Shown here: in pieces, positions 1-64,000 of the stretch
Layout: each line of letters starts with the position of its first letter
How positions within the stretch are numbered: the stretch's first letter is position 1
Assembly: GCA_041651035.1 (NCBI GenBank)
Contig: JBAZKC010000001.1
Coordinates: 131,244 to 195,243 of the forward strand
Length of the DNA stretch: 64,000 nt
DNA from: Candidatus Omnitrophota bacterium
GTDB lineage: Bacteria > Omnitrophota > Gorgyraeia > Gygaellales > Profunditerraquicolaceae
Direction of reading: 5' to 3'
The notes under the pieces: model-generated
Seen by the model: the letters and a program-made list of their open reading frames with translations, nothing else
Told to the model about the DNA's origin: nothing
Database searches by the model: none
Translations under genes and position numbers: made by a program

Positions 1-641
1 CGCGCAGAGTCTCTTCAGCCGCCTTAAGGCCGAGCCTTGCCTGTTTTAAATTAGCGATATTAAAACCGCCGTCATAGATCACCTGGCTTAAGGCTGCGCC
101 CAGCGTATTATCGTTCTTATATCCGGTAAATACACCCGGGTCCTTTTTGCCGGTAGACAGCGCGGGGGCAACCGCTCCGTTACGGGTATAGCCGGAGCTT
201 ACATCAAGCTGCGGCAGGAATTCGCTTTTTGCTCCCAGGATATCCGCCCGGGCAACCATAAGTTCCTGCTCCTGTATCTGAATATCTTTATTATTCTTAA
301 AAGCGACAAGTATGGTATCCTCAAGCGTAAGCGGCTTATCCTGCGCCTGCAGGATCCCGGCGCATAAAAAAACCAGCGCCGCGCAAATAGCCGACGACTT
401 AGATACTATGCTTTTCAATTCATTATATATGGGACTGCTCTTATTGATACTAAAGAACCTGGCGTTGGCCTTGTATTCGCTTAAAAGCAAACCATCCTTA
501 TAAAGATTATTCAAAGCCCTCTGGAATACTCCTGGCTTTTTCCCCAGCTTGCGGCCTATCTCCTGGATATAAAATTGATTAGAGGGGTGTTCGTAAAAGA
601 ATTTGAGCAGTTTGAGCTTATTCTTGCTTAATAGCTTCATC
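1..641 (-). CDS. Partial CDS whose 3' end runs off the window. The N-terminal roughly 80 aa look like a winged-helix DNA-binding segment, followed by a hydrophobic segment and a TolC/OprM-like outer-membrane efflux domain.
   Basis: Hand translation of the minus strand from the ATG at 639-641 gives MKLLSKNKLKLLKFFYEHPSNQFYIQEIGRKLGKKPGVFQRALNNLYKDGLLL...SSAICAALVFLCAGILQAQDKPLTLEDTILVAFKNNKDIQIQEQELMVARADILGAKSEFLPQLDVSSGYTRNG..., which is TolC-like. It is absent from the ORF track because there is no in-window stop. Confidence 0.45.
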
Positions 642-662
642 TTTAATTACTGTATGCAGTAT

Positions 663-709
663 GCATATTAATATATGCTTTTGCATATGATTATATGCTC
701 TTTGCATAT
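663..709. promoter_or_regulatory. Cluster of three palindromic sites with ATATGC/GCATAT half-sites (GCATAT-taat-ATATGC, ATATGC-tttt-GCATAT, ATATGC-tcttt-GCATAT). Putative operator upstream of the gene starting at 641.
   Basis: Perfect inverted repeats can be read directly at 663-678, 673-688 and 693-709, immediately 5' of the minus-strand start codon at 641. Confidence 0.4.
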
Positions 710-719
710 ATTGTCAAGA

Positions 720-746
720 AAAAAATCAGCCCTTGCGGGCTGATCC
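720..746 (-). terminator. Intrinsic terminator downstream of gpmA
   Basis: The minus strand reads atcagccc-gcaa-gggctgat followed by a T7 run, directly after the gpmA stop at 757. Confidence 0.55.
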
Positions 747-756
747 TGCTATAAAT

Positions 757-1503
757 CTATTTTGCTTTCCCCTGGTTGGCGACCTTTTCCATTGCTTTCT
801 TAATATCTTCAGGATCTCCCAGATAATAGTTCCTGACCGGCTTTAATTCATCGCTAAGTTCATAAACAAGAGGGATGCCGGTAGGAATATTCAGTTTTAC
901 GATTTCCTCGTCAGAGACATTATCAAGATATTTAACCAGCGCCCTTAAACTATTGCCATGGGCTGCGATAATAACTCTCTTACCTGCTTTGACCGCAGGA
1001 GCAATCGTCCCATGCCAAACAGGGAGAAACCTGGCTACGGTATCTTTTAAACATTCGGTGTGGGGAATATCTTTTTTATCCAGATCTTTATAACGGGGGT
1101 CCTGTCCGGGATACCTGGGGTCAGCCTCTTCTAAAGCCGGGGGACGGATATCATAACTCCTTCTCCAGATCAAAACCTGATCCTCTCCGTATTTGGCGGC
1201 CGTTTCAGATTTATTAAGCCCCTGCAAGGAACCATAATGCCTTTCGTTCAACCTCCAGGAATTTTCTACCGGTATCCACATCAAATCCATTTCTTCCAGC
1301 GCCAGCCATAAAGTCCTGATCGCCCTCTTTAATACCGAAGTATAGGCTATATCAAAAATAAAACCTTCCTTCTTCAATACCTGCCCCGCCCTTTTTGCTT
1401 CCTCCCTCCCCTTGTCAGACAGATCAACATCCGTCCAACCCGTAAATCTATTCTCCTTATTCCAGGTACTTTCACCGTGCCTTAAAAGAACTATCTTCTT
1501 CAT
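757..1503 (-). CDS. gpmA: 2,3-bisphosphoglycerate-dependent phosphoglycerate mutase
   Basis: 248 aa. Has the [10 protein letters not shown] histidine-phosphatase motif, RTLWLALEE and the [12 protein letters not shown]-terminal motif. Typical dPGM length. Confidence 0.93.
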
Positions 1504-1616
1504 TTTTACTGCTCCCTTTTCCTATTTTTACTCTATTCTTTAAAATACATCTAAACTTAAACTCGCCGTTTACCAGTATGTATTATAAAGATGAATGCGG
1601 GGATTATCAAGAAATT

Positions 1617-2363
1617 TCAATAAGTACTTTTTCTTTTTAACACTTCTTCCTTTAATGGATATTTTTTGCAAGTAAATTTTACGCCTTCCGGGCAATACCC
1701 CAAGGTAACGCATTTTGCCCCGGAATTATTAAAAACAGCAGGCAGCTTCTGTTTGCATATCTTCAATATCTCTTCGGCAAGCCGCCTGATCTCCCATTGC
1801 GCCCGGCTGCAGCAACGCTCTTTAAAAAAATGCATCAATTCCCGGCAGTTCATGGTAACTACTATCTTGGTTTCCGCCGCCTGCGGCAGGACAAAACGCG
1901 CGTCCTGATTAGCGCTTTCGCCTTTTTTGCCTTTTTTCTCAAAATATTCCAAAAGGCTGTTATAACTTTCCTGTATCTTCCGCATGGTATTAATATATTC
2001 TTTTTTCATCTCTTCATTTGATTCTATTGACGGCGGGATAACATAATCGAAGTCCGATTCTTTAACGTAGCGCTGGCTCTGCTGTGAATACGAAGCGATC
2101 CTGTGCCTGACTAATTGATGCGTCAGCGCCCTGGACACCCCCTCTATGGCAAAAGTAAATTTTACATGTTCAAGAGGGCTTTCGTGGCCTGAAGAAACAA
2201 CCTGCTTTACAAAATCTTCCTGCTTCTTCGGATCTTTCCCTTCTTCCGTAAATACCTGCCCGGCAAAATCCGCCGAATAACACTGCCGGCACGCCGCGTA
2301 TATTATAGACAAGGCATTTTCTGAAAGATCCAGAAGCTCTACGCGTAATTTAGCCTGCGCCAT
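1617..2363 (-). CDS. thyX: FAD-dependent thymidylate synthase ThyX
   Basis: 248 aa. Has the ThyX signature RHRIASYSQQSQRY (the RHR..S motif) and the EHVKFTF/VSR motifs. Confidence 0.92.
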   Translation of the reverse strand: MAQAKLRVELLDLSENALSIIYAACRQCYSADFAGQVFTEEGKDPKKQEDFVKQVVSSGHESPLEHVKFTFAIEGVSRALTHQLVRHRIASYSQQSQRYVKESDFDYVIPPSIESNEEMKKEYINTMRKIQESYNSLLEYFEKKGKKGESANQDARFVLPQAAETKIVVTMNCRELMHFFKERCCSRAQWEIRRLAEEILKICKQKLPAVFNNSGAKCVTLGYCPEGVKFTCKKYPLKEEVLKRKSTY

Positions 2364-2978
2364 TTACCTGACCTCCTTTTTATTTAAGGAAAACACGATC
2401 GCTACTTCCATACCCACAGATGAACTGCCTATATTTCCCGGGACAGAAGGAAAAGGGCTGGCTCTTTTTACGGTAGCAACCGCTTCTTCATCAAGAATAC
2501 CTGAACCTGACGAACGGATTATAGTTATATCCCTGCTTAGGCCGTTGGATAAAACGGTAAAATAAAGACGCGTTATTCCCTCTATCCCCTGTTTCTTCGC
2601 CCAGGCAGGATATCTTCTGGCTTCTTCTATTCTCTGCTTTACCACATCCTGGTAACGAAGCATTGCCGCGTCAAAAGGTTTAGTTACCTTGACCTTTTCC
2701 TCCGAGGTAACCTGTTCTAAGGCATCTCTAACCCGGGATTGCTGTTTAAATTCCCGTTGCTCTAATTCTTCTTTTACCTCTTTAAGTTTTTTCTCCGGGC
2801 CCAGCGTATCAATTTTCGGCAAAAGCGCCGGCTTCTCTGTCTCAAATATAACCGTGATCTCTTTCGGCTTTTTCTCCTGAACAGGCAGGCGCCAAGCAAA
2901 CCCTGTAGCTCCTAGGAAGAGACAGTGGCCGGAAAAAGAAATTAAGAAAGCTGCCCTTAATACACTATCACCTAACAT
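2364..2978 (-). CDS. tonB: TonB-family energy transducer
   Basis: 204 aa. N-terminal membrane anchor, a charged Glu/Lys-rich linker, and a C-terminal TonB domain (YPAWAKKQGIEGITRLYFTVLSNG...SSGSGILDEEAVATVKRASPFPSVP). Confidence 0.8.
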   Translation of the reverse strand: MLGDSVLRAAFLISFSGHCLFLGATGFAWRLPVQEKKPKEITVIFETEKPALLPKIDTLGPEKKLKEVKEELEQREFKQQSRVRDALEQVTSEEKVKVTKPFDAAMLRYQDVVKQRIEEARRYPAWAKKQGIEGITRLYFTVLSNGLSRDITIIRSSGSGILDEEAVATVKRASPFPSVPGNIGSSSVGMEVAIVFSLNKKEVR

Positions 2979-3387
2979 TTTCTTTTGTCTGGGTAGAAAT
3001 AACTACTCCCTCTGCCTGCGCCTGTTTGGCGATATCCATGACTTTTACCGCTAAGCCGAGGCTAACTTTCTCATCGGATCTTAAGATAACATTTTTCTTC
3101 CGGCTGGCAGCCAATCTTTCCTTTAATGCGCCCCTTAACTCATCAATACCCATTTTTCTGTTATCCAGAAAAATTTCATTCTCCGGGCTTATAGAAACAA
3201 TAATATTATCTTCCTGGGAGGCGGTTATTTTTGCCGCGGGCAAAGTTACTTTTATCCCCGTATGCCTGGCAAAGGTATAAAGCAGGCTAAAGGAAATAAA
3301 AAAGAAAATGAACATATTTAATACTATATCGGTCATCACCACGGATTCCAGGCTCAGCATATATCCTCTTCGGGGGGTTATCTTCAT
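2968..3387 (-). CDS. exbD: Biopolymer transport protein ExbD/TolR
   Basis: 139 aa. Single N-terminal TM helix and an ExbD-like periplasmic domain (ITPLVDVxLVLL-type region, here LNMFIFFFIS...IIVSISPENEIFL). Overlaps exbB and tonB. Confidence 0.88.
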   Translation of the reverse strand: MKITPRRGYMLSLESVVMTDIVLNMFIFFFISFSLLYTFARHTGIKVTLPAAKITASQEDNIIVSISPENEIFLDNRKMGIDELRGALKERLAASRKKNVILRSDEKVSLGLAVKVMDIAKQAQAEGVVISTQTKENVR

Positions 3388-4010
3388 TTAGAAGGCTCTT
3401 CCTTTGTCTCGGCAATTACTTCCAGCAGCTGAATACAGTGATTAGTAAAGTCGTTTGCGGTAATTTTTATACGGCTGATAAAATAGTTATAACAAAGATA
3501 GAGCGGAATGGCAACTATTAATCCGGCAGCAGTGGTGATCATGGCTTCGTAGATCCCGCCTGCCAAGGCATTTACTGTAATATCAGCACCCGCTTTTTCC
3601 CAGGACATAAAAGCGCGGATCAGGCCGGTAATGGTGCCTAAGAACCCCAATAACGGCTCAATGCCGATTATGGAAACCAGGACTCCCAAATACTTTTCCA
3701 TTTTTTGGACCTGATTATTTCCTGCCTGTTCCAGGATCTTCTCTAATCTGCCTAGGGGAAGATTACGTCTTTCTATGCCTATCTTAAATACCGCTGCCAA
3801 AGGATTATGGTTATATTTATTGCATAATTCCAGCGCGTTATTTACCTTACCTGCCTTTAAATCCCTAAGAATATCCTGGACAAACTCAAAAGCATTTAAC
3901 TTCAACTGACGGAAACCCCAGAATTTAAATATGACTATTGTAAAGCCTATGACTGAGCCTGCCGCGATCGGCCACATCAACGGGCCGCCCTTTAGAAATA
4001 AATTAAACAT
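3384..4010 (-). CDS. exbB: MotA/TolQ/ExbB proton-channel protein
   Basis: 208 aa. Three TM helices and the conserved GLLGTVxGM-like motif (GFLGTITGLIRAF). Confidence 0.9.
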   Translation of the reverse strand: MFNLFLKGGPLMWPIAAGSVIGFTIVIFKFWGFRQLKLNAFEFVQDILRDLKAGKVNNALELCNKYNHNPLAAVFKIGIERRNLPLGRLEKILEQAGNNQVQKMEKYLGVLVSIIGIEPLLGFLGTITGLIRAFMSWEKAGADITVNALAGGIYEAMITTAAGLIVAIPLYLCYNYFISRIKITANDFTNHCIQLLEVIAETKEEPSK

Positions 4011-4024
4011 TTTTCCTCCTGCTT

Positions 4025-5926
4025 TTAGAAGCTACCCTTTATGCCAGCATAAACTGAACGTCCCAATGTCTCATAACCAGAGACTTCCTGATATTGTTTA
4101 TCGAATAAATTCTCGATTCTGCCAAAAACCTGGAAATTCTTGGTTATATCGTAAGAGGCGGCCAGACGGACAACGGTATAAGCTTTATCAGTTACGCTAT
4201 TGTAATCTGAATCCCTACGTTTGCCTACATAATTAAGGCCTAAATTTAGATTAGCGTTAGGCAGAAAACCCCAATCGGCAGAGAAACTAGCCTGTCTTTT
4301 TGGACGCCTTGCTAAGGTAAGGCCGGTTTCTTTATCTTCCGTATCGGTATAAGTAAAATTGGCCCCGAGGGTAAGGTTTCCCAGTGGTCTGAACTTTGCT
4401 CCGATTTCAAAACCCTTGGCCGTAGCTTTATCTACGTTCATATATTTATAAATATATGAACCCATATCGGTCCAGGTAATCATATTCTTGAAATCATTAT
4501 GGAAATACGTCAGGTCAAAAGATAACTTGTCCTTAAAGAAATCCTGCTCAAAACCAAAATCATAACTATTGCTTTCCTCCGGCTTAAGATCAAGATTTCC
4601 ATAACCTGAATAAAGCTGATAGAGAGTAGGAGCTTTAAAGCCAGTGCCCCAGTTCGCTTTTAACCGCGTAGCTGTTTGCGAAATAATATAGGCTGTAGAT
4701 ATCTTATACGTAGTCTCGCTTCCGAATATATCATGGTCGTCAATCCTTATTCCAGGGGTAATAAAGAGCTTATCCCATGCTTTTAATTGATCCTGTAAAT
4801 AATACCCCCAGTTATCCACGCTTTTTCTGTCTTGTTTAACTGAAGAACCCCAAGGATCAGGATTGACATAGTAATAAGATGAACCTGCTTCGTTTTCGTA
4901 CTCAAGGCCTGCAGTCAGCATATTCCATTTTACGGGAGAAAAATTATGCTGCCACTCAATTTTTTTATTACTGCCCTTATACCAGTCATTAATACTATCC
5001 TCATAAACCGGATCCCATTCTTTTTTATCTTTTCTGCGTATATCATGGTAAGAAAAAGACAGGGCATGCGTCCACCAGGAATTTATGGATTGGTCAAATG
5101 TAAACTTAGTAGCAAGGTCTTTTGACCAGCTAGTATGATTGGAAACATCCTTATTGGCGGCATAATCAATGGAAGCTACGGAATCTGTATAATTGGCAGT
5201 TAAACTTAACTCGGCGCTATCCAAAACCTTATATCCTACCCTGGAAGAAATAGAGGTATTATGATACGGGTCTTTTTCTGAACCTCCTGTTGCCGCCGAG
5301 ATTCCGCCGGAATCAAGACGTGAAGCGGATAAGGAATAATTAAATTTATCGGTTTTTCCGCTGGAGGACAGACTTTCCCTGAAAGTATTATGCGCGCCAC
5401 CTTCAAAATAACCTTCAACCTTGGGCTTACCCTTGCCCTTCTTGGTAATAATATTGATTACGCCAGCCATAGCATCGGAACCGTAAAGAGTTGACTGCGG
5501 CCCCCGTACCACTTCAATGCGTTCAATATTATCAGTAGTCAAATCCGCAAAATTAAATGACCTGCCGGCTTCAATCGGATCGTTCATCTCAACTCCATCG
5601 ATCATTACCAGGGTCTGCCCTGACCCTGCGCCTCGCAAATAAACAGACGTCTGGCCTCCCTGCGCGCCGCTTTGCATAACGGTAAGCCCGGGAACATCAC
5701 GCAAAACTTCTTGAACGCTGCGTTTGCCGGTTTTTGCGATATCCTCAGCCGTAATAACGGTAGTTGAGCTCCCTATTTCAGCCTGATAAATCTCTGTTTT
5801 TGTAGCGGAGACAATTACATTACCCAGATCGTATTTAACCACACTATCTTCCTGTTCCTGGGCCCAAACCTGGCTAGATACCAACAGAATCGCCAAAACA
5901 ATAAGACTTCTCATCTTCTTTTTCAT
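4025..5926 (-). CDS. TonB-dependent outer-membrane receptor, BtuB-like. Likely a corrinoid transporter given the upstream cobalamin riboswitch. The start codon I chose lies inside the longer ORF on the supplied track.
   Basis: Signal peptide MKKKMRSLIVLAILLVSSQVWAQ preceded by GGAGG. TonB box/plug region DSVVKYDLGNVIVSATK...NIERIEVVRGPQSTLYG. A long beta-barrel with the C-terminal aromatic residue (...GIKGSF). The ORF-track start at 6010 adds 28 non-signal residues. Confidence 0.85.
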   Translation of the reverse strand: MKKKMRSLIVLAILLVSSQVWAQEQEDSVVKYDLGNVIVSATKTEIYQAEIGSSTTVITAEDIAKTGKRSVQEVLRDVPGLTVMQSGAQGGQTSVYLRGAGSGQTLVMIDGVEMNDPIEAGRSFNFADLTTDNIERIEVVRGPQSTLYGSDAMAGVINIITKKGKGKPKVEGYFEGGAHNTFRESLSSSGKTDKFNYSLSASRLDSGGISAATGGSEKDPYHNTSISSRVGYKVLDSAELSLTANYTDSVASIDYAANKDVSNHTSWSKDLATKFTFDQSINSWWTHALSFSYHDIRRKDKKEWDPVYEDSINDWYKGSNKKIEWQHNFSPVKWNMLTAGLEYENEAGSSYYYVNPDPWGSSVKQDRKSVDNWGYYLQDQLKAWDKLFITPGIRIDDHDIFGSETTYKISTAYIISQTATRLKANWGTGFKAPTLYQLYSGYGNLDLKPEESNSYDFGFEQDFFKDKLSFDLTYFHNDFKNMITWTDMGSYIYKYMNVDKATAKGFEIGAKFRPLGNLTLGANFTYTDTEDKETGLTLARRPKRQASFSADWGFLPNANLNLGLNYVGKRRDSDYNSVTDKAYTVVRLAASYDITKNFQVFGRIENLFDKQYQEVSGYETLGRSVYAGIKGSF

Positions 5927-6070
5927 CTCTTCTCCTCCCGCGAGAATATTTACCTGCCGAAGCTTTAGCGAAGGCAGGCTTCCCCGTAATAGGCAATCGT
6001 CCGGGCTCATAAAAGCAGTAATTAGGGATTAGTAGATAGGAATCAGGGTCTAAATTTAAAAGTTTCAACC

Positions 6071-6098
6071 CTACATACTATCTACTACATACTATCTA
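6071..6098. repeat. Perfect 14-nt tandem direct repeat (ctacatactatcta, two copies) inside the long 5' leader between the riboswitch and the receptor gene
   Basis: Read directly from the sequence. Confidence 0.6.
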
Positions 6099-6339
6099 CT
6101 GTAATTATATTACCGTTGCGGGGCAGCGGAAGGGATCATACACCTTCACTTCCTTTGCCTATACGGAAAATAAATTATCAACTAATCATAACAATAAACC
6201 ATTTCCGGTTTATCAGGTAACTCTAAAATATCCCTTTGGCACCTCCTTTCTTCCTAACATAACAAACCATACAAAACAAAAAATCCCTAAGCCCTCTTTT
6301 TCAAGAACCTAAGGATTGCGCCCTGTTTAACTTAATCCT

Positions 6340-6500
6340 TCTTTCGAGGGGACGAATACACAGGCAGGTCTTCTGGCTTCCGGATCGGCCTACTCACCAA
6401 GCCTTCCCATCTAAAGAACTCACGATAGTGGCTAGTTACGGCTTTCGTCCCCGGTTACAGCGGCGGGACCGCGCTTGCTTTTACAAGCTTCCCTTTTATC
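6340..6500 (-). promoter_or_regulatory. Cobalamin (adenosylcobalamin) riboswitch, copy 1. It is 5' of the TonB-dependent receptor, exbB, exbD, tonB, thyX operon.
   Basis: The minus strand contains the CGCCGCUGUAACCGGGGACGAAAGCC core, GCCACU...GGGAAGGC and a B12 box AAGCCAGAAGACCUGCC. A near-identical paralogous copy lies at 58835-58980 upstream of the cob operon. Confidence 0.85.
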
Positions 6501-6733
6501 CTGCGAACAGGACCTGTATATATACAAAAACCCAACCTCCTTAATAGAGACTGGGTCAAATAATCTTTCTTGCTAAGACTATTTTCAGCACCTCTATTCC
6601 CGGAGGCCTTCGTGTTCTGACTTGCCGGCCGTCTTTAAACGCCGGCACACAGTTGCGGGTACAGTTACGGATTCTCACCGAATTCCCTGCAAAATCTGAC
6701 TTAATTAAAACACGCGCCTTCCTATTTGTCAAG

Positions 6734-8551
6734 TTAATTATAAGAAGGCCTTTTCTTAAACAGGATCTTTTTGAGCCCGGGGTTTTCCACTAAACTTCCG
6801 TAATGAAAAATAACACACGACCCTCCGGACTCTTCTACATCCTGGAATTCACGGTTAAATATTTCAGGCGCCTTGACGAGTTTGTAAGCCCCGATACCGA
6901 TCTTAAGCTTGGATAGATCCGGGGTCTTTTCCTTAGCTAAAGCGATCCAACGCTTAAATTCATCGGGTTCGGGAGAATAATTCATGACCGTCACAAAATC
7001 AACCAGCCCGCGGGAAATCCATGACGGCCAATCCTGATAAGCCTCATAGTAAGCGCGCGAATACGGCATACATCCGGTTGCCGAAACCTGGATGCCCGGC
7101 CGGATAGACCGCGCCGTTTTAACCAGAGCAGCCAATAATTCCGTTACCTGTCCGCGTTTCCAATCTTTCCAGTCCTGCCCATCTTCATTAATAACTTTAA
7201 ATCCGGTTGTTTTCTTAAACCGTTTAATATTATTTTCCGTATATCCATAATGAGGCTCCATATCGGGATAACGGATATAATCAAATTGGATGCCGTCTAA
7301 ATCAGGATACGCGCGCAGTATCTCGCCGACTATTTTCAACAAATCCTCTCTCACCCGCGGATCTCCCGGCTCAAGAAAATACTGTTCGTCAATTAAATAA
7401 TCCGTAAGCTTTTCTTTGCTTTTTAAGTTTCTGGTTAATATATCGGGCCCGTATTTCTTAAGGAACGCCGCATCCTGGTTCTCTGCCAGGCTTAAAAGGT
7501 TAACCCAGGCGTGGACCTGTATTCCCTGCCGGTGCGCCTTTCTGATAAGCAGAGCGAAAGGGTCTTCGGACATACTCTTAAGGCATTCTTTATACGAGGA
7601 AGAGTCTGCTATTTCCGACGGAAACCATGCCTTATTCTGGCGATAGACCTGCACAAAGAGCGTATTGACGCCGGCCTGCCTGGCAAAATGGATCAACTTG
7701 TTAATTTCTTTCCTGCTGGAAAGCACCGGAGGGTCTTGCAGGAGGGAAACAAAAAGGTTTGCAGGTGCAGGCTTACTGCTGCCGCAGGCTCTGGCGATAT
7801 TCTTAAGTTTATCATCACCTTCAACGGCATAACGGGGTAACGTATAGGATTCATCATTGCGAAAAATATACCCGCCATTTAAACCGTTTACAGTTACCGC
7901 TCCTTCGAATCCCGCGGCCTTAGCCATAGAGATCACTTCACGGCTATAAGTGCCAAAAGGATAAGCAAAGACCAACGCTGGTTTATTCAAGTGGCTCTCC
8001 AGGGCTTTTTTTGAATCAATAATCTCCTTTAAAGCAAGTTCCCGCGGTAGAAGTGGAAGCTTCTGATGAGAACTTGAATGCGGCTGGATATCCATACCGG
8101 AGGCGGACATTTCCCGTAACTGCTGCCAATTCATATAAGCAGAATGCCCTACGGAATCGGTAATAATAAAGAAGGTGGCGGAAAAATTGTATCTTTTTAG
8201 TATCGGAAGGGCCGCGTAATATTGATCCTTCCATCCATCATCGAACGAAAGGACTATTGGCTTAGCAGGCAACGGCAGGCCGTGCTTAAGATGCGCTATT
8301 AATTGCTCCATGGTGACCGGATGGAACCCCTGGGAGGCAAGCCATTGCATTTGTTTGTCAAATTTCTCCGGCGAAAGCGTCCAGCGTTGCTGTGAACGGC
8401 TGGCGCCATCCGGAAGCCGGGCGATATGATGATACAAGAGTATCGGCACACTAACCGGCTTCCCCGTAACCGAAGCAGCCCGATGACAAGGAGCATGCGC
8501 GCATCCCATAAAAACAACACTTATCGCCAAAACACTAAACAGCCGGATCAC
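6734..8551 (-). CDS. Lipoprotein with an N-terminal NodB/CE4 polysaccharide deacetylase domain and a C-terminal glycoside-hydrolase-like TIM-barrel domain (PgaB-like architecture)
   Basis: 605 aa. Lipobox signal MIRLFSVLAISVVFMGC. CE4 motifs (ILLYHHI, LSFDDGWKDQY, FSATFFI). The C-terminal half resembles GHL10/DUF4015-type hydrolase-like barrels. Confidence 0.7.
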   Translation of the reverse strand: MIRLFSVLAISVVFMGCAHAPCHRAASVTGKPVSVPILLYHHIARLPDGASRSQQRWTLSPEKFDKQMQWLASQGFHPVTMEQLIAHLKHGLPLPAKPIVLSFDDGWKDQYYAALPILKRYNFSATFFIITDSVGHSAYMNWQQLREMSASGMDIQPHSSSHQKLPLLPRELALKEIIDSKKALESHLNKPALVFAYPFGTYSREVISMAKAAGFEGAVTVNGLNGGYIFRNDESYTLPRYAVEGDDKLKNIARACGSSKPAPANLFVSLLQDPPVLSSRKEINKLIHFARQAGVNTLFVQVYRQNKAWFPSEIADSSSYKECLKSMSEDPFALLIRKAHRQGIQVHAWVNLLSLAENQDAAFLKKYGPDILTRNLKSKEKLTDYLIDEQYFLEPGDPRVREDLLKIVGEILRAYPDLDGIQFDYIRYPDMEPHYGYTENNIKRFKKTTGFKVINEDGQDWKDWKRGQVTELLAALVKTARSIRPGIQVSATGCMPYSRAYYEAYQDWPSWISRGLVDFVTVMNYSPEPDEFKRWIALAKEKTPDLSKLKIGIGAYKLVKAPEIFNREFQDVEESGGSCVIFHYGSLVENPGLKKILFKKRPSYN

Positions 8552-8582
8552 TGACTTGCCTTATTATCATATAAAAACTTAT

Positions 8583-9716
8583 TCATTTCTTCCCGCCTAT
8601 ATCCTTAAAAAGGGTTCTTATTATACCGAATTTATTCTTCATCCCGTAAGAACGATAAATACACATTATAAAATGTAACGCCGTAGGCAGCGCTCCTTTT
8701 AAGTTTACCCCCAGTACCATGCCGCAAGACCGGTTATTAGCCATAGGTATGATGTAGCCTAAATCTCGAGGCATGAATCTCTTCAGGCTTCTGCCTTTTA
8801 TGCTTTTTATTATATTAAGAGCGGCGCATTCGCCTTGCGTAATGGCAAATTGCACTGCCATTCTTAAAGAGCTTTCTTTATGGGTAAAGAATGCCGCGTC
8901 TCCTGCCGCGAAACAATTATCATTTATCCGCAAGTATTCGTCAACCTTGATCCTGCCCTGCGGATTTTTCCCTGATCTTAAATCCTGGATAAAACCCGCT
9001 GTTTTTACACCCGCGGCCCAGATCACCAAGGCATTATTAAAAGTCCTGCCTCCCAAAAGATAGACGCTGCGGCCATCAATCCTGTCAATCGCGCTGTTTG
9101 GGCAGATTTCCACGTTTAAGCATCTTAAATTAGCCGATACGTAATTTCTCATCCATTCCGGCAAAGAACCTAAAATCGCGCCCGCCCGCTCCACAATAAT
9201 TATCCCGCTGGCCCTTTTAATCTTGCCTAAATAAACTCTTAGGCTCGCGGCTATTTCAATACCGGTATAACCGCCGCCGCCGATGATAAAATTATCAAAT
9301 TCATGATACCTTAAGGTATCAACTATCCTCTTAGCGTCATAGGCGCTATCTAAAGTTAAGGAATTCTGCCTGATGCTCTCATTACCGTAAAAATTAGTCT
9401 CACAACCGCTGGCAATAACCAGATAATCGTAAGTTAAGGCCTGTTCTTTAGTCAAAACCTGCCGCCTGTCTAGATCAATTGAGGCCACCTCACCGCGGAT
9501 AAATTTGAACCCCAGCTTTTTGGCTATATTTTCTATCTTAAAAGATAAAAATTCCGGATCAATCTCCCTGCCTATACAATCAGGCAGCATCGGCAGGAAA
9601 TCAACGGCCTCTTTTTTATCTATGAGGACAATATCCAAATCCAGGTCTGATCTAGAAAGCCTGCTTGCGGCACTTATCCCCGCAAACCCTCCTCCTATAA
9701 TTAAGATATTAGTCAC
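8583..9716 (-). CDS. FAD-dependent pyridine-nucleotide disulfide oxidoreductase, type II NADH dehydrogenase (NDH-2) family
   Basis: 377 aa. N-terminal ILIIGGGFAGISAA Rossmann fold, a second GGGYTGIEIA dinucleotide-binding motif, and the AAGDAA motif. Confidence 0.75.
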   Translation of the reverse strand: MTNILIIGGGFAGISAASRLSRSDLDLDIVLIDKKEAVDFLPMLPDCIGREIDPEFLSFKIENIAKKLGFKFIRGEVASIDLDRRQVLTKEQALTYDYLVIASGCETNFYGNESIRQNSLTLDSAYDAKRIVDTLRYHEFDNFIIGGGGYTGIEIAASLRVYLGKIKRASGIIIVERAGAILGSLPEWMRNYVSANLRCLNVEICPNSAIDRIDGRSVYLLGGRTFNNALVIWAAGVKTAGFIQDLRSGKNPQGRIKVDEYLRINDNCFAAGDAAFFTHKESSLRMAVQFAITQGECAALNIIKSIKGRSLKRFMPRDLGYIIPMANNRSCGMVLGVNLKGALPTALHFIMCIYRSYGMKNKFGIIRTLFKDIGGKK

Positions 9717-10603
9717 AGTATCACCCCGGCAATTAAAATCAAGCTGGCAAAAGACTGCGCCGCTATGGCTAACTTAGATGACTCAATTAAACGCGCCTTA
9801 TCAAACGGATATTCCTTTAAGATAACCGCTGCTTTATGCGCGGGAATAATACACACAAAAGAAAACAGCGCCCATACGCCCAGGAACCCTAAAATGACAT
9901 TTAATAAGATAGACAAAAATGCCAGGCCTATCAATAAATAATAAAATAAGAACGCGCGAGACGGCCCGGAAATACTTACCCAGGTAAATTTACCCGCCTT
10001 CTGATCATCTAAGAAATCAGGGACCTCGTTAGCAAAAAGAACGGCGGTAGTCAAGAACCCGAAAGGCAAAGCGAGCATAAAACTTTTAAGGTCGGGAAAG
10101 ATCCCGGTTTGAATAAAATACCCTCCCATTACCAGCGCCGGGCCAAAAAGTATAAAGATAAATAACTCACCCCATCCATGATAAGAAAACTGCAGCGGTT
10201 TTTCCGAATACGACCAGCTTAAAGTAATTATCGCCGCGTAAACCCAGACGGCTAAAAAGTTACGCAAGGCCAAAGAAAGCAAAATAACGCAAATACCGGC
10301 GATAAGCGCCAAGGCTAATGCGGCTAAAAGATAGAATTTATCCGTCAGGATGTTTTCCTGGATCAGTTTTGAGCCGCCGAAGAATTTATAAAAATTCCTA
10401 TCCTGCCAATCCGCGCCGCTCTTTGAATCCGCGTAATCATTGATCAGGTTAGCGCTTAGATGCGTAGCTAGCACCGCTAAAAAGCCGTAAATAAAAGCGA
10501 AAACATTAAAACTGCTTCTTACAATTAAAGACCCGAATACAAAGGGAATAATACTGGCGGAAAGAAAAGGCAGCCTTAGCGCACGGATAATATTCCTGAC
10601 CAT
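9713..10603 (-). CDS. UbiA-family polyprenyltransferase (MenA/UbiA-like)
   Basis: 296 aa polytopic membrane protein with the NDYADSKSGAD (NxxxDxxxD) motif. Overlaps the upstream oxidoreductase by 4 nt. Confidence 0.75.
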   Translation of the reverse strand: MVRNIIRALRLPFLSASIIPFVFGSLIVRSSFNVFAFIYGFLAVLATHLSANLINDYADSKSGADWQDRNFYKFFGGSKLIQENILTDKFYLLAALALALIAGICVILLSLALRNFLAVWVYAAIITLSWSYSEKPLQFSYHGWGELFIFILFGPALVMGGYFIQTGIFPDLKSFMLALPFGFLTTAVLFANEVPDFLDDQKAGKFTWVSISGPSRAFLFYYLLIGLAFLSILLNVILGFLGVWALFSFVCIIPAHKAAVILKEYPFDKARLIESSKLAIAAQSFASLILIAGVIL

Positions 10604-10646
10604 ATTTGTATTTGCGTTAAGAATAGGTATATGTTACGATTATATC

Positions 10647-11690
10647 ATGATTTCAAGAATAAAGAACAGAATTGAGCGGGAGCTTGCCTGTTATATCCGC
10701 GACGTAGACAAAACATATTCTTTAAGCAATATCTCGCCTGTCTTATACGATAGTATCAAGAATTTCCTCTCCCGCAAAGGCAAAAGAGTCAGGCCCACCT
10801 TATTTGTCGCAGGCTACCTTGGTTTTACCAGGAAACCGGCTAGAGGATTATACAGGAGCGCGATATCCCTAGAACTCCTGCATGACTTCTTGCTTGTCCA
10901 TGATGACATAATAGATAGATCCGCCACCAGAAGAGGCCAGCCTTCCATGCATGAAATGCTGAATAAATACCTGGTAAAATATAAGAATATAAAATTTACG
11001 GGCGAGGACCTGACTATCGTTATCGGAGATGTAATGTATGCCCTGGCCCTGGAAGCATTTTTGTCGATAAAAGAACCCTGGCTGCGAAAAGAAGCATCCT
11101 TAAGAAAACTTATTCAGGCGGCCCTTTATACCGGCAGCGGGGAATTCGTCGAACTTTTATACGGGGCGAGAAATATAGATACGGTCACCAAGGCTGATAT
11201 CTATAAAATATACGACTTGAAAACCGCCAATTATACCTTTGCCTCTCCTTTATCCATGGGCGCGCTGCTGGCAGGAGCAGAAAAGAAACAAATAGATATA
11301 CTTTTTAATTTAGGGATATATTTGGGCCGGGCCTTTCAGATAAAAGATGATTGTTTAGGCCTGTTCGGCAAAGAGCGCAATACCGGAAAATCCGGCCTCA
11401 CAGACCTTAAGGAAGCCAAAAAAACAATTCTTATCTGGTATGCTTATAATAAATCATCGGAAAAAGACAAGCTGACTATTAAGAGGATATTCGCCAAAAA
11501 TAAAATTGATAAAAACGATTTATTAATTACGCAAAGGATCGTTTCTGCCTCAGGGGCGCTGGAATATGCCGAAAGGGAAATTAACGCTTTGACAAAGAAA
11601 GCAGATTATCTGGCTGCCCGCTCTAAAATGCGCCTGCCTTATAAATCCGCTATTATTGATTATTCCAAAGAGATGCTTGAACTAAGATAA
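10647..11690 (+). CDS. trans-Polyprenyl diphosphate synthase (IspB/GGPPS family)
   Basis: 347 aa. First DDxxD motif LVHDDIIDRS and second FQIKDDCLGLFG. Confidence 0.8.
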   Translation: MISRIKNRIERELACYIRDVDKTYSLSNISPVLYDSIKNFLSRKGKRVRPTLFVAGYLGFTRKPARGLYRSAISLELLHDFLLVHDDIIDRSATRRGQPSMHEMLNKYLVKYKNIKFTGEDLTIVIGDVMYALALEAFLSIKEPWLRKEASLRKLIQAALYTGSGEFVELLYGARNIDTVTKADIYKIYDLKTANYTFASPLSMGALLAGAEKKQIDILFNLGIYLGRAFQIKDDCLGLFGKERNTGKSGLTDLKEAKKTILIWYAYNKSSEKDKLTIKRIFAKNKIDKNDLLITQRIVSASGALEYAEREINALTKKADYLAARSKMRLPYKSAIIDYSKEMLELR

Positions 11691-11696
11691 ATACCG

Positions 11697-12536
11697 ATGA
11701 AAACAAACCTGGCTAAATCCGCGGGCTTCTGTTTTGGCGTAAAAAGGGCCATTGACATTGCCTATAAAACACTTGCCAAAAATAAAAACGTGTATATGCT
11801 TGGCAACATTGTCCATAATGAGGATGTGGCCGGGAAGCTAAAAAATGCGGGGATAAAGAAGTGTGAGAAACTCAGCTATGGTAAAAATAAGATATTTTTG
11901 ATCCGCGCCCATGGCGCCGGCCTTAATATCGTCGGCAAGGCAGGCAAACTCGGTTACAAGATCGTCGATGCCACCTGTCCCATGGTTAAAGAAATCCACA
12001 AAATAGTTCATAACGCCGAAAACAAAGGCTACGCGATCATAGTGATCGGCGATAAGAAACATGCCGAGGTGCTGGGTATTATCGGCCAGCTGAAAAGCCG
12101 CGCGATAGTCATTGAAGACGCAAACAATATCCCCTGGGATAAGCTTAAGAAGATCAAAAAAGCTTGTATCGTAGTGCAGTCAACTCAAAACCTGGAAAAA
12201 GTTGTTAAAATCACCGCGGCCTTAACGCCGCGTATCAAAGAATTAAGATTCTTTAATACCATCTGCCAGCCCACCCGGATAAAACAACAAGAGGCAAAAC
12301 GCATGCCTTTAGAGAATGACGTAATGATCATTGTCGGATCAAAAACCAGCGCTAATACTAAAAGGCTCTGGGAGATTTCAAAATCGCTGAATAACAGAAG
12401 CTATTGGGTTCAGTCAAAAAGAAATATAAAGCCTGCGTGGTTTAAAGGAGCAAAAACAACAGGAATTACCGCGGGTGCATCGACTCCGGATGATACCACA
12501 AAAGAAGTCATCGCCTACATAAAAAAGATAGCTTGA
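11697..12536 (+). CDS. ispH: 4-hydroxy-3-methylbut-2-enyl diphosphate reductase
   Basis: 279 aa. Three conserved Cys contexts (GFCFGVKRA, ATCPMV, NTICQPT). Confidence 0.9.
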   Translation: MKTNLAKSAGFCFGVKRAIDIAYKTLAKNKNVYMLGNIVHNEDVAGKLKNAGIKKCEKLSYGKNKIFLIRAHGAGLNIVGKAGKLGYKIVDATCPMVKEIHKIVHNAENKGYAIIVIGDKKHAEVLGIIGQLKSRAIVIEDANNIPWDKLKKIKKACIVVQSTQNLEKVVKITAALTPRIKELRFFNTICQPTRIKQQEAKRMPLENDVMIIVGSKTSANTKRLWEISKSLNNRSYWVQSKRNIKPAWFKGAKTTGITAGASTPDDTTKEVIAYIKKIA

Positions 12537-12559
12537 GCAACGCCCCTATCCAGTCCTGC

Positions 12560-13003
12560 CTATTTTTTACATATTCTCTTGTCTATTGAAAACGACCCGG
12601 CGCCTTTGATCATTAATACTACAGCTATAGCAATGGCTAAAAGGTGATATTCAAATCCCTCCCCCTTCTGCGCCCCGGACCAATTCATAAAGAATCCGTT
12701 CTGCCAGTGGATCATGTATATGGATACCAGCATAACAACCGCTATTCCAAAGGCGGCTAAACGGGTAAGAAAACCTACGATCAAGGCTATAGAGCCGAGA
12801 AATTCCGCGGCAATCGCAAGCAGCGCGAATATAAAAGGGATATGCATTTGCTCCGTAAAAGCAGCTAACGTAGGTTTAAATCCATATCCGCCAAACCAAC
12901 CCAATACTTTCTGCGCTCCATGCGGAAAGAAGACAATACCCAGCGCCAACCTCAATACTAAAGCAAGAGTGTCATCCTTTGTCTGGACAAGTTGTTTAAA
13001 CAT
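12560..13003 (-). CDS. DoxX-family membrane protein
   Basis: 147 aa with four TM helices. Typical DoxX length and hydrophobicity pattern. Confidence 0.7.
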   Translation of the reverse strand: MFKQLVQTKDDTLALVLRLALGIVFFPHGAQKVLGWFGGYGFKPTLAAFTEQMHIPFIFALLAIAAEFLGSIALIVGFLTRLAAFGIAVVMLVSIYMIHWQNGFFMNWSGAQKGEGFEYHLLAIAIAVVLMIKGAGSFSIDKRICKK

Positions 13004-13034
13004 ATCCTGCCTCCTTTCAATTGTATTCTTATTC

Positions 13035-13988
13035 CTAAAGTTTTATTGTATTTATAATATCTTTTAATGTGGCTGCTGAACTCTTAAATGCGTTTTGCTC
13101 TTCGGAAGAAAGCGTAAGCTTGAGATAGCTTTTCACACCGTAACCGTTTACAATAGACGGGACACTTAAACATATCCCCCTGACCCCGTAATAGTCGTTA
13201 ATCAGAGTAGATACAGGCAGGACCGAGTTTTCATCTCTTAATATAGCCTCGGTAATTTTCACCAAAGACAAGGCAATGGCATAATAAGTAGCGCCTTTTG
13301 CCTCTATGATCTTGTAAGCGGCATTCTTTACCTCGTCAAATATCCTGCCCAATTCATTTCCTGAATCACATCCTTTTCTGCCGCAGATAGAACAATATTG
13401 CGCCAGAGGCATCCCGCCTATATCGGCAAGGCTCCAGACCGGAAGTTCGCTGTCCCCGTGCTCTCCTATGATGTAGGCATGGACATTTCTTGGGTCTATA
13501 CTGCAATGCTCGCTTATCAAATACCTGAATCTGGAAGTATCCAGGACCGTTCCTGACCCGATGACCCTATTTGCCGGAAGGCCGGAGATCTTAAAAGTTA
13601 CATACGTTAATATGTCCACCGGATTTGTCACTACTAAAAGGATGGGGTCTAAAACATGTTTTAATATATCCGGTATGATCTCTTTGAATATCCTCACGTT
13701 ATCCTGGATCAAGGCAAGCCTTGTCTCTCCCGGCTTCTGCGCGGCTCCCGCGGTTATTACGACGATATCCGCGTCTTTACATCCTTCATACCCTGAAGAG
13801 TATATCTTGGCCGGCTTCGTAAAAGAGAGGCCGTGGTTTAAATCCATGCACTCTCCGAAGGATTTCTTTTCGTTGTTGTCTATCAACGCTATCTCGCGCG
13901 CCAACCCGCTTAGCATTAAGGCGAAAGCAAATGTGCTTCCTACGTTGCCCGCCCCTATTATCGCTACTTTGGGTTTCAGTGGTTTCAT
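13035..13988 (-). CDS. ldh: L-lactate dehydrogenase (LDH/MDH superfamily)
   Basis: 317 aa. Has KVAIIGAGNVG, the active-site IGEHGDS...PVWS, and VVTNPVD. Confidence 0.85.
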   Translation of the reverse strand: MKPLKPKVAIIGAGNVGSTFAFALMLSGLAREIALIDNNEKKSFGECMDLNHGLSFTKPAKIYSSGYEGCKDADIVVITAGAAQKPGETRLALIQDNVRIFKEIIPDILKHVLDPILLVVTNPVDILTYVTFKISGLPANRVIGSGTVLDTSRFRYLISEHCSIDPRNVHAYIIGEHGDSELPVWSLADIGGMPLAQYCSICGRKGCDSGNELGRIFDEVKNAAYKIIEAKGATYYAIALSLVKITEAILRDENSVLPVSTLINDYYGVRGICLSVPSIVNGYGVKSYLKLTLSSEEQNAFKSSAATLKDIINTIKL

Positions 13989-14012
13989 GATACGGCCTGC
14001 CTTTCTATATTT

Positions 14013-14924
14013 TCACGCGCTGGTGATCGCTGCCGGGTAAAAATACACAATAATATCATACTTGGGGAATTGCGACGCGATGTCTTTTTCAAAACCTTCC
14101 ACGAAGGCCTGCGCCTGCGCCAGCGTTGTGTGACCGTGTATCTCAAAGCAGACATCAAGGAATACCCTATCTCCCGCCTTCCTCATCCGGATACTATGGA
14201 TCCCAAAAGCCCTGGCCTTATGCTTTTCTACTATTTTTTCTATTTCACTGCGGATCTCATTTACCGGCACAGCATCAAGTAACTCTCTAAAATTATGCTT
14301 TATCAACTTTAGCGGGGTCCATATAAAGACTGTTGCCAAAACAAGCGCCATTCCCGGGTCAACATAAGGAGTAATACGGACGTACCCCAGCTTGTGCATA
14401 TAAAAACCAAAGAGGAATCCTAAACACATGGCAAAAGAAAACAGACTATCCATAAACCAATGGAAGCTGGAAACCTTTAACATATTTGAACTTGTCTTCA
14501 GCGAAACTCTCCTTAAATATAACGCGGTAAACATCGCGATTGATCCGGAAAGAAAAGATACATACATGGGTATATCGTATCGCGTGATGTTTTCCGCGTG
14601 AATGATATCTTGAATGGCAAAATAGGAAGCGATAATACAGGAAAATATTATCCCTGTACCCTGAATTACAGCGGTAAAAGGCTCAAATTTTTCATAACCA
14701 AAATTAAAAAACCGGTCAGGAGGCATTTCTATCTTTTTAATGCTCAAACGGAGTATAAAACCCATAAATACCATGATAAACCCCGTGGAGGCATCCAGCA
14801 GAAGGGCTATAGAATCAGAAATAATCCCGGCGCCTAACACAAGGAAGAAAATTACAACAGAAAAAACAAGCGAGACAAAAACGGCTGTTGACCGTAGCTT
14901 ATTCTTTTGCTTATGGATATTCAT
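14013..14924 (-). CDS. Cation diffusion facilitator (CDF) family metal efflux transporter
   Basis: 303 aa. Six TM helices plus the C-terminal cytoplasmic CDF domain (HSIRMRKAGDRVFLDVCFEIHGH). Confidence 0.8.
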   Translation of the reverse strand: MNIHKQKNKLRSTAVFVSLVFSVVIFFLVLGAGIISDSIALLLDASTGFIMVFMGFILRLSIKKIEMPPDRFFNFGYEKFEPFTAVIQGTGIIFSCIIASYFAIQDIIHAENITRYDIPMYVSFLSGSIAMFTALYLRRVSLKTSSNMLKVSSFHWFMDSLFSFAMCLGFLFGFYMHKLGYVRITPYVDPGMALVLATVFIWTPLKLIKHNFRELLDAVPVNEIRSEIEKIVEKHKARAFGIHSIRMRKAGDRVFLDVCFEIHGHTTLAQAQAFVEGFEKDIASQFPKYDIIVYFYPAAITSA

Positions 14925-14925
14925 A

Positions 14926-15051
14926 TTACCCCTCGATCTTCTCCATGGGTTTCTTGCAGCAAACCAGTTCTCCCCCGCCTACTTTTGTTACCACTACCTC
15001 ATTTCCGCATACGCTGCAACGGTATTTTTCACCTATCTTTTTAACCGCCAT
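14926..15051 (-). CDS. Desulforedoxin-like small Fe(Cys)4 protein (41 aa). Not present in the ORF track.
   Basis: MAVKKIGEKYRCSVCGNEVVVTKVGGGELVCCKKPMEKIEG matches the desulforedoxin pattern YxCxxCG...GGG.LVCC..M. A GGAGG sits 6 nt upstream. The gene fills the gap between the CDF transporter and msrBA. Confidence 0.7.
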   Translation of the reverse strand: MAVKKIGEKYRCSVCGNEVVVTKVGGGELVCCKKPMEKIEG

Positions 15052-15066
15052 TTTTACCTCCTCTTA

Positions 15067-16131
15067 TTAAAGCTTAATATGACAGGTTGGCCTTATGCCT
15101 TTTTTCTCAAAATAACCCTGGTGGTAATCCTCTGCCGGATAAAACTCCCCTGCCGCAGTAATTTCAGTTACAATTTTACCGCTGAACTTGCCTGTTTTTG
15201 TAATTTTATCTTTAGATTCTTTTGCTGACTTTCCCTGCTCGGGAGTACGGTAAAAAATAGCCGAGCGGTATTGCGAGCCAACATCAGGGCCCTGGCGGCC
15301 CGGGGTCGTGGGGTCATGGATGCTCCAGAAAACATCAAGCAATTGCGTATATGAGATTCTTTGCGGATCGTATTCTACTTCTACTGCCTCGGCGTGGCCT
15401 GTTTTATGCGAAGAGACATCTTCATAGGTAGGATTCCTTAAACTGCCTCCGGTATAGCCTGCGCGCGTTGAGATAACTCCTTTACCGATCAACTGCCGGA
15501 ACGCCGCCTCTACTCCCCAGAAGCATCCCGCGGCAAAAATTGCTTTTTCGGTTCTTACCTGCGGATTATCTGTAGCTAATTTCAGCGCTATGGTATTAAT
15601 ACAATAACGTTTTCCGGTAGGCGGGGGCCCGTCTTCAAAGACATGGCCTAAGTGCGCGTCACAACGGGCGCAAAGCACCTCTGTCCTTATTATACCTGAA
15701 CTATTATCCTCTAGAAGGCGTATGTTTAACTCTGAAACCGGCTCCCAGAAACTCGGCCATCCCGTGCCCGATTCAAATTTAGCCTCATATCTAAAAAGAT
15801 CTGTACCGCAGCCTACACACTGATAAATTCCGCTCTCCCCCTTTTTGGGAATAGGGCACTGCCGGCTAAAAGGCCTCTCCGTGTCTTTTAATCTTGTTAC
15901 TTTGAATTGCTCTGGAGTTAATATCTTCTTCCACTCCTCTCCGCTACGGTATATTCTCTCCATTTGCTCGACTTTTCCGGAGCGGGCATTAAAAATCGGT
16001 ATTATTTCTGGTTTCTTAACCGGCTCTTTCATACACCCTTCTGCCCATAGAAAAAACAACATTAATACTAAAAATGCTATCCTGCGATTACGCATAAATT
16101 TGAGTATATCTCTACATATTATATAATACAA
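15067..16131 (-). CDS. msrBA: Fused peptide-methionine sulfoxide reductase MsrB-MsrA, secreted or lipoprotein
   Basis: MsrB motifs (CVGCGTDLF...CARCDAHLGHVFEDGP) followed by the MsrA motif (GCFWGVEAAF). N-terminal signal; probable start at MRNRR. Confidence 0.88.
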   Translation of the reverse strand: MYYIICRDILKFMRNRRIAFLVLMLFFLWAEGCMKEPVKKPEIIPIFNARSGKVEQMERIYRSGEEWKKILTPEQFKVTRLKDTERPFSRQCPIPKKGESGIYQCVGCGTDLFRYEAKFESGTGWPSFWEPVSELNIRLLEDNSSGIIRTEVLCARCDAHLGHVFEDGPPPTGKRYCINTIALKLATDNPQVRTEKAIFAAGCFWGVEAAFRQLIGKGVISTRAGYTGGSLRNPTYEDVSSHKTGHAEAVEVEYDPQRISYTQLLDVFWSIHDPTTPGRQGPDVGSQYRSAIFYRTPEQGKSAKESKDKITKTGKFSGKIVTEITAAGEFYPAEDYHQGYFEKKGIRPTCHIKL

Positions 16132-16154
16132 AAACTAAAAACAGTTTTATTTAT

Positions 16155-16571
16155 TTACTCGCCTATAATTTTTATTAAAACCCGTTTCTTACGCCTGCCG
16201 TCAAATTCCCCATAAAATATCTGCTCCCAGGGCCCAAAATCGAGCTTACCGCCTGTAATTGCCGCTATAACTTCCCTGCCCATTATTGTCCTTTTTAAAT
16301 GCGCGTCCCCATTATCCTCGCCGCCAAGGTTATGTTGATATTTGTCTTTGCCGTAAGGAGCAAGTTTTTCCAGCCAACTGCTAAAATCACTATGCAATCC
16401 AGATTCATCATCGTTAATAAATACCGAACTGGTTATGTGCATCGTATTAACCAGGCAAAGGCCTTCTTTGATACCGCTTTTCTTAAGCGCCTCTTCAACC
16501 TGCGGAGTTATATTTATAAACTCCTGCCTGTTCTTCGTATTAAACCATAAATACTCTGTATGCGATCTCAT
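16155..16571 (-). CDS. YjbQ/UPF0047 family protein (secondary thiamin-phosphate synthase-like)
   Basis: 138 aa, typical YjbQ fold-family sequence ([24 protein letters not shown]...). Confidence 0.8.
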
Positions 16572-16601
16572 TATAGAATTTCTCCCTTTCTTGCTAAATT
16601 A

Positions 16602-17672
16602 CTATAAAGTTACCAACTCGTAATCAAGCTTACCCAAACCAAGCTCATGGGCATAACTAAGCTGCCTGCTGCCATCGCGGTGAGGATGTAATTCTTTAAA
16701 TATATCCCTGCCGCAGGCCTTAACAACCAGATCTAAACTTGCTTTATCAATGCTTACAGGATCAGAAGAAGCCAATATTCCTATATCAGGAGAAACTCGC
16801 GGGTCATCCTTTGCCAGGCAGTCGCATTCCTTGGTGATCTTAATAGCAAAATTTAAAAAAGCTGACTTATCTTTTTTGCCTTTCATAACCGCAAATGTAT
16901 ACTCAATCATTTTTTCAGGCATCGCGCTCCCCCCTGCCTCCCAATTTACATCTATCGCCACGGATGGACAGACAGCAATACAGGTCGCGCAGCCGATGCA
17001 TTTTAAACTGTCAATAAAGGCTTTATTATTCTTAAGGCTTATTGCTTTTACAGGGCATGCCTTTTCGCACTCTCCGCAACCGATACATTTTTGTTCGTAG
17101 ACAACAGGCGAAATATCTGAATGCTGCATAAGCTTGCCTTCCCTGCTGGCGCAACCCATCCCCAGATTTTTCAAGGCGCCTCCGAAGCCGGTCATAAGAT
17201 GCCCTTTAAAATGGCTTATAGCTACAATCGCGGCCGCCTCTACAAAGAAACGCGCTAATTTGGCAGTTTTGATAAATTTTTGGTTGATCGAAACATCTGC
17301 GATATTCTCTTTTTTAGAATCATCGGGAATAACAACATCTACCCCTATTATTTTTTTGGTGAAACCATGCTCAGCCGCGATTGCCAGATGATCCCTGGAG
17401 TTTGTACGCCTGCCCCTATAAAGAGTATTGGTTTCTGCGAGGGATACCTTAGCACCTTTGTCTAATATGGCATCACAGGCCACCTTAACATATTCCGGTT
17501 TTACAAAACCTGTATTTCCCTCTTCCCCAAAATGCATCTTTACCGCTACTGAATCATCCTTAGAGACAAAAGCCAAAACCTTGCTTTCTTCGCATAAGAT
17601 CTTAACTTTTTTAGCGATAGTTGGTATATTGTCTGTGTCCTTTACCGGGATGAGATATACTTTGCTTTTCAT
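16602..17672 (-). CDS. DUF362 domain protein with two 4Fe-4S ferredoxin motifs
   Basis: 356 aa with CIGCGECEKACP and CIGCATCIAVCP. Confidence 0.7.
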   Translation of the reverse strand: MKSKVYLIPVKDTDNIPTIAKKVKILCEESKVLAFVSKDDSVAVKMHFGEEGNTGFVKPEYVKVACDAILDKGAKVSLAETNTLYRGRRTNSRDHLAIAAEHGFTKKIIGVDVVIPDDSKKENIADVSINQKFIKTAKLARFFVEAAAIVAISHFKGHLMTGFGGALKNLGMGCASREGKLMQHSDISPVVYEQKCIGCGECEKACPVKAISLKNNKAFIDSLKCIGCATCIAVCPSVAIDVNWEAGGSAMPEKMIEYTFAVMKGKKDKSAFLNFAIKITKECDCLAKDDPRVSPDIGILASSDPVSIDKASLDLVVKACGRDIFKELHPHRDGSRQLSYAHELGLGKLDYELVTL

Positions 17673-17689
17673 AAGCTAAACTTTTTATA

Positions 17690-19081
17690 TCACCACTTCC
17701 CTGTTTTCTTATGAGAAGGCTTAGGCTTATCTTTAATGACCTCTAAAGATCTTTGCAGGTCATCATCAGGTAAAGAATAATCGGTGAGCTCGCCTTTAAG
17801 AAATTTCTCATAACCTGCCAGGTCCATCAGTCCATGGCCGCTGTAGCTAAAAAGAATTACCTTTTCCTTTCCTTCTTCTCTGGCTTTTTTGGCTTCTTCA
17901 ATTACGCAGGCAATGGCATGGTTTGTTTCCGGAGCTGGTATTGCCCCTTCTGTCTTAGTCCAGATGATCCCGGATTCATAACACTGTATCTGATTGTATG
18001 CCCGGGGCGTAAACAGGCCTTCAACTGTAGCCTGGCTTACTAAAGGCGCCATTCCGTGGTAACGCAAACCCCCCGCGTGAATAGGCGGAGGAACAAATCT
18101 ATGGCCTAAGGTATGCATTGCCAATAGCGGAGTAAGCCCTGCCACGTCTCCGAAATCATAGGAAAACGGGCCGCGGGTCAAGGTTGGGCAGGCAGTAGGT
18201 TCAGTAGGTATGATCTGGATTTTAGCGCCGTTGATCTTATCACAAGCAAAAGGAAATGCTATACCCGCGAAGTTACTTCCTCCGCCTACGCAGCCGATAA
18301 CAACATCAGGGGCTTTCTCGCCGGCGATCTTTAACTGCTTCTTTGCCTCCAGGCCGATTATCGTCTGATGCAAAAGAACATGATTTAATACGCTTCCCAG
18401 CGAATAACGGGTCTTGCCGCTTTTATCTCCAACCGCTTCTTCCACTGCCTCGCTGATAGCTATCCCCAGGCTGCCCGGAGTACCGGGCATCTCTTTAAGG
18501 ATCCTCCGACCGGATTCTGTTTCATTACTGGGGCTGGCTATACATTTAGCGCCCCAGATCTGCATCATAAGTTTGCGTAACGGCTTCTGGTCAAAACTGA
18601 TCCTGACCATATAGACCTTACATTCAATACCCAGTAAATTACAGGCAAATGCCAAAGCGCTCCCCCATTGGCCGGCGCCTGTTTCTGTGGTTAATTTCTT
18701 GATACCGAATTGTTTATTATACCAAGCCTGGACAACCGCGGTATTGGGCTTGTGGCTTCCGGCGGGGCTGACGCTTTCATCCTTATAATAAATACGCGCG
18801 GGAGTATCAAGGTATCTTTCTAAATATACGGCCCTGCGTAAAGGAGTCGGCCTCCAGCGGTAAAGGATCTCTAAGATCTCTTCGGGTATATCAATCCAAC
18901 GCTGGCGTGAGACTTCCTGTTCAATCAGATTCATAGGAAATACCGCGGCCAGCATTTCCGGTTTAATGGGTTGGCCGTCCGGGCCAAGAGGCGGCTGAAG
19001 CGGGTTCGGTAAATCCGCTGCCAGGTTATACCATTGCCGGGGCATATCTTCTTCGCTTAATAATATTTTTTTGAGGCTCAT
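17690..19081 (-). CDS. TrpB-like PLP-dependent enzyme (TrpB2 family tryptophan synthase beta paralog). The start codon I chose lies inside the longer ORF on the supplied track.
   Basis: Has PLP-lysine context SHKPNTA and [13 protein letters not shown]. Start at MSLKK with AAGGAG 9 nt upstream. Confidence 0.8.
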
Positions 19082-19139
19082 TGCCTTAGCTCCTTTGCAA
19101 GAATTTACTGGTTTATCCAGTATCAATTAAGAAAGAACT

Positions 19140-19532
19140 CTACTTCTTCTTTAATTTTTTCTCCGAAAGTTTGATCTTATTCCAATTCATAATAATCTGG
19201 CGCTGTGAATTTACTTTTACATTGCCGAATACATGCGGATGCCGCCTCTTAAGCTTTTTTATCAATCCGTCAATAACATCTTCTATATCAAACTTACCTG
19301 CCTCCCCGGCGATCTGCGCCTGAAACATCACATGCAGTAATATATCACCTAATTCCTCCCGCATATGGGAAAAATCCCCTTTTTCTACCTCGGCGACAAA
19401 TTCCCTTACTTCCTCGCGCAGGCCGGGGATAATGCTCTTATGCGTCTGCTGCTTATCCCACATACAGCCGCGCGGGCCATGTAGAGCAGTAAAAATTTCT
19501 TTAAGCTCAATAAATTTTGTATTTTTACGCAT
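19140..19532 (-). CDS. MazG-family nucleoside triphosphate pyrophosphohydrolase
   Basis: 130 aa with EEVREFVAEV...EELGDILLHVMF motifs. Confidence 0.85.
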   Translation of the reverse strand: MRKNTKFIELKEIFTALHGPRGCMWDKQQTHKSIIPGLREEVREFVAEVEKGDFSHMREELGDILLHVMFQAQIAGEAGKFDIEDVIDGLIKKLKRRHPHVFGNVKVNSQRQIIMNWNKIKLSEKKLKKK

Positions 19533-19677
19533 TTGCCTATATTATACCCGTTACAGTAAAAATCCCAAGCCTTTTTAGAACCTGGGATATAAGACTATTA
19601 TACCGTTGTTGGAAGTATTGGGATTTTTAGAAGCCCCCTGTATAGCGAGAAAACCTCACTGGTAAAAAGCAAATACG

Positions 19678-21465
19678 CTAATTAGCTCCGGTCGTACGAT
19701 ATGGCCTGGTTGCATCGCGCAAGCCGACAGGGCTGGCCCCAAAGTTATACGTAATGCTTAAGTAAGCGCTTCTTTTCTGGTACGAACGCTGCCCATGATC
19801 CGGCCAGGTAGTAAAGAAATCTCCGGAGGCCGAAATAAGCCAACTATCCGTGAGGCGGTAGTTAAGGCTTGCCGCGGTATAACATGTAGGATGGTCTGAT
19901 TTTTTATGCAGGTTATCGGGTTTACGTTGAAATTCATAGCCACCGGAAGCCTTGGCTTCAATGAATAATTTCTTGGTAAGGTCTAAACCGGTGTACACCC
20001 CCAACGAATGAGAACGAAGCGAACGGGGGTTAAAATAGCCGTGGCTTAACTCCGGTTCAGCCCAACTTGAATAATAGTAATTGTAATAAAGCTTGATATA
20101 GGGCTTCTGCGAAAGGCGATACTCGGTTGTGCCAAAAATCTGATTCTGCCGGTTATCATCACTAAAATAGCTCCGTTTATATTTTACATTGAAAAACCAG
20201 AAACGATCGGGCCTGAAATCTATAGAAATTGACGGGCTATTGGTAATAACTTTGTAGAAAAGCGCATCATTGTCCTCAAAGGTTTCCCGGTCATAACCAA
20301 GGTCAAAACGCCAATAGTCATCCGGCTTAAACGTAAACCAGGTATTGGTGGTAAATGGATTAAAATCAACCTTAGTAAAATGTGTCCCGTACAAAAATGA
20401 GTGGAATTCATAGGTATCCCCGAAACTTTTTCCTAAACCCACTCCCCCGCGCTCCGCGGTTATAGTAGGCACGGCAGAGCCTTTCTTACGCAAAACCTGA
20501 TGCTCGTATATTCCGTCAATGGAAGTGGAATAATTTAAACGTAATCCCGAACGCAGCCCTTCGGTAAGGACTGTTTGAGGCGTGCTGTCATTCGTAAAGC
20601 GGCCGTGCGTCCTGGCAAAGGGATATTGAGCATTCTTAATCTGATAATATAAATCCTGCGCCTCTTTCCGGTTAGGCTCAAGTTTAAGAAGCTCTTTAAT
20701 TCTCTCAACCGCCCCTACGTCATCGCCAAGCCAATGCAAGGCAAAAGCCATACCCTCAATCGCATCCGGATTATTTGGGTAATATTTCAATATCTCCTCA
20801 TACCGGCTAATGCCCTTACGATGATACCCCTGCCATACTAAAACCCTGGCCTGATTATTAAGCGCGGTAAGATTATGAGGATCCTTACCAAGGACTTTTT
20901 GATACAAGGCATTCGATTCCTCAAGTTTATCCTGGAAACTCAAAACATTAGCCTTGCCGAGAAGCGCATCCGTATTATCCGGCCAGCGCTTAAGAATCTC
21001 ATCATATATTTCTAGTGATTCGCTTCTTTGTCCATTCCAGAAAAACGCTTCGGCCAACCCCAGATACGCTTCTAAATCCTCGGCTTTCAACGTAATGGCC
21101 TCTTTGTATACTTTCATTGCCTGAGAAACCCTACCACTCCACTTATACTGATCAGCCAGCTCTCTTAGTATACCAGCAGAACGTTCCGGATGGGCCGAAC
21201 GCACCTCCTCAAAAAGCCTTATTGCCTCTTCATGGTTATCGGCGTAAGTATATACACGCGCCCACTCTATCATCAATCCCGGATCTTTACGTAATTCTCC
21301 GCTAATGTTCGCGTATATCTTAAGCGCCTCATTATATGACTTTTGTTCCACGAGGCGGCGCGCCTTACTCAATTCATCGTTAAAAGAATACTCTCCGAAA
21401 GCGCTGGTAACAAAACAAGCGCTGATAAATAACGCGAATAAGACGTGTATATTCCTACTTTTCAT
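19678..21465 (-). CDS. Secreted TPR-repeat protein with an aromatic-rich C-terminal putative beta-barrel (PgaA/BcsC-like exopolysaccharide export architecture)
   Basis: 595 aa. Signal peptide, multiple TPR repeats, then Y/F/W-rich amphipathic strands. Overlaps the GT2 gene by 11 nt. Confidence 0.6.
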   Translation of the reverse strand: MKSRNIHVLFALFISACFVTSAFGEYSFNDELSKARRLVEQKSYNEALKIYANISGELRKDPGLMIEWARVYTYADNHEEAIRLFEEVRSAHPERSAGILRELADQYKWSGRVSQAMKVYKEAITLKAEDLEAYLGLAEAFFWNGQRSESLEIYDEILKRWPDNTDALLGKANVLSFQDKLEESNALYQKVLGKDPHNLTALNNQARVLVWQGYHRKGISRYEEILKYYPNNPDAIEGMAFALHWLGDDVGAVERIKELLKLEPNRKEAQDLYYQIKNAQYPFARTHGRFTNDSTPQTVLTEGLRSGLRLNYSTSIDGIYEHQVLRKKGSAVPTITAERGGVGLGKSFGDTYEFHSFLYGTHFTKVDFNPFTTNTWFTFKPDDYWRFDLGYDRETFEDNDALFYKVITNSPSISIDFRPDRFWFFNVKYKRSYFSDDNRQNQIFGTTEYRLSQKPYIKLYYNYYYSSWAEPELSHGYFNPRSLRSHSLGVYTGLDLTKKLFIEAKASGGYEFQRKPDNLHKKSDHPTCYTAASLNYRLTDSWLISASGDFFTTWPDHGQRSYQKRSAYLSITYNFGASPVGLRDATRPYRTTGAN

Positions 21466-22801
21466 TTTTCCTCTGCGAAACTACCCACTCCCTCTTGCCT
21501 AAAAGCTCATCCCTGATAGCAACCACCTGTATCATATTTTTGAATAATGTATACCCGAAAGCGAAAAATGCGTAGTAAAGGTACTGCCAGACGCGGGCTC
21601 TGGGGAGAGATGCATTTTTGTAGGCAACCAGGGCTTCAAATGGCCCGCTGAGCATCACAAAAAATAAGGCAAACCAGATAAAGCTGTTCATCGGCAGCTC
21701 TATCCTGCCCTTTATAAGCCAGAACGCAAACACTATGGGAAAAAGTAAATGGCTTAAGATGTCGTAAATCACGCGCCACATCAAGAGTGTCGTCCACATG
21801 AACTTCTGGAAGATATTAAGGAATTTACTCTCTAAGATGGCCATCTGATATTTCAGCGAACACTGGAACCAGCCCTGCGCCCAACGCTTCCTCTGGAACC
21901 AGAGCCCTGTCAGCGTCTCAGGGGCCAGCTCTGTAGAGATTATGCTGCGGTCATGGACAATATGATTTCCCTGCAGTATGGCGCGCAGGGTCGTGTCAAT
22001 ATCTTCGGTAAGCCTCTCGGGATTAAACTTTAATTTCTTGATAAGGGCACTACGCCAGTAGCCGTTTGTGCCTCCGAATAGAGTAGAATCAAAAAGTTTG
22101 GACTTAGCGTAATGGCTGATGCCGTAAATAACCTCAAACTCCACCTCAACCAATGCGGACACCGGGCTTCTCCTGCCGTTACGGATCTTGCACCTGCCTT
22201 GCACTACATTATAACCTTCATCCAGCCAACGCCAGGCACGCTTCAGGCAATCCGGGGCCACCAGATGATCGGCGTCCAGCAATACGATCATCTCGCCGGA
22301 GGCGATCTCAAGGGCGTAGTTTAGATTCTCGCTCTTACTCCTTGAATCATAAGCATTTGCCAGTATGAGCTCCGGCCATTTATACGCAAGTTCTCTTAAA
22401 CGCGGCTCTATCCCCTCCATACGCGGAGTATTGTAAACCAAGATCAGCTCTATCCCGTCCTGCGGACGCTGGATATGCTCTAAAATATTTAAAAGTGTAT
22501 CCTCAATTACCTCTAATTCATTGGGGAGGTACGCGGTGACGATAAATGTGGTTTTAGGTATAATGGCATGCTTTGCGGTAGGTAATTCTCTGAATATTTT
22601 GCGCCTGAAAGCACTAAGTGAATACGTATATGACAATCCGGACTGAAACACAAACAGCCATACAATAAAATAGTAAGCGTAATTTAAGAAATCCGGCCAG
22701 CGCAGGCTTATCAGATAAAAAATAAGAGTCGGTATTACCAGGAAAACAAGCAAGATTTCAAAAATTTTGTTCCATTCTATCGTCCGCTTCTTCTTATCCA
22801 A
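21455..22801 (-). CDS. Processive family-2 glycosyltransferase (PgaC/IcaA/cellulose-synthase-like)
   Basis: 448 aa with N- and C-terminal TM helices, DAD, TED and QRKRW (QxxRW) motifs. Confidence 0.8.
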   Translation of the reverse strand: MDKKKRTIEWNKIFEILLVFLVIPTLIFYLISLRWPDFLNYAYYFIVWLFVFQSGLSYTYSLSAFRRKIFRELPTAKHAIIPKTTFIVTAYLPNELEVIEDTLLNILEHIQRPQDGIELILVYNTPRMEGIEPRLRELAYKWPELILANAYDSRSKSENLNYALEIASGEMIVLLDADHLVAPDCLKRAWRWLDEGYNVVQGRCKIRNGRRSPVSALVEVEFEVIYGISHYAKSKLFDSTLFGGTNGYWRSALIKKLKFNPERLTEDIDTTLRAILQGNHIVHDRSIISTELAPETLTGLWFQRKRWAQGWFQCSLKYQMAILESKFLNIFQKFMWTTLLMWRVIYDILSHLLFPIVFAFWLIKGRIELPMNSFIWFALFFVMLSGPFEALVAYKNASLPRARVWQYLYYAFFAFGYTLFKNMIQVVAIRDELLGKREWVVSQRKNEK

Positions 22802-22803
22802 CC

Positions 22804-22995
22804 TTATTTCTCCAATAATGATAACATTTCCTTACCCAAAGCGACGTGACGTCTCTCGTCATCAGCTATACCCGAAAACACCTTACGCTGGCTATCATCT
22901 TTGACTGATTCCGCTAATTCCGAATATATCGCCAGGGCGTTTATATCTGAGGCCTGAAGCTGCCGTAATCTTGCTATTAATATCTTCTTATCCAT
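22804..22995 (-). CDS. Small protein, C-terminal-type half of a ferritin-like diiron four-helix bundle (E...ExxH)
   Basis: 63 aa: ...SELAESVKD...DDERRHVALGKE. Confidence 0.45.
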   Translation of the reverse strand: MDKKILIARLRQLQASDINALAIYSELAESVKDDSQRKVFSGIADDERRHVALGKEMLSLLEK

Positions 22996-23221
22996 GATTT
23001 CCTAAATTCTCTTTTATTTCTGACACTATTTTTTTATGCCGAAGAGTATCTTCCTTGATGCCGAGGAGAATACCTTTTATGCGCTTTCGCGCCTCTTCAG
23101 GAAGTCCGTCAGGTAAAGACTCGAGGTTGCAAAGGTCGATGAGTACGCCAGCCATTTCCTCTTCCATCACATATGCCCGATTCAACTTGTCTTGAAGTTC
23201 TTTATTATTCACGAATGACAA
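22988..23221 (-). CDS. Small protein, N-terminal-type half of a ferritin-like diiron four-helix bundle (E...ExxH)
   Basis: 77 aa: ...AYVMEEEMAG...KEDTLRHKKI. Its stop overlaps the next ORF's start by 8 nt. Confidence 0.45.
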   Translation of the reverse strand: MSFVNNKELQDKLNRAYVMEEEMAGVLIDLCNLESLPDGLPEEARKRIKGILLGIKEDTLRHKKIVSEIKENLGNHG

Positions 23222-23391
23222 CTCCTTTAATAAAAAGATAGTGTTTCTTAAAAAAGCGGGTAGCGCAAGAAGTTAATATTATCAACTATTATAAATAAAA
23301 ATTCCGAAAGTGGCAAGAATTATCCTACTATCATACCGTTGCTGGTGATCTTAGGATTTTATGGAAGGATTCAGAACCAGGCTGTGATAGC

Positions 23392-26300
23392 TTAGACTTT
23401 TGCTTTTTGCGCCTCAGCCGCCTTTAACATCTTGTGGTATTCCTGAAGCGACTTTGGCTCACTCTGCCTTTTCTTCATGGCTTCAATCCCGTCTACGGTT
23501 GCCCGGGCAGCAGACATTGTTGTTACATAGGGGATTTTATACTGGATAGCGAGCATACGGATGTAACTATCGTCATAAACACTCATCCTACCGATAGGGG
23601 TATTCATGATCAAGTTTATCTCTTTATTCTTAATTGCATCGCAAATATTGGGCCTGCCTTCATGCACCTTCTTTACTAAAACGGAAATTATCCCTTTTTC
23701 TTTCAGGAACAGGTGCGTATTCTCCGTGGCCAGGATTTTAAACCCCATCTGCGATAATTTAGCCGCGATAGGAAATAGTTCCGGCTTGTCCCTGTCTGTT
23801 ACCGTCACTAACACACTGCCTTCTAACGGCAGCCTTCCCCCTGCTGATTCTTCGGCCTTGAAAAAAGCCAATCCGAAATCCTGGTCGATCCCCATTACCT
23901 CTCCTGTGGCGCGCATCTCCGGCCCCAGCACAGGGTCAACTTCGGGAAACATATTAAAAGGAAATACCGCTTCTTTTACTGAAACATAAGGAAGCCTGCG
24001 GTGGATAAGTTCCGGGAAGTCGCTTAATTTCTTGCCAAGCATAAGCAACGTGGCAATACGCGCCAGCGGTATGCCGATGGTTTTAGAAACCAGCGGCACA
24101 GTACGCGAAGCGCGCGGATTTGCTTCCAGTATATAAACTTGCTCCTCGCAAATAGCAAACTGGATATTAATCAGGCCTGCGACCTTTAATTCCCTGGCAA
24201 TTTTCTTCGTCCATTCGTCAATAGTTTTTAAATGCTCTGGCTTTAAGGTGCGTGGGGGGATAGTGCAGGCAGAATCTCCGGAGTGGATGCCGGCATGCTC
24301 AATATGCTCCATTACCGCCGCTACAAAGGTTTCATTCCCGTCGGAAAGCGCGTCCACTTCGCATTCAACGGCATTATCCAGGAACCGGTCTATCAACATG
24401 GGGTATTCCGGGCTTACCTGTATAGCTTCTTTTGCATACTTAACCAGCATTTCTTCATCATAAATTACTTCCATGCCGCGTCCGCCTAAAACAAACGATG
24501 GCCTGACCATGACCGGATAGCCGATACGTTTTGCGATCGCAACCGCCTCCTCCAGGGAAAACGCCGTAGCACCCTCTGTCTGGCGTATTCCCAGCTCGAT
24601 CATCTTCTGCCTGAAGAGCTCCCGGTCTTCGGCAAAGGCAATGCTTTTTGTACTTGTACCCAGTATTTTTATTCCGTTTTGCTCAAGCTCTGCTGCGATA
24701 TTAAGCGGGGTCTGCCCGCCAAATTGCACGATCGCTCCTTGCGGCTTTTCTTTTTCCCAGATCGTCAGCACATCTTCAACTGTTAAAGGCTCAAAATAAA
24801 GTTTATCCGAGGTATCATAATCGGTAGATACCGTTTCGGGGTTACAGTTGATCATGATTGATTCATAACCCTCATCGCGCAAGGCGAATGCCGCGTGCAC
24901 GCAGGTATAATCAAACTCGATACCCTGCCCGATACGGTTAGGCCCGCCTCCTAATATAAGGACTTTCTTTTTATGGGAATCCGGCACGAGGTCTTTGCCG
25001 GGAGCATATGTGGAATAATAATAAGCGGCATTCTTTACACCGCTTACCGGTACAGGCTCAAAGCGGGCATTACCCACTGCTTTTTTCCTGCGGACGCGCA
25101 CATCAGGTTCTTTTACTTTAAATATTTTTGCCAGATATTTATCGCTGAAGCCCCATTCTTTGGCTTTTCTTAAATTATCATCAGAGAGCTTCTGCCAACC
25201 GCACTTAAGCATCTCCTCTTCAAACTCTACCATCTCTTTCATTTCTTTGATAAACCATCTGCCTATATAAGTAAGGTTATAGAGCTCTTCTGTGCTCATG
25301 CCTTTACGCAGCGCCTCATACATAAGAAAGACGCGTTCGCTGGATGGAAAAGCCAGCCGCAATTTTAACTCCTCAAGCGGCAAATCGTGAAAATCTTTAG
25401 CGAAACCTAAACCATATCTGCCGGTCTCCAGGGAACGGATAGACTTCTGGAATGCCTCTTTAAAGGTCTTGGCTATGCTCATCACCTCACCGACCGCCTT
25501 CATCTGGGTACCCAGGATATCTTTTGCCTGCCGGAATTTCTCAAATGTCCAACGGGCAAATTTGATAACTATGTATTCTCCCTGCGGCTCGTATTTTTCC
25601 AGTGTCCCTTTCCTCCAGTAAGGTATCTCATCAAGCGTAAGCCCCGCGGCTAATTTAGTAGAGATCCTGGCAATGGGAAAACCGGTGGCCTTGGAAGCAA
25701 GCGCTGAGGAACGGGAGGTGCGCGGATTAATTTCTATGGCAACAAGGCGGTCATCTTTAAGGTTATGCGCAAACTGGATATTAGTGCCTCCCACCACTCC
25801 GATCGCCTCTACTATCTTATAAGAAAGTTCCTGCATCCTTTTCTGCAGCGGCAGAGGAACGGTAAGCATGGGCGCAACGCAGAAACTATCTCCTGTATGC
25901 ACGCCCATGGCATCAATATTTTCTATAAAACAAACCGTGATCTTCTGATTTTTTTCATCGCGTACTACCTCAAGCTCCAGTTCTTCCCAGCCGATAACCG
26001 CCTCTTCGATCAACACTTGGTGTATGAGGCTGGCGTTTAAGCCGCGCCGGGTCAAGGTGCGCAGGTCCTCGTTATTATAAGCAATGCCTCCTCCGGTTCC
26101 GCCCAGCGTATATGCCGGCCGTATTACTACCGGATAACCCAATCCTTGAGCTACTTTTAACGCCTCATCTTCAGAAAGGCAGACCTTTGAACGCGGCACG
26201 GGTATACCGAGCTTTTTCATGGTATCCTTGAATGCTTCGCGGTCCTCTCCGCGCTCGATCGCGTCTGCTTTGACCCCGATGATCTTTACTTTGTATTTAT

Positions 26301-26625
26301 CCAACACTCCCGCCTTATGTAAAGCGGAAGATAAATTCAAGCCCGTCTGGCCGCCTAAATTAGGCAGAAGCGCGTCCGGTTTTTCTCTGGCAATAATTTT
26401 AGTCAGGCTTTCTACTGTCAACGGCTCGATATAGGTACGGTCTGCCATTCCGGGATCAGTCATAATAGTCGCGGGGTTTGAGTTAACCAACACAACCTGA
26501 TAACCTTCTTCACGCAGGGCTTTGCAGGCCTGCGTACCGGAATAATCAAATTCGCAGGCTTGGCCGATAATGATAGGGCCGGAACCTATGATTAAAATTT
26601 TTTTAATATCTTTTCTCCTGGGCAT
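23392..26625 (-). CDS. carB: Carbamoyl-phosphate synthase large subunit
   Basis: 1077 aa with duplicated ATP-grasp halves and a MGS-like C-terminal domain. Confidence 0.95.
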   Translation of the reverse strand: MPRRKDIKKILIIGSGPIIIGQACEFDYSGTQACKALREEGYQVVLVNSNPATIMTDPGMADRTYIEPLTVESLTKIIAREKPDALLPNLGGQTGLNLSSALHKAGVLDKYKVKIIGVKADAIERGEDREAFKDTMKKLGIPVPRSKVCLSEDEALKVAQGLGYPVVIRPAYTLGGTGGGIAYNNEDLRTLTRRGLNASLIHQVLIEEAVIGWEELELEVVRDEKNQKITVCFIENIDAMGVHTGDSFCVAPMLTVPLPLQKRMQELSYKIVEAIGVVGGTNIQFAHNLKDDRLVAIEINPRTSRSSALASKATGFPIARISTKLAAGLTLDEIPYWRKGTLEKYEPQGEYIVIKFARWTFEKFRQAKDILGTQMKAVGEVMSIAKTFKEAFQKSIRSLETGRYGLGFAKDFHDLPLEELKLRLAFPSSERVFLMYEALRKGMSTEELYNLTYIGRWFIKEMKEMVEFEEEMLKCGWQKLSDDNLRKAKEWGFSDKYLAKIFKVKEPDVRVRRKKAVGNARFEPVPVSGVKNAAYYYSTYAPGKDLVPDSHKKKVLILGGGPNRIGQGIEFDYTCVHAAFALRDEGYESIMINCNPETVSTDYDTSDKLYFEPLTVEDVLTIWEKEKPQGAIVQFGGQTPLNIAAELEQNGIKILGTSTKSIAFAEDRELFRQKMIELGIRQTEGATAFSLEEAVAIAKRIGYPVMVRPSFVLGGRGMEVIYDEEMLVKYAKEAIQVSPEYPMLIDRFLDNAVECEVDALSDGNETFVAAVMEHIEHAGIHSGDSACTIPPRTLKPEHLKTIDEWTKKIARELKVAGLINIQFAICEEQVYILEANPRASRTVPLVSKTIGIPLARIATLLMLGKKLSDFPELIHRRLPYVSVKEAVFPFNMFPEVDPVLGPEMRATGEVMGIDQDFGLAFFKAEESAGGRLPLEGSVLVTVTDRDKPELFPIAAKLSQMGFKILATENTHLFLKEKGIISVLVKKVHEGRPNICDAIKNKEINLIMNTPIGRMSVYDDSYIRMLAIQYKIPYVTTMSAARATVDGIEAMKKRQSEPKSLQEYHKMLKAAEAQKAKV

Positions 26626-26646
26626 AGCGAAATTCTCCTCTAGCAG

Positions 26647-28104
26647 CTAAATCCCTGTTTTTAAAACCTTCTTCTCCTGCAAAGCCTTTTTTTCCGGGCA
26701 ACCCGGCTGTGGGCATTTACCTGTCCAGCAATACAGGCAAAGCTTCTCTTTCGGCAAACCGATCGCCTCTACCATATCATCTATGGTCTGGTATCTTAAA
26801 GTAGTCAGGCTCAGGTCCCTGGCGATCCAGTCTACCATCTTTTTATATTTATCGGTAGTGTGGTCAATGTATTCCGACATGTCTTCAATGTCTGAACCCT
26901 CTAAAGCCCTTATCGCGCGGCGGGCCGCAAGCTCATTGGTACTTCGCGTGGAAAGACAAAACTTGCAGGGATACATAAGCGGAGGGCAGGCAGGCCGCAC
27001 GTGCACCTCTTTTGCCCCGCAGTCCCATAATTTCTTCACCGTAAAATTCTTCAGTTGGGTGCCTCTGACTATGGAATCTTCACAGATAACGATCCTGTTG
27101 CCTTCAATTATTTCTCTGATCGGTATTAATTTCATGGTAGCGATTAAATCGCGCATCTCCTGCGAAGGCGGAGTGTAGCTTCTGCCGTAACCGGGAGTGT
27201 ATTTGACCAAAGGGCGTTTATACGGCTTCTTAGATTCTATGGCGTATCCTATAGCATGGGCGATCCCTGAATCAGGCACGCCCGAAACTAAGTCTACCGC
27301 AATATCTTTATCATGTTTAGCCAGGAACCTGCCGCATCTTTCTCTTACTACCTCCACATTTATCCCTTCGTAACTTGAGGCAGGAAAACCGGTATAGATC
27401 CACAAGAATGTGCAGATCTGGCTCTTTGAACCGCCGGGCTTACGCTGCGCTAAACCATCCTCATTAAGCAATATTATTTCGCCAGGCAAAAGATACTTTT
27501 CTATCGCGAACCCAAGGTTCAAGAACGCGTTTGTCTCTGATGTTACCGCCCAAGAATCATCTTTTTTACCTAAGACCAGCGGAGTATATCCCCATCTGTC
27601 CCGCGCCGCGTAAAGCCCGTCCTTATTAAGCAGCAGAAGCGAGCAGGACCCTTCTATTGCCTCAAACATCTTTTCAATCCCGTCTATAATATTCTGCCCC
27701 TGGTTTATCAATTTCGCGATTAACTCGGTGGAATTAACCGCCCCCCTGGTCATTTCGGTGAAAGACACCCCTTGATCTAATAAATCCCGCACTAATTCTT
27801 CTTTGTTCTCGATTAAGCCCATGGTGACGATACAAAACGGCCCGAATTTAGAATTCAGGTATATAGGCTGCTCGTCTGAGTCACTTATGGCTCCTATACC
27901 TTTATTGCCCCGCATATGTTTATAATCTTCATAGAACTTTGCCTTAAACTGGCTCTGTGAAATATTATGTATATGGCGGCTAAAATCATTCCCCAGTATT
28001 GCCAGGCCGCCGTACTCTGTTCCCAGGTGCGTATGATAATCCGTACCGTAAAATAATGTTTGCGCGCAATCGCTTCTGGAGCTAACCCCGAATATCCCGC
28101 TCAT
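26647..28104 (-). CDS. Amidophosphoribosyltransferase (PurF) family protein with an Fe-S Cys cluster. The N-terminal nucleophile position is Ser instead of Cys.
   Basis: Has PRTase motif IVICEDSIVRGTQ, Cys ligands near the C-terminus, and GGAGG upstream of MSGIFGV. This aligns to PurF CG(V/I)(F/V)GI with Cys replaced by Ser. Confidence 0.7.
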   Translation of the reverse strand: MSGIFGVSSRSDCAQTLFYGTDYHTHLGTEYGGLAILGNDFSRHIHNISQSQFKAKFYEDYKHMRGNKGIGAISDSDEQPIYLNSKFGPFCIVTMGLIENKEELVRDLLDQGVSFTEMTRGAVNSTELIAKLINQGQNIIDGIEKMFEAIEGSCSLLLLNKDGLYAARDRWGYTPLVLGKKDDSWAVTSETNAFLNLGFAIEKYLLPGEIILLNEDGLAQRKPGGSKSQICTFLWIYTGFPASSYEGINVEVVRERCGRFLAKHDKDIAVDLVSGVPDSGIAHAIGYAIESKKPYKRPLVKYTPGYGRSYTPPSQEMRDLIATMKLIPIREIIEGNRIVICEDSIVRGTQLKNFTVKKLWDCGAKEVHVRPACPPLMYPCKFCLSTRSTNELAARRAIRALEGSDIEDMSEYIDHTTDKYKKMVDWIARDLSLTTLRYQTIDDMVEAIGLPKEKLCLYCWTGKCPQPGCPEKKALQEKKVLKTGI

Positions 28105-28125
28105 AATAGAACCTCCACATATTTA

Positions 28126-29649
28126 CTATAACCCCTCAAGAAAACTCTTTGTTGAAAGATTCGGTTCACTGGTTAAATTCACGCCTAACCGGCGCAACCC
28201 CGCGGCATCTCCGGGGGTAGGAATATGCGTAATATGGACATCGCAGCCCGCAAGCTCTTTTAATTTCTCCATGGCTGATTGGGCCGATGGGTTATGAGCC
28301 GCGCTGATGCTAAGGCTGATCAGCGTCTCTTCCAAATCCAAGCTGAGAGTCTTTTCGTTTAAAATATTTTTCTTAAAATTTGAGATGGACTCAATGACGT
28401 TAGGAGAAAGTATATGTATCCGGTCGGGGATCTCAGCTAAGTCCTTGGCGGCATTAAGGACCAGGCTTGATGCCGCGTGCATCAGGGGAGAATTCTTCCC
28501 CACAATGATTCTACCGCTCTTAAGCTCAATGGCCGCGCCGCAAAAAATACCTTCGTTGCCTTTGCCTTTTTCCTCCTGAGCTTTCTTAGCAGCCTGCCGG
28601 GCCGGCTCAACTACTTTCCGGTCTTCAGGTTTTACGCCTACCTCTTCCATCAAAAGCGCGGTCCTTTCCACCGTATCCTTATCCACCAGCCCCATGATAT
28701 ATTCGCAGGCGTAACGAAAATATCGAGAGATAATTTCCTGCCGGGCAGCCTCCTGCACAACCTCATCATCAATAATACCGAATCCTGCGCGGTTTACGCC
28801 CATGTCCGTAGGCGACTTGTACATCGCCTCTGACCCCGTGATACGCTCCAGGATCCTGCGCAATACCGGAAAAACCTCCACGTCGCGGTTATAATTTATC
28901 GCGGTCTGGCCATAGGCTTCAAGATGAAAAGGGTCAACCATATTAAAATCCTTGATATCTGCCGTGGCTGCCTCATAGGCAATATTCACGGGATGTTTAA
29001 GCGGGATATTCCAAATCGGGAACGTTTCGAACTTCGCATATCCGGATTCAATCCCTTTATGGTAATCATGATAAAGCTGTGAAAGACAGGTTGCCAGTTT
29101 CCCGCTTCCCGGCCCGGGGCCGGTGACAATTACCAGTTTATTATGGGTCTCTATGTAGGAATTCGCGCCATAACCCTCTTTACTTACGATCATATCCACG
29201 TCATTCGGGTATCCGTTGGTAAAAGCGTGGGTATAAACCTTTATACCCTGGCGTTCAAGTTTATTCTTAAAGATCCTTGCTGCCGGCTGATTGGCAAAAC
29301 GGGTTATCACTACCGCCGTCACCCTGATGCCCCGATCCTTAAGGTCATCGATCAATTTAAGCACATCGGCATCATAGGTAATACCAAAATCCGCCCGGAC
29401 CTTGCGGCGTTCAATGTCTCCGGCAAAAATACAGAGGATGATATCGGCTTTACTGCTTAACTCTGACAGGAGCCGTATCTTGATATTGGGATCAAACCCG
29501 GGCAGGACCCGCGCGGCATGATAATCGTAAATCAATTTCCCGCCGAATTCCAGGTATAATTTATTGCGGAACTTACTAACCCTTTCAAGAATGGCGGATT
29601 TCTGCTGGCTTAAATATTTTTCGCTGTCAAAACCTGTTTCTTTAGGCAT
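28126..29649 (-). CDS. DUF1846 (UPF0371) family protein of unknown function
   Basis: 507 aa with MPKETGFDSEKYL start. Characteristic length and N-terminus of UPF0371. Confidence 0.6.
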   Translation of the reverse strand: MPKETGFDSEKYLSQQKSAILERVSKFRNKLYLEFGGKLIYDYHAARVLPGFDPNIKIRLLSELSSKADIILCIFAGDIERRKVRADFGITYDADVLKLIDDLKDRGIRVTAVVITRFANQPAARIFKNKLERQGIKVYTHAFTNGYPNDVDMIVSKEGYGANSYIETHNKLVIVTGPGPGSGKLATCLSQLYHDYHKGIESGYAKFETFPIWNIPLKHPVNIAYEAATADIKDFNMVDPFHLEAYGQTAINYNRDVEVFPVLRRILERITGSEAMYKSPTDMGVNRAGFGIIDDEVVQEAARQEIISRYFRYACEYIMGLVDKDTVERTALLMEEVGVKPEDRKVVEPARQAAKKAQEEKGKGNEGIFCGAAIELKSGRIIVGKNSPLMHAASSLVLNAAKDLAEIPDRIHILSPNVIESISNFKKNILNEKTLSLDLEETLISLSISAAHNPSAQSAMEKLKELAGCDVHITHIPTPGDAAGLRRLGVNLTSEPNLSTKSFLEGL

Positions 29650-29870
29650 GCTGGCCCCTTATCGGTGATTAAAATATAGGCAGGGTTTGTCAAAAAAATA
29701 AGCAACCCCTAAAATTTATAAGAGCTGCTTAAGAAAGTTTAAAAGTAGTTTTAGGAACAAATTCATTAAGCTACGCCTTTACAGCCGTTGTAATTATTGC
29801 CACTATTGTCTTGGATTTAAACACGGTATTGAAATTTAGTTTAACATAGACTTTTTAAAATAACAAGATT

Positions 29871-30818
29871 TTATTGCAGTTTATCGAGCACCTGATACAA
29901 AACCCCTCCAGCGATCTCAGGCTCGGGAAACATATATTTGCGCGCGGAAACAGTGATCTCGGTAGTTGTATCATTGATTTTCTTAAGCTTAAAGGTTACC
30001 TTCGCGCCATTAACTTCAGCGTTTATAGTGCCGCCGGCCTTGTCCTCGTTTCTTACTGTCCCCATCTGCTTAAGCACCTCTAAACCCGCATCATATGCCC
30101 TATCCGGCGTTACCTTAAAAGAAGCTTGAGCGTAATCTTTACCGCCAAAGGTCAATGCGGCAGCTACCGGCAAAGCCGCCACACCGGTAAGCATGGAAAC
30201 TCCATACATTTTAAGCCCCCGGACACCCGCTGCCTTTAACGGCTCTGATATGATCAAGGCGGTAAGCTGATGGGCGCTGGTGATATTCTTATAAGACTTC
30301 TTTAAATTAATGTCATACACCTTAACAACAGGCTGGCCTTCAACGCTGTAATCCTTGCTTACTACCCTACCCATCCCTAAGGTTACAATGTCTATGCGCA
30401 TGGATAACTCTTTGGCGGGCTTTTTCTCTTTCCCGCCGGATTTTTCCGCGGATATTTTCAGGGAATCAACATTCAGTTTACCCTCTTTATTCTTAACCAG
30501 GCCTATCTCTTTGATTTCTAAATTCAGCTGTCTAAGGTGGATCTTGCCGGTTATGAACGCTCCAATATTACAGGTAGCTCCCATCCTGGGAATGTCCACC
30601 AGAACATCCTTAGGGAAACCCTTTGGATTATACATCTTAAGGTTGGATATTTTAACCGATTGCCTTATTATGCTCAACGAAAGTCCGCCTACATTAGTGG
30701 GGGCGCCGGTAACGCTGGTTGCTATGGTACCGACTAACGACTTGATAAGAAAATCTCTGACCAAGCAAAATCCAAAGAGGAGAATAACTGCGAGGACTAT
30801 GATCTTTATCTTCTGCAT
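29871..30818 (-). CDS. Membrane-anchored hypothetical protein (DUF748/AsmA-like N-terminal region)
   Basis: 315 aa with a single N-terminal TM helix. Confidence 0.4.
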   Translation of the reverse strand: MQKIKIIVLAVILLFGFCLVRDFLIKSLVGTIATSVTGAPTNVGGLSLSIIRQSVKISNLKMYNPKGFPKDVLVDIPRMGATCNIGAFITGKIHLRQLNLEIKEIGLVKNKEGKLNVDSLKISAEKSGGKEKKPAKELSMRIDIVTLGMGRVVSKDYSVEGQPVVKVYDINLKKSYKNITSAHQLTALIISEPLKAAGVRGLKMYGVSMLTGVAALPVAAALTFGGKDYAQASFKVTPDRAYDAGLEVLKQMGTVRNEDKAGGTINAEVNGAKVTFKLKKINDTTTEITVSARKYMFPEPEIAGGVLYQVLDKLQ

Positions 30819-30842
30819 TTAATACCTCCTTTCCAGCAAAAA

Positions 30843-32738
30843 CTAATCCTGCTCTCTTGCAACCTGTTGCAAGATCTGATTTGCGGCGCAGACGTCATCA
30901 TCATGGCCGCTTCCCGCGCTAAAATTAGCCGGGTCGCTTTCCAGCTTTGTTATGTCATTTTCCGAATACATCGAGACCTTACCTTTAAATTCATTCTTAT
31001 AGATCTTGCCCTCAAAGACATTCCCCCAGACAGGGATATCCTTTAATTGCTCAGGGTCAACTGCCAAGGGATCCTGTTCAAGAATAGTAAAATCAGCAAG
31101 CTTGCCCACTGCTATGCTACCGATCTCTTTTTCTTTCTGCAAGGCATAAGCAGCATTGATAGTGATGGCTTTAAGCGCATCTTTAGCGCTTATCCTTTCC
31201 TCGGGTCCGGCAACCTTGCCAGACATAGTCAAACGATTTACCGCGCACCAGGCAAGAGTGAGTGGCCTGGCTGGCGCCATTGGCGTATCAGAATGCAAAG
31301 ATAAAGGAATGTTATTTTTCAGCAATGAATTACAGCGGACCATGTATTGCGCCCGCTTTGGGCCCAGGCCGACTTCTGAATATCTATCGGCAAGGACATA
31401 AACAAAATAAGGATTGGCGCTGACAATGCCGCCAAGCTTGCTAAGCCGCGCAGCTTGTTCGGGCTCAGATACACAGTAGTGTTCGATCGAGAAACGATGG
31501 TCTTTGCGCGGATATTCTTTCATCAACTTCTTGAGGATACCGATGGTTACCTCATTACCCAGGTCACCGTTAACATGGATACGGATCTGGTAACCGGCAT
31601 CCCAGTATAATCTGGAGCTATCCTGGAGTTCCTGCGGTGTCTGGATCCATTGGCCTTTATGGCCATCAAGATAACCCTCTTTCAACTGCATATCCTGGGA
31701 AAAAGCAGCTCCGTCACAATAAAATTTAATTTGTTTGGGCAGATAATAAACGCGGTGCCCGCCCTTTTTACAGATCTTTTCCGTCTCCTCAAGCGCTTTT
31801 GCCGGGCCATATTTCTCATACAACACCTGGCCGCTGGGTATCAATAAATTCCTGAAAGGCGTCCAAGCGTTATCAAACACTAACCTCATCAATTCAAAAG
31901 CTGAACCGGGCAGCATTATCCCGGGATCCGCGGTAGTGGTCAATCCGCTGGCGCTGACATATTGCTTACACATTTCCAACCCGCGGAAAAAACGAAGCGG
32001 TGAAGCCATGTGAGGATAAAGCGGTTTTACTATGAGCCCTATCCCGGCTTCCCAAAAATGGCCATTTTTAAGATCCACTTGCTCGCTGGCATGGCCATGC
32101 CCCTTAAGCATCTGGTCTGTAATTTTTAAGGCATTGATCGCGGCGGTATTAAAATAGAATTCATGTACGGAACGGTGCCAAACAACAATTGGCCGGCTCA
32201 AAGAGATGTCATCAAGATCCTTACGCGAGAGCTGGCCGTGGAAGTATTGATGGTAACCCCAGGTAAAAAGCCATTCTTCTTTATTTTTCATCGCCCTCTC
32301 GGTTTCACGCAGCTTTTTTAAGTAGGCATCGCGCCCGGTAACGCCTTTTATCTTTGCCCAAGGCAGATTCCAATCGTCAGGAGTAATAAAGTGCATCGGC
32401 GCAGCCAGGGCAAACAACCAAAGGTGAAGGTGCGGATCGATCAACCCCGGCATAATGATCTTGCCGGAAAAACGGTTATCGATCCTATAATTTTTCCCCT
32501 TAAGAGCTTTTTTGACTTCGTCAAGGCTGCCAACAGCAACAATCTGGTCTCCGTCAACCGCAACCGCTGTAGCTAACGGTTTATTATCTTCCATGGTGAT
32601 TATCTTCCTGGCGACATAGACTATTATCTTATCCTGCGGCGCGAATATCTTTTCCAGAGATTGCAATGGAAACGTTTGAGCGAAAGCCTGCGTTGTCAGA
32701 AAACAGAATAATACCCCGGCCTTAAGAACTCTTGACAT
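30843..32738 (-). CDS. Secreted metal-dependent amidohydrolase (amidohydrolase-3 family)
   Basis: 631 aa with signal peptide and PGLIDPHLHLW metal-binding motif. Confidence 0.75.
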   Translation of the reverse strand: MSRVLKAGVLFCFLTTQAFAQTFPLQSLEKIFAPQDKIIVYVARKIITMEDNKPLATAVAVDGDQIVAVGSLDEVKKALKGKNYRIDNRFSGKIIMPGLIDPHLHLWLFALAAPMHFITPDDWNLPWAKIKGVTGRDAYLKKLRETERAMKNKEEWLFTWGYHQYFHGQLSRKDLDDISLSRPIVVWHRSVHEFYFNTAAINALKITDQMLKGHGHASEQVDLKNGHFWEAGIGLIVKPLYPHMASPLRFFRGLEMCKQYVSASGLTTTADPGIMLPGSAFELMRLVFDNAWTPFRNLLIPSGQVLYEKYGPAKALEETEKICKKGGHRVYYLPKQIKFYCDGAAFSQDMQLKEGYLDGHKGQWIQTPQELQDSSRLYWDAGYQIRIHVNGDLGNEVTIGILKKLMKEYPRKDHRFSIEHYCVSEPEQAARLSKLGGIVSANPYFVYVLADRYSEVGLGPKRAQYMVRCNSLLKNNIPLSLHSDTPMAPARPLTLAWCAVNRLTMSGKVAGPEERISAKDALKAITINAAYALQKEKEIGSIAVGKLADFTILEQDPLAVDPEQLKDIPVWGNVFEGKIYKNEFKGKVSMYSENDITKLESDPANFSAGSGHDDDVCAANQILQQVAREQD

Positions 32739-32761
32739 TTTATTCTCCTTCTGTTATTTCG

Positions 32762-34015
32762 TTATTTCTTTAAATTATTATATCCTACAGGAAGAATACA
32801 GGTTTTGCATACTCGGCCAAATTTGCGCGCGCTCTTTCTGACAGTCCTCTTATACGTCTCATAATCAATACCTATAAGCCCGAACCTGGGGGCAAAACCC
32901 TTGTCCCACTCGAAATTATCCAGAAGCGACCAGTAAAGATACCCCGTTACAGGGACGCCTTTTCTCATGGCATGGTGGATATTTCTTAAATGGTCATATA
33001 TGTATTTCCAGCGTTGATCATCATCAAAAGTGCATATCCCGTTTTCGGTTATCATTACAGGCAGGTGATATTTCTTAAGTTCCATCAGCACCTCATAGAT
33101 CCCGCGGGGGTAAATATCCCAGCCGAGTGAATTCTTCCCGCCGCGGCTGTACTTTTCATCGCGGGTATCCGTTGCCAGGTTAAGGAGCCCGAATTTCTTC
33201 AGGTCTACTACCTGCCGCGAGTAATAATTTATTCCTATGAAATCCATGGCCTTGCTCATTATGTTATGCCGCATTATCCTTTCCAGGAACCCCAGATTAT
33301 ACACCCTGTCTCTCAAATAAGCGGAGAGCCGGTTTTTTAAATCCCTATTGCGGGGGATGAAAGTCATAACATTCTGGGCGATACTTACCGCGGGCTTTGC
33401 CAGGCCCGATTCTTTATAGATCTTATGTATCAGGCGGTAGGCTTTAACGTGGGCTAAAGCCAGGTTTTCTTCCACTGCCGTTGCTTTCAGGTATGACTTT
33501 GCCTGGGGAGGCCAGACGCCTAAAATATAGGCATGGGATATATATACTGTGGGCTCGTTTATCGTGATCCAATAGCGGACATGTTTTGCCAGAGGAGGAA
33601 TTACAAATTCGCAATAACGCAGGAAGCGGGAAGATGAGCGGGGGTTTACCCAGCCCCCTGATCTGGCAAACCAAGCTGGATTGGAAAAATGATGCAGGGT
33701 CACTATCGGCTCAATATTGCGCTTTTTTAACGCGAGAACAACATCAAGGTAATGTTTAAGTTCCTTGCGGGAGAATTTCCCCTCCCGGGGTTCGATGCGG
33801 CTCCATTCGATAGAAAAACGGTGGGCATTATGATGCAGGCCCTTAGCTAAGTCAAAATCCCGCTTATACAATTCATAATGGCAACAGGCTGACCCGGACC
33901 TTTCTTTTCCTTTTTCCTTTTCCCATTGCCACCAATCACTATTGGCATTGCCCCCTTCAACCTGATAGGCGGATGTCGCTGCCCCCCATAGGAAATCAAG
34001 CGGAAATTTCATCAT
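32762..34015 (-). CDS. Glycoside hydrolase family 1 beta-glucosidase
   Basis: 417 aa with FLWGAATSAYQVEGG, the NEP acid/base region and ITENG nucleophile motif. Confidence 0.9.
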   Translation of the reverse strand: MMKFPLDFLWGAATSAYQVEGGNANSDWWQWEKEKGKERSGSACCHYELYKRDFDLAKGLHHNAHRFSIEWSRIEPREGKFSRKELKHYLDVVLALKKRNIEPIVTLHHFSNPAWFARSGGWVNPRSSSRFLRYCEFVIPPLAKHVRYWITINEPTVYISHAYILGVWPPQAKSYLKATAVEENLALAHVKAYRLIHKIYKESGLAKPAVSIAQNVMTFIPRNRDLKNRLSAYLRDRVYNLGFLERIMRHNIMSKAMDFIGINYYSRQVVDLKKFGLLNLATDTRDEKYSRGGKNSLGWDIYPRGIYEVLMELKKYHLPVMITENGICTFDDDQRWKYIYDHLRNIHHAMRKGVPVTGYLYWSLLDNFEWDKGFAPRFGLIGIDYETYKRTVRKSARKFGRVCKTCILPVGYNNLKK

Positions 34016-34121
34016 GATAAAATTATATCATTATAAAACAAAAATTATACTAGAATATTTCCGCGGCTTAGAAAATACCTCATTACTTGACTTCTTAGGA
34101 AAAACAATATAGAGTAAATAC

Positions 34122-35423
34122 ATGCGCTATTTGGTCAAACTGATCCAAAAAACCTACAAGATGGTACAACCTCACGAGCGCAAGGTGGTAATGAAGAATG
34201 TCGCCTTCCTTTCGGCGCTGCAGGCCATAACCTATCTTCTGCCGATCATAATCGTGCCTTATCTCTTCCGCGTGCTCGGGCCGGATAAATTCGGCTTGAT
34301 CGCCTTTGCGCAGGCCTTCGTGCAGTATTTCGTGATCCTTACTGATTATGGATTCAATGTATCCGCGACTAAAGAAATCTCCCTCTGCCGCGGCGAACAC
34401 TCTAAAGTCTGTACGGTATTCTCTTCGGTTATGATGGTAAAGCTTGCCCTGGCAGCCTTAAGTTTGCTGATAATCGGCAGTATTGTTTATTTTATCCCCA
34501 GGTTCAGGAATGACTGGATGGTATATATACTCAGCTTTGGTACGGTTGTAGGAAGCACTATCTTCCCTTTGTGGTTTTTTCAGGGCAAGGAAAAAATGAA
34601 CTATATCAGCAACTTAAATAGTATCGGCGGGGTTCTCATCGCTATTTTTATTTTTTCTTTTGTAAAAGGGCCTCAGGATTACCTTATGGTCCCGCTCATA
34701 AACTCCGGCGTACTCTTAACCACAGGCTTCCTGGGGCAATACCTGGTCTTGAGGAGATTCCGCGTATCGTTTCAGCTACAGAGGTATAAGAATTTCCAAC
34801 AGCAGCTTACGGCGGGCTGGGACATTTTTATTTCTACCGCGGCGATAAACGCCTATACCACTACGCGCGTCTTTATGCTCGGGCTTTTTACCAATAACAG
34901 TACCACCGGATTATATTCTATAGCGGAAAAGATCGCCAACGCCTGCCAGACATTCCCCCTTAATTCATTCTCGCAGGCGATCTTCCCGCGTTTAAGCAAA
35001 ATATTCCAGAGGAATAAGCCTAAGGCGCTTAAGATCATGCAACACCTGCAGCAGATCACCACCATTATTTCTTTAATATGCCTTCCCCTGATCTTTATTT
35101 TCGCGGATGGAATAGTAAAGCTTGCCTGCGGGGCAGCTTACACAGAAACAGTGCTGTCTTTAAGGCTTTTAATCATTTCGGTGTTCTTTATAACTTCCAA
35201 TGCCTTCCGGGTGCAGTTTCTGCTGGTCTGCGGAAAGACGGATATTTTCTCGCGGATCCACGTGAGTATGGCAATGATAGGCATACCTTTAATAGTTATT
35301 TTAATAAATTCGTTTTCTTATGTTGGCGCGGCAGCTGCCACAGTAGTTATTGAGGCGGGAGTATTCACTATTACATACCTTAGCGTAAGGAAGCTTACCT
35401 TTTCCAAGAAAAACAAGGACTGA
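34122..35423 (+). CDS. Polysaccharide biosynthesis/Wzx-like flippase (MOP superfamily)
   Basis: 433 aa with about 12 TM helices. Confidence 0.7.
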   Translation: MRYLVKLIQKTYKMVQPHERKVVMKNVAFLSALQAITYLLPIIIVPYLFRVLGPDKFGLIAFAQAFVQYFVILTDYGFNVSATKEISLCRGEHSKVCTVFSSVMMVKLALAALSLLIIGSIVYFIPRFRNDWMVYILSFGTVVGSTIFPLWFFQGKEKMNYISNLNSIGGVLIAIFIFSFVKGPQDYLMVPLINSGVLLTTGFLGQYLVLRRFRVSFQLQRYKNFQQQLTAGWDIFISTAAINAYTTTRVFMLGLFTNNSTTGLYSIAEKIANACQTFPLNSFSQAIFPRLSKIFQRNKPKALKIMQHLQQITTIISLICLPLIFIFADGIVKLACGAAYTETVLSLRLLIISVFFITSNAFRVQFLLVCGKTDIFSRIHVSMAMIGIPLIVILINSFSYVGAAAATVVIEAGVFTITYLSVRKLTFSKKNKD

Positions 35424-35442
35424 TCTTAAAATATAATTTCCG

Positions 35443-35814
35443 TCAAGCCGGACCGATATATTTTTCCACCAAAACAGGGAATTGCCTGGTATCTATCGGT
35501 TTTGCGACATAATCGTCTACACCCAGGGCAATGATCTTCTCTTTATCGCCTTTCATAGCCAGGCTCGTTACCACGATCACCTTTATATCTTTAGTCAGGG
35601 GGTCGCTTTTAAGCATTTTTACCGCGGCAAATCCATCTGTCCCGGGCATCTGCATATCTAAAAGGATCAGATCCGGTTTAAGCTCGCGCGCCATGCTTAT
35701 ACCCTTTTCTCCATCCTCTGCCTCCAGGATTTCATATCCGCGGTATTGCAGGATATCCGACATCAATAACCGGTTCTGCTCGCTATCATCCATAATGAGT
35801 ATTTTTTTGGCCAT
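35443..35814 (-). CDS. Stand-alone CheY-like response-regulator receiver domain. The start codon I chose lies inside the longer ORF on the supplied track.
   Basis: MAKKILIMDD...LLDMQMP...DDYVAKP. Confidence 0.85.
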   Translation of the reverse strand: MAKKILIMDDSEQNRLLMSDILQYRGYEILEAEDGEKGISMARELKPDLILLDMQMPGTDGFAAVKMLKSDPLTKDIKVIVVTSLAMKGDKEKIIALGVDDYVAKPIDTRQFPVLVEKYIGPA

Positions 35815-35818
35815 GGCG

Positions 35819-37561
35819 TTATGCTTTAACGGGTATTGTAAATATAAACTTAGAACCCTTGCCGAATTCACTCTCTACCCGGATCTTCCCTCCGTGCAGC
35901 TCAACTAGTTTCTTGGTTAAGGCAAGGCCTAAACCTGTGCCTTCAACAGTCTTAGTATAGATGGATTCGATCTGGCTAAAGGTTTGAAAGAGTTTTGAAA
36001 GGTCTTCGGGCTTTATCCCAATACCACTGTCTTTTACGGAGATCTCTACAAAATCCCCTGTTTCCGGCCCGCCTGCTTCCAGCGCAACCAAAGCGACGCC
36101 TTTGGTTAGTTTCGCGTTTACTTTAACTTCGCCTCCGTCCGGAGTAAACTTCACGGCGTTGCTTAAAAGATTAAACATTATCTGCTTAAGCTTCTTTGGA
36201 TCCGCTGCTATGTTAATATCTGCCTGAGGTTCAACATCTAAAGACAAATTTATCCTGTGCTTAAGAGATTTCTCCTGAAGCAGGGTAAGCGACGGCTCAA
36301 GGATATCTTTTTTTAAAGACAGGTTCTCCGGCTCAAGCTCCATTTTCCCGGCTTCTACTTTGGAAAGATCCAATATATCATTGATCAGTCCTAAAAGATG
36401 CCTGCCGCTGCTATGAATGTTATCCGCGTATTTCTTCTGCTTTTCATTTAACTGGCCAAAAAATTGATCCTGCAGGACCTCGGCAAAACCAATTATGGCA
36501 TTAAGCGGCGTCCTTAATTCATGGGACATGTTAGCCAGGAAATCAGATTTCGCGCGATTAGCGGCATCTGCCTGAAGCTTTGCTTTCTCAAGTTCATGCT
36601 TCTGTTCAAAAAACCGGCTGATTACGCGGATGATATCTCCGAATTCGGTTTTATCTTTTTCCAAGGTAGCCGCGCATTCAGTATTCTCGTTTTTTAAAGC
36701 GCCGGATATTAACTGAAGCGGGGTCTTGACCCACCTGGTCAGTAAAATTATGAAAATAATTAGAAATATCCCCATAAACCCTGTCATTATAAAGAAAAAG
36801 GTTTTATAACCGAGGTTAAAATCCTTAATGAGCCGGGACTCCTTCCAGCCGGTTACTTTAAACGCCGGCTTTGCGTCCGGGCCCATAAGAACCTGGCTGA
36901 ATGTGATTGTTCCTTTTTCCGGATTTGAAACAATGGGGGCTTCTCTCTTTTCTGAAAACGCGCTTACGGCTATATTGCATCCGCATAACTTGGCGATTTC
37001 ATCGATATAACTCTTATCCCAGAGGCGTCCGGCCAGAAGATAGCCTCGGCCGGGAGTCTTTCTCTCCATATCGTTGCTGGGGTAAATGCCGGCGCCGCGG
37101 ATCTCAAGAATACCTTTTGGGGTATTGATATAAAAATGACAGAATGGCCCGTTAGCAAAAAGGCTGCTTATTTTAAGCTTAGGTAAAGGCAGCTCTTTAA
37201 AGCCGGGGACTTCAAGATCATTTACGGAGTAGATAAAGGAACTGTCCAGGCCGTATATCCATATCGCATTCGCGTGGTATGCGGGTAAAGCGGTATCGAT
37301 ATTTTCCGCGGCCCATTTTTTATCTCCGCTGGAAGCGAAATTAGCCATCTCATCCCAATGAGTATAATCGTAGGCTAAGGCATCCAGCGTGCTCCCTTTG
37401 AGTTCAATTATTTTTTCAAAAACCAGATGGATCTGCTTTTCTTCATTAGAGAATAATGTGATCAGCCTTTGCTTCTCAAACGCCCTCTGTAAAAGGACGG
37501 AAGAAACAAACACTACAACGATCGAAAAGAGTAAAAATATTATTTTTGTTTGTACTCTCAT
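35819..37561 (-). CDS. Sensor histidine kinase with periplasmic sensor domain, HisKA and HATPase_c
   Basis: 580 aa. Has an N-terminal TM helix, a second TM helix, the H-box [15 protein letters not shown], and N/G1/G2 boxes. Confidence 0.9.
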
Positions 37562-37591
37562 ATTTTCTGCGCTATCTCATCCATTGCCGCG

Positions 37592-37969
37592 CTATTTGGC
37601 GCCGCCATAGAGGACTTCTTTTATTCTTTGCATAAGCTCTGCCCGGCTGGACGATTTGGAGATAATAAGCCTGCCGGAGACTTTTCCGTGCTGCGCCTTA
37701 ACCTCTTCTTCAGTGATTATACTGGTGAGGTATATTACCGGTATATCTTTGGTCTTATTATTTTCTAATAACTCCTCGGACACCCTGCCGCCGTCTTTCT
37801 TTGGCATCATCACATCAAGAAGTATCAAATCAGGGATATTTTCAATGGCAAGTTTTAAACCATCATCACCGTTAGCGGCGGTCAATACCTCAAATCCCTG
37901 GCTCAATAAAATATCCTTATACAGCTCAAGTTCTTTTTCATTATCATCCACGATCAAGATCTTAGACAT
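37592..37969 (-). CDS. Stand-alone CheY-like response-regulator receiver domain. The start codon I chose lies inside the longer ORF on the supplied track.
   Basis: MSKILIVDD... with GGAGG 7 nt upstream. Confidence 0.85.
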   Translation of the reverse strand: MSKILIVDDNEKELELYKDILLSQGFEVLTAANGDDGLKLAIENIPDLILLDVMMPKKDGGRVSEELLENNKTKDIPVIYLTSIITEEEVKAQHGKVSGRLIISKSSSRAELMQRIKEVLYGGAK

Positions 37970-38043
37970 AGCAATCCTCCTTGCCCACAAGGGCACACCC
38001 GGCAATCCGATAAGCCGGGGTGTAACCACAAGGCCACACCGAC

Positions 38044-38104
38044 GCCCCCCGCCCCCTGCTTAGTACTATATTTTCAGAAAAACTGCCGCAATTTTTAGGG
38101 GGCG
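38044..38104. repeat. Structured intergenic repeat, copy A (divergent). A C-rich arm, a 45-nt AT-rich core and a complementary G-rich arm.
   Basis: ccgccccc...tttcagaaaaactgccgcaattttta...gggggcgg. The arms are reverse complements. It is homologous to copies at 39599-39654 and 41390-41454. Confidence 0.6.
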
Positions 38105-38108
38105 GAAA

Positions 38109-38777
38109 TTAATCTAGCAGTTTCTGAGACAAACGATGCAACTCTGGATTGGCTAAAGCCAAAACCTTCTTTTTTACCGCTCTTGAAAAATATTCTTTCT
38201 CGGTTTTGGTCAATTTTTCCCGCTTAAGCTTCTTTAGAAATAGTTCTTTTTGTTTAGGAGAAAAAACCTGCGATAATGAATATTCAAGGCTCAATTCGTC
38301 TTTTACCGAAAGTAATTCATTTAATTTATTCCGGGCCTGGTTAAAGTAATTATTGAATACAGTCTTCAATCTCTGAGCAGACAATTCGCTTCCGGCAACG
38401 TTAAGCTCTCCATTAGATTTAAGCTTCTCGAGGAATACCATCACTTTTCTTCTTCTCGCTACGGAAAGGGAATAATATAATTTATCGGCCCAAGAAAACT
38501 TTAGATTAAAGAATTTATAAAGTGCTAATGATATTTCCATAAGTGAAAATAAATACGGTTTATCGAAGGGCTTTTTTAAGTACCAATTAACTTTGTCATA
38601 GCTAAATAATCCCTTCTCTGCGCTGTTTGCTAATACTACCGGAAACCCTTCCCAAAGGCGAAGATCACGAGATCTCACCATGTCCGCCAAAGTTAAATTA
38701 GCATCCTTATCTTCTTCGACGCCAAAAAGCGGAAAACCTAACGCATTAACTCTTTTGAGAAGATCGTCATTTTTCAT
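38109..38777 (-). CDS. Hypothetical protein, partner of the upstream nucleotidyltransferase (possible toxin-antitoxin or defense pair)
   Basis: 222 aa. Its start overlaps the NTase stop by 11 nt. Confidence 0.4.
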   Translation of the reverse strand: MKNDDLLKRVNALGFPLFGVEEDKDANLTLADMVRSRDLRLWEGFPVVLANSAEKGLFSYDKVNWYLKKPFDKPYLFSLMEISLALYKFFNLKFSWADKLYYSLSVARRRKVMVFLEKLKSNGELNVAGSELSAQRLKTVFNNYFNQARNKLNELLSVKDELSLEYSLSQVFSPKQKELFLKKLKREKLTKTEKEYFSRAVKKKVLALANPELHRLSQKLLD

Positions 38778-39357
38778 TGATCAGGCCTTCTTTCTTTAGA
38801 ATCTTTAAGAAATGCTCAAAATTCTTATTCACTTTGTCTTCTGAAACATCAAAAGATGCTGTTTCTTTAAAACGCTTCTCTAACTGCTTAAAATCTATGT
38901 CTTTATTTTTATCCCTTACTAAAACAAGGCAATCATCTATATCTATCGCTGTAGCTCTGAATAGCTTACTTATAACAATGTCATAATAATTTAAAACTCC
39001 CAAATAAATTCTATCAAACTCTTTTACAAAAATATGATTTCCTTTTCCCAGTGGCGACTCTAACAATTCTGTAGTATGTACTGCTTTACCTCTGAATAAA
39101 TCGAATATGAAGCCATCTCCCCTCTCCCACCCCCAGCCGCTTGCCGATTTATATCCAAGCTGTTTTAAAGTACTTACTAAATATTCATATTCATCTAAAT
39201 TTGGCACTATTAAGTCTATATCCTTAGTAGATGGTTTCACGCCTAAAAGCGTCAAAGCGGTTCCGCCACAGGCAATCAAATGCACCTTCCTCTTGAGAAA
39301 GGTATCCCAAGCCCTGATTCTATCCAATAGGCCTTGTTTATCTATTCTATATTCCAT
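38767..39357 (-). CDS. Pol-beta-superfamily nucleotidyltransferase-like protein
   Basis: 196 aa with ACGGTALTLLGVKPSTKDIDLIV (the hG[GS]x9-13DxD NTase motif). Confidence 0.6.
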   Translation of the reverse strand: MEYRIDKQGLLDRIRAWDTFLKRKVHLIACGGTALTLLGVKPSTKDIDLIVPNLDEYEYLVSTLKQLGYKSASGWGWERGDGFIFDLFRGKAVHTTELLESPLGKGNHIFVKEFDRIYLGVLNYYDIVISKLFRATAIDIDDCLVLVRDKNKDIDFKQLEKRFKETASFDVSEDKVNKNFEHFLKILKKEGLINEK

Positions 39358-39435
39358 ACAATAACTTGTATATATTCATACAACTCTCTGTATTAAAGCA
39401 TACAATATATTTAGTATTTTGTCAAGACAATCTTC

Positions 39436-39465
39436 GACAACCTAAATGACAACCTAAATGACAAC
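39436..39465. repeat. Tandem 12-nt repeat (gacaacctaaat, about 2.5 copies)
   Basis: Read directly from the sequence. Confidence 0.6.
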
Positions 39466-39521
39466 TAATTTTGGCAAGAAACACTTGGTGGAACCGCGTC
39501 TCTAAGGAAACAGCTTAAATG

Positions 39522-39654
39522 CACCGCGCCCTGGGGGGCGCTCCCACATCTCGCGTCCAGCGCTTCAAAAACTGCTTGGGCGGGGCGCGGCCCCCACCCC
39601 GCGCCCCGCCTAGCGCTATCTTTTCAAAAAACTGGCGAAATTTTTAGGGGGAGG
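39522..39654. repeat. Structured intergenic repeat, copies B1 and B2 in tandem. B2 contains a perfect 12-bp inverted repeat GGCGGGGCGCGG/CCGCGCCCCGCC.
   Basis: B1 is ccgcgccc...agcgcttcaaaaactgcttg...gggcgcgg. B2 is ccccgcgccccgcc-tagcgctatcttttcaaaaaactggcgaaattttta-gggggaggg. Confidence 0.65.
39599..39654. repeat. Structured repeat unit B2. This is an explicit coordinate for the unit already contained in the 39522-39654 feature.
   Basis: See the 39522-39654 feature. Confidence 0.6.
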
Positions 39655-39697
39655 GAAAAAAATAGAAACTTCCTTAAATAGTTAAGAATTTTTTAGA

Positions 39698-41191
39698 TTA
39701 ACTTGAATTACTAATGGCTTTATTCAGGTCATCGATGAAAAGCTGGGCTTCTTGGGCATTCCCTCTTTTCCATCTATTAAGTAATTTCGAGCATCCACTT
39801 CCAAAGTTATCTTTTTTATCCTGAAACCATCTTTTGTGCCCACCACTTTCTGTCACATTAACAAAACCGTTAAAACAAGTATCCTTATAGAATGCCATCT
39901 CTCCTCCCCAAAAGGAATCATCTTCAGGCAATGTTGCTAAAAAGGTATAAAAAATGCTTTCAGGACACTTATCCTCTGGCAGAAACACTACATTTTTTAA
40001 CCTTGCAAACCGAGCATTTGTCCTAGAATCTCCATCCAAAACAAATATAAATCTTTTCAGACATGATAATCTTTTTGATGCCAAGTCAGCTAAAGCCCCA
40101 TTAGAAAGAGTAGCTCCATAAACATCAATAATGCTCTTTAACGATGTAGCATTTAGCAAGCTTCTACACCATAATGCTCCAACTGGGTCTTCACATAAAA
40201 GATTGATTTTCTCAACTGAATGTTTTTCCTTAGTTTCAATCATTATTCTACTCTTTATATAATGGAATTCTGGGTTAAGCTTATTGACAACTTTTCTATT
40301 TCTTATTTCAAGGAAATTTACTTTTACTCCTTCATAATTCTTGTTTAATAGGAAATTTATAATTTCCAATGAATGCGTAGTAAAAACTATTTGGAGACTG
40401 TAAGTTCTCGCGTATTTGTATAATCTTTTTATAAGATTTATTTGAGAACCCGCAAACATAGTGGTATCCAACTCATCGATTAACAAAATTCCCCGATTCG
40501 GTTCTAGTTTCTTGAAAGACATAATCGCAGTTAAGATTTGCCCTAAATTATCTTGCCCAGCTGAGTTACCTAGAGTGCCATAGCTATCAGTTTCTGTTGC
40601 AAAGAAATCTTTATTGGGCGTCTTAGCATGCTGTGGAGAAACATTTTTTTCCAAAGAAACAAAAATTTCGCTTGATTCGTTCTTATAAAAATGGATGTCT
40701 TGGGTACCTAATCCAGACTCTTCAATTAAAATATCTCCTTCTTTTTCTTGGGCTAGAGGAAACAATCGTCTTAAGCCAAGATAAATTACGGGATAATCAA
40801 TTTTTCCTTCTCCCTCTTTTGCACGGATACCAACATCAATCCTAAACCTTTTTTCCGATTTTACATACCTTGACTTGGCTTGTTTATTAAGGACCTCTCC
40901 TTCATCATCTAATTCGGCTTCATATTCATAGTTCTTATCAAATTCATGAGTTGGGCAGAATTTAAATATTTCTGAATACTCAGCTTCATATGGTTTATTA
41001 TCCAAAGTTTTGTGTTTATATTTAACTTCTGATCCTTTTTCTCTAAAACTAAACAAGTGGCCAACTAAACCAAGAATGCTTGACTTACCTGTGCCATTTA
41101 AACCAGATATTACTGTTAAATAGTCACCAAATTCTATACTAACATTCTCCATATGTCTAAAATATTTAACATTTAGCTTTACTATTCTCAT
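39698..41191 (-). CDS. OLD-family ATP-dependent endonuclease (ABC-type ATPase plus C-terminal TOPRIM), GajA-like
   Basis: 497 aa. Has Walker A GLNGTGKSS, Walker B ILLIDELD, H-loop FTTHS, and TOPRIM Glu (LLCEDPVG) and DxD (FVLDGDS). Confidence 0.75.
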   Translation of the reverse strand: MRIVKLNVKYFRHMENVSIEFGDYLTVISGLNGTGKSSILGLVGHLFSFREKGSEVKYKHKTLDNKPYEAEYSEIFKFCPTHEFDKNYEYEAELDDEGEVLNKQAKSRYVKSEKRFRIDVGIRAKEGEGKIDYPVIYLGLRRLFPLAQEKEGDILIEESGLGTQDIHFYKNESSEIFVSLEKNVSPQHAKTPNKDFFATETDSYGTLGNSAGQDNLGQILTAIMSFKKLEPNRGILLIDELDTTMFAGSQINLIKRLYKYARTYSLQIVFTTHSLEIINFLLNKNYEGVKVNFLEIRNRKVVNKLNPEFHYIKSRIMIETKEKHSVEKINLLCEDPVGALWCRSLLNATSLKSIIDVYGATLSNGALADLASKRLSCLKRFIFVLDGDSRTNARFARLKNVVFLPEDKCPESIFYTFLATLPEDDSFWGGEMAFYKDTCFNGFVNVTESGGHKRWFQDKKDNFGSGCSKLLNRWKRGNAQEAQLFIDDLNKAISNSS

Positions 41192-41337
41192 TCCCTCGGC
41201 CCCCTATGAGATGTAAGTTGGTTTTCGATAAGCTTGCGATACTTACAAGTTGTATCTTCTAATAATTATTCTTTCATACTTATGCTAATTCTTTTACGTC
41301 ACTGCTTTTATCACAATAAAAACAAGCGTAAATATTG

Positions 41338-41354
41338 GGACGTTTCTATTTTTC
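41338..41354. repeat. 17-bp direct repeat GGGACGTTTCTATTTTT, left copy. The right copy is at 48013-48029.
   Basis: Exact 17-mer present twice, bracketing the four-gene cassette at 41500-47856. Confidence 0.6.
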
Positions 41355-41389
41355 AAGATTAGAAGAAACCTTTACTTATTTATCCGTAG

Positions 41390-41454
41390 CCCCCTCCCCG
41401 CGCCCCGCCTTGCGCTATCTTTTCAAAAAGCTGGCGAAATTTTTAGGGGAGGGG
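41390..41454. repeat. Structured intergenic repeat, copy C, with arms cccctcccc/ggggagggg
   Basis: ccccctccccgcgccccgcc-ttgcgctatcttttcaaaaagctggcgaaattttta-ggggagggg. The arm sequence differs from copy B but stays complementary, which is covariation. Confidence 0.65.
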
Positions 41455-41499
41455 AATAAATCTAACCCTTTACTCAGAATTAATACGGCACGCCCAATT

Positions 41500-44289
41500 T
41501 CAACCTGTGCTATGCTTGCTACCGTAAGAACATAAACGATACTGAAAACAATCCTTACAAACTTCTCTGTTTTTTGTTCTTATAAATGATTGTTTTCTAA
41601 TAGTATCAGCACTTTCTTTTATCTTTTTCTCCATCATTTCAAGATGGCTTTCGCTTAATGGTATTGGGGGTTTCTGAGTATTAGTTTCTAAATCATATAT
41701 CTGGATGTAATCGGCTTCTTGTCCTGTAAGCTCCTTATGACCCATGGCATATAAATTAAGTTGATCGATGGTAATTTGCCTCTTCTGCACATCATCACTT
41801 GACTTAAATTCTATAATAGTAGTTTCATATTTACCTTCGTAATTCTTCTTTTTTATCAAATCGATTCTCCCGCTGACAAAAATACCATCATCAAGATGCA
41901 GTTGAATATCTTGTTCTACAAATTCAACTTCTTTTAACGATTTTTTATTATTATCAAAATATTGAACCACCTTATTCTCAACTAATTCTTTCATTTCAAG
42001 CAATATTGAGGACTTGCCTAAATAAGGAAAATAGGATTGTTGCTTTGCAATATCCCTTACAAGTGGTAAGCTAAGAACCTCGCCTAACATGCTTCTTTTA
42101 TGAATTTCCATTAGACTATTATGTAATGATTTTCCGAATCCCATTCGTTGGTCCAAAGGATAACAAAAACCATACATGGAAACGAGTTTGAAACGGTATG
42201 GACATTCAAAGAAATCTTTCAAAATACTAAAGTTTAGAGATATAGTGACTATGCTCTGTTTGGGTTTTGGTTCAAGTTTAGTTTTTGTTTTAAAATCTGG
42301 GATATTTGTAACAATTACATTTGAAGCTGAAATCTCAGAAACAAATATAGAAGGTTTTCTATATAGCTGATTATTTTGATCAGGCGCTCTTGAAATAAAC
42401 AAATATTTTTGAGCTCTTGTGATTGCTACATAGAATAATCTACGCTCATCTTCAATATTTCCTTCATATCGATCCTGGTTTTTAATTAACGTTCTATCTA
42501 AGAAATGCCATTCACTCAATCCACCATGTTTTTTTGTTGGGAGATAATTTTTATTTAGTCCTGGTATAAATACAACAGGAAATTCAAGCCCCTTTGCTTG
42601 ATGAATAGTCATTATTTGAACTGCTCGTGGAGTCTTATATGGATTATTTAACCATCCTTCTGGGTAATAGTCGTTTGCTGCATATGTTATGAAATCTAAA
42701 AAATATTTTAAGTGGATTTCTGGTAGAGAGCTATTGAAATTTATCGATTCAAAATCATTTATTACTTGGCTAAATTTGCCAAGGTTAAACATTATTATTT
42801 CTCCTCTAAGAGGATCCTCAAATGTTTCTTCATTTATTTTGGCAATTTCAATAAAACTCCAGTAAACATCTTGCAAACTATATGCCCAAATCGGTTTTCT
42901 TTTTTTATCTATGTGATTCTCGGGGAATTTTCTTGTTAAATTTTTTATAGCGATATTAAGATTTTCAAATTTAATTTTATTTTTAGGTATATCTTGCCAA
43001 AGCTTGATTAGTTCTTCTTTTTTTATAGAATGATTTAAATACTGAAAAATGCCCACTGCTGCTTTTGCTTCGTTAACTTCAAATAATTCGTTAACACCTG
43101 CTGTAATATAAGGAATATTATATTTATCAAGAATTTCAACAATCCTATAGGATTTATTCCATGTTCGCAGAAGGATAGCAAAATCGGAGTAATCAAGCCC
43201 ACGCTTCTCTTCTCCTTCTTCTTTAAATGATACTCCGAGCAATTTCTTTATCATATCCGCAATAAAATTATTTTCTTCTTCAATATTTACAAACTCATTG
43301 TATAGTATGTCTTCTTTTTTAATGAAATTTTGCTTTTCGGCCGAGATCATTTTCTTGGGGATTCGATTATTTTTAAAGATAAGAGTTTCTGCAAGACTTG
43401 TAATTCCCTTGGAACTTCTAAAATTTTCATTTAAAATCACTTCTTTGGCAGGTCTATAGTTTTTTAGAAAATCTTTTATATATCGATTATTACTACCTCT
43501 CCACTGATAAATATTTTGATCGTCATCACCTACAACGGTAACGATTGGTTTGCTTGTTAGGTAAAGTTGCTTTATTAATTCTTCTTGGATTGGATTAACA
43601 TCTTGATATTCATCTACGATCAGGTACTTTAAGTCTTGCTTTATCTTGTTATACAACCCCTTTTTCTCATGTAAACTATTTAAGGCTTCTGTCATTATCA
43701 TAGTGAAATCAAAATAGCAGTTATCTCTTAAAACTTTTTCATATTTCTCTTTTGCTTTTGAAATATTTTCAGGTAATTTACGATTACAATCTGACTCTCT
43801 GATAATATTCATTATTTGAATGAATCTTCCTGTATCAACAAACTTTCTCATGCTGAAGTTTCTATCATTTATTTTAGTAATGTCGGTCATACCGATGTGA
43901 TAATAATTTTTATCTACGAATAGACGCAATTTTATCTCATCTAAAACAGAGAAATTTTGGAATTTGTACTCATTGTTTTGCAAGGCGTTAAGACACCAAC
44001 CGTGAATTGTGCCAATATACATGTCTGCAATACCTCTTAACTCATTCAGATCAGGATTTTCTTTAAGAAAATTCAAGATTTTATTTTTTAATTCTGCCGC
44101 TGCTCTATCAGTATATGTAAACGCAATGATGTTTTTCGGTTCTATTTTTAAGCCATTCTTGGGATTTAATAAAAATGTCACCTTTCCAGCAATAGTACTT
44201 GTCTTTCCCGAACCTGCGCAGGCGATTATTCTTAAATTTTGCTCATTGGCTTTTATAGCCGTTTTTTGTTCATCTGTAAAAGGTATCAT
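41500..44289 (-). CDS. UvrD/PcrA-like SF1 helicase fused to a C-terminal Cas4/AddB-type PD-(D/E)xK nuclease domain with a Cys4 cluster
   Basis: 929 aa. Has motif I IIACAGSGKTSTI and motif Ia AFTYTDRAAAEL. The C-terminus carries CPYRFKL...CKDCFQYRLC and IIEFKSSDD (ExK). Its start overlaps the upstream MTase by 4 nt. Confidence 0.75.
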   Translation of the reverse strand: MIPFTDEQKTAIKANEQNLRIIACAGSGKTSTIAGKVTFLLNPKNGLKIEPKNIIAFTYTDRAAAELKNKILNFLKENPDLNELRGIADMYIGTIHGWCLNALQNNEYKFQNFSVLDEIKLRLFVDKNYYHIGMTDITKINDRNFSMRKFVDTGRFIQIMNIIRESDCNRKLPENISKAKEKYEKVLRDNCYFDFTMIMTEALNSLHEKKGLYNKIKQDLKYLIVDEYQDVNPIQEELIKQLYLTSKPIVTVVGDDDQNIYQWRGSNNRYIKDFLKNYRPAKEVILNENFRSSKGITSLAETLIFKNNRIPKKMISAEKQNFIKKEDILYNEFVNIEEENNFIADMIKKLLGVSFKEEGEEKRGLDYSDFAILLRTWNKSYRIVEILDKYNIPYITAGVNELFEVNEAKAAVGIFQYLNHSIKKEELIKLWQDIPKNKIKFENLNIAIKNLTRKFPENHIDKKRKPIWAYSLQDVYWSFIEIAKINEETFEDPLRGEIIMFNLGKFSQVINDFESINFNSSLPEIHLKYFLDFITYAANDYYPEGWLNNPYKTPRAVQIMTIHQAKGLEFPVVFIPGLNKNYLPTKKHGGLSEWHFLDRTLIKNQDRYEGNIEDERRLFYVAITRAQKYLFISRAPDQNNQLYRKPSIFVSEISASNVIVTNIPDFKTKTKLEPKPKQSIVTISLNFSILKDFFECPYRFKLVSMYGFCYPLDQRMGFGKSLHNSLMEIHKRSMLGEVLSLPLVRDIAKQQSYFPYLGKSSILLEMKELVENKVVQYFDNNKKSLKEVEFVEQDIQLHLDDGIFVSGRIDLIKKKNYEGKYETTIIEFKSSDDVQKRQITIDQLNLYAMGHKELTGQEADYIQIYDLETNTQKPPIPLSESHLEMMEKKIKESADTIRKQSFIRTKNREVCKDCFQYRLCSYGSKHSTG

Positions 44290-45542
44290 GGATTAATTTT
44301 TTGCATTACAACTATATATTCGATATTCATCAAATTTCTTTTTTCCCCTGACACCCCTGAAGGGCTATTCTTTCTTGGTAACCTTTTGTTTGATATTTTT
44401 CTCTCAAATGTTTCAATATGTTTAAATCCATTATCTTTAAAGAATTCTCTTGTGATTTGATGTGTTTGTAACGTAACTCCTTTGACGCATCTATTGCTTA
44501 CAACATAGCAAGCATAACCTTTTTTCCTTATAATCTTTGAAACATTCGCAATTGACTTTTCATAATCTTCGTAAAATGCTGACACATCCAAAGCTCTATT
44601 TTTATCTATTTTCCCAATTTTTATTAAATCCTTATTTAAAATTTTGCATTTAAATTCTTTTATCTTTTTAGCTCTTTTGCCTCCCATTAATTCATAATCA
44701 AGCTTATTTGCATCTTGAAATCCTAACCATTGATTAGCTAATCTAGAGAATTGTCCATACGCAACAGTTGTTTGCGAATCTCCATATGGAGGAGATGTAA
44801 TCACAATCCCTACCTTCTGCTTTATGATTTGATTAGGATCTTGTTTTACTGTGTTAAAATCATGTATTTTACTTGTCGCGCCATTCTTTTTTTCATCACA
44901 AAATTTTAAAAGTCCTTCCCTGTTTTTGGCTACTATTTTTTCAAAGGTTGTAAAGACGTCTGGCTTAAAATGTCTAAGTTGCTTTGTATCCATTCTGTAT
45001 AGCTTGAACTCATTTTTCCTTGTACGTGAGCATTCTCTTATTGTTTGACTAAATGCGACTTTAAAAAAATTACTTACCGACGCATACGGAATTTTATCAA
45101 TATATTCTTTCAGAATCGATAGGTCGACAATCACGGACTTTGAAAACCAAAAAGTAATATTAGGGAATTTAGCGGGTACCACAAAATTACGTTTTTTAAA
45201 ACCAAAACGAAATGGGAAAAGATAAGAGTAAAATTCTTTTATATGTGAATTTAAAGTTTTAGTTTTGATCGAGTTAGTTTTTGCCGTTGCAATCAACCTT
45301 GCAAGTGGATTTATATCAGTACCTAATGCGTTAAGACCATTAATATTTGCCTCAACTAGAGATGTTCCCGTACCACAATAAGGGTCGAAAAGAGTAGATT
45401 TATTAATACCGTATTTCTTTATTAGTTGATCTGCAACATGAGGAACCATCATTGCTGGATAAGTATGGAAACAGTGAGTAGAATATTTAGTATCAACTTC
45501 GATAAAATCCCAATCATATTTTTTTACCATGTGCTTATCCAA
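44286..45542 (-). CDS. DNA methyltransferase, N4-cytosine or N6-adenine
   Basis: 418 aa with motif I FDPYCGTGTS and motif IV ITSPPYG. Confidence 0.75.
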   Translation of the reverse strand: MDKHMVKKYDWDFIEVDTKYSTHCFHTYPAMMVPHVADQLIKKYGINKSTLFDPYCGTGTSLVEANINGLNALGTDINPLARLIATAKTNSIKTKTLNSHIKEFYSYLFPFRFGFKKRNFVVPAKFPNITFWFSKSVIVDLSILKEYIDKIPYASVSNFFKVAFSQTIRECSRTRKNEFKLYRMDTKQLRHFKPDVFTTFEKIVAKNREGLLKFCDEKKNGATSKIHDFNTVKQDPNQIIKQKVGIVITSPPYGDSQTTVAYGQFSRLANQWLGFQDANKLDYELMGGKRAKKIKEFKCKILNKDLIKIGKIDKNRALDVSAFYEDYEKSIANVSKIIRKKGYACYVVSNRCVKGVTLQTHQITREFFKDNGFKHIETFERKISNKRLPRKNSPSGVSGEKRNLMNIEYIVVMQKINP

Positions 45543-45719
45543 ACAGCTTAAACATCATTGATTCAATCGGCCTAGAATTAAAATCCTTAAGATTATGAGG
45601 ACATTCCCAAAAGAGACACCCCTTATAAAAAATTGAATCACAATCTATTTATCTGTAACTAATTATAAACGCCTAGCCTGTCACCCCGGGGAACGTCACC
45701 GAAACCATTCTTGATTAGT

Positions 45720-46811
45720 TTATTTTCCAGATTTGGTTCGGTTATCTTGTTTGCACAACATTTGGCAATTCTTTGCAACAGTCTTTCCACCTTCATGCCA
45801 GGGTTTTATATGATCAGCTTCCATTTCTTCTATCTCAAAGTGTTTCTTGCATTTTACGCATTTACCTTTTTGCCTTTCGTATGCTTCTCTTTTTTGTTTA
45901 TCTGTAAATGCTCTAATATTCAAGAATTTCTCATTTCGGGTTAAAACATACGGATAAATTCCGGTTTTGCTTGTTACTTCATCATCCAGCATTAACTCTT
46001 TGATTTCAGTTTCCAATTTATTAGAATTCAGTCTCTTCTCTTTGAACTCGCTATACAGCTCTCCCCATTGCACACTACTCATTTCTCGGCGATAATTTGT
46101 AAAAGTCTTTCGCACCCATTCAATCACATCTTGAAAGTACTGCCACAATTCTTCAGCATTTTTGTTATGCTGATGCTTGGCCATATAATCTTCTATTTTG
46201 CCTTTGTTAATCCACGAAAGCACAGTTTCTAAATACTCCTGTCGAATTGGTGAACCACTAACTAATTGTCCGCCGTCGTTTGCTAACAAATACGCCGCAC
46301 AATTTGATTTACTGAATTTTAATTTCGCGTCGCTCAACCACGGCCCGGTATAAACTGCGTTACGGATTTCCTGGTCGTTAACCTTCTCTCCGTAAGTGTT
46401 AATAATCCTAAACCAGTCTAGCCGTTCCTTATCCGCACCTTCGCAGAAATAAATCATTAGTTCATAATCCAAAATTTTATCTTGTTCCTCTTTGGTTAGA
46501 TTATGAAAAAAGCGGTCGTTCAGCGAAAAATCGCCATAAACATATTGCCCTATACTAATAGTGCGCTGCTGGCCGTCCAGCATTTCGTAGCCACCATCTT
46601 CTCTGATCATCCAATACATCACATTCAGCGGAAAGCTGTTTTTGATAGTTTCGATTACGGCATTACGTTGCTTTTCCTTGTACACAAATTCACGCTGATA
46701 TTTTGGACGAATATCAAGTTTACCATCATAAGCCACCACGCCTTCTTCGGCGCTATCTTTGTAGCCCGCCATCACTCTACGAATTTTAATTTTGTGTAGT
46801 TCAATTTTCAT
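45720..46811 (-). CDS. DUF262 (ParB/GmrS-like NTPase) fused to an HNH endonuclease, a GmrSD-like restriction protein
   Basis: 363 aa with the DGQQRT motif. The C-terminal HNH is EADHIKPWHEGGKTVAKNCQMLCKQDN. Confidence 0.75.
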   Translation of the reverse strand: MKIELHKIKIRRVMAGYKDSAEEGVVAYDGKLDIRPKYQREFVYKEKQRNAVIETIKNSFPLNVMYWMIREDGGYEMLDGQQRTISIGQYVYGDFSLNDRFFHNLTKEEQDKILDYELMIYFCEGADKERLDWFRIINTYGEKVNDQEIRNAVYTGPWLSDAKLKFSKSNCAAYLLANDGGQLVSGSPIRQEYLETVLSWINKGKIEDYMAKHQHNKNAEELWQYFQDVIEWVRKTFTNYRREMSSVQWGELYSEFKEKRLNSNKLETEIKELMLDDEVTSKTGIYPYVLTRNEKFLNIRAFTDKQKREAYERQKGKCVKCKKHFEIEEMEADHIKPWHEGGKTVAKNCQMLCKQDNRTKSGK

Positions 46812-46812
46812 A

Positions 46813-47856
46813 TTATTTTTTCACCTTCTTGTTTTTTATAATAACTCGAGCGTAAGGAACATCGACAATTCCATTTGTAATCATATATAAATCGCCATCA
46901 ACTGCACCTCTTTTTTGAACTTCTTTTCTGTATTTTTTATGTTCCTCCTTATACGGTTTAACTCCAATCTCCATCCCTGAATTAGATATACCTAAACCAA
47001 TAACCTCAAATTGGTTCGGATTATATTTATCAAGGAAAGTAACTGGTACACCAATCGCACCATCATAGTCGCAAGGTATGTCGGTATATTTGTCTACGTT
47101 AATTGCATCATAATTGTAGTACTTTGGATATTCTTTACGTGAATATTTTTTATAAAGAGTGATATCTTGTTTATGCTTCTCAACTACAAGATTTGTAAAC
47201 CAACACGAAGTTGACACACGCACAATTTTCTTGCCATTTTCATCAATATGATGAAAATGCTCCCAATCGTCTGGTACAATAAAAAACATCCCTACATTAA
47301 AATTCGTGTAGCCAGTACGCAGTTTGTTGTCCTTAATTAACTTAAAAATCTCTTTATAGGTTAGTGAATTTGTATTGCCTATAATCAAAAACCCTTTTTT
47401 GTACTTCACGAGCTGTGCAACATATTCACGAAACAGCGAAAATGGTGGATTAGTCACAACAATATCCGCTTCTTTAAGTAGTTCAATACACTCCACACTA
47501 CGAAAATCGCCCGTTCCTATCATCTCAGTTATAAACTCACTTGGATCAGGCGTGCGATTACCATTTTTATCGCCTGTGTATTCTAATTTATAAGGTGGTT
47601 CTTGGGAAAATAAATTTGCTTCTTTATAATGTGTGGCTATCAATTTTTTTAGCCCCAAATGTTCAAAATTCATACTAAAATATTTGACGAAATTACTTTC
47701 TCTGGGATCATCGCAGTTGCAAAAAACTACTTTGCCGCGGAATTGCTCTTTATAATATTTCAGTTCATTTTCAATATCGCCAAGCTGAGTATAAAACTCG
47801 TCTTTCTTTTCTTGGCTTGCTTTGTGTAAGTTTTTATTTAAGAATTTTGTTTCCAT
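46813..47856 (-). CDS. N6-adenine DNA methyltransferase (NPPF class)
   Basis: 347 aa with motif IV VVTNPPF. Ends 2 nt before the DUF262-HNH start. Confidence 0.7.
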   Translation of the reverse strand: METKFLNKNLHKASQEKKDEFYTQLGDIENELKYYKEQFRGKVVFCNCDDPRESNFVKYFSMNFEHLGLKKLIATHYKEANLFSQEPPYKLEYTGDKNGNRTPDPSEFITEMIGTGDFRSVECIELLKEADIVVTNPPFSLFREYVAQLVKYKKGFLIIGNTNSLTYKEIFKLIKDNKLRTGYTNFNVGMFFIVPDDWEHFHHIDENGKKIVRVSTSCWFTNLVVEKHKQDITLYKKYSRKEYPKYYNYDAINVDKYTDIPCDYDGAIGVPVTFLDKYNPNQFEVIGLGISNSGMEIGVKPYKEEHKKYRKEVQKRGAVDGDLYMITNGIVDVPYARVIIKNKKVKK

Positions 47857-48012
47857 ATTTTATTTGGATTCAACAGGCCTATTTTAAAATGCAACTTTTT
47901 AGGATTTATTCCTAATGGCCTAATGTTATATCCTTCCCACTAATTCATCTAAACTAATCCCCAAAACATCTGCCAATTTCTACTGAGACCAACCAGATCT
48001 CAAAATAAATAA

Positions 48013-48057
48013 GGGACGTTTCTATTTTTGGCGGTTAATGAAAAATAGCAACGTCCC
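48013..48057. repeat. 17-bp stem hairpin gggacgtttctattttt-ggcggttaatg-aaaaatagcaacgtccc. The left arm is the right copy of the 17-bp direct repeat.
   Basis: Read directly from the sequence, with one mismatch in the stem. Confidence 0.55.
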
Positions 48058-48081
48058 CTCCTTTTCTGATTGTACTAATTA

Positions 48082-48175
48082 ATTACTCCTTGCGTAAACG
48101 CTTGTAATCTTCTTGCTCCGCGTTCAAAGCGCCAGTTGGATTTCTTTACTATTACTCCTTGCGTAAACGCTTGTA
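48082..48175. repeat. Two perfect 25-nt direct repeats (attactccttgcgtaaacgcttgta) spaced 69 nt apart, next to the tRNA-His 3' end
   Basis: Copies at 48082-48106 and 48151-48175. Confidence 0.6.
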
Positions 48176-48252
48176 GATTTCATCCGCTTCGCTACTGAAA
48201 TCTACTGCGCACGCTTCGGAGTGAAATTTTTTGTAAAGCAAAAAATTTCAAG

Positions 48253-48329
48253 GGTGGCTGACGGGGCTCGAACCCGCGACCTCTAGAGCCACAGTCTAGT
48301 GCTCTAACCAGTTGAGCTACAGCCACCAG
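48253..48329 (-). tRNA. tRNA-His (anticodon GUG)
   Basis: The minus strand reads gGUGGCUGUAGCUCAACUGGUUAGAGCACUAGACUGUGGCUCUAGAGGUCGCGGGUUCGAGCCCCGUCAGCCACC. The extra 5' G pairs with the discriminator C. Has GTG in the anticodon loop and T-loop GGUUCGAGUCC. CCA is not encoded. Confidence 0.9.
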
Positions 48330-48349
48330 ATCCTACTATTTTATTCCAA

Positions 48350-49546
48350 TTACTTCCTAAATGAATCCTCTGCCGCGTCCTTAAGTGCCTTGCCTATAGC
48401 GAATGTCCCGTCAATTACAGCCCTGGAGATATCAGTCGCGCCTTTTACAGTGCTTTCAAGAATCTTAAGAGGCAATACTAAAACATCCTCTGTTTTAAGG
48501 CTGTTGGAGTCCCGTACTTTGGCAATTTTATCCGCAAAAGCCGTTTGTATATTGCTGATGCCGAGTTCAGGCCTGTCCATTCTTGTCTTTATAGCAAAAT
48601 CCAATACTACCTTTCCCTGATCCAAGGCCTTGAAAGTATCCAGGACCACACTGGTAACTTTCTCCTCTTTTCCCTCGGATACTTCTGCCGGACGAGGCTT
48701 GCGGACGATATCGGTCAATTCTAAATGGCATTCAGCAGTTACGCTGTTATTTAAACCCTGGATGTTGCTGGTAAAACTAAGGCTTGCTTTCTCGATGCGG
48801 GCTTTCTCTAGATCCACCCAACTTGAATAATAAGGAGAGAGATAAATCCCGTCTATATCTTCGATCTTGATCGCCGCCTGTATATCTTTCTTGTAGTAAT
48901 TAAGCCATCCCTCCACGCTTATTTTGCCTTCTTCTTCGCCTTCCTGCCAGGGGATCCTGCCTTTCAATTCAAAATTCGTGATCGCCGGAAAAGGGAACGT
49001 GTAGAGTTTGGTCAACTTGAAATTTATGTCTTTGATCGTTATCTTGATGCCATCCGCCTTCACCGTATAGTCAATAAAATCTATGTTGCCGTCTTTGACG
49101 GTAACATGCTTAAGGACCAGGCGTAAAGGGCGCTTCTTTTTAGGCTCAACCTTTGCCTTAATCTCAGGGACAGCGGCTGCCTTAACAGGCGCTTCCGCGG
49201 TGGATGATACTACTGCCTGAGGAGGAGGAACTCTATTATAAGTGATTTTGGGGTTTATAACGCTGATATCGTTAAAAGCGATATTGCCCATCAGAAAATA
49301 AGGTATGCTGGGCGTAATAGATATTTCGTCTACTTTTGCCAGTCCTTCGACGTTTAAATCTTTTATATCCAGAGTAAAAGGCAGCATGAGTTTAAACTGG
49401 CCCGCGCTTACTTTCTTATGGGTTAAACCCTCAAGCTGCTTGATGATAATAGATTTACCCTTAAATGCCACGAATACATAAGCCGAGATAAAAAGGACTA
49501 TATAAGCTATGGTTACTGTCAACAGTATTTTTATCCGTAGTTTCAT
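48350..49546 (-). CDS. Membrane-anchored hypothetical protein (DUF748/AsmA-like)
   Basis: 398 aa with a single N-terminal TM helix. Confidence 0.4.
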   Translation of the reverse strand: MKLRIKILLTVTIAYIVLFISAYVFVAFKGKSIIIKQLEGLTHKKVSAGQFKLMLPFTLDIKDLNVEGLAKVDEISITPSIPYFLMGNIAFNDISVINPKITYNRVPPPQAVVSSTAEAPVKAAAVPEIKAKVEPKKKRPLRLVLKHVTVKDGNIDFIDYTVKADGIKITIKDINFKLTKLYTFPFPAITNFELKGRIPWQEGEEEGKISVEGWLNYYKKDIQAAIKIEDIDGIYLSPYYSSWVDLEKARIEKASLSFTSNIQGLNNSVTAECHLELTDIVRKPRPAEVSEGKEEKVTSVVLDTFKALDQGKVVLDFAIKTRMDRPELGISNIQTAFADKIAKVRDSNSLKTEDVLVLPLKILESTVKGATDISRAVIDGTFAIGKALKDAAEDSFRK

Positions 49547-49598
49547 AGTTTAATTATGGTGCGCCTGGGCCGAATCGAACGGCCAACCGTCTGCTTAG

Positions 49599-50251
49599 CA
49601 TACCGCACCGAATTTCTTCGGCCAAAATGTTGCGGTCTGGACTATGTCTTCACCATTTCAGGTGTGTGGCGTATAGTCTCTGAGGACTCTCGTTATATAT
49701 CGCGATAATCATCTGCCCATTTAACATACTTAGTCTGATTATTGCCTGGCTTATTGAAACGTATAGCCTTAGGACAATCAGTAGAATTCGGGACGTACAA
49801 AACTGTTTCCTTATTCGGACAATAGATTGCATAATAATCAAAGTCTCGTTCTTTATAGGCATGTATATGTGTACCGTGTTTATCTGCCCAACTCGTCCTA
49901 AACTTAACTTCGATTATTCCATTACTAAGTAACGTGGTGTATTTCACTTGTAATTTAACCGCTTTGCCGTCCTTCAAAATAGCTACAATGTCATAAGGCT
50001 GGTGTTCCGACAGCGGGATGCATGGAACATATCCCCTCTGAACTAAGTCAGCGATAACCTTTGCTACCCCGATATCAGCCTTGACTTTCGTATGATGCAA
50101 CATTCACCTCCTTTCCATATTATTTTGGGCGTTAAGACTACCTGCGTTAAAACGGTTGCCTGCAAGTTATCCGTGCTTACGCATGAGGATTTTCTTGCAT
50201 ATAGCCACATCCTCTCTATGCGTTTTAGTTTCCGCATAGAGGCTCCTACTG
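49599..50251 (-). mobile_element. Group I intron inserted after tRNA position 34
   Basis: R-like element CAGAGACUAUA (49672-49682) and S-like element AAGACAUAGUCC (49639-49650) can form P7. Terminal G. Contains an ORF in the same orientation. Confidence 0.75.
49693..50103 (-). CDS. Intron-encoded PD-(D/E)xK-like nuclease (Hjc/I-Ssp6803I-like), putative homing endonuclease
   Basis: 136 aa with ...SEHQPYDIVAILKDGKAVKLQVKY... (E...D...(E/Q)xK pattern). GGAGG lies upstream of the ATG. Confidence 0.55.
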   Translation of the reverse strand: MLHHTKVKADIGVAKVIADLVQRGYVPCIPLSEHQPYDIVAILKDGKAVKLQVKYTTLLSNGIIEVKFRTSWADKHGTHIHAYKERDFDYYAIYCPNKETVLYVPNSTDCPKAIRFNKPGNNQTKYVKWADDYRDI

Positions 50252-50433
50252 AAGGCAGATGCTCTATCCATTTGAGCTACAGGCGCATGTAAATCCTGTA
50301 AAAACTACTTGCGTAAAAAGCCTTCTATCGCCGCAAAACAGATCCCGCAGCGCACTGTAGATTCTACCACAAATTATAAATAAAGAAAACTAGAAAGATT
50401 GGGCTTGCGGACGCGAATTGAAGAATATTTGGC

Positions 50434-50961
50434 TTAATACTCGACCCCTTTTCTTGCCCGTATACCTGAATCGTAAGGGTGCTTTATCTTCTTTATATGG
50501 CTTACCAGGCTTGCTTTCCCGATTATCTTTTTCACCGGTCCTCTTCCTGTTAATACTAATTCCAAATCCTTCGGCTTAGAACTTAAGATACTCAAAACCT
50601 CTTTTTCTACCAGGAATCCCTCGCGCAGCGAAACAAGTATTTCATCCAGTATGAGCAGATCGTATCTGTTTTTTTTATAGGCTTTTTTAATAAACTCCAG
50701 GCCTTTTAGGCATTCCACCCGCACCTGGCTCTTAGTTACATCTTTATAAAAATGCGGATGTTTTTCGGCAAAACCGAATATATCCACCCCCAGCTTCTTT
50801 AAAGACTTATGTTCTCCATATCCCCATTTTTCAGGGTCTTTATGAAAATAGATGTAGCAGACTTTTAAATCATGCGCCCTTGCCCTGCAGGCAAGGCCTA
50901 CTGCGGTGGTAGTTTTGCCTTTGCCGTCTCCGGTATAAATATGGATCAAGCCGTTTTTCAT
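50434..50961 (-). CDS. cobA: Cob(I)alamin/cob(I)yrinic acid a,c-diamide adenosyltransferase (CobA/CobO/BtuR)
   Basis: 175 aa with P-loop YTGDGKGKTTTAVG and LLILDE. Confidence 0.88.
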   Translation of the reverse strand: MKNGLIHIYTGDGKGKTTTAVGLACRARAHDLKVCYIYFHKDPEKWGYGEHKSLKKLGVDIFGFAEKHPHFYKDVTKSQVRVECLKGLEFIKKAYKKNRYDLLILDEILVSLREGFLVEKEVLSILSSKPKDLELVLTGRGPVKKIIGKASLVSHIKKIKHPYDSGIRARKGVEY

Positions 50962-51743
50962 TTTCTTCCCTCCTGCGGGACCAGGAATATATATGGCCTC
51001 CTGGATATCGGATTTTCCTTTACCAGAACAACCGTTTTATAAACATCCTCAATGACCTGATAAGTCAGGACATCTCCGGGAGCCCCGACCTTATGTATCC
51101 TGCCGTTATTAAGCAGGATCAATTTATCGCAATACTCGCCGGCTAAATTCAAATCGTGCAAAACCGTGATCACCGTAAGCCCGAATTCTTTATTTAATTT
51201 TTTTATAAGATCCAGTACCGCCACTTGATGAGTTATGTCCAGATGCGCGGTGGGCTCATCTAAAAGAAGCAGCCGGGGTTCCTGGCAGAGAGCGCGCGCG
51301 ATAAGGACTAATTGTTTTTCCCCGCCGCTTATTTCTTCTACGGGCCGCCCCCTTAACTTCAAGGTACCGGTTAAGGCCATCGCTCTTTCGGCAATCTCTA
51401 AGTCCTGCTTGCTCTCTAAAAATTGTAATCTTTGAAAATGGGGTATTCTTCCCAAAAGGACGAATTCTTCTGTTGTCAGAGAGTTTACAGGGGGATTTTG
51501 AGATACTACAGCCATTTTACGGGCCAGTTCTTTTTGGTTGATCCGCGGTATATCTTTCCCCTCAAAAAGGATTACGCCTTTCTTTAGTTTAAGCACACCG
51601 CTTATCGCCCGAAGCAGGGTTGTCTTACCTGAACCATTGGGACCTACTATTCCTATAAACTCTCCAGCTGCTACTTTGAAATTAATATCCTGAAGAAGGA
51701 ATCTTGAATCATAGCCACAAGTTAGGTCTCTTATCTGTAACAT
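50958..51743 (-). CDS. btuD: ABC transporter ATP-binding protein, FecE/BtuD type. The start codon I chose lies inside the longer ORF on the supplied track.
   Basis: Walker A GPNGSGKTT, signature SGGEKQ, Walker B LLLLDEPT. Start chosen at MLQIRDL. Confidence 0.8.
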   Translation of the reverse strand: MLQIRDLTCGYDSRFLLQDINFKVAAGEFIGIVGPNGSGKTTLLRAISGVLKLKKGVILFEGKDIPRINQKELARKMAVVSQNPPVNSLTTEEFVLLGRIPHFQRLQFLESKQDLEIAERAMALTGTLKLRGRPVEEISGGEKQLVLIARALCQEPRLLLLDEPTAHLDITHQVAVLDLIKKLNKEFGLTVITVLHDLNLAGEYCDKLILLNNGRIHKVGAPGDVLTYQVIEDVYKTVVLVKENPISRRPYIFLVPQEGRK

Positions 51744-51757
51744 TGAATTTTCCACGG

Positions 51758-52762
51758 TTAACTTACTGTTTTCTTGGCGAGGACATAAACAAAAACACTG
51801 CCTCCCAGTATTCCGGTGATCACTCCCACAGGCAATTCTAAAGGCGCGATAATTGTCCTGGCTAAAGTATCGCATAATATCAGGAAACAGGCGCCGGCAA
51901 GAAAAGAACTGCCTAAGAGAATGCGGTTGTCGCTTCCTACAAATGACCTCACGAAATGGGGAACGATCAAACCTACAAAGCCGATGACACCGCAGACAGA
52001 AACACTTAAACCTGTGAGTACCGACGCTAATATAAAAAGCAGCCGCTTGGCCTTTTCTGTGTTTACGCCCAGATGCCGTGCCTCCTCTTCGCCCAGAGAA
52101 AGGGCATTAAGGCTTAAGCTGAAAAAATAGGAAACAATCAGCCCTAGGACAGAAACAATTACGGCTACCTTTATAAGCAGCCAGTTAGGCTCTTCCAGGG
52201 AACCCATGATCCAGAATATAATACCTTGCAGGTCTTCGGTGCGCGAAACAGCCATAAGCAGCATAATTATAGACGAAGAGATAAAACTCAGCATCACGCC
52301 GGTTAAAAGGAGCCCCTGCATTTTTAGTATGCCTTTTCTTATATTCAAGAAATAGATCAACGAGATAACCACTATCGCCCCCAGAAAACCAAAAAGAGGC
52401 AGGGTTAAAACACCCCAGAACCTGTGTAATCTTAAAACAATATTTAAGCACACGCCTAAGGCTGCTCCGCCGGAAATACCCAGCGTGTATGGTTCAACCA
52501 GGGGGTTGCGGAACATCCCCTGAAGAATGACCCCGGCAAGGCTTAACGCCCCACCTATCGCAAATCCTAGAATAATCCGCGGCAGGCGGATATCCAATAG
52601 GATGCTGTATTCAGCAGAACTCTTGCCTTCAAGGATCAAAGAGATTATTTTCTTAATAGGCATGCCTACTGAACCAGCGCATAAAGAGAAAACGCTGATC
52701 ACTAAAAGGGCCGCTCCCAAACCTAACATCCAGACGATCCAGTAAAGTATTTTTTTATTCAT
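51758..52762 (-). CDS. btuC: FecCD-family ABC permease (BtuC-like)
   Basis: 334 aa with about 9 TM helices and FecCD conserved region. Confidence 0.8.
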   Translation of the reverse strand: MNKKILYWIVWMLGLGAALLVISVFSLCAGSVGMPIKKIISLILEGKSSAEYSILLDIRLPRIILGFAIGGALSLAGVILQGMFRNPLVEPYTLGISGGAALGVCLNIVLRLHRFWGVLTLPLFGFLGAIVVISLIYFLNIRKGILKMQGLLLTGVMLSFISSSIIMLLMAVSRTEDLQGIIFWIMGSLEEPNWLLIKVAVIVSVLGLIVSYFFSLSLNALSLGEEEARHLGVNTEKAKRLLFILASVLTGLSVSVCGVIGFVGLIVPHFVRSFVGSDNRILLGSSFLAGACFLILCDTLARTIIAPLELPVGVITGILGGSVFVYVLAKKTVS

Positions 52763-53586
52763 TTTTCAGGGTGTAATATTGTAACTAATTCTTTTAGAGT
52801 CCTCGTAAAGTTTACCGGGGTAGGAATGCAGAGCATATAAGAATCAATAATGTGGATCCGGCCGTTTCTTACCGCGCTTATAGTCTTATATCTCTGCCAG
52901 GCAGCCTTTTCATCCTGGCCGGTTATGCCCATGGTCGCGATAATAATTACGTCCGGATCCTGTCTTACCACTTCCTCGCGGCTATAGAGCTCTATTTTCG
53001 CGTCCTGGGAAATATTTATCCCTCCGGCGAATTGAATAAAATCATTGACGAAAGAACTATTTGTTACGGTGTATAAAGGCTTTGCTCCTATTTGCACGAA
53101 AACCTTGGGCCTCGGCAGGCCCTTAACACTTTTCTTAATAAGCTCCACATCGTCTGCGGCCTGACGGACTATCTCTTCTGCTTGCTTCTCTTTCCCGATG
53201 ATCCTGCCTAATTCCAGAAATTGCCCGCAGATCTGGGAAAAACTGCTGACAGAAGTAAAATCAACTACCCTTATCCCTAAATTCCTTAATTTCTCTTTTG
53301 TCTTCGGGTTCGTTAAAGATGCTGTTAACACCAGATCGGGCTTAAGGCTGACGATTTTTTCTAAATTTGCGTCGGTTACCGTCCCTACTTTTTCCTTATT
53401 CCGCGCTTCCGGAGGCCTCTGGCAGTATACTGTGCAGCCTATTAATCTATCCTGCGCGCCCAGGAGATAAATCTCTTCCGTAAGATAGGGGCTTAAAGAA
53501 ATTATCCTCTGGGGATAGTCTTGTGAATAAAGAGGCCCTTGGCACCAGAATACCAAAACACAGGCAATAAACAACAGTTTCTTCAT
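52759..53586 (-). CDS. btuF: Periplasmic substrate-binding protein, cluster A-2 (BtuF-like corrinoid-binding)
   Basis: 275 aa with signal peptide and RIISLSPYLTE, LKPDLV motifs. Confidence 0.75.
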   Translation of the reverse strand: MKKLLFIACVLVFWCQGPLYSQDYPQRIISLSPYLTEEIYLLGAQDRLIGCTVYCQRPPEARNKEKVGTVTDANLEKIVSLKPDLVLTASLTNPKTKEKLRNLGIRVVDFTSVSSFSQICGQFLELGRIIGKEKQAEEIVRQAADDVELIKKSVKGLPRPKVFVQIGAKPLYTVTNSSFVNDFIQFAGGINISQDAKIELYSREEVVRQDPDVIIIATMGITGQDEKAAWQRYKTISAVRNGRIHIIDSYMLCIPTPVNFTRTLKELVTILHPEK

Positions 53587-54234
53587 TTAATCAGGAATAA
53601 TCTCCAGAAACCAATGGTTATCTTTTAGTATCTTTCCACCGGTCCTAAACTTTACCGGTTCTTTAAAAATAGGGCCGCTATAAACAAAGGTGTGGAATTC
53701 CCCCTTTTCTCCGCAAGGATCGATCTCCGGGCCGATCTCTTCAATAAATCTTTTATCTATTTTACAGCCCAGCCATTCCTCGCCTAAAAACTCGGCCCTG
53801 GTTGAGACCACTATGGTTTTGAAACCTGAATCAATGATCTCCGCGGCCAACTCTCTGGTATCCCTGCCCCATAAAGGCATGATCGCTTCTACGTTTAATT
53901 CCCGGCAAACTCCATCAATCCAGTCTTTATGTTCCTGTAGATATATATCACCGAAGACAATACCCTGGATACCTTTTTTATCCTTCCACTCACTGATCAG
54001 CCTTTTGAATTCATCACGGTAACCTTCTTTGGGCATTGCCTTTTGCACTACGGGAATACCGGTAAGCTTTGCCTGTTTTAGAATAGCATCACTGGAAAGG
54101 CCGTGGGATAATGATTCTCTGCCGTTTGTTTGCGTAAAATTAATCAGCGCTAAAACATCGTGGCCCGAACCAATAGCTTTATAACAGGCAAAACAACTAT
54201 CTTTACCAGCACTCCATAGGCTTATAACTTTCAT
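53587..54234 (-). CDS. MJ0570/Dph6-family PP-loop ATP pyrophosphatase (diphthine-ammonia-ligase-like), embedded in the cob operon
   Basis: 215 aa with PP-loop LWSAGKDS and the family C-terminal motif CGEKGEFHTFV. No intergenic gap to btuF, and a 4-nt overlap with cobQ. Confidence 0.7.
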   Translation of the reverse strand: MKVISLWSAGKDSCFACYKAIGSGHDVLALINFTQTNGRESLSHGLSSDAILKQAKLTGIPVVQKAMPKEGYRDEFKRLISEWKDKKGIQGIVFGDIYLQEHKDWIDGVCRELNVEAIMPLWGRDTRELAAEIIDSGFKTIVVSTRAEFLGEEWLGCKIDKRFIEEIGPEIDPCGEKGEFHTFVYSGPIFKEPVKFRTGGKILKDNHWFLEIIPD

Positions 54235-55781
54235 ACAACGCCTCTTTTAGCTAAAGGTTGGCGGCTTACGATCTTATACAATAAGCCCATATCAATATTA
54301 TCTCTTACCAGCCGGGCGAGCTTATCAAATTCTTTATCTACATCAAATTTAGCCGTCTTGATCCGGCGGGGCCAGCCTTTTTCTAATCTCAACCTGCTTA
54401 AGAAATCGCCTCTAAAACCATCCTCGTCAAACACGCCATGGATATACGTACCCCAGATCCTGCCGCTTTCAACAGACGCCCCGTCAAAATTATTTATTTT
54501 CTTGCCTTGCCGTTTGATAATCTGGAAAACAGGCCGGCATCCTTTTAATATTTGTGTCCTGCCGTGATGGATCTCATAACCACTGACTTCTAATCCGGAA
54601 TTAATATCCCTCGCCCTTACTTGAGACAGTATCTTCTCTTCTTTAAAATTGGTAACTATAGGCAAGAGCCCTAACCCGGCGATCTCTTTTTTTCTGGATT
54701 CTGTTTTATGCTGGTCGCGGATCCTCTGCCCCAAGATCTGATATCCGCCACAGATCCCGATAAGATGGGTTGACGGATGGTTTTTAATAACCGACACTAT
54801 TTTTTCTGCTAAACCGGTTTTCTTTAAGTAATTCAAATCTTCAATGGTATTCTTTGTCCCGGGAATAATTATCAAATCGGGATTGCCCAGTTCGTGTTTG
54901 GCAATACAATAGCGCAGCCGGACATCCGGCTCATTTTCTAACGCGTCAAAGTCGGTAAAATTAGACATGTGCGGCAGGCTGATCACGGCAATATCTATCA
55001 GGCCGGCCACGGGTTTTCTTGCCTCTGGCCTGCGCTCATCAAGAGGTACAGAATCTTCTTCCGGGATCCTTATTCCTTTTGGTCCGGAGGGATGAAAGTA
55101 CGGTATTACGCCTAAAATTCTTATGCCTGTTTTTTTCTCTAAAAAACTCAATGCGCCTTTCAATAATCTCTTATCCCCTCTGAATTTATTAATAATAATA
55201 CCCTTGATCATTTTTCTTTCTTCTTTTGTCAACAACTCAAGTGTGCCCACGATCCAGGCAAGGACCCCGCCTTTATCAATATCTCCGACTAAGATCACCG
55301 GTGCTCCGGCAGCTTTAGCCATGCGCATATTTACTATATCATGCGCTTTAAGGTTTACCTCCGCCGGAGAACCCGCCCCCTCGATAACAACCAGATCATA
55401 TTTATCTGCCAGGCGTTGATAAGACCCCAAGACTATTTTCTTTGCTTTTTTCTTATAACGCACGTATTCAATTGCCGACATATTCTTTAGCGGCCTGCCT
55501 CTTAAAATTATCTGCGCTTTTGTATCATGAGTGGGCTTGATCAATATAGGATTCATATCTACGGTTGGCTCTATGCGGCAGGCCTGGGCCTGGACTGCCT
55601 GCGCCCTACCTATTTCACCGCCGCCTTTGGTGACAAACGAATTCAAGGCCATGTTCTGGGCTTTAAAAGGGCAGACCTTGTAACCATCCTCCAGAAAAAT
55701 CCTGCATAAAGCGCTGACTATTACGCTCTTGCCTACGCCTGAGCCTGTACCGCAGATCTGCAACGCTTTTTTATCTACCAT
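54231..55781 (-). CDS. cobQ: Cobyric acid synthase
   Basis: 516 aa. N-terminal CobQ/CobB ATPase domain (GTGSGVGKS) and C-terminal GATase-1 (GICGGYQILG). Confidence 0.9.
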   Translation of the reverse strand: MVDKKALQICGTGSGVGKSVIVSALCRIFLEDGYKVCPFKAQNMALNSFVTKGGGEIGRAQAVQAQACRIEPTVDMNPILIKPTHDTKAQIILRGRPLKNMSAIEYVRYKKKAKKIVLGSYQRLADKYDLVVIEGAGSPAEVNLKAHDIVNMRMAKAAGAPVILVGDIDKGGVLAWIVGTLELLTKEERKMIKGIIINKFRGDKRLLKGALSFLEKKTGIRILGVIPYFHPSGPKGIRIPEEDSVPLDERRPEARKPVAGLIDIAVISLPHMSNFTDFDALENEPDVRLRYCIAKHELGNPDLIIIPGTKNTIEDLNYLKKTGLAEKIVSVIKNHPSTHLIGICGGYQILGQRIRDQHKTESRKKEIAGLGLLPIVTNFKEEKILSQVRARDINSGLEVSGYEIHHGRTQILKGCRPVFQIIKRQGKKINNFDGASVESGRIWGTYIHGVFDEDGFRGDFLSRLRLEKGWPRRIKTAKFDVDKEFDKLARLVRDNIDMGLLYKIVSRQPLAKRGVV

Positions 55782-56521
55782 ATATTTATTCCCGCGATGA
55801 TCAAACCGAAAAAGAGCACAAATACCTCGGCGAGCTCGCTGACAGCTCCGATCGTATCCCCGGTCATCCCGTCTATCTTTTTATTTATGAAATTTATGGA
55901 TAAATAAACCGGCAGCGCAGCGGCAAGGCATAAAATAAGCCCTTCTACGCGCATGAGTAAGAAAAACGCTGCCAGCGTAAATAGTGTGGCTATAAATATT
56001 TCTCTTTTCCCGGAAAATTCCACAAAATATTTTGCCTTCCCTTCCTGCCTGGCATAGTCAGATGTAAAACAGGCTAAAACTTGAACCCATCTGGAAAATA
56101 TAGGCGCTAAGATCAGGAATTTCCAGAGATCTTCTCTCGGCAGGCTGAATAAAAACGCGAATTTTAATATTAATAGGGTAACGATCCCGATCACACCCAT
56201 GGCGCCGGCGTGGCTATCACGCATAATTTCTAAAGCCCTGTCTTTGGTTTTAGAACCGCATAGGCCGTCGCAGGTGTCGGCAAAACCATCCAGGTGTATC
56301 GCGCCGGTAGAAATAACTGATACTGTTAAAACAATAGCAACAGCTGCCATATGCGGCAGGAAAGAAAAAAGAAACAGGGCCGAGCAGGAAAAAAGTCCCA
56401 GCAACATACCGACAACGGGAAAAAACGCAAGCGATCTCCCAAAATCTTCAGGTTTTATATTCGCTTTTATTTTAACAGGCAGGATAGTTAAGAATTGCAG
56501 GGCAATGAAAAATAATTTCAC
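55775..56521 (-). CDS. cobS: Adenosylcobinamide-GDP ribazoletransferase (cobalamin synthase)
   Basis: 248 aa polytopic membrane protein with FLTILPV N-terminus. Confidence 0.88.
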   Translation of the reverse strand: MKLFFIALQFLTILPVKIKANIKPEDFGRSLAFFPVVGMLLGLFSCSALFLFSFLPHMAAVAIVLTVSVISTGAIHLDGFADTCDGLCGSKTKDRALEIMRDSHAGAMGVIGIVTLLILKFAFLFSLPREDLWKFLILAPIFSRWVQVLACFTSDYARQEGKAKYFVEFSGKREIFIATLFTLAAFFLLMRVEGLILCLAAALPVYLSINFINKKIDGMTGDTIGAVSELAEVFVLFFGLIIAGINIW

Positions 56522-56538
56522 TTTACGGTATTCCTTTC

Positions 56539-57639
56539 TTATTCTTCTTTTGTTGAGACACCCGCGTCTTTAAAAGTAGCCATTTGGGTCAATATTTTTA
56601 CCGCGGCCTCTATTATAGATATCCCCAAGGCAGCGCCGGTGCCCTCTCCTAAACGCATACCTAGATCCAGAAACGGATTAAGGCCGATATGTTCAAAAAT
56701 AACCTTATGGCCTTTTTCTACCGAACAATGCGCCGCTATCATATATTCTTTTACCTTTGGCTCTATTTGATAAGCCAGCAGCGCGGCTGAACCGGAGATA
56801 AATCCGTCAATTACTACCGGGACTCTCCTGGAGGCGGCGGCAATAATTGTACCGGCTAAACCTCCGATCTCAAATCCTCCTACCTTAGAAAGCACATCCA
56901 GCGCGTCTTTAGGGTCAGGCTTATTTATACGAAGCGACTCTTTAATAATTTCTATCTTGTTAAGAAGCGCGCTGTCGTCTAAACCCGTGCCTCTTCCGGT
57001 TACATTTTTAACCGGCATTCCGGTTATAGCCGCGGTAACAGCACTTGCGGCTGTAGTATTACCGATACCCATATCCCCGGTGCCGATAATATCTATGCCG
57101 TTCTTGTATTCAACCTCAAATACTTCTATCCCTGTTTCAATAGACTTGACCGCTTCTTCCCTGCTCATCGCCGGGCCTTTGGACATATTCCTGGTCCCTA
57201 AGGCGATTTTCTTATCTATAAAAACCATAGCCTCTGATTGCTTACTTTTTAATCCGCGGGCAGGCTTTCTTTTAGAGGGAATTTTTGTCGCCACTCCCAT
57301 ATCCACAACCACTACCTTTATACCCGCATGCCTGGCCAGGACATTTATTCCCGCTCCACCCGTCAGAAAGTTATGCACCATTTGAGCGGTGACCTCTTTA
57401 GGAAAAAGGCTAACCTTCTCCGCCGTAACACCGTGATCCGCGGCAAGAGTAAAAATAACCTTATTGTCTAGCCGGGGCATTTCTTTGCCGGTTATACCCG
57501 CGACGATCCTGGCTAATTCCTCTAATCTCCCCAGGCTGCCTTGCGGCTTAGTAAGATTATCCAGCCTGCCTTGAGTTATTTTCATAAGCTCACGGTCAAT
57601 CAATTTTATCCTGGCAGCTGTTTCTTTTATTTTAGTCAT
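56539..57639 (-). CDS. cobT: Nicotinate-nucleotide--dimethylbenzimidazole phosphoribosyltransferase
   Basis: 366 aa with GDMGIGNTTAASAV motif. Confidence 0.9.
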   Translation of the reverse strand: MTKIKETAARIKLIDRELMKITQGRLDNLTKPQGSLGRLEELARIVAGITGKEMPRLDNKVIFTLAADHGVTAEKVSLFPKEVTAQMVHNFLTGGAGINVLARHAGIKVVVVDMGVATKIPSKRKPARGLKSKQSEAMVFIDKKIALGTRNMSKGPAMSREEAVKSIETGIEVFEVEYKNGIDIIGTGDMGIGNTTAASAVTAAITGMPVKNVTGRGTGLDDSALLNKIEIIKESLRINKPDPKDALDVLSKVGGFEIGGLAGTIIAAASRRVPVVIDGFISGSAALLAYQIEPKVKEYMIAAHCSVEKGHKVIFEHIGLNPFLDLGMRLGEGTGAALGISIIEAAVKILTQMATFKDAGVSTKEE

Positions 57640-58154
57640 TTTATCCTCAACGGTATGCCCGATATCATAAGAAAAGCCTTATCAGATATGCCTGCGGCGT
57701 TTTGATTTACCCTGCCTGCTAAATCCCTGAACCTCCTGGCTAAAGGATTCTCCGGGACTATGCCCCAGCCGACTTCATTAGTTACCAATATAGTATCAAA
57801 ATCCCGCTTCTTAAATATCTTTAGCGCGGAATTAACTTCTTTCTCTATATATTTATCACTATGGCCTTTTAATAAAAGATTGGATATGAACAGTGTCAGG
57901 CAATCAATGATCACCAGATCAAAGGCGCCGGATAAATCCTTAGCAAGCAAAGACAGGTTTTCCGGCTCTTCAATTGTTTTCCAACGCGCGGGCCTGCTTT
58001 TCTTATGCAGCTTTATCCGCAGGCGCATTTCTTTGTCTAAAGCGGCAGCAGTAGCTATAAAAAGGACCTTTTTAGTTTTCTCTTTAGCTAATTTTACGGC
58101 GTAGGAACTTTTGCCGCTCCTTGAACCGCCTGAAATAAAAGTAATTTCGCCCAT
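57636..58154 (-). CDS. cobU: Adenosylcobinamide kinase/adenosylcobinamide-phosphate guanylyltransferase. The start codon I chose lies inside the longer ORF on the supplied track.
   Basis: P-loop FISGGSRSGKSS. Start taken at MGEITF. Confidence 0.88.
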   Translation of the reverse strand: MGEITFISGGSRSGKSSYAVKLAKEKTKKVLFIATAAALDKEMRLRIKLHKKSRPARWKTIEEPENLSLLAKDLSGAFDLVIIDCLTLFISNLLLKGHSDKYIEKEVNSALKIFKKRDFDTILVTNEVGWGIVPENPLARRFRDLAGRVNQNAAGISDKAFLMISGIPLRIK

Positions 58155-58155
58155 T

Positions 58156-58740
58156 TTATAATTTATATACTTGTGGTTTTGAGAAGCCGTTATGTTCAAT
58201 TATATATACTGCCTTAGGCTCAATCTTAAATCCCCAGAAATCCTCTTTTTTGGCTCCCAGGCAGTTATTTAAAATAGCCCGCATTACTCCAAGGTGGCTG
58301 ACTATGGCCACGGTCTTATTTTCCTCTTTATTGATGATTGCATTTAATTCTTTCTTTACGCGGCTTATAAAATGGTTCATTTTCTCACCCAGGGGGATAT
58401 CTGCGCTAAAAGGATCTTTGAGCCATTTTTTGTAAAGACGCGGGTATTTTACGGAAACCTGCCGGTAATTAAGCCCTTCCCATTTGCCGAAATGCATTTC
58501 TCTCAAATTAGCGTTTTTAGAAATTCCGCATTTTCTATTACCAAAGATTATTCCGGCGGTTTGGCAGCTTCTTTTAAGGTCTGAACAAAATACCTTATCT
58601 ATTTTAAGCCCTTTCAGCTTTGCTCTTATTTTTTCCGCCTGCGCCAGGCCTGTTTTATTCAACTCGGGGTTCCGAAAACCACAATATATTTTTCTTAGGT
58701 TATCGTCGGTTAATCCATGCCTGATAAGTATGATCTTCAT
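58156..58740 (-). CDS. cobC: Histidine-phosphatase family protein, alpha-ribazole phosphatase (CobC-like)
   Basis: 194 aa with IILIRHGLTDDN and first-in-operon position after the B12 riboswitch. Confidence 0.8.
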   Translation of the reverse strand: MKIILIRHGLTDDNLRKIYCGFRNPELNKTGLAQAEKIRAKLKGLKIDKVFCSDLKRSCQTAGIIFGNRKCGISKNANLREMHFGKWEGLNYRQVSVKYPRLYKKWLKDPFSADIPLGEKMNHFISRVKKELNAIINKEENKTVAIVSHLGVMRAILNNCLGAKKEDFWGFKIEPKAVYIIEHNGFSKPQVYKL

Positions 58741-58756
58741 GATCTTGGCTACAATA

Positions 58757-58799
58757 AAAAACCCCGCAAGTAGCGCTCTTTTTAGAGCTACTTCGGGGC
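58757..58799 (-). terminator. Riboswitch expression-platform terminator (attenuator) between the aptamer and cobC
   Basis: The minus strand reads ccccgaagtagctc-taaaaa-gagcgctacttgcgggg followed by a T6 run. Confidence 0.65.
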
Positions 58800-58834
58800 T
58801 GCACCCTGTTTTAAGCTTTAACCCTTCCGCGAGG

Positions 58835-58980
58835 ACCTGATATAGGCAGGTCTTCTGGCTCCCGGATCACTCTACTCATCAGGCCTTCCCGCCCGAAAAT
58901 TTACGGGCAGTGGCTGATTATGACTTTCGTCCCCGGTTACAGCGGCGGGACCGCATCCGCTTTCACGGATTTCCCTTAAC
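58835..58980 (-). promoter_or_regulatory. Cobalamin riboswitch, copy 2, controlling the cob/btu operon
   Basis: Same conserved cores as copy 1, including CGCCGCUGUAACCGGGGACGAAAG, GCCACUG...GGGAAGGC and B12 box GAGCCAGAAGACCUGCC. Confidence 0.85.
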
Positions 58981-59061
58981 CTATATCCAAATTTGTATTT
59001 ATTCTTACACCCTGCGGACTGTTTGTCAACGTTTTTCTTGCGTAAGAATACCGCTTATATA

Positions 59062-59139
59062 TGGTCGGGGCGACAGGATTTGAACCTGTGACCTCTTGCT
59101 CCCAAAGCAAGCGCTCTAGCCAAACTGAGCCACGCCCCG
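59062..59139 (-). tRNA. tRNA-Pro (anticodon UGG)
   Basis: The minus strand reads CGGGGCGUGGCUCAGUUUGGCUAGAGCGCUUGCUUUGGGAGCAAGAGGUCACAGGUUCAAAUCCUGUCGCCCCGACCA. Anticodon loop UUUGGGA. CCA is encoded. Confidence 0.9.
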
Positions 59140-59150
59140 TTTGATGACTT

Positions 59151-59747
59151 TTAGCGTTTAATATATTTCAGGAGAGTTTTCTTGGCTTTTTCTAAAGCAC
59201 GGTAGCGATGGCTCATTCCGTGCTTTATTTTCTCTCCTAATTGCGCAAATGTTTTTTTATACTTGGGTATGATAAAAAGAGGATCGTACCCGAAGCCCGA
59301 ATTCCCCTTTAATTCAAACCCGATAATACCGGAACACTTTCCTTCTACTACTCCTATCAATCCATCTTTATCGGCCAAAGCCACCGCGCATGAATAATAC
59401 GCGTTTCTTTTACTAAACGGGATATCTTTTAACAGTCTAAGCAGCTTTAGATTATTCTTTATGTCGCTTTTGTCTCTGCCTGAGAAACGCGAAGAATAAA
59501 CACCAGGCTTGCCGCCTAAGGCGCGCACGCAAAGGCCTGAATCCTCTCCCAGCGTTAATTTCTTCGTAACAGCGGCAGTCTTAACCGCTTTCTTTACGGC
59601 ATTATCTTTAAAGGTCTTGCCGTTTTCGATTATACGCGGCTTTCTGGGACAATCCGCCAAAGAAGTTATCTTAAAGTCCAGGCCCTTCAGGATCTCTTTT
59701 ATCTCTTCCAGCTTTTTTCTATTCTTGGTTGCAACTACTAATTCCAT
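59151..59747 (-). CDS. rdgB: Non-canonical purine NTP pyrophosphatase (RdgB/HAM1)
   Basis: 198 aa with LVVATKNRKKLEE...SGFGYDPLF motifs. Confidence 0.9.
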   Translation of the reverse strand: MELVVATKNRKKLEEIKEILKGLDFKITSLADCPRKPRIIENGKTFKDNAVKKAVKTAAVTKKLTLGEDSGLCVRALGGKPGVYSSRFSGRDKSDIKNNLKLLRLLKDIPFSKRNAYYSCAVALADKDGLIGVVEGKCSGIIGFELKGNSGFGYDPLFIIPKYKKTFAQLGEKIKHGMSHRYRALEKAKKTLLKYIKR

Positions 59748-59749
59748 AA

Positions 59750-60463
59750 TTAAAAGATGTCTTTGATGAGGGTCTTTTGGATATCGATCAAATCCTTAAT
59801 GCCTTTCTTACCCAGGTCCATCAACACATCCATCTGTTCCTTGGTGAATGATTTTCTCTCTCCGGTCCCCTGGATCTCAATGAATTCACCGCTTCCGGTC
59901 ATAACCACATTCATATCCACTTCAGCTTTGGAATCTTCTTCATAGCATAAATCAAGTATGGGAGTGCCGCTTAATATGCCTACGCTGGTAGCGGCAACAA
60001 AATCCTTCAGCAGATTCCTGTTGATCAAACCATTTTTCTTTATTTTATTCAAAGCATCTGCCAAAGCGACAAAGCTGCCGGTAATGGACGCTGTGCGGGT
60101 GCCGCCGTCGCCCTGGATCACATCGCAGTCAAGCCAAATAGTGCGCTCACCAAGATTTCTCATATCAACCACCGTGCGCAGCGACCTGCCTACCAGCCGC
60201 TGTATTTCATAGGTCCGGCCGGAATCCTTTCCGCGGGGAATGCGTGAGCCGCAGGAACGGGGAAGCATGCCATATTCAGCAGTAACCCAGCCTGTGCCGG
60301 AGCCTTTTAAAAACGGGGGGACACTCTCCTCTACGGATGCCGTGCATATGACTTTGGTATTCCCTAATTCAATAAGGCAGGAGCCTTCGGGGAATTTTAA
60401 ATAATCGCGGGTTATTTTAACTTTGCGTAATTTATCGGCGCCTCTGCCGTCATTTCTTACCAT
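59750..60463 (-). CDS. rph: Ribonuclease PH. The start codon I chose lies inside the longer ORF on the supplied track.
   Basis: Has [11 protein letters not shown] and CTASVEE...GWVTAEY motifs. Start at MVRNDGR. Confidence 0.88.
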
Positions 60464-60965
60464 AAATACTCCTTCCGTTTTTATCAATGGCAACAATTAG
60501 GGGAAAATCCTTTACTTCCAGTTTCACTATGGCTTCCGGGCCCAGATCTTTATAGGCAACCGGAGTTACGCGTTTAATATATTTCGTAATCAGTGCGCCG
60601 CATCCGGCGTAAGCCAAAAAATATACCGCTTTATATCTTTTAATGGCCGCCGTCACTTCTTTTGAACGCCCGCCCTTGCCGATCATTCCCTTTAGCCCCG
60701 CCTTAAGCAGTTTCGGAGTGAACGCGTCCATACGTGAACTTGTCGTCGGGCCGCAGGAGCCGATAACCATTCCTTTTGGCGTTCCTGCCGGGCCGCAGTA
60801 ATAAATTACCTGCCCTTTTATATCTAACGGCGGCTTTTTAGCCTCAGACATCCGTTTATGGGCCTGATCGCGGCCGGTATAAATTATTCCGCTCAACAAA
60901 ACCTCATCACCCGCTTTCAGGTCTTTAATTTCTTGATAATTTAATGGCGCGGATATTTTTTTCAT
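60450..60965 (-). CDS. Fe-S hydro-lyase beta subunit (class I fumarate hydratase or L(+)-tartrate dehydratase beta)
   Basis: 171 aa with [13 protein letters not shown]. Confidence 0.8.
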
Positions 60966-60967
60966 AT

Positions 60968-61807
60968 TTATAGCGTCGCTTCTGCCAGGCGTAAAGCATG
61001 ACAGCTTATATTTACTGCCACGGGAAGACCGGCAATATGTGTAGGATAAGTTTCTATGTTCAAACTTAAAGCAGTATTCTTACCGCCTAACCCCATCGGC
61101 CCGATATTAAGCTTATTTATTTCACTTAGTAATTCCTGCCCTAATTTAGCAATCTTACCGGCAGGCTTGCCGCGTCCAACAGCTTTCTTAAGCAACGCCT
61201 TCTTAGCTAAAAAACAAGCATACTCCGCTGTCCCGCCGATCCCCACACCTACAACATAAGGCGGACAGGCATCAGGCCCTGCTGATCTTACCGCGTCAAT
61301 AATAAATTTTTTAATATCCACGATGCCGGCAGTCGGATTAAACATTTTAAGTTGAGATTTATTCTCGCAGCCAAAGCCTTTTGGCAGGACTGTTATTTTT
61401 AATTTATCTCCCCGTACTATATCCATGTGTATCACCGCGGGAGAATATCCTGAATTGCCCCTGGATAACGGCTGACGGATTATAGAATTCCTTAAGTACC
61501 CTTTTTTATACCCTGACTCAACGCCCCTATTTACGGCGCTTTTCAAATCGCCCGCGATCCTTACCCCTTGCCCGATTTCTAAAAATACTACGGGCATCCC
61601 GGTATCCTGACAAATAGCTAATTTTTCTTTTTTAGCGATAACGGCATTCTTAAGTATTGCCTCTAATATGCGCCTTGCCCTGGTATTTTTCTCTTTTTTA
61701 TACGCGCCTTTTAACTGGGCCAGGACACCTTTTCCTAATACGCAATTTGCCTTTACGCATAAGCCCGCTACAGTATTCTTGATCTTTCCAGCGACTATGG
61801 TTTTCAT
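60968..61807 (-). CDS. Fe-S hydro-lyase alpha subunit (class I fumarate hydratase or tartrate dehydratase alpha)
   Basis: 279 aa with CQDTGMPV and the Cys ligand set. Confidence 0.8.
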   Translation of the reverse strand: MKTIVAGKIKNTVAGLCVKANCVLGKGVLAQLKGAYKKEKNTRARRILEAILKNAVIAKKEKLAICQDTGMPVVFLEIGQGVRIAGDLKSAVNRGVESGYKKGYLRNSIIRQPLSRGNSGYSPAVIHMDIVRGDKLKITVLPKGFGCENKSQLKMFNPTAGIVDIKKFIIDAVRSAGPDACPPYVVGVGIGGTAEYACFLAKKALLKKAVGRGKPAGKIAKLGQELLSEINKLNIGPMGLGGKNTALSLNIETYPTHIAGLPVAVNISCHALRLAEATL

Positions 61808-62211
61808 TTTTCTTCTCTTCTATGCTCCCTTACAACTGTAGTTTTTATCCCGCCGCGGGGATTAAATTCCCCCGTGACCTTAATCCAGCGAGGATCACAG
61901 GCGCCGATGAAATCTTCCAGCATTTTATTTATTAAGTGTTCATGGAATATCCCGGCATCGCGGTAGAAAATCGTATACATCTTAAAAGACTTCAATTCAA
62001 TACAATATTTATCCGGAGAATACTCAATCTTTATCACGGCAAAATCAGGCAGGCCTGTCTTAGGGCAGATACAGGTAAATTCCGGCACATCCAGACAAAC
62101 GGTATACAATTTGTCTGGATACTGATTCTTCCATACTTCGATCTTAGGGGTTTTTAGGCCCCGGATGTTTTTCTGCAACCCTTCATACGCGCAATGCTTT
62201 TTACTTTTCAT
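61804..62211 (-). CDS. queF: NADPH-dependent 7-cyano-7-deazaguanine reductase
   Basis: 135 aa with CPKTGLPDFA and the ELKSFKMY (QueF motif). Confidence 0.9.
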   Translation of the reverse strand: MKSKKHCAYEGLQKNIRGLKTPKIEVWKNQYPDKLYTVCLDVPEFTCICPKTGLPDFAVIKIEYSPDKYCIELKSFKMYTIFYRDAGIFHEHLINKMLEDFIGACDPRWIKVTGEFNPRGGIKTTVVREHRREEK

Positions 62212-62879
62212 TTTATCCCCGCAATCTTGTGTATCTGCGAAATTACACAGGTAAGCACCTCTTCCTTAACACAGATATCTTTAAAACTTCTTAATTTTTC
62301 CGTCAATGAACCGTTATCTTCATAGCTATTAGGCTGTAAGACTAAAATCGCGGCCTTATTGACCTCTTTTACCAAGGCAAGCGCCTTGCGCAGGTCCTGC
62401 TCTTGCGTAGATCCGCAGATTATGGCTTTTAAGAAAACTTCTTTTCGCGAAGCGGTCTTTAAAAACCTTTGATGCGAACTCCAGAGTTCACCCATGCCCG
62501 TAGAAGTCGGCAGCTTTAAATCCATAGCTACAATGTCTAAATAATCTATCACTTCCGCCAGTTCCTCCGCTAAGGTCCCGTTTGTTTCCAGATAGTTCTT
62601 ATAGCCATGCGCGGAAGTCAATTTTAATACCTCTTTTAAATAATCTTTCTGCATAAGAGGCTCTCCGCCTGTAAATGACACGGAGTGGAAACCGTTCTGA
62701 TACAGCCTTATCTTTTCAAACAATTGTTCCGGAGAGTATTCCGTAAAACAATTTAATTTAGTATCGCAGAATTTGCAGCTAAGGTTACAGCCAAAGAAGC
62801 GCACAAAGATCTGCTTTTCGCCAAGATAAAGGCCTTCCCCCTGGACACTATCAAAAATCTCGGCGATCTTACCTTTCAT
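62208..62879 (-). CDS. queE: 7-carboxy-7-deazaguanine synthase (radical SAM)
   Basis: 223 aa with CNLSCKFCDT. Confidence 0.88.
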   Translation of the reverse strand: MKGKIAEIFDSVQGEGLYLGEKQIFVRFFGCNLSCKFCDTKLNCFTEYSPEQLFEKIRLYQNGFHSVSFTGGEPLMQKDYLKEVLKLTSAHGYKNYLETNGTLAEELAEVIDYLDIVAMDLKLPTSTGMGELWSSHQRFLKTASRKEVFLKAIICGSTQEQDLRKALALVKEVNKAAILVLQPNSYEDNGSLTEKLRSFKDICVKEEVLTCVISQIHKIAGIK

Positions 62880-63552
62880 TTTTATTATTCCTTTTAACCA
62901 ACGGATCCTCTAGCCCGGCTTCTTTAAAACCTTTGGCGCGGAAGTGGCAACTGTCGCATTTTCCGCAAGGACGGCGCCCTCCCCGGTAACAAGACCAGGT
63001 CAACTCAAACGGAACGCCTAAAGCGCTGCCTATCCTGATATTTTGGGCTTTATTATTACGCAACAAAGGGGTTTCAATCTTGATCTTTCTTTTTTCAACC
63101 CCGGCCTTTGTGCCGCAAGAAATTATTTTATTAAACGCCTCAAAGAATGCCGGCCGGCAATCAGGATACCCCGGGTAATCCTGGCTGTGGGCGCCGATAA
63201 AGATAGCGCTCGCGTTTTTTGCCTCAGCGTAAGACAAAGCAAAACTTAAAAAGATTATATTACGTCCGGGGACATAAGTCGCGGGGATCCCGTTTACCCG
63301 TTTACCCGCTTGTTCAGAAATAGTTGTTTTATTTCCTAAAAGGGCCGATCCTTTCCAGGGTAAGCCTATCTTTATGACCTGCCAGGGGCAATTCGCGGCA
63401 GAAGCAATTTTCTTTGCCGATTCTATTTCTCTGCGATGACGCTGGCCGTAATCAAAAATAAGGCAGAAACACTTAAAACCTCTTTTCTTGGCTATATAAA
63501 GGCTGGCAGCGGAATCCAAACCGCCGGATAAAAGAACAATGGCACTTTTCAT
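62869..63552 (-). CDS. queC: 7-cyano-7-deazaguanine synthase
   Basis: 227 aa with PP-loop LLSGGLDSAA and a C-terminal Zn Cys cluster CGKCDSC. Confidence 0.9.
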   Translation of the reverse strand: MKSAIVLLSGGLDSAASLYIAKKRGFKCFCLIFDYGQRHRREIESAKKIASAANCPWQVIKIGLPWKGSALLGNKTTISEQAGKRVNGIPATYVPGRNIIFLSFALSYAEAKNASAIFIGAHSQDYPGYPDCRPAFFEAFNKIISCGTKAGVEKRKIKIETPLLRNNKAQNIRIGSALGVPFELTWSCYRGGRRPCGKCDSCHFRAKGFKEAGLEDPLVKRNNKNER

Positions 63553-63905
63553 TCTTCATAAGTAGCGCAGCTGGCGTTATTTTCCCAAACCGTTACTGAC
63601 TTGAGGCTGGGGACAGGCAGCTTCAGGTTATCATAAATATATTTGGCAATATTTTCTGAAGTGGGATTAACCTTTTTAAAGTAAGCAATGTTATTTAAAT
63701 ACGCGTGATCCAGTTTTTTGAGCAGGCGATTCAATCTAGCTTTTAGATAATGAAAATCTAAGACCATGCCGGCACCGTCTAATTTATCCTTTGAGGCCAC
63801 CACCTCTATCTTCCAGTTATGGCCGTGCAGGCTTTCGCATTTCCCTTTATAGCCTCTTAAGTTATGCGCGGAACTGAAATTACCTTCCACTCTTACAGTA
63901 TACAT
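63549..63905 (-). CDS. queD: 6-carboxy-5,6,7,8-tetrahydropterin synthase
   Basis: 118 aa with CESLHGHNWKIEV. Confidence 0.9.
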   Translation of the reverse strand: MYTVRVEGNFSSAHNLRGYKGKCESLHGHNWKIEVVASKDKLDGAGMVLDFHYLKARLNRLLKKLDHAYLNNIAYFKKVNPTSENIAKYIYDNLKLPVPSLKSVTVWENNASCATYEE

Positions 63906-63908
63906 ATT

Positions 63909-64000
63909 TATTTAACCTTTTTTACCCCTTTTACCGTCCTGCCTAAGAACCTCTGCGCTAAGTCGCTGAACCATTCAGGGTTATCACTGACATAAAATTC
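63909..64000 (-). CDS. 3' end of an upstream CDS of unknown function; only its C-terminus lies in the window
   Basis: The minus-strand frame ...EFYVSDNPEWFSDLAQRFLGRTVKGVKKVK* ends at 63909. Confidence 0.3.

Follow-up and report, generated by a model that had tools for sequence, protein, structure and literature searches.

A horizontally acquired defence island at a tRNA-His hotspot in an Omnitrophota genome, probably a composite of several modules, and the repeat at its junctions

How does a block of defence genes come to lie against a tRNA gene when no enzyme that could have placed it there is in sight? The question arises in a 64,000-nt stretch of a Candidatus Omnitrophota genome (assembly GCA_041651035.1, contig JBAZKC010000001.1, positions 131,244 to 195,243; hereafter the window), for which an original prediction, made from the sequence alone, had proposed an AT-rich defence island abutting the 3′ end of tRNA-His. 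The evidence supports horizontal acquisition of a defence island, with tRNA-His as the integration target and no integrase in view; this proposal survived all tests run and is here refined: the DNA from ~38.02 to 48.0/48.25 kb is probably a recombinase-less composite defence array in a tRNA-His hotspot, consisting of at least four independently acquired modules with separate histories. Mean GC falls to 0.342 at 38.0-48.0 kb vs 0.444 in the rest of the window (500-nt windows; Mann-Whitney p = 1e-11), and GC3 is 0.24-0.39 in island genes vs 0.44-0.49 in flanking genes. The drop predicted for ~38.0-48.25 kb is thus real, while its predicted edge at 48252 is not: GC is normal over 48060-48251 (200-nt windows), a stretch with a probable tRNA terminator hairpin inside, and normal GC at ~48050-48251 places the true island edge, where the AT-rich part begins, at ~48000-48060. 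At the other end, GC steps at ~38100, near the response regulator gene (37592-37969, minus strand; Pfam; GC normal, GC3 0.49), which lies outside the island and is followed by a CHASE4 histidine kinase gene (35819-37561; Pfam). Every island gene lies on the minus strand and, as predicted, is of a defence type (Pfam, PADLOC and NCBIfam profile searches). No target-site avoidance was visible. The predicted lack of an integrase or transposase was borne out, since neither the island ORFs nor 30 further window ORFs scanned encode a recombinase or transposase, and tblastn with relatives' serine recombinases found no remnant in the window.

The target site is well defined. tRNA-His(GTG) (48252-48326, minus strand; ARAGORN; Rfam tRNA, 68.7 bits) presents its 3′ end, at 48252, to the island, and it ends ...CCACCC|T, so the full CCA is not encoded. 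DNA-level similarity to a syntenic relative, L013, ends exactly at 48252, in agreement with the predicted abutment. The first island gene is set off from the tRNA by a non-coding spacer (47857-48251, minus strand), delineated by sequence, repeat search and GC windows. This spacer holds an AT hairpin at 48222-48251 (the probable tRNA terminator; relatives have comparable hairpins after the tRNA), a 25-nt direct repeat in two exact copies (48082-48106 and 48151-48175) and an inverted 'motif A' pair, GGGACGTTTCTATTTTT (48013-48029 / 48039-48057), with a T-rich run after it. The synteny comparison came out more strongly than expected: the order tRNA-Pro/(tRNA-Arg)/DUF748/tRNA-His is kept across Omnitrophota (~70 loci; the DUF748 homologues come from named members of the phylum) and then gives way to DNA that is almost entirely genome-specific. 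In the 46 loci of relatives that extend 1.5 kb or more past tRNA-His, nearly all ORFs beyond the tRNA are singletons, and a large serine recombinase lies just past it in 15 of these loci, so this is a genuine hotspot; the site 3′ of tRNA-His is a phylum-wide Omnitrophota hotspot. L013 has the PDDEXK_5/DUF748/tRNA-His flank in common and differs in cargo (AbiE-like/Fic), and in another relative, L075, the cargo is a different restriction-modification (R-M) system, an OLD-like ATPase and small genes. Even the nearest relatives are distant, with the flank protein at most 66% identical and response regulator and histidine kinase matches of only 34-38%. None of the relatives has this gene block at tRNA-His; a shared block in that context would have counted against an island. 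The locus resembles the 'core defence hotspot' of Pseudomonas aeruginosa, which also lies beside a tRNA and lacks an integrase (PMC10250203).

Nearest the tRNA, module A consists of an EcoRI-family N6-adenine DNA methyltransferase (46813-47856, 347 aa; Pfam EcoRI_methylase 3.6e-125, full length; PADLOC MTase_II 1.7e-112) and, starting 1 nt past its gene, a DUF262 (GmrSD_N/ParB-like) plus HNH endonuclease (45720-46811, 363 aa; Pfam GmrSD_N 5e-15, HNH 1.2e-11; PADLOC REase_II PDLC03418 2.7e-129, full length). The latter gene has a GC3 of 0.39 vs 0.24-0.30 in its neighbours, and a PDB sequence search found no relative of its product, which is the predicted restriction partner of the methylase. 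The two would form a type II-like R-M pair with a putative defence role, in which the methylase would shield the host genome and unmodified DNA entering the cell would be cut by the nuclease. Module B holds the second of the two methyltransferases foreseen, an N6_N4/UPF0020-type enzyme (44286-45542, 418 aa; Pfam; PADLOC MTase_II PDLC03322 6e-116), and an SF1 UvrD-like helicase with a C-terminal PD-(D/E)XK/Cas4-like nuclease (41500-44289, 929 aa). That fusion, likewise foreseen, is confirmed by Pfam (UvrD-helicase 3.5e-51, UvrD_C 7e-40, PDDEXK_1 1.3e-14, Cas_Cas4 6.6e-5); the protein has cysteines at its C-terminus, a RecB/AddA-like layout and more than 100 full-length homologues. The end of the methylase gene and the start of the helicase gene share 4 nt, and the genes are translationally coupled. 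The methylase is immediately upstream of the helicase in three unrelated contexts without OLD (L014, L015 and L016), and the pair is conserved in Bacteroidota. Positions 8736-12764 of L014 are 86% identical to window positions 45553-41526, with unrelated flanks and homology limited to the two genes; module B has an independent history. UvrD-Cas4 fusions beside methylases were earlier predicted as defence components (PMC5704561), and module B may be an R-M-like system in which methylation would mark self and the helicase-nuclease would unwind and degrade unmarked DNA.

Module C is a single gene for an OLD-family ABC-ATPase plus TOPRIM nuclease (39698-41191, 497 aa), an identification anticipated in the original prediction and upheld by Pfam (AAA_15/AAA_21), PADLOC (ATPase-Toprim_I-B, 2e-21), a family alignment in which E334, D335 and D386 are invariant and D388 near-invariant, and an AF2 model (pLDDT 88.8) whose top Foldseek matches are GajA (8SM3), TsOLD (6P74) and the retron-Eco8 OLD protein. 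About 145 nt upstream is a motif A block (41335-41356, minus strand; gene sense TTGAAAAATAGAAACGTCCCAATATTTA, TTGAAA-16-TATTTA), which also stands upstream of genes in L009, L010, L011 and L097; it is promoter-like and may act as a promoter. Together with the UvrD-like helicase next to it, the OLD nuclease could be read as a Gabija (Class 2 OLD) system, as the genes adjoin, PADLOC GajB profiles match the helicase down to 3.8e-58, GajA profiles match the ATPase N-terminus at 2e-12 and GajA is the top structural match. We nonetheless consider a Gabija pair very unlikely. The GajA matches span residues 1-78 only, and the nuclease domain of the helicase falls outside the GajB profiles (382-725 positions). 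Gene order is reversed, with the helicase first; a 308-nt gap holding a junction repeat and the promoter-like block separates the genes; and the partner to which the helicase is coupled, and with which it is conserved, is the methylase and not OLD. L097 has the OLD cassette, and L098-L100 have 66%-identical homologues, without any UvrD helicase. Positions 9711-11604 of L097 match window positions 41443-39549 at 97.9% over 1896 nt, with the OLD coding sequence 98.9%, the flanking repeats 91-93% and the DNA outside 50-61% identical, and its upstream neighbours there are wholly different (Type III R-M, DruA, NurA, HerA-like). Module C has an independent history and is best regarded as a stand-alone Class-1-like OLD nuclease, presumably active in defence.

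At the distal end, module D was predicted to be a nucleotidyltransferase pair, of which one half holds. The gene at 38767-39357 encodes a DUF6036-family nucleotidyltransferase (196 aa; Pfam DUF6036 7.7e-8, 32.7 bits vs a cut-off of 23.6; weak PADLOC AbiEii match, 0.004), whereas the gene overlapping it by 11 nt (38109-38777) encodes a 222-aa protein of a conserved family (373 related clusters at E ≤ 1e-3) with no match in Pfam, NCBIfam, PADLOC or PDB. This protein is predicted to be all-helical in a low-confidence model and is the presumed partner in a toxin-antitoxin-like pair; the module resembles a toxin-antitoxin or abortive-infection pair, and a defence activity may be supposed from that resemblance. 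Upstream lies a putative regulatory region (39397-39530, minus strand), delineated by sequence, repeats and comparison, with a shared block TAAGGAAACAGCTTAAATGCACCGCGCC at 39498-39530, 12-nt direct repeats GACAACCTAAAT (x2.5) at 39433-39474 and a promoter-like TTGACA-17-TATGCT at 39425-39397. Equivalent blocks precede an unrelated nucleotidyltransferase/HEPN pair in L009.

The modules had been described as separated by a structured repeat. The island does contain exactly three copies of a junction repeat, after modules B, C and D, and the other 54 kb contains none; there is no copy between modules A and B or adjoining tRNA-His, and the structure is not conserved. Copy 1 (38022-38122) overlaps the end of the 222-aa gene or lies immediately beyond its stop, adjoins the response regulator gene and marks the distal island edge; copy 2 (39570-39667), a core plus a 13-bp GC hairpin, is 31 nt past the OLD stop; and copy 3 (41389-41470) is 30-110 nt past the helicase stop. 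About 40 nt are conserved, in gene sense CCCCCTAAAAATT[G/T]CG[G/C]CAGTTTTTTGAAAAGAT, often followed by the GC hairpin; the conserved part is linear sequence and the hairpin an optional appendage. RNAalifold on 17 copies from nine contigs gave no consensus pairs on either strand, and single copies do not fold better than shuffled sequences (z -0.5 to -2). The repeat is invariably antisense to the preceding gene, 4-115 nt past it, and is restricted to such islands: in ~1.18 Mb of relatives' loci, leaving aside L008-L012, picked up via the repeat pattern itself, it is elsewhere confined to two tRNA-His islands, those of L013 and L075; L097, obtained via its OLD homologue, adds two copies. It is 87-98% identical in distant Omnitrophota islands with other cargo (copy 2 is 87.5% identical over 128 nt to L075 21031-21153), including 87-92% between genomes with non-homologous cargo and DUF748 orthologues of 43-52% identity. 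The homology with L097 starts inside copy 3, at 41443.

Several explanations of the island and its repeat must be weighed. One is that the whole arrived in a single insertion, as a classical tRNA-targeting integrative element whose serine or tyrosine recombinase has since disappeared, and that the repeats are incidental; we consider it rather improbable. Position at the tRNA 3′ end and the serine recombinases at the same position in relatives would fit, as would L013, which lacks a recombinase and retains a 45-nt scar including the last 14 codons of such an enzyme; tycheposons are a documented case of integrases decaying within islands close to tRNA genes (bioRxiv 10.1101/2020.12.28.424599). 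A single insertion sits poorly with modules B and C, which differ in history and closest relatives, with GC3 that varies by module from 0.24 to 0.39, with a far end that has neither a partial tRNA copy nor another direct repeat, and with a window in which no trace of a recombinase remains. Insertion by a recombinase could still account for the block nearest the tRNA (module A, perhaps B). An integron-type cassette array, or a CALIN (an attC cluster without integrase), is suggested by co-oriented cassettes each followed by a ~60-130-nt repeat and by the absence of an adjacent integrase, as in CALINs, and is extremely unlikely all the same. No repeat has the R″/R′ core pair (RYYYAAC...GTTRRRY), a failed test that argues against attC membership, and the only such pair in the window lies within the OLD coding region; attC sites conserve structure, whereas the junction repeat conserves primary sequence; the cassettes include promoter-like blocks and multi-gene operons; and no locus examined has an IntI-like gene.

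It is possible, though we doubt it, that the repeat is purely a regulatory or selfish element (a terminator plus promoter block, a regulator binding site or a small MITE) with no role in assembly, the cassettes having moved otherwise, for example by flanking-gene recombination. The repeat is intergenic and fixed in orientation, many copies have a strong GC hairpin (that of copy 2, 39576-39613, was flagged by a terminator scan), some have short terminal inverted C-run/G-run arms, and longer versions reach promoter- or operator-like blocks common to cassettes with unrelated genes. Against such a role speak the absence of conserved structure among the copies, the fact that neither the window's 54 kb of core genes nor ~1 Mb of relatives' core-flank DNA contains the repeat, its near-identity in very distant hosts, copy ends without visible target-site duplication, and a homology breakpoint inside the core.

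The presence of the repeat in distant islands, together with a 98%-identical OLD cassette whose homology starts inside it, speaks for an exchange of cassettes at these sequences. A single clean swap (L097) was found, and on its downstream side homology extends ~95 nt beyond the equivalent core position, so the two junctions are not at the same point, unlike the expectation of a simple site-specific model. Also counter to repeat-based exchange, the module A/B boundary has no repeat and module B occurs elsewhere without one; no recombinase able to act on the repeat was found in the scanned window ORFs, L008-L013, L075 or L097. Long versions of the repeat carry a GC hairpin as well as promoter-like blocks, and it could simply travel with cassettes as a regulatory unit. 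We infer a role in recombination within a composite array of modules, where exchange could proceed through an unlinked site-specific recombinase or short-homology recombination between repeats. The island is of an ordinary kind, and its junction element is unusual and uncharacterised; the conserved ~40 nt may be the substrate at which defence cassettes are added or exchanged.

The segment between 38 and 48 kb is the sole clear GC trough in the 64 kb, with GC contents of 0.30–0.40 in 1-kb windows against 0.39–0.51 elsewhere. Mean GC in 500-nt windows is 0.342 for the island versus 0.444 for the rest (Mann-Whitney p = 1e-11), and third-position GC (GC3) is shifted likewise, being 0.24–0.39 in seven island genes versus 0.44–0.49 in the flanking response regulator (RR), histidine kinase (HK) and DUF748 genes, which confirms the compositional discontinuity claimed in the original prediction. 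Every island gene lies on the minus strand, as does tRNA-His(GTG) at 48252–48326 (ARAGORN, Rfam), the 3′ end of which faces the trough. The island had also been placed at this 3′ end, and conservation between the window and L013, a related locus, indeed stops there, at 48252, the AT-rich part itself starting 200–250 nt further in. The distal GC step, at ~38100, is abrupt. On the tRNA side the last ~200 nt (48050–48251) have normal GC, and an AT hairpin directly after tRNA-His resembles the post-tRNA hairpins of relatives, so the foreign DNA probably starts near 48000–48060.

Between tRNA-His and the island are two exact 25-nt direct repeats (ATTACTCCTTGCGTAAACGCTTGTA; 48082–48106 and 48151–48175), 69 nt apart. 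Their minus-strand translation ends in ...YKRLRKE-stop in both cases, once as the close of a 29-aa ORF (48152–48241); duplication of a gene end could account for them, as could small peptide genes, and none of the fetched loci contains a match. About 200 nt after tRNA-His (48013–48057) a block that we call motif A (GGGACGTTTCTATTTTT) forms a 17-bp inverted pair with a T-rich run behind it, an arrangement that recurs ~460 nt after tRNA-His in the related locus L033 (14495–14533). Single motif A copies, reading TTGAAAAATAGAAACGTCCC..TATTTA and promoter-like, stand 0–155 nt upstream of cassette genes in the window (41335–41356) and on the contigs L010 (3588–3609), L011 (4523–4539) and L097 (9799–9815).

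Defense islands beside tRNA genes are routine. In composition, in its position at a tRNA 3′ end and in variable content, this island matches a classical tRNA-integrated genomic island; two other classical marks, an integrase at one end and tRNA-containing direct repeats (att), are missing. The integrase and transposase that the original prediction reported as absent were indeed not found among the ORFs scanned (those of the island, ten in the flanks and twenty more in the window), which encode defense or housekeeping functions only, and a tblastn search of the window for remnants of the serine recombinases of relatives returned nothing better than E = 0.7. A second copy of the tRNA-His 3′ part was detected neither in the window with up to 3 mismatches nor by short blastn within 16 kb, in a search that is blind to serine-recombinase sites with a 2-nt core. 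Partial tRNA-His copies were likewise absent from the window and from every relative examined.

The tRNA-His site is variable throughout the phylum. Homologues of the flanking DUF748 protein are annotated as Candidatus Omnitrophota (66% identity for the nearest), and a genome scan that found no relatives with this single protein recovered 80 Omnitrophota loci when an alignment of orthologues was used. The order tRNA-Pro, tRNA-Arg, DUF748, (HK, RR), tRNA-His is kept almost everywhere in these loci. When, for the 46 loci with at least 1.5 kb of sequence after tRNA-His, the ORFs of the following 10 kb were clustered, the sole frequent family was a large serine recombinase (15 of the 46 loci; Resolvase, Recombinase and Zn_ribbon_recom domains in the representative from locus L004), and practically all other ORFs were singletons; the DNA 3′ of tRNA-His is thus a hotspot whose content varies throughout the phylum. 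The same gene block in the same place in relatives, which would have spoken against an acquired island, was not seen in this comparison, made at the level of distant relatives. As at core defense hotspots, a conserved tRNA-bearing flank is combined with variable defense content; only this one flank is core, the distal RR/HK flank not being kept across the phylum. RR/HK genes directly downstream of tRNA-His in three loci (L094, L043 and L068) were considered as candidate empty sites and rejected, their 26–38% identity to the window genes being at the level of paralogues. Roughly half of the MAG contigs carrying DUF748 and tRNA-His (L017–L096) stop within 2 kb after tRNA-His. Such ends fit assembly or binning breaks at a variable region of atypical composition; MAGs therefore under-represent the islands found here.

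An RR/CHASE4 HK/RR cluster (35443–37969) borders the island distally, and relatives carry an HK-RR pair, in the opposite order, between DUF748 and tRNA-His. A second DUF748/AsmA-like gene lies at 29871–30818, 18 kb from the first. Some 9 kb of cobalamin-related and ABC-transport genes (CobO, FecCD, a periplasmic binding protein, CobQ, CobT-like; 50434–59062) separate tRNA-Pro (59062–59139) from the PDDEXK_5 and DUF748 genes, where in other Omnitrophota tRNA-Pro is about 0.1–1.5 kb (occasionally ~3 kb) upstream of DUF748; because its GC is host-like, we regard this block as a rearrangement or an old insertion. The PDDEXK_5 (PF11645) gene (49693–50103), upstream of DUF748, lies in a region (49560–50287) with 85.6% DNA identity to L013 (1694–2418), and the adjacent DUF748 gene has just ~70% in the same comparison; from these values the PDDEXK_5 gene may be mobile or recently exchanged. 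Both the window and L013 lack tRNA-Arg(TCT), which most Omnitrophota have here.

The island's genes fall into four modules, A to D. Module A, nearest to tRNA-His, consists of an EcoRI-family adenine methylase (46813–47856, minus strand; Pfam EcoRI_methylase, 3.6e-125) and, after a gap of 1 nt, a DUF262(GmrSD_N)-HNH endonuclease (45720–46811, minus strand; PADLOC REase_II, 2.7e-129, full length), and has the neighboring methyltransferase and endonuclease genes of a type II R-M system. Palindromes with an AATT core are not depleted (GAATTC, 26 observed versus 25.8 expected in 64 kb), a count that is uninformative if the module was recently acquired. Module D, at the distal end, pairs a DUF6036 nucleotidyltransferase (NTase; 38767–39357, minus strand; 32.7 bits against a cut-off of 23.6, with a weak match of 0.004 to AbiEii) with a 222-aa protein (38109–38777, minus strand) whose gene overlaps that of the NTase by 11 nt, where an AbiE or MNT-HEPN type toxin-antitoxin would have an AbiEi or HEPN partner. 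The two had been described as a nucleotidyltransferase pair, which holds for the DUF6036 protein; the second gene has no recognizable domain, with no match in Pfam, PADLOC or NCBIfam and no Pfam, NCBIfam or PDB relative even when profile searches of Pfam and PDB are included. Its family is nonetheless real, comprising 373 clusters of ~220-aa proteins at E ≤ 1e-3, with an invariant R40, near-invariant E43, F45 and P46 (motif R..EGFP) and a conserved C-terminal LTKTE.EYFSR. A low-confidence model predicts an all-helical protein (single-sequence AF2 pLDDT 45, too low for a fold search).

Module B comprises an N6_N4/UPF0020 methylase (44286–45542, minus strand; PADLOC MTase_II, 6e-116), the stop of which overlaps the next start by 4 nt, and a 929-aa UvrD helicase with a C-terminal PD-(D/E)XK/Cas4-like nuclease (41500–44289, minus strand; Pfam). 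Full-length homologues of the helicase-nuclease number more than 100, most of them from Bacteroidota with 54–69% identity, and a methylase of the same type (412–417 aa) lies immediately upstream, with no OLD gene adjacent, in all three neighborhoods examined (those of an 85% relative, Dyadobacter fermentans and another 5-Mb genome). At the DNA level the window and L014, a contig retrieved through helicase homologues, are 86% identical over 4029 nt, a block limited to the two module B genes (41526–45553). Fusions of an SF1 UvrD helicase with a pfam12705 nuclease beside methylases were earlier predicted to be defense components (Hudaiberdiev et al., 2017, PMC5704561), and module B likewise has both domains in a single polypeptide next to a DNA methylase. 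It differs from the contexts described there, Type III Mod/Res or Dcm(+Vsr), in having one N6_N4/UPF0020-type methylase that is translationally coupled in a compact two-gene unit. Rfam n00280, the entry for a C. difficile sRNA "included into helicase gene", scores below threshold inside the helicase gene (42375–42477, minus strand; 39 bits, gathering score 65); this match most likely reflects conserved helicase coding sequence and not an RNA.

Module C is a single gene for a 497-aa AAA_15/AAA_21 ATPase, here called OLD (39698–41191, minus strand; Pfam and a TOPRIM test). The call of an OLD-family ATPase-TOPRIM nuclease was upheld by its conserved residues and its structural matches: Walker A reads GTGKS, no change at E334, D335 or D386 and hardly any at D388 is seen in 39 homologues, and the AlphaFold (AF2) model (pLDDT 88.8) has as its best full-length PDB matches in Foldseek GajA (8SM3), Thermus scotoductus OLD (TsOLD; 6P74) and the OLD effector of retron Eco8, each at E ~ 1e-12. 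Differing domain orientations keep the TM-scores low (0.33), and identity to the solved OLD proteins is just 13–16%. Given the neighboring helicase, a Gabija system (GajA plus GajB) was considered. The two genes are in reversed order, a 308-nt gap with a repeat separates them, the helicase is conserved with its methylase, and OLD occurs elsewhere without a helicase. A 99%-identical OLD protein is encoded on the ENA contig L097, after Type III R-M, DruA, NurA and HerA-like ATPase genes; because OLD is a stand-alone cassette there, and because of the reversed order and the gap, OLD and the helicase are not a Gabija pair. By its behavior the gene is a Class-1-like cassette that stands alone (class definitions from PMC10568477). 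Like the Class 1 proteins P2 Old and TsOLD, it joins ABC-ATPase and TOPRIM parts in one gene product of ~500 aa and has the metal-binding residues E...DxD (PMC10568477). Class 1 OLD proteins are described as not being near other defense genes (PMC10568477), whereas this one sits in a defense island beside a UvrD-type helicase, and a definition by context would wrongly assign it to Class 2. No relatives of the OLD protein were found in viral contigs.

The modules are in part punctuated by a repeat. It was found in exactly three copies in the window by repeat search and nhmmer (38022–38122, 39570–39667 and 41391–41470), all within the island and each overlapping the preceding stop or within ~30 nt after it. 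That a repeat separates the modules therefore holds for three island junctions; the gaps at 45.5–45.7 kb and 47.9–48.25 kb contain none, and the tRNA site may have been a separate point of entry for module A and perhaps B. The further claim that the repeat is structured did not survive, since single copies fold no better than shuffled controls (z −0.5 to −2) and RNAalifold finds zero consensus pairs in 17 copies on either strand. What is conserved is a linear core of ~40 nt, CCCCCTAAAAATT[G/T]CG[G/C]CAGTTTTTT(T)GAAAA(A)GAT, also written CCCCCTAAAAATT[G/T]CG[G/C]CAGTTTTTTGAAAAGAT, in which two linked variable positions define two subtypes. A GC-rich hairpin follows the core in a subset of copies. 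Longer versions have further common blocks, and those before NTase genes contain a direct-repeat "operator" and a promoter-like site (TTGACA-17-TATGCT). No Rfam family was found for the repeat or its long versions, and neither type of core is present in viral contigs.

Outside the window, an exact-pattern scan found the repeat on six further metagenome contigs from one sample series, an undercount, the pattern being that of the copy-1 subtype and copies 2 and 3 having one A fewer. In ~1.18 Mb of fetched loci nhmmer otherwise found it just in L013 and in another related locus, L075, in both downstream of tRNA-His; two more copies are on L097, which was fetched later. L013 has a window-like PDDEXK_5/DUF748/tRNA-His flank and carries AbiE-like, Fic and uncharacterized genes. 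L075 carries two Dam-class methylases, an AlwI-like endonuclease and a DndB-like gene, followed by repeat, OLD-like ATPase, repeat, two small genes and repeat. The cargo proteins of neither are homologous to those of the window. Between genomes in which DUF748 orthologues are 43–52% identical and tRNA-His 85–86%, the repeats keep 87–92% DNA identity. Their orientation relative to the preceding gene is constant, and they lie 4–115 nt after its stop in every case. Co-oriented cassettes, each followed by a repeat and including operons and promoter-like blocks, are seen in the window, L009, L013 and L075, and single copies mark the border between accessory and housekeeping genes at pyruvate kinase (L010) and BirA (L011). 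The three tRNA-His islands with repeats (window, L013 and L075) all have them in their distal part. A sequence resembling the cspA thermoregulator 5′ UTR, at 50 bits short of Rfam's gathering score of 78, immediately follows a junction repeat in the contig L012 (1808–2221) and occurs in L009 (8442–8855) as well; a cold-shock gene seems to be among the cassettes of these arrays.

In 7 of the 15 related loci with the serine recombinase, the ~475-aa gene is flanked by inverted repeats of 31–156 nt (91–100% identity), the proximal copy beginning 5 nt inside the tRNA-His 3′ end. These segments occupy the first ~1.7 kb after tRNA-His (L004 12750–14372; L041, L050, L081, L084, L040 and L088), and in L088 the gene is flipped. 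They look like invertible segments carrying their own recombinase upstream of variable defense cargo and not like plain island integrases. L013, which has no recombinase, shares with L004 tRNA-His plus 45 nt (L013 3912–3961), and these 45 nt include the last 14 codons of the L004 recombinase at 100% identity. They are a scar left by a recombinase segment now gone; the island in question also bears the junction repeat. No such scar was found in the window.

L097 9711–11604 aligns with window 41443–39549 at 97.9% over 1896 nt, with 98.9% identity in the OLD coding region, 95.9% in the promoter-like region upstream, 91–93% in the two flanking repeats and 50–61% outside the aligned block. One homology breakpoint falls inside the repeat core, between TAAAA and ATTTCG; the downstream boundary of this one observed swap is ~95 nt past the equivalent core position, an offset that could be mere similarity between repeat copies. 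An all-vs-all DNA comparison of the repeat-bearing contigs yielded no second clean swap. The island is a recombinase-less array of defense modules, foreign in composition, at a phylum-wide hotspot. Sequence comparisons show independent histories for at least two of the modules, and also that the repeat is limited to such arrays and common to distant hosts with differing cargo. We infer that the repeat would serve as a substrate for adding or exchanging cassettes, either through a site-specific enzyme encoded elsewhere or through short-homology recombination. A stronger version, in which the core is the recombination site of an undescribed Omnitrophota cassette-capture system with an unlinked recombinase that inserts and swaps defense and toxin-antitoxin cassettes and builds arrays next to tRNA-His and at a few other loci, seems to us rather improbable. 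Such a system would be a functional analogue of integron attC sites and CALINs with an unrelated site, one defined by sequence and not by structure.

Like integron arrays and CALINs, the island consists of co-oriented cassettes that end in a repeated site, carry unrelated cargo and can dispense with an adjacent integrase. However, no repeat has an attC core pair, R″(RYYYAAC)/R′(GTTRRRY), or a conserved structure such as the attC hairpin, and on these two grounds an attC reading was rejected. In addition, no IntI was found among the scanned window ORFs or on the repeat-bearing contigs, the cassettes have their own promoter-like blocks and operons, and the array stands beside a tRNA and not at an attI/intI platform. 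A MITE is contradicted by the arms of the repeat, whose C-run and G-run are complementary in copies 1 and 3, fail to pair in copy 2 and are absent from many copies, and by the lack of an end duplication. The layout of a recombinase core, with inverted arms around a variable spacer, fits poorly, the would-be spacer being mostly conserved, with two linked variable positions.

Among described systems, the core defense hotspots of Pseudomonas aeruginosa are the closest analogue. cDHS1/2 have a tRNA/tmRNA flank, 29–47% of their sites are without a mobility gene, and inserted DNA is modeled as bringing further target sites (Johnson et al., 2023, PMC10250203); at the tRNA-linked defense hotspots of E. 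coli, most occupants are recognizable mobile elements (Hochhauser et al., 2023, PMC10121019). The island shares with both a fixed position, conserved core genes including a tRNA, genome-specific defense systems and low GC. Unlike at cDHS, variation here extends across a phylum of uncultured bacteria and not within a species, and a conserved ~40-nt repeat, not described for cDHS, punctuates the cassettes. Prochlorococcus tycheposons, whose islands bear partial tRNA repeats together with fragments of integrases (Hackl et al., bioRxiv 10.1101/2020.12.28.424599), resemble the island in growing beside tRNA genes of streamlined, uncultured-type genomes with older cargo pushed inward, and in tyrosine or large serine recombinases that are sometimes present and sometimes decayed. 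In contrast to them, the window has neither partial tRNA repeats nor integrase fragments, and its repeat is unrelated to the tRNA.

We know of no earlier description of mobile DNA in Omnitrophota. The island is of an ordinary kind and its genes belong to known families; what is unusual is the conserved repeat at the junctions, together with the evidence that cassettes are exchanged there. Module B, as a methylase and UvrD/Cas4 pair widespread in Bacteroidota, is a ready candidate for a two-gene restriction-like system. How islands without an integrase gain or swap content is a question raised explicitly for the Pseudomonas core defense hotspots. Here, a short conserved element marks cassette ends in very distant Omnitrophota, and one cassette is found in two neighborhoods, its homology breaking off within that element. 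Should the element serve as a substrate for recombination, the way in which integrase-less islands swap content becomes directly testable, and the repeat would provide a sequence tag for harvesting new defense cassettes from Omnitrophota metagenomes.

Follow-up and report, generated by a model that had tools for sequence, protein, structure and literature searches.

The window analysed here, a 64-kb stretch of Candidatus Omnitrophota DNA, contains a low-GC defence island lying 3' of a tRNA-His gene (48252..48326, minus strand), which marks the island border; in relatives, a large serine recombinase is integrated at tRNA-His. The genes considered here are arranged as cassettes on the minus strand. 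Cassette 1 (38109..39357) comprises a 196-aa DUF6036 nucleotidyltransferase and a 222-aa partner, and is preceded by a promoter of the form TTGACA-17-TATGCT (39425-39397, minus strand). Cassette 2 (39698..41191) encodes a 497-aa AAA_15/AAA_21 ATPase that matches the ATPase-Toprim, AriA and GajA models. Cassette block 3 (41500..47856) encodes a 929-aa UvrD/PD-(D/E)XK helicase-nuclease (GajB-like) together with a type II methyltransferase, a GmrSD_N/HNH restriction enzyme and an EcoRI-type methyltransferase.

A repeat search located three genuine copies of one element between these minus-strand genes: copy A (38040-38111), copy B (39590-39661, used as the reference) and copy C (41389-41460). All lie inside the tRNA-His island, within a 3.4-kb part of the window. 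Copy C is 92% identical to copy B, and copy A is 65% identical to it in an ungapped comparison, with a 1-nt indel between the two. A 30-nt core pattern had two exact matches in the window, against 0.00 expected from shuffles, and a profile HMM run over the 64 kb matched exactly copies A, B and C (E-values of 3.7e-12, 1e-15 and 1.6e-13, respectively). Four copies had been claimed in the first-pass annotation; three of these are real, but the ‘first tandem unit’ (39522-39589) is not a full copy and is instead composed of a 12-14 nt direct repeat (AGCGCTTCAAAAACTG vs AGCGCTATCTTTTCAAAAAACTG), a GC-hairpin arm and the hairpin of a module at 39497-39556.

Copies were also sought beyond the window. 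When 185,579 species genomes were scanned for the pattern, 24 loci were returned, of which 11 match beyond the pattern itself, all 11 being Candidatus Omnitrophota. With a metagenome scan and HMM search the family reached 154 copies at 99 loci, and every identifiable host was again Candidatus Omnitrophota; the core pattern had 0 matches in viral contigs. The pattern occurs at one locus per contig, or two at most, even on contigs of 195-357 kb, and copies are clustered in islands, within arrays of co-oriented defence and toxin-antitoxin cassettes (L004, L016/L024, L029, L050 and the window). The window copies very probably belong to a family of junction repeats, and the earlier proposal of a repeat family punctuating defence modules holds, the family extending far beyond the window.

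The position of the element relative to genes is strongly constrained. A co-oriented ORF of at least 80 aa ends within 90 nt upstream of 114 of the 143 evaluable copies (median distance 16 nt), and the opposite arrangement of gene and element was found in none of the 143. On the gene strand, copies start 0-40 nt past the stop codon of the last gene in cassettes of one to three genes. Roughly one copy in five (~20%) lacks a co-oriented ORF within those 90 nt; at two loci (L081 and L088) the long form of the element points away from the adjacent gene block and has no upstream gene. Genes upstream of the element often have defence or toxin-antitoxin functions: the 115 unique ORFs include 16 Fic proteins (13 matching SoFic), as well as AAA_15/21 ATPases (AriA, GajA and Old models), HEPN, SIR2, KAP and RhuM proteins. 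DNA methyltransferase and restriction-modification genes are common nearby.

Across the family, the most conserved part is a nearly invariant box of 32-46 nt, which reads TTTCCTCCCCC-TAAAAATTG-CGG-CAGTTTTTTG-AAAAGATAGCGCT on the gene strand. It consists of a C-run, an AT-rich imperfect palindrome (TAAAAATTG-CGG-CAGTTTTTTG) and AAAAGATAGCGCT, and the exception to its invariance is a variable centre of 3-5 nt between inverted A5/T5 arms. Beyond the box lies a 12-bp GC hairpin. The match ends of the copies define three size classes: short (~35-80 nt), medium (~200 nt) and long (~420 nt). The reported 65-nt unit is the gene-proximal part of this larger modular junction element, and its boundaries were misplaced: what is conserved is the box of at most 46 nt plus the GC hairpin, often within the ~200-nt or ~420-nt forms. 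The relevant strand is the gene (minus) strand, on which the box lies directly past stop codons. A promoter within the element was considered and rejected, there being no sigma-70 or sigma-54 fit in the box and the promoter of the 196-aa gene lying outside the element; a small ORF or ribosome-binding site was likewise rejected, as the antisense GGAGG has no conserved start codon after it.

The window copies illustrate this modularity, and all of their parts are assigned to the minus strand. Copy A is a short form, equivalent to positions 3-65 of the long-form model; its box (38063-38107) starts directly past the TAA stop (38109-38111) of the 222-aa gene and precedes a degenerate GC-hairpin arm. 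Between copy A and the start of a response regulator lies a hairpin module, CACCCGGC...GCCGGGGTG (37996..38022), which recurs at other loci with its bulge kept and with T-A to C-G changes, as read from the sequences by eye. Copy B is a long form with an internal deletion (39446..39680, E = 9e-50, model positions 4-113 and 359-418), in which a degenerate outer arm (39657-39680), the box (39612-39656), a perfect 12-bp GC hairpin (39579-39613), a direct-repeat segment (39543-39578) and ‘element 2’, the hairpin of another conserved module (39497-39556), can be distinguished. Copy C is a short form nested between terminator-like outer arms (41337..41480), with a downstream arm GGGACGTTTCTATTTTT (41337-41366), a truncated GC arm (41389-41411), the box (41412-41455) and a degenerate upstream arm (41456-41480). 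The arms around copy C are of the same family as those of a minimal palindrome, termed P, at 48013..48060 (GGGACGTTTCTATTTTT-11 nt-AAAAATAGCAACGTCCC), which is terminator-like, has a U-rich tail and contains no box.

The first-pass annotation had modelled the element as an autonomous structured RNA or hairpin of ~65 nt, with C-rich and G-rich arms that covary while remaining complementary in each copy. Complementary short arms are present and perfect in copy A (CCGCCCCC/GGGGGCGG) and copy C (CCCCTCCCC/GGGGAGGGG), and arm stems appear in the minimum-free-energy folds, but the arms of copy B contain an A-A mismatch. The covariation did not withstand a family-wide test: among 54 members the C-run/G-run helix was 80% paired, yet its covariation score (0.072) was below the shuffle mean (0.088), 500 of 500 shuffles scored at least as high as observed, and registers slid by 1-3 nt scored equally or higher. 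As the shuffled and slid controls pair just as well, the arm pairing reflects homopolymer composition. Many members lack any C-rich partner (e.g., L009 and L012), the G-rich ‘arm’ is conserved with or without one, and most of the ‘C-rich arm’ corresponds to the conserved GC hairpin, namely to its loop and one of its arms. On the gene strand, the 72-nt units also fold with unremarkable energies (z-scores of -1.2, +0.2 and -2.2). The covarying-arm model was thus tested and not supported, and a conserved small RNA fold of this kind is now scarcely credible. For later work, the lesson is that complementarity between a C-run and a G-run is not covariation.

Secondary structure is nonetheless conserved elsewhere in the element. 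The GC hairpin has one compensatory pair, a C-G to U-A swap in 8-9 sequences, and the ~420-nt long form is predicted to be multi-helical, with compensatory changes in 21 of 54 predicted pairs, among them nested long-range helices and hairpins with four to five pair types. The long form might be a structured non-coding RNA in its own right, perhaps one that regulates neighbouring cassettes in cis or in trans, with short copies such as A and C as decayed remnants. Near-full copies number at least 21, some long forms (L081 and L088) lack an upstream gene, and folding is slightly more favourable on the gene strand than on the antisense strand (-66.8 vs -61.7 kcal/mol). The element was unmatched in Rfam at gathering thresholds in the window and 11 loci, and a permissive search (E up to 10) of the window and two long forms gave chance-level matches only; such an RNA would therefore be a new family. 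However, the strand preference is weak, no promoter or terminator delimits a transcript, and the same covariation would equally be expected of single-stranded DNA structures or mobile palindromes. Moreover, three quarters of the copies are truncated forms whose box is still nearly invariant, which places the constraint on the box rather than on the large fold. A structured non-coding RNA of this kind is considered very unlikely.

To survey the genes around the element, a Pfam census covered 320 ORFs, each at least 170 aa long, from the element loci, on short contigs and with the best 25 families per batch listed. A group II intron fragment had been prompted by the combination of a constant end and variable truncation; it was rejected, as the GC hairpin has neither a domain V bulge nor a GNRA loop. 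No reverse transcriptase was among the listed census families.

The cassettes are mobile relative to their surroundings. The same cassette is found in different genomic contexts at 88-94% nucleotide identity; the window cassette (39453-38047), for example, is 90.5% identical to positions 361-1763 of locus L003, against 76.5% for a neighbouring core gene. In five contexts the cassette is common and the sequence past the box different. Insertions of hairpin modules occur at the T-run, and two copies have the hairpin loop in inverted orientation. The junction points inside the hairpin vary between copies, as could follow from deletion or illegitimate recombination no less than from homologous exchange. 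Two loci (L115 and L116) carry the same DUF6036 and 222-aa cassette without the element, which is dispensable for that cassette.

One account of these arrangements is a selfish, non-autonomous mobile element (MITE-, PATE- or REP-like) whose palindromic modules insert strand-specifically in terminator hairpins or T-runs 3' of genes and pile up in tolerant islands. Some copies lie between inverted arms of 17-31 nt, as if a P hairpin had taken them up in its loop; between 12-nt direct repeats (CAGTTYTTTGAA), the GC hairpin is found in some copies and missing from others; other hairpin modules occupy the same T-run (L102, L023 and L079); nearly identical copies occur across species; and at L115 and L116 the cassette occurs on its own, lacking the element. 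Against this, the flanks of 11 arm pairs showed no target-site duplication, and consistent differences separate the two 12-nt repeats of a copy, which points to an ancient duplication and not to repeated insertion. Confinement to islands and the 114:0 orientation lock to genes are also unusual for MITEs and REPs. Y1_Tnp, the Y1/RAYT transposase family, was absent among the listed census families, in which the sole transposases were two rve proteins, and no GTAG head was seen in the element-locus contigs. A mobile element of this type thus seems unlikely, and a MITE in particular was rejected on the missing duplications; only a minority of copies have inverted arms.

The box could alternatively be an attC-like or dif-like site at which a recombinase, acting in trans, inserts and excises cassettes: an integron-like arrangement built from other parts, in which the large serine recombinases common in the islands, or a Xer-type enzyme, would bind the AT-rich imperfect palindrome with its variable centre. 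Several features point in this direction. Co-oriented cassettes form arrays in which each is closed by the same oriented site, and the box is nearly invariant save for the 3-5 nt centre between its inverted arms. Immediately past GCGGCAGTTTTTT, similarity breaks off in many copies or gives way to inserted modules. The repeats are lineage-specific, L115 having the same cassette with another repeat family, which recalls the species-specific families of attC. A large serine recombinase is present at 6 of the 99 loci, and in relatives it is found integrated at tRNA-His. However, no recombinase is consistently placed relative to the arrays, and no tyrosine recombinase (Phage_integrase) was found among the listed census families, in the eight window proteins scanned or in the called genes of L115, L116 and L118. 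The R''/R' boxes (RYYYAAC/GTTRRRY) were absent in the 127 unique copies read, which have no AAC...GTT pair and end in CCTCCCCCTAAAAA... and G-rich hairpin arms; no dif-like TTATG core was read in the sequences either. Downstream junction points are variable rather than precise, and the cassettes have their own promoters. Variants of the left arm, centre and right side of the box, again as read from the sequences, are linked, which gives no indication of a crossover at the box centre. Overall, a site-specific recombination site is rather doubtful.

Three specific systems of this type were also set aside. With no attC boxes in the copies read and no integron integrase among the listed census families, the element was judged not to be a classical integron; a dif or pdif site is contradicted by the lack of an XerD-arm motif in the sequences read; and the large serine recombinase, albeit enriched near elements and found at tRNA-His, has an inconsistent geometry relative to the element. 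The box has no similarity to tRNA-His by eye and is therefore probably not an att core.

The best explanation, held tentatively, is that the element is an insulator or terminator-like module at the 3' end of cassettes, which also provides homology for cassette shuffling. The element would be transcribed as the 3' end of each cassette, and its hairpins, often nested in terminator-like outer arms, would mark the transcript end and insulate separately regulated cassettes from one another. Near-identical copies would offer homology where cassettes are gained, lost or swapped, and exchange between them would leave the hybrid, truncated and inverted-loop junctions observed. P hairpins lie directly past TAA and are followed by U-rich tails, and a relative without the element has, in the corresponding 3' region of the same cassette, a canonical terminator ~170 nt past the stop. 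Less easily fitted to this view, a simple terminator scan flags the GC hairpin at ~39576-39613 on the antisense strand only; on the gene strand a gap of 7-8 nt separates the stem from the U-run beyond it. For a plain terminator, a nearly invariant AT-rich box of 32 nt would be superfluous, and this invariance suggests recognition by a protein. The copies with no co-oriented ORF nearby, the element-free cassettes at L115 and L116 and the variable junction points also count against it. Among the roles initially proposed, a shuffling site and a terminator or insulator are still the most plausible, whereas an autonomous ~65-nt structured RNA is not.

No description of the element was found in the literature, including a 2026 preprint on complete Omnitrophota genomes, and the phylum is poorly known and mostly uncultured. 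Even on a conservative reading, the box is a sequence marker for defence and toxin-antitoxin islands in Omnitrophota metagenomes, and the ~420-nt element, with its covariation and its absence from Rfam, can be tested with metatranscriptomes. A more far-reaching and improbable reading is that Omnitrophota possess an integron-like cassette platform without IntI or attC, in which the element (the invariant box plus, in its full form, the covarying ~420-nt structure) is the substrate or guide for a capture mechanism by which, at hotspots such as tRNA-His, defence and toxin-antitoxin cassettes are put together and shuffled. If the element truly marks and mobilises cassettes, it would constitute a second route to defence-gene arrays, independent of integrons.

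Among known systems, the element resembles the REP/BIME sequences of enterobacteria and pseudomonads, which are also mosaics of palindromic GC-rich units with conserved linkers just 3' of genes, and which function in mRNA 3'-end protection, termination and as recombination substrates. REPs, however, are RAYT-linked and occur in hundreds of copies genome-wide, whereas the Omnitrophota element is confined to accessory islands, with no RAYT and no GTAG head seen, and has no sequence similarity to them. The stoperators of cluster A mycobacteriophages, which are repressor sites of 13-14 bp within a single prophage, are likewise multi-copy, conserved asymmetric sites in short intergenic regions near stops, with orientation locked to transcription; to our knowledge, no cognate repressor has been reported for the Omnitrophota element. 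As in pdif modules and IMEX arrays, small modules, often toxin-antitoxin systems, are bounded by short AT-rich imperfect palindromes. Those modules are Xer-dependent and their recombinase acts in trans, so none needs to adjoin them; pdif sites, though, alternate in orientation and have a conserved XerD arm (TTATGTTAA), whereas the Omnitrophota box is always direct and lacks this arm. The likeness to integron attC sites, sedentary chromosomal integrons and CALINs (attC clusters without an integrase) is seen in the co-oriented cassettes of one to three genes, rich in toxin-antitoxin and defence functions, each ending in a similar oriented, inverted-repeat-like repeat close to the stop, and in repeat families that differ by lineage while the cassettes are common. 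Unlike integrons, the element arrays (~100) have no IntI nearby among the listed census families, and their cassettes carry their own promoters; unlike attC, the element has variable junction points, a length of up to ~420 nt and no RYYYAAC/GTTRRRY boxes, and it combines a conserved centre with degenerate arms, the reverse of the attC pattern.

A repeat search of the window returned one three-copy family, at 38040-38111, 39590-39661 and 41389-41460 (copies A, B and C), and a profile HMM search of the 64-kb window found the same three copies and no others; the chance expectation for the 30-nt core pattern was 0.00 matches. The copies follow the genes for proteins of 222, 497 and 929 aa, respectively. 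Four copies had been reported in the first-pass annotation, and three of these are real. The remaining "tandem unit" (39522-39589) is no true copy and consists of a short direct core repeat, a single arm of a perfect 12-bp hairpin (GGGCGGGGCGCGG-CCCCCAC-CCGCGCCCCGCC, 39579-39613) and the hairpin of another conserved module. Copies A and C have the short form; copy B has the long form, of which model positions 4-113 and 359-418 remain after an internal deletion.

The same annotation had described a structured repeat of roughly 65 nt with covarying C-rich and G-rich arms. A helix test of the C-run against the G-run was made on an alignment of 54 family members (A5). The helix was paired in 80% of cells; its covariation score (0.072) fell below the shuffle mean (0.088), with 500 of 500 shuffles scoring at least as high, and registers slid by 1-3 columns scored equally well or higher. 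The arm complementarity is therefore a composition effect. The 72-nt units also folded no significantly better than shuffled sequence (gene-strand z-scores of -1.2, +0.2 and -2.2), and a covarying 65-nt RNA is scarcely credible. Real structure lies outside these arms, in the long form and in the GC hairpin. One position of the local GC hairpin is genuinely compensatory (in 8-9 sequences C-G has become U-A, and U-G intermediates occur). The AT-rich hairpin (AAAAAUUG-CGG-CAGUUUUU) within the box, the nearly invariant gene-proximal part of the element, is itself essentially invariant and therefore uninformative on covariation; its U-G pair is possible on the gene strand only.

Matches to the 421-nt model end in three classes, of ~35-80, ~180-209 and ~410-421 nt. 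For the near-full long-form copies (at least 21), RNAalifold predicted 54 pairs, 21 of them with compensatory changes, including nested long-range helices and hairpins with 4-5 pair types. The antisense strand folded somewhat worse (48 pairs, 17 compensatory; -61.7 vs -66.8 kcal/mol). Such a fold would suit an independent ncRNA of ~420 nt, which we consider very unlikely.

One genome from each of 185,579 species was scanned with a degenerate pattern, which gave 24 loci. Eleven of these, from about nine MAGs, matched far past the pattern itself, and all 11 belong to Candidatus Omnitrophota; the other 13 were chance matches. The pattern had no match in the viral collection scanned, and a metagenome scan yielded 90 loci. 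With a 46-nt profile, 154 copies were found in 99 loci. Pattern matches were limited to one, or at most two, loci per contig, even in contigs of 195-357 kb, so the family keeps to islands and is not dispersed.

Within most loci all copies share a single orientation, and the strand on which the element was first written is antisense to the flanking genes. Read on the gene strand, a stop codon is followed by TTTCCTCCCCCTAAAAATTGCGGCAGTTTTTTGAAAAGATAGCGCT and then by AGGCGGGGCGCGG-GGTGGGGG-CCGCGCCCCGCC. An ORF of at least 80 aa ended no more than 90 nt upstream in 114 of the 143 evaluable copies (median 16 nt), and the opposite arrangement occurred in none of the 143. Arrays of 2-5 units, with 1-3 genes per unit, were common. 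Mobile defence and toxin-antitoxin cassettes thus carry at their 3' end a modular junction element that is specific to Omnitrophota, confined to islands and locked in orientation.

Both orientations were present in five contigs (L045, L067, L077, L081 and L088), with inverted long-form copies at both ends of contigs such as L081 and L088. These contigs are 5-10 kb long and carry restriction-modification or defence gene blocks. Contig breaks often adjoin recombinase genes, consistent with assembly breaks at junction repeats.

The modular anatomy was read off the sequences. Flanked by 12-nt direct repeats (CAGTTYTTTGAA), the GC hairpin is missing from some copies, and other hairpin modules occur as insertions at the same T-run. 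The GC-hairpin loop is inverted in two copies (L098, 3572-3760; L012, 43-257), where CCCCCACC replaces GGTGGGGG on the gene strand; this suggests DNA-level inversion across the palindromic stem. Some copies are nested in terminator-like inverted arms, GGGGACGTTTCTATTTTT...AAAAATAGAAACGTCCCC, which are also seen on their own, immediately past a TAA and followed by a U-rich tail, as at window 48013-48060. A parasitic element of the MITE or REP type, exploiting terminator hairpins, might show such nesting; given the island restriction and locked orientation, we regard this as unlikely. On the cassette 5' side there is a conserved motif, ...GCGCGGCCCCCACCCAAAGGTTTC, directly after which a cassette-specific promoter and operator start.

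Among the 115 unique ORFs that immediately precede the box, 16 encode Fic proteins, and 13 of the 16 match SoFic. Others in this position encode OLD/AriA/GajA-like ATPases, HEPN, SIR2, KAP and RhuM proteins; common neighbours are MNT-HEPN pairs, DNA methyltransferases and restriction-modification genes. The window cassette of DUF6036 and 222-aa genes, box included, is 90.5% identical to that of another locus (L003) over 1407 nt, and a neighbouring core gene only 76.5%. The cassette is common to five distinct contexts at 88-94% identity, and the sequence after the box differs, which is evidence that these cassettes move. Homologues of the 222-aa protein provided an element-independent sample of contexts. 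One lineage (L118/L119) has the box after a Fic gene and after the 222-aa gene, and two lineages carry the same cassette without it, in co-oriented toxin-antitoxin/defence arrays. Thus the cassette does not require the element, whose presence is lineage-specific. Of the box-less loci, L116 carries a canonical terminator in the corresponding 3' region, ~170 nt past the stop codon, and L115 has another junction repeat family in its place. The latter, AAGACCAAAGATTGAAAGGGACAGACCCCCG...GGGACTGTCCCC plus a 74-nt unit (99% identity between two copies), punctuates AbiE and DUF6036 cassettes at 7236-7320, 9221-9363 and 10678-10851.

In the window (GC ~44%), the copies belong to a low-GC island (30-38%) at roughly 38.1-48.2 kb, which ends at a minus-strand tRNA-His gene (48252-48326). 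Every island gene is on the minus strand. Along transcription they encode an EcoRI-type methyltransferase, a GmrSD_N/HNH restriction enzyme, a type II methyltransferase, a 929-aa UvrD/PD-(D/E)XK helicase-nuclease (GajB-like), a 497-aa AAA_15/21 ATPase (assigned from ATPase-Toprim, AriA and GajA models), and a 196-aa DUF6036 nucleotidyltransferase with its 222-aa partner. The palindrome at 48013-48060 (GGGACGTTTCTATTTTT-11 nt-AAAAATAGCAACGTCCC, 17-bp stem), which separates tRNA-His from the first island gene, looks like a bidirectional terminator; its arm motif also flanks copy C (41337-41353) and forms hairpins of 36-59 nt after stop codons at other loci. Just 3' of tRNA-His, a 25-nt perfect direct repeat, ATTACTCCTTGCGTAAACGCTTGTA (48082-48106 and 48151-48175, 69-nt spacing), could be an attachment-site remnant. 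A 12-nt tandem repeat, GACAACCTAAAT (~2.8 copies, 39436-39469), just upstream of the 196-aa gene promoter (TTGACA-17-TATGCT), looks like an operator, and its gene-strand motif TTGTCATTTAGG also lies upstream of DUF6036 and Fic cassettes elsewhere. The window also holds three minus-strand cobalamin riboswitch matches (6346-6532, 6612-6686 and 58828-58999), two of which explain the 134-nt repeat D2, and a tRNA-Pro gene (59062-59139).

Among the matches listed near elements (best 25 Pfam families, 320 neighbouring ORFs) there were two rve transposases and no tyrosine recombinase. A large serine recombinase, abundant in Omnitrophota, was present in six element loci, and long-form fragments adjoin it. 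It lies directly 3' of tRNA-His in L120 (9670-11473), and in L122 (1703-1776) and L123 (11421-11499) the 3' end of the recombinase gene overlaps an antisense tRNA-His gene, which indicates an integrative element targeting tRNA-His in Omnitrophota. tRNA-His adjoins element arrays in five loci. One of the collected loci (L022) shares the flanking DUF748 gene with the window and, next to tRNA-His (5040-5140), retains a fragment of an EcoRI-type methyltransferase homologous to the window's (...EADIVVTNPPFSLFREYVAQL... region), which is evidence that islands decay and turn over at this shared hotspot. The window island thus occupies a recurrent integration hotspot but carries no recombinase itself. 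Inspected by eye, the box does not resemble tRNA-His and is therefore probably not the att core of the serine recombinase. A role for the element as an attC- or dif-like site, served in trans by a recombinase, is doubtful.

Our preferred, tentative reading is that the element may be a transcript-end or insulator module and also a homology source: at the cassette 3' end it would end or insulate the transcript, and its copies would supply the homology for cassette shuffling. No description of it was found in the literature searched, including a 2026 preprint on 176 complete Omnitrophota genomes (bioRxiv 10.64898/2026.06.07.730766). Compared with known systems on the features tested, the element stands apart from integrons, REP and MITE sequences and every Rfam family.

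Follow-up and report, generated by a model that had tools for sequence, protein, structure and literature searches.

Gabija consists of GajA, a Class 2 OLD protein, and its UvrD-type partner GajB, and Class 1 OLD nucleases such as P2 Old and Thermus scotoductus OLD (TsOLD) are encoded by stand-alone ATPase-Toprim genes. HEC-04 is a validated single-gene ABC ATPase-TOPRIM defense that requires its Walker A and E/DxD residues, and it was first identified inside Hma helicase/methylase/ATPase systems (Payne et al. 2024, bioRxiv 10.1101/2024.01.29.577857). Type III restriction-modification (R-M) pairs a methyltransferase, Mod, with an ATP-dependent PD-(D/E)xK helicase-nuclease, Res. The UvrD-Cas4 family (Hudaiberdiev et al. 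2017, PMC5704561; pfam12705 branch) joins an SF1 UvrD helicase to a C-terminal Cas4-like PD-(D/E)xK domain with four Fe-S cysteines, and its conserved partners are DNA methyltransferases in defense contexts.

Here, we analyzed a 64,000-nt stretch of DNA from a Candidatus Omnitrophota bacterium (the window), in which an OLD-type gene and a gene for a UvrD helicase-nuclease lie in the same orientation, 308 bp apart. A preliminary description had read the pair either as a rearranged Gabija variant or as two systems, a stand-alone OLD nuclease and a methyltransferase-linked helicase-nuclease. All sequence-level statements of that description were borne out. The adjacency, with the UvrD-like gene upstream, is real at this locus, yet it is conserved in neither family. 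We consider it highly probable (roughly 85%) that the locus holds two mutually independent modules with putative anti-phage roles in this bacterium, which are chance neighbors in one defense island and form no Gabija-type OLD/helicase complex. The island is a low-GC segment (~38.0-48.25 kb) that adjoins tRNA-His and houses both the helicase module (module A) and the OLD-type module (module B) (Table 1).

TABLE 1 Features of the defense island, in window coordinates
Feature	Position	Strand	Basis or content
DNA methyltransferase, module A	44286..45542	-	Pfam, PADLOC, conserved context
UvrD-Cas4 helicase-nuclease, module A	41500..44289	-	Pfam domains, invariant motifs, ATGA overlap, PMC5704561
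Spacer between helicase and OLD-type gene, 308 bp	41192..41499	.	Holds repeat copy B and the upstream region of the OLD-type gene
Repeat copy B, ~72 nt	41389..41460	.	G+C-rich arms, A+T-rich center; left boundary of cassette
Mobile cassette, ~1.9 kb	39549..41443	-	Repeat, upstream region, OLD-type gene, repeat; blastn versus L118
Single-gene OLD-type protein, module B	39698..41191	-	Pfam, PADLOC, invariant residues, fold matches
Repeat copy A	39590..39661	.	Right boundary of cassette
Repeat copy C, diverged	38040..38111	.	65% identity; island end

The helicase gene encodes a UvrD-Cas4 protein

The helicase gene is a 929-aa ORF with Pfam matches to UvrD-helicase (3.5e-51), UvrD_C (7e-40), PDDEXK_1 (1.3e-14), and Cas_Cas4 (6.6e-5). 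Its SF1 helicase core spans ~42325-44277 and its Cas4-like Fe-S PD-(D/E)xK nuclease ~41530-42237, in agreement with the extra nuclease domain that the preliminary description had assigned to it. Walker A and DEYQD, the nuclease residues D810, E827, and K829, and the four cysteines C696, C911, C914, and C920 are invariant among 27 homologues. The gene product is a member of the UvrD-Cas4 family, as that family is described in PMC5704561.

Next to solved structures, the helicase core is matched by PcrA (E = 2e-46) and UvrD (4e-38), and AddA is reached at 3e-22, versus 1.4e-5 for GajB. If the locus were a rearranged Gabija, with the OLD-type protein as GajA and the UvrD-Cas4 protein as a nuclease-bearing GajB that form a single complex although the gene order is reversed, the match of PADLOC GajB profiles to the helicase (3.8e-58) would fit; however, any UvrD-like core matches these profiles, and the profile comparison gave no support to a GajB affinity.

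The domain plan of the protein is also AddA/RecB-like, and NCBIfam addA, recB, and RecB-like models yielded partial matches. Together with the AddA match in PDB, this would suit a housekeeping helicase-nuclease of recombination repair beside an orphan or regulatory methyltransferase, and a possible ancillary, partly RecB-redundant role was suggested in PMC5704561. We regard such a role as extremely improbable, given that the scores fall far under the family cut-offs (addA, 135 versus 708; recB, 128 versus 696) and that an AddB or RecC/RecD partner is absent. Furthermore, the helicase gene lies in an island stretch of 30-34% GC, compared with ~44% for the window in the GC profile, and the helicase is always methyltransferase-linked, among defense genes; taken over the wider family, these partners belong to three unrelated families.

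Module A resembles a restriction-modification operon

The methyltransferase gene overlaps the start of the helicase gene by ATGA (stop/start overlap), which bears out the translational coupling proposed earlier, and its true start is likely the ATG at 45530. The protein matches Pfam N6_N4_Mtase (1.8e-8) and, at full length, PADLOC MTase_II PDLC03322 (6e-116); motif I (DPYCGTGTS) precedes motif IV (SPPY), which is the alpha-type order. A homologous methyltransferase lies directly upstream of the helicase, overlapping it or at a gap of at most ~30 nt, in all eight distinct contexts at 54-85% helicase identity (the window, L031, L032, L034, L036, L038, L116, and L117). The gene 3' of the helicase varies among these contexts: five have a 254-262-aa gene there, L031 has one of 381 aa, and the window has the OLD-type gene. 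The ABC ATPase found in L032 is the Septu protein PtuA, with its PtuB partner.

Among 80 more distant metagenome homologues (26-55% identity), a Type III Mod-like methyltransferase adjoins the helicase in 19, with a ResIII gene next after it in the loci where tested, and a Dcm methyltransferase accompanies nine. These Mod/Res and Dcm contexts agree with those given for UvrD-Cas4 in PMC5704561. The arrangement at our locus differs in that the partner is a ~415-aa alpha-type N6/N4 methyltransferase without a Res subunit and that, in the close contexts, a coupled 254-262-aa gene comes next in 5/8; we found no mention of this alpha-type methyltransferase/254-262-aa gene context in the available part of PMC5704561.

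Judged by its sequence, module A is a restriction-modification-like two-gene operon, in which the pairing is conserved and all catalytic motifs are intact. It is reminiscent of Type III R-M in combining a methyltransferase with a probably ATP-dependent PD-(D/E)xK helicase-nuclease under predicted tight coexpression, but the motor is SF1 (UvrD) rather than SF2 Res, the nuclease is of the Cas4-like Fe-S type, and the methyltransferase is not Mod-like. No target-recognition domain is recognizable in the helicase-nuclease. We propose that the methyltransferase would mark host DNA and that the helicase-nuclease would load on unmarked foreign DNA; as in Type III enzymes, the methyltransferase would probably guide it or form a complex with it. 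The SF1 motor would unwind this DNA and the Fe-S PD-(D/E)xK nuclease would degrade it.

Module B encodes a self-contained OLD-type protein

The OLD-type gene is a 497-aa ORF composed of an N-terminal ABC ATPase (~40292-41191; Pfam AAA_15, 2.4e-19; AAA_21, 3.2e-12) and a Toprim plus helical C-terminal domain (~39701-40219), and the C-terminal domain alone has no match in Pfam or PADLOC. Invariant among 40 homologues are Walker A (G30-S37), the signature (S210-Q213), Walker B (D239-E240), and H273 of the ATPase, along with C333-E334-D335 and D386-x-D388 of the Toprim domain. The C-terminal AlphaFold model (pLDDT 90) gave its best full-length matches with the C-terminal regions of the B. pseudomallei and X. 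campestris OLD proteins (prob 0.98 and 0.91, respectively), and the full-length model (pLDDT 88) with GajA, T. scotoductus OLD, and retron Eco8 (Foldseek E, ~1e-12). The predicted structure and the motifs are consistent with an active OLD-type enzyme.

GajA ranks first among these full-length fold matches, and PADLOC GajA profiles match the protein at 2e-12, both of which would favor Gabija. However, the profile matches are confined to residues 1-78 (the P-loop region), the sequence profile of the family recovered no GajA in PDB, and the predicted Toprim region of this 497-aa protein lacks a Class 2-like helical insert (compared with PMC10568477). Class 1 OLD is similar in being a stand-alone ATPase plus Toprim gene, with some homologues prophage-borne, and TsOLD is both a top fold match and reached by the family profile (7.6e-9, over ATPase motifs). 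Our protein is nevertheless shorter (497 aa versus the 528-aa TsOLD chain), its ATPase insert is predicted to be mostly beta-strand rather than a helical dimerization domain, and its gene lies in a defense island, with part of the family found inside Type II R-M operons.

The closest profiles are those of retron I-B ATPase-Toprim (PADLOC best, 75 bits), AriA, and HEC-04. With HEC-04 the protein shares a length of ~495 aa, the fusion of an ABC ATPase with an OLD-like Toprim that has an E...DxD metal site, and a single-gene form embedded in or beside methylase-containing systems; as the HEC-04 profile gives a partial match (residues 129-417; 4e-14, 50 bits) and retron I-B scores higher, this indicates a related clade rather than demonstrated membership. 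In sequence terms, the protein belongs to a clade of its own that lies close to HEC-04 and to the retron I-B ATPase-Toprim, with no close kinship to P2 Old or TsOLD. The preliminary description had taken clustering with Class 1 single-gene OLD nucleases, combined with a helicase lacking GajB affinity, as speaking against Gabija. The findings essentially correspond to this, with the caveat of the separate clade just described.

Module B consists of a single, self-contained OLD-type gene. The analogy with HEC-04, P2 Old, and PARIS suggests that its ABC ATPase may respond to a sign of infection, possibly an anti-restriction or anti-RecBCD factor of the phage, and may then license the two-metal Toprim nuclease, whose cutting of nucleic acid would abort infection.

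The pairing of the two genes is not conserved

More than 1,796 OLD-type homologues were found, and pattern-based scans covered a limited sample of 48 OLD-type contexts (12 genome loci, 4 look-ups, and 32 viral loci) and 85 helicase loci. A UvrD-like gene was present in one of the 48, 3.4 kb upstream of an R-M/OLD-type operon and on the opposite strand, and an ATPase-Toprim gene in one of the 85, namely L104. The nearest OLD-type relatives (60-66% identity) occupy unrelated neighborhoods. Gabija would account for two adjacent, co-oriented genes of these types separated by 308 bp; against it, the pairing is missing from 47/48 OLD-type and 84/85 helicase contexts, the gene order is reversed, and the helicase includes a nuclease domain, its gene being coupled to that of a methyltransferase. 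Together with the missing Class 2 Toprim insert in the predicted fold and the lack of specific GajA or GajB sequence affinity, these data leave the Gabija reading already largely refuted, with very little probability remaining.

Translational coupling to NgoPII-type R-M genes is seen in OLD-type homologues from four distant lineages (4/12 genome loci), where the gene order is R-M-OLD, R-OLD-M, or R-OLD; in L023, the OLD-type gene comes after Dcm, REase, Vsr, and a 77-aa gene. Because of the NgoPII-type coupling, a functional tie of the family to methylation-based systems is possible. The OLD-type gene could accordingly be imagined as serving the methyltransferase/helicase-nuclease module, or R-M modules in general, in an accessory role, such as that of a second-line guard triggered by phage inhibition of restriction, like PARIS or PrrC. 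Its position directly downstream of the helicase, in the variable slot where relatives have the 254-262-aa gene, and the discovery of HEC-04 inside Hma systems point the same way. We nonetheless hold this to be unlikely. With the queries used, no methyltransferase was detected near the OLD-type gene in 32/32 prophage and 8/12 genome loci, and no R-M genes were called close to it in relatives of 59-64% identity (L027 and L030). HEC-04 is effective as a single gene, R-M genes are the commonest defense genes so that some adjacency is expected by chance, and the OLD-type cassette is mobile by itself, with an upstream region of its own.

The OLD-type gene lies in a repeat-bounded mobile cassette

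The structured repeat noted earlier in the spacer is a G+C-rich inverted repeat, CCCCTCCCC...GGGGAGGGG, at 41391-41454, although folding of the whole 308-nt spacer was no better than that of shuffled sequence (z = -0.15). Since a search of the spacer's minus strand gave no canonical terminator, transcription may run on from the helicase operon into the OLD-type gene.

The inverted-repeat element proved to be one copy (B) of a ~72-nt direct repeat. In a blastn comparison, the cassette aligned with positions 9711-11604 of contig L118 over 1,896 bp at 97.9% identity, and the two contigs share nothing else. The shared DNA, which includes the spacer from 41443 downwards, is exactly the repeat-bounded segment, with the OLD-type gene's own upstream region. 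The L118 copy encodes a 99%-identical protein and is placed after DruA-NurA-HerA genes, in a neighborhood that lacks the window's helicase; this recurrence, like the unpaired contexts, supports the two-systems reading and argues against Gabija. These data demonstrated that the 1.9-kb cassette has moved between islands. Repeat copy B starts 39 nt past the helicase stop codon and copy A 36 nt past the OLD-type stop codon, where an extra arm forms a palindrome with a 15-bp stem (39576-39613); the diverged copy C directly follows a 222-aa gene where the low-GC island ends.

Gene content of the low-GC island

The GC profile revealed an island of 30-38% GC, spanning about 38-48 kb, between flanks of 42-48%, and every island gene is on the minus strand (see the table). 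The tRNA-His gene lies directly at one island end, and no integrase was evident within the window; a perfect 25-nt direct repeat, its copies 69 nt apart, lies between this tRNA gene and the first island gene. The EcoRI-family methyltransferase gene and the GmrSD_N/DUF262-HNH endonuclease gene coupled to it (1-nt gap) form a separate Type II R-M pair. At the other end, the DUF6036 nucleotidyltransferase gene and the overlapping 222-aa gene probably constitute a toxin-antitoxin-like pair that makes up the island's final cassette. Just beyond the island lies a stand-alone gene for a PDDEXK_5 endonuclease.

The remaining genes form module A, composed of a methyltransferase gene and a UvrD-Cas4 helicase-nuclease gene, and module B, a single OLD-type gene. 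Domains, invariant motifs, and structure models agreed with the preliminary description that an OLD-type ATPase-Toprim gene adjoins a UvrD helicase-nuclease gene located upstream of it, and the reported translational coupling of the helicase to a methyltransferase was seen as an ATGA overlap of the methyltransferase stop and helicase start codons. The gap between the two modules is exactly 308 bp, as had been noted, and contains a local hairpin. Since the RNA fold of the whole spacer was no more stable than those of shuffled sequences, the word "structured" applies to that hairpin only.

Positions of the features in the window and in homologous loci
Sequence	Feature	Position	Strand	Remark
Window	tRNA-His	48252-48326	-	First in transcription order, directly at one island end
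Window	25-nt direct repeat	48082-48106, 48151-48175		Perfect
Window	EcoRI-family methyltransferase	46813-47856	-	PF13651, 3.6e-125
Window	GmrSD_N/DUF262-HNH protein	45720-46811	-	Full-length match, REBASE-type Type II endonuclease profile PDLC03418, 2.7e-129
Window	Second methyltransferase (module A)	44286-45542	-	N6_N4_Mtase; PADLOC MTase_II PDLC03322, 6e-116
Window	UvrD/PD-(D/E)xK protein, 929 aa (module A)	41500-44289	-	Pfam domains
Window	RF03531 match	42375-42477	-	Sub-threshold, inside helicase CDS
Window	ATPase (OLD-type) protein, 497 aa (module B)	39698-41191	-	Pfam ABC ATPase
Window	DUF6036 nucleotidyltransferase	38767-39357	-	Weak AbiEii match
Window	222-aa gene	38109-38777	-	Overlaps DUF6036 gene; no family match
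Window	PDDEXK_5 endonuclease	49693-50103	-	7.8e-29
Window	~72-nt repeat, copies A, B, C	39590-39661, 41389-41460, 38040-38111		
Window	Segment in common with L118	39549-41443		1,896 bp, 97.9% identity
Window	17-19-nt motif	41337-41355, 48013-48031	+	
Window	17-19-nt motif	48039-48057	-	
Window	17-19-nt motif, weaker copy	39659-39675		
L118	Type III Mod/Res island	1-9680		
L118	~72-nt repeat copies	9711-9769, 11486-11562		
L118	17-19-nt motif	9801-9817	-	
L118	17-19-nt motif	11479-11495	+	
L001	NgoPII-coupled OLD-type locus	8110-11458		
L005	NgoPII-coupled OLD-type locus	8060-11476		
L006	NgoPII-coupled OLD-type locus	4830-7102		
L007	NgoPII-coupled OLD-type locus	9153-12588		
L034	254-262-aa gene after UvrD-Cas4	10802-11590		
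L036	254-262-aa gene after UvrD-Cas4	6675-7460		
L038	254-262-aa gene after UvrD-Cas4	6852-7640		
L116	254-262-aa gene after UvrD-Cas4	8865-9653		
L117	254-262-aa gene after UvrD-Cas4	8826-9590		

Two systems rather than a rearranged Gabija

Two readings had been offered for this neighborhood, a rearranged Gabija variant and two independent systems. The OLD-type protein has more than 1,796 family matches, mostly of 480-510 aa, and 48 OLD-type contexts were compared, including 12 species genomes, 4 exact-protein look-ups, and 32 viral or prophage contigs. Of these, locus L001 alone contained a UvrD-like gene by helicase HMM and tblastn; it lies 3.4 kb upstream of an R-M/OLD-type operon on the opposite strand. 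With the OLD-type family HMM, a true ATPase-Toprim gene was found in 1/85 helicase contexts (L104); this is a 589-aa HEC-04-like gene after Dcm (HEC-04 profile, 132 bits), in an island that also carries PDC-S02. The closest OLD-type relatives (60-66% identity) reside in unrelated neighborhoods, containing a Dcm/REase/Vsr set, a nucleotidyltransferase pair among glycosyltransferase genes, and a ribosomal-protein operon, respectively, and the neighborhoods of the 32 prophage loci are unrelated as well.

The strong PADLOC "GajB" matches of the helicase reflect the generic UvrD core, because an unrelated 1,297-aa helicase in L001 obtains the same matches, and the GajA profiles match residues 1-78 only of the OLD-type protein. 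Profile comparison did not bear out an affinity of the helicase to GajB or AddA: against solved structures its core matched PcrA at 2e-46 and UvrD at 4e-38 versus only 1.4e-5 for GajB, and the addA model gave 135 bits versus a cut-off of 708. GajB, a protein of about 500-650 aa that assembles with GajA in a 4:4 complex, has no nuclease domain, whereas the helicase here has 929 aa and a Cas4-like nuclease. Moreover, it is encoded upstream of the OLD-type gene, unlike in the Gabija order, and the predicted structure of the 497-aa protein lacks the helical Toprim insert of GajA, a Class 2 OLD protein about 50 aa longer than those of Class 1. With no conserved pairing, no predicted Class 2 insert, and no GajB-type helicase, the Gabija reading was rejected. 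We accepted the two-systems reading, as the methyltransferase-linked helicase-nuclease is conserved and the OLD-type cassette recurs in an unrelated neighborhood; both parts are members of known, little-studied kinds. This removes a false lead, in that an OLD gene beside a UvrD gene is not in itself proof of Gabija. Any UvrD-like helicase will score with the PADLOC GajB profiles, and any ABC ATPase with the N-terminal portion of the GajA profiles; the genes around the homologues must therefore be examined too.

Module A is a methyltransferase-linked UvrD-Cas4 system

The helicase protein contains the Pfam domains UvrD-helicase, UvrD_C, PDDEXK_1, and Cas_Cas4, in accord with the Cas4/AddB-type Fe-S PD-(D/E)xK domain described for it, and exhibits the features of the UvrD-Cas4 family, an SF1 UvrD helicase to which a Cas4-like nuclease (pfam12705) with Fe-S cysteines is fused. 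Walker A, DEYQD, the nuclease triad D810/E827/K829, and cysteines C696/C911/C914/C920 are invariant in 27 homologues, and the isolated nuclease domain matched Cas4 profiles at 4e-9. One N-terminal and three C-terminal cysteines are the arrangement known for the Fe-S clusters of Cas4 and AddB. AddAB/RecBCD membership was rejected, since scores fell below the equivalog cut-offs (for recB, 128 versus 696) and no partner subunit gene was found among the island genes. At 39 bits (E 0.0013), the match to RF03531 ("C. difficile sRNA included into helicase gene") stays below the gathering score of 65 and is most likely due to conservation of the helicase coding sequence.

Helicase homologues at 54-85% identity occur in eight distinct contexts (window, L031, L032/33, L034/35, L036, L038, L116, and L117), and in all of them a homologous 412-440-aa methyltransferase gene lies directly upstream, overlapping the helicase gene or within about 30 nt of it. 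The downstream gene is variable: five of the eight contexts have a coupled 254-262-aa gene, L031 has a 381-aa gene, and in the Dyadobacter context a convergent Septu PtuA/PtuB pair follows. The 254-262-aa gene often overlaps the UvrD-Cas4 gene and its product has no family match, the L034 copy showing a hydrophobic C terminus; no homologue of the relatives' 262-aa third gene was found in the window. In a wider sample of 80 metagenome homologues (26-55% identity), a Type III Mod-like methyltransferase adjoins the helicase in 19, usually followed by a 750-1,220-aa gene (ResIII in two of three such genes tested), and a Dcm methyltransferase lies beside it in 9. These are the same two contexts, Mod/Res and Dcm, that Hudaiberdiev et al. 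(2017, PMC5704561) give for the UvrD-Cas4 fusion family, there described as monophyletic.

The window adds a third methyltransferase type (N6/N4 alpha), without a Res subunit, to these contexts. A helicase linked to three unrelated families of methyltransferase has the hallmark of a modification-dependent nuclease system and not that of GajB. Type III R-M consists of Mod and Res, the latter an SF2 ResIII helicase with endonuclease, whereas the motor of module A is an SF1 UvrD and the best profile for its methyltransferase is a Type II one; Pfam and PADLOC searches found no ResIII domain at the locus. Hma/MADS membership was also rejected, the weak HmaB, mad2, and mad3 matches covering only AdoMet or P-loop motifs.

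Module A is thus a conserved pair of translationally coupled genes with intact motifs. We propose that its methyltransferase would methylate self DNA and that the helicase-nuclease would engage unmodified incoming DNA; lacking a recognizable target-recognition domain, the helicase would plausibly do so in complex with the methyltransferase, and the engaged DNA would then be unwound and degraded. This compact pair is a candidate for a new kind of ATP-dependent restriction enzyme.

Fold and class of the OLD-type protein

The N-terminal part of the module B protein is an ABC ATPase (Pfam AAA_15 and AAA_21), in which Walker A, signature, Walker B, and H-loop (G30-S37, S210-Q213, D239-E240, and H273) are invariant in the homologue alignment. 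The acidic residues E334 and D386-x-D388 of the Toprim site are invariant in 40 homologues and located at strand ends. As the isolated C-terminal 195 aa matched no Pfam (including Toprim) or PADLOC profile, assignment of this region to the OLD Toprim type is a prediction from motifs and structure. The full-length AlphaFold model (pLDDT 88) retrieved GajA, TsOLD, and retron Eco8 first (~1e-12, >500 aligned columns), and the C-terminal model (pLDDT 90) retrieved the C-terminal regions of BpOLD and XccOLD first (prob 0.98 and 0.91; TM 0.41-0.47). The predicted Toprim region (residues ~325-420) is compact, without a large insert.

OLD classes are defined mainly by context: Class 1 comprises single genes, Class 2 is GajA, which has a helical insert in its Toprim domain and a helicase gene downstream, and Class 3 is retron associated (PMC10568477, PMC7049728). 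The gene studied here resembles Class 1 in being single and without a conserved partner, except for one sub-branch coupled to NgoPII R-M genes. Hence, the suggestion of a stand-alone Class 1 OLD holds by context, whereas by sequence, as judged from profile matches, the protein appears to belong to a separate clade. The PADLOC "Old" profile was absent from its best 25 matches, and a PDB search with the family profile reached TsOLD (7.6e-9) through ATPase motifs only and did not find GajA. P2 Old and TsOLD carry a helical dimerization domain in the ATPase, whereas the insert predicted here by AlphaFold is mostly beta-strand.

The best PADLOC profiles were retron ATPase-Toprim_I-B (2.2e-21), AriA (4.5e-21, partial), and HEC-04 (4e-14; 50 bits, residues 129-417). 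Type I-B retrons (Class 3 OLD) have a reverse transcriptase and msr/msd RNA beside the ATPase-Toprim gene; this reading was rejected, since Pfam detected no reverse-transcriptase domain in the island proteins and an Rfam scan of 37500-48500 detected no retron RNA. PARIS combines the ABC ATPase AriA with AriB, a DUF4435 Toprim protein, separate or fused; the isolated C-terminal region gave no DUF4435 match, and AriB was a weak fold match to the C-terminal model (prob 0.35, rank 37). HEC-04, a single ABC ATPase-TOPRIM protein of ~495 aa, is the best functional analogue. It is a validated single-gene defense embedded in Hma systems, and its activity requires the Walker A lysine and the E/DxD site (bioRxiv 10.1101/2024.01.29.577857).

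A repeat-bounded cassette in two islands

A 99%-identical OLD-type protein (P0001) is encoded on contig ERZ27315056:k141_704854 (L118), downstream of genes for Mod, Res, DruA, NurA, and a DUF87/HerA-like ATPase; the Res protein of this Type III island has a Peptidase_S24-like tail. Blastn revealed a single common segment between the window and L118, running from copy B to copy A of a ~72-nt direct repeat, and both copies are present in L118 too. The "structured repeat" of the 308-bp spacer is therefore a cassette boundary. These data indicated that the OLD-type gene and the ~200 bp preceding it, which belong with it, form a discrete mobile unit, and they provide direct sequence evidence that a predicted single-gene OLD-type defense moves between islands as a repeat-bounded cassette.

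An A+T-rich center separates the G+C-rich complementary arms of the repeat (CCCCTCCCC...GGGGAGGGG), and a hairpin can potentially form. The three copies in the window are co-oriented, each coinciding with the 3' end of a gene or operon or following it closely; copies A and B start 36 and 39 nt, respectively, after the stop codon on the coding strand, and copy C, which is diverged and closes the island, overlaps the 222-aa ORF at its 3' end. No further copy was found elsewhere in the 64-kb window, and the repeat core is absent from the viral contigs and from the other 117 loci compared. A promoter and terminator scan yielded no more sites than shuffled sequence.

OLD-type genes and methylation-based systems

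Translational coupling of the OLD-type gene to a Type II R-M system of NgoPII type (RE_NgoPII and Dcm) was seen in 4 of the 12 loci from species genomes. These loci belong to Melainabacteria, Peribacteria, Bacteroidales, and Chitinophagales and show the orders R-M-OLD, R-OLD-M, and R-OLD. The coupled OLD-type proteins share only 38-58% identity, and so the NgoPII link must either be old or have arisen more than once. Taken with the window and locus L023, these loci suggest that some members of the family are prone to insert into methylation-based systems, reminiscent of the embedded defenses described by Payne et al. (bioRxiv 10.1101/2024.01.29.577857). A real functional tie to such systems is quite improbable in our estimate and, if real, would not make the locus a Gabija.

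Module B, with its ATPase and Toprim intact on a mobile cassette, would act as an ATPase-gated two-metal nuclease that is triggered by an infection cue and aborts infection, by analogy with HEC-04, P2 Old, and PARIS. In a joint reading, to which we assign a probability of about 0.2, the OLD-type clade would be a mobile "guard" cassette, bounded by repeats, that settles again and again in or beside methylation-based restriction systems and fires when a phage disables restriction, as for PARIS and PrrC, and, separately, the ~72-nt repeats would mark integron-like exchange of defense cassettes in Omnitrophota. Instances of such a guard may be the copy after the methyltransferase/UvrD-Cas4 module here and those coupled within NgoPII-type R-M operons elsewhere.

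Integron gene cassettes are recognized by their attC sites, which contain R''/R' core sequences, and by the tyrosine recombinase IntI. The window shows three co-oriented 3' repeats, in which no consistent GTTRRRY/RYYYAAC pair was seen by eye, and a regular-expression search, a weak test, found no recombinase motif H-x-L-R-H-[ST] in the window; the integron reading gained no support from these searches. Two copies of a 17-19-nt motif, GGGACGTT[TG]CTATTTTT, inverted relative to each other, precede the EcoRI-family methyltransferase gene; a further copy precedes the OLD-type gene, which is itself followed directly by a weaker, inverted one. Only ~0.01 matches are expected by chance, and the motif may serve as an operator common to these genes or as a site of recombination.
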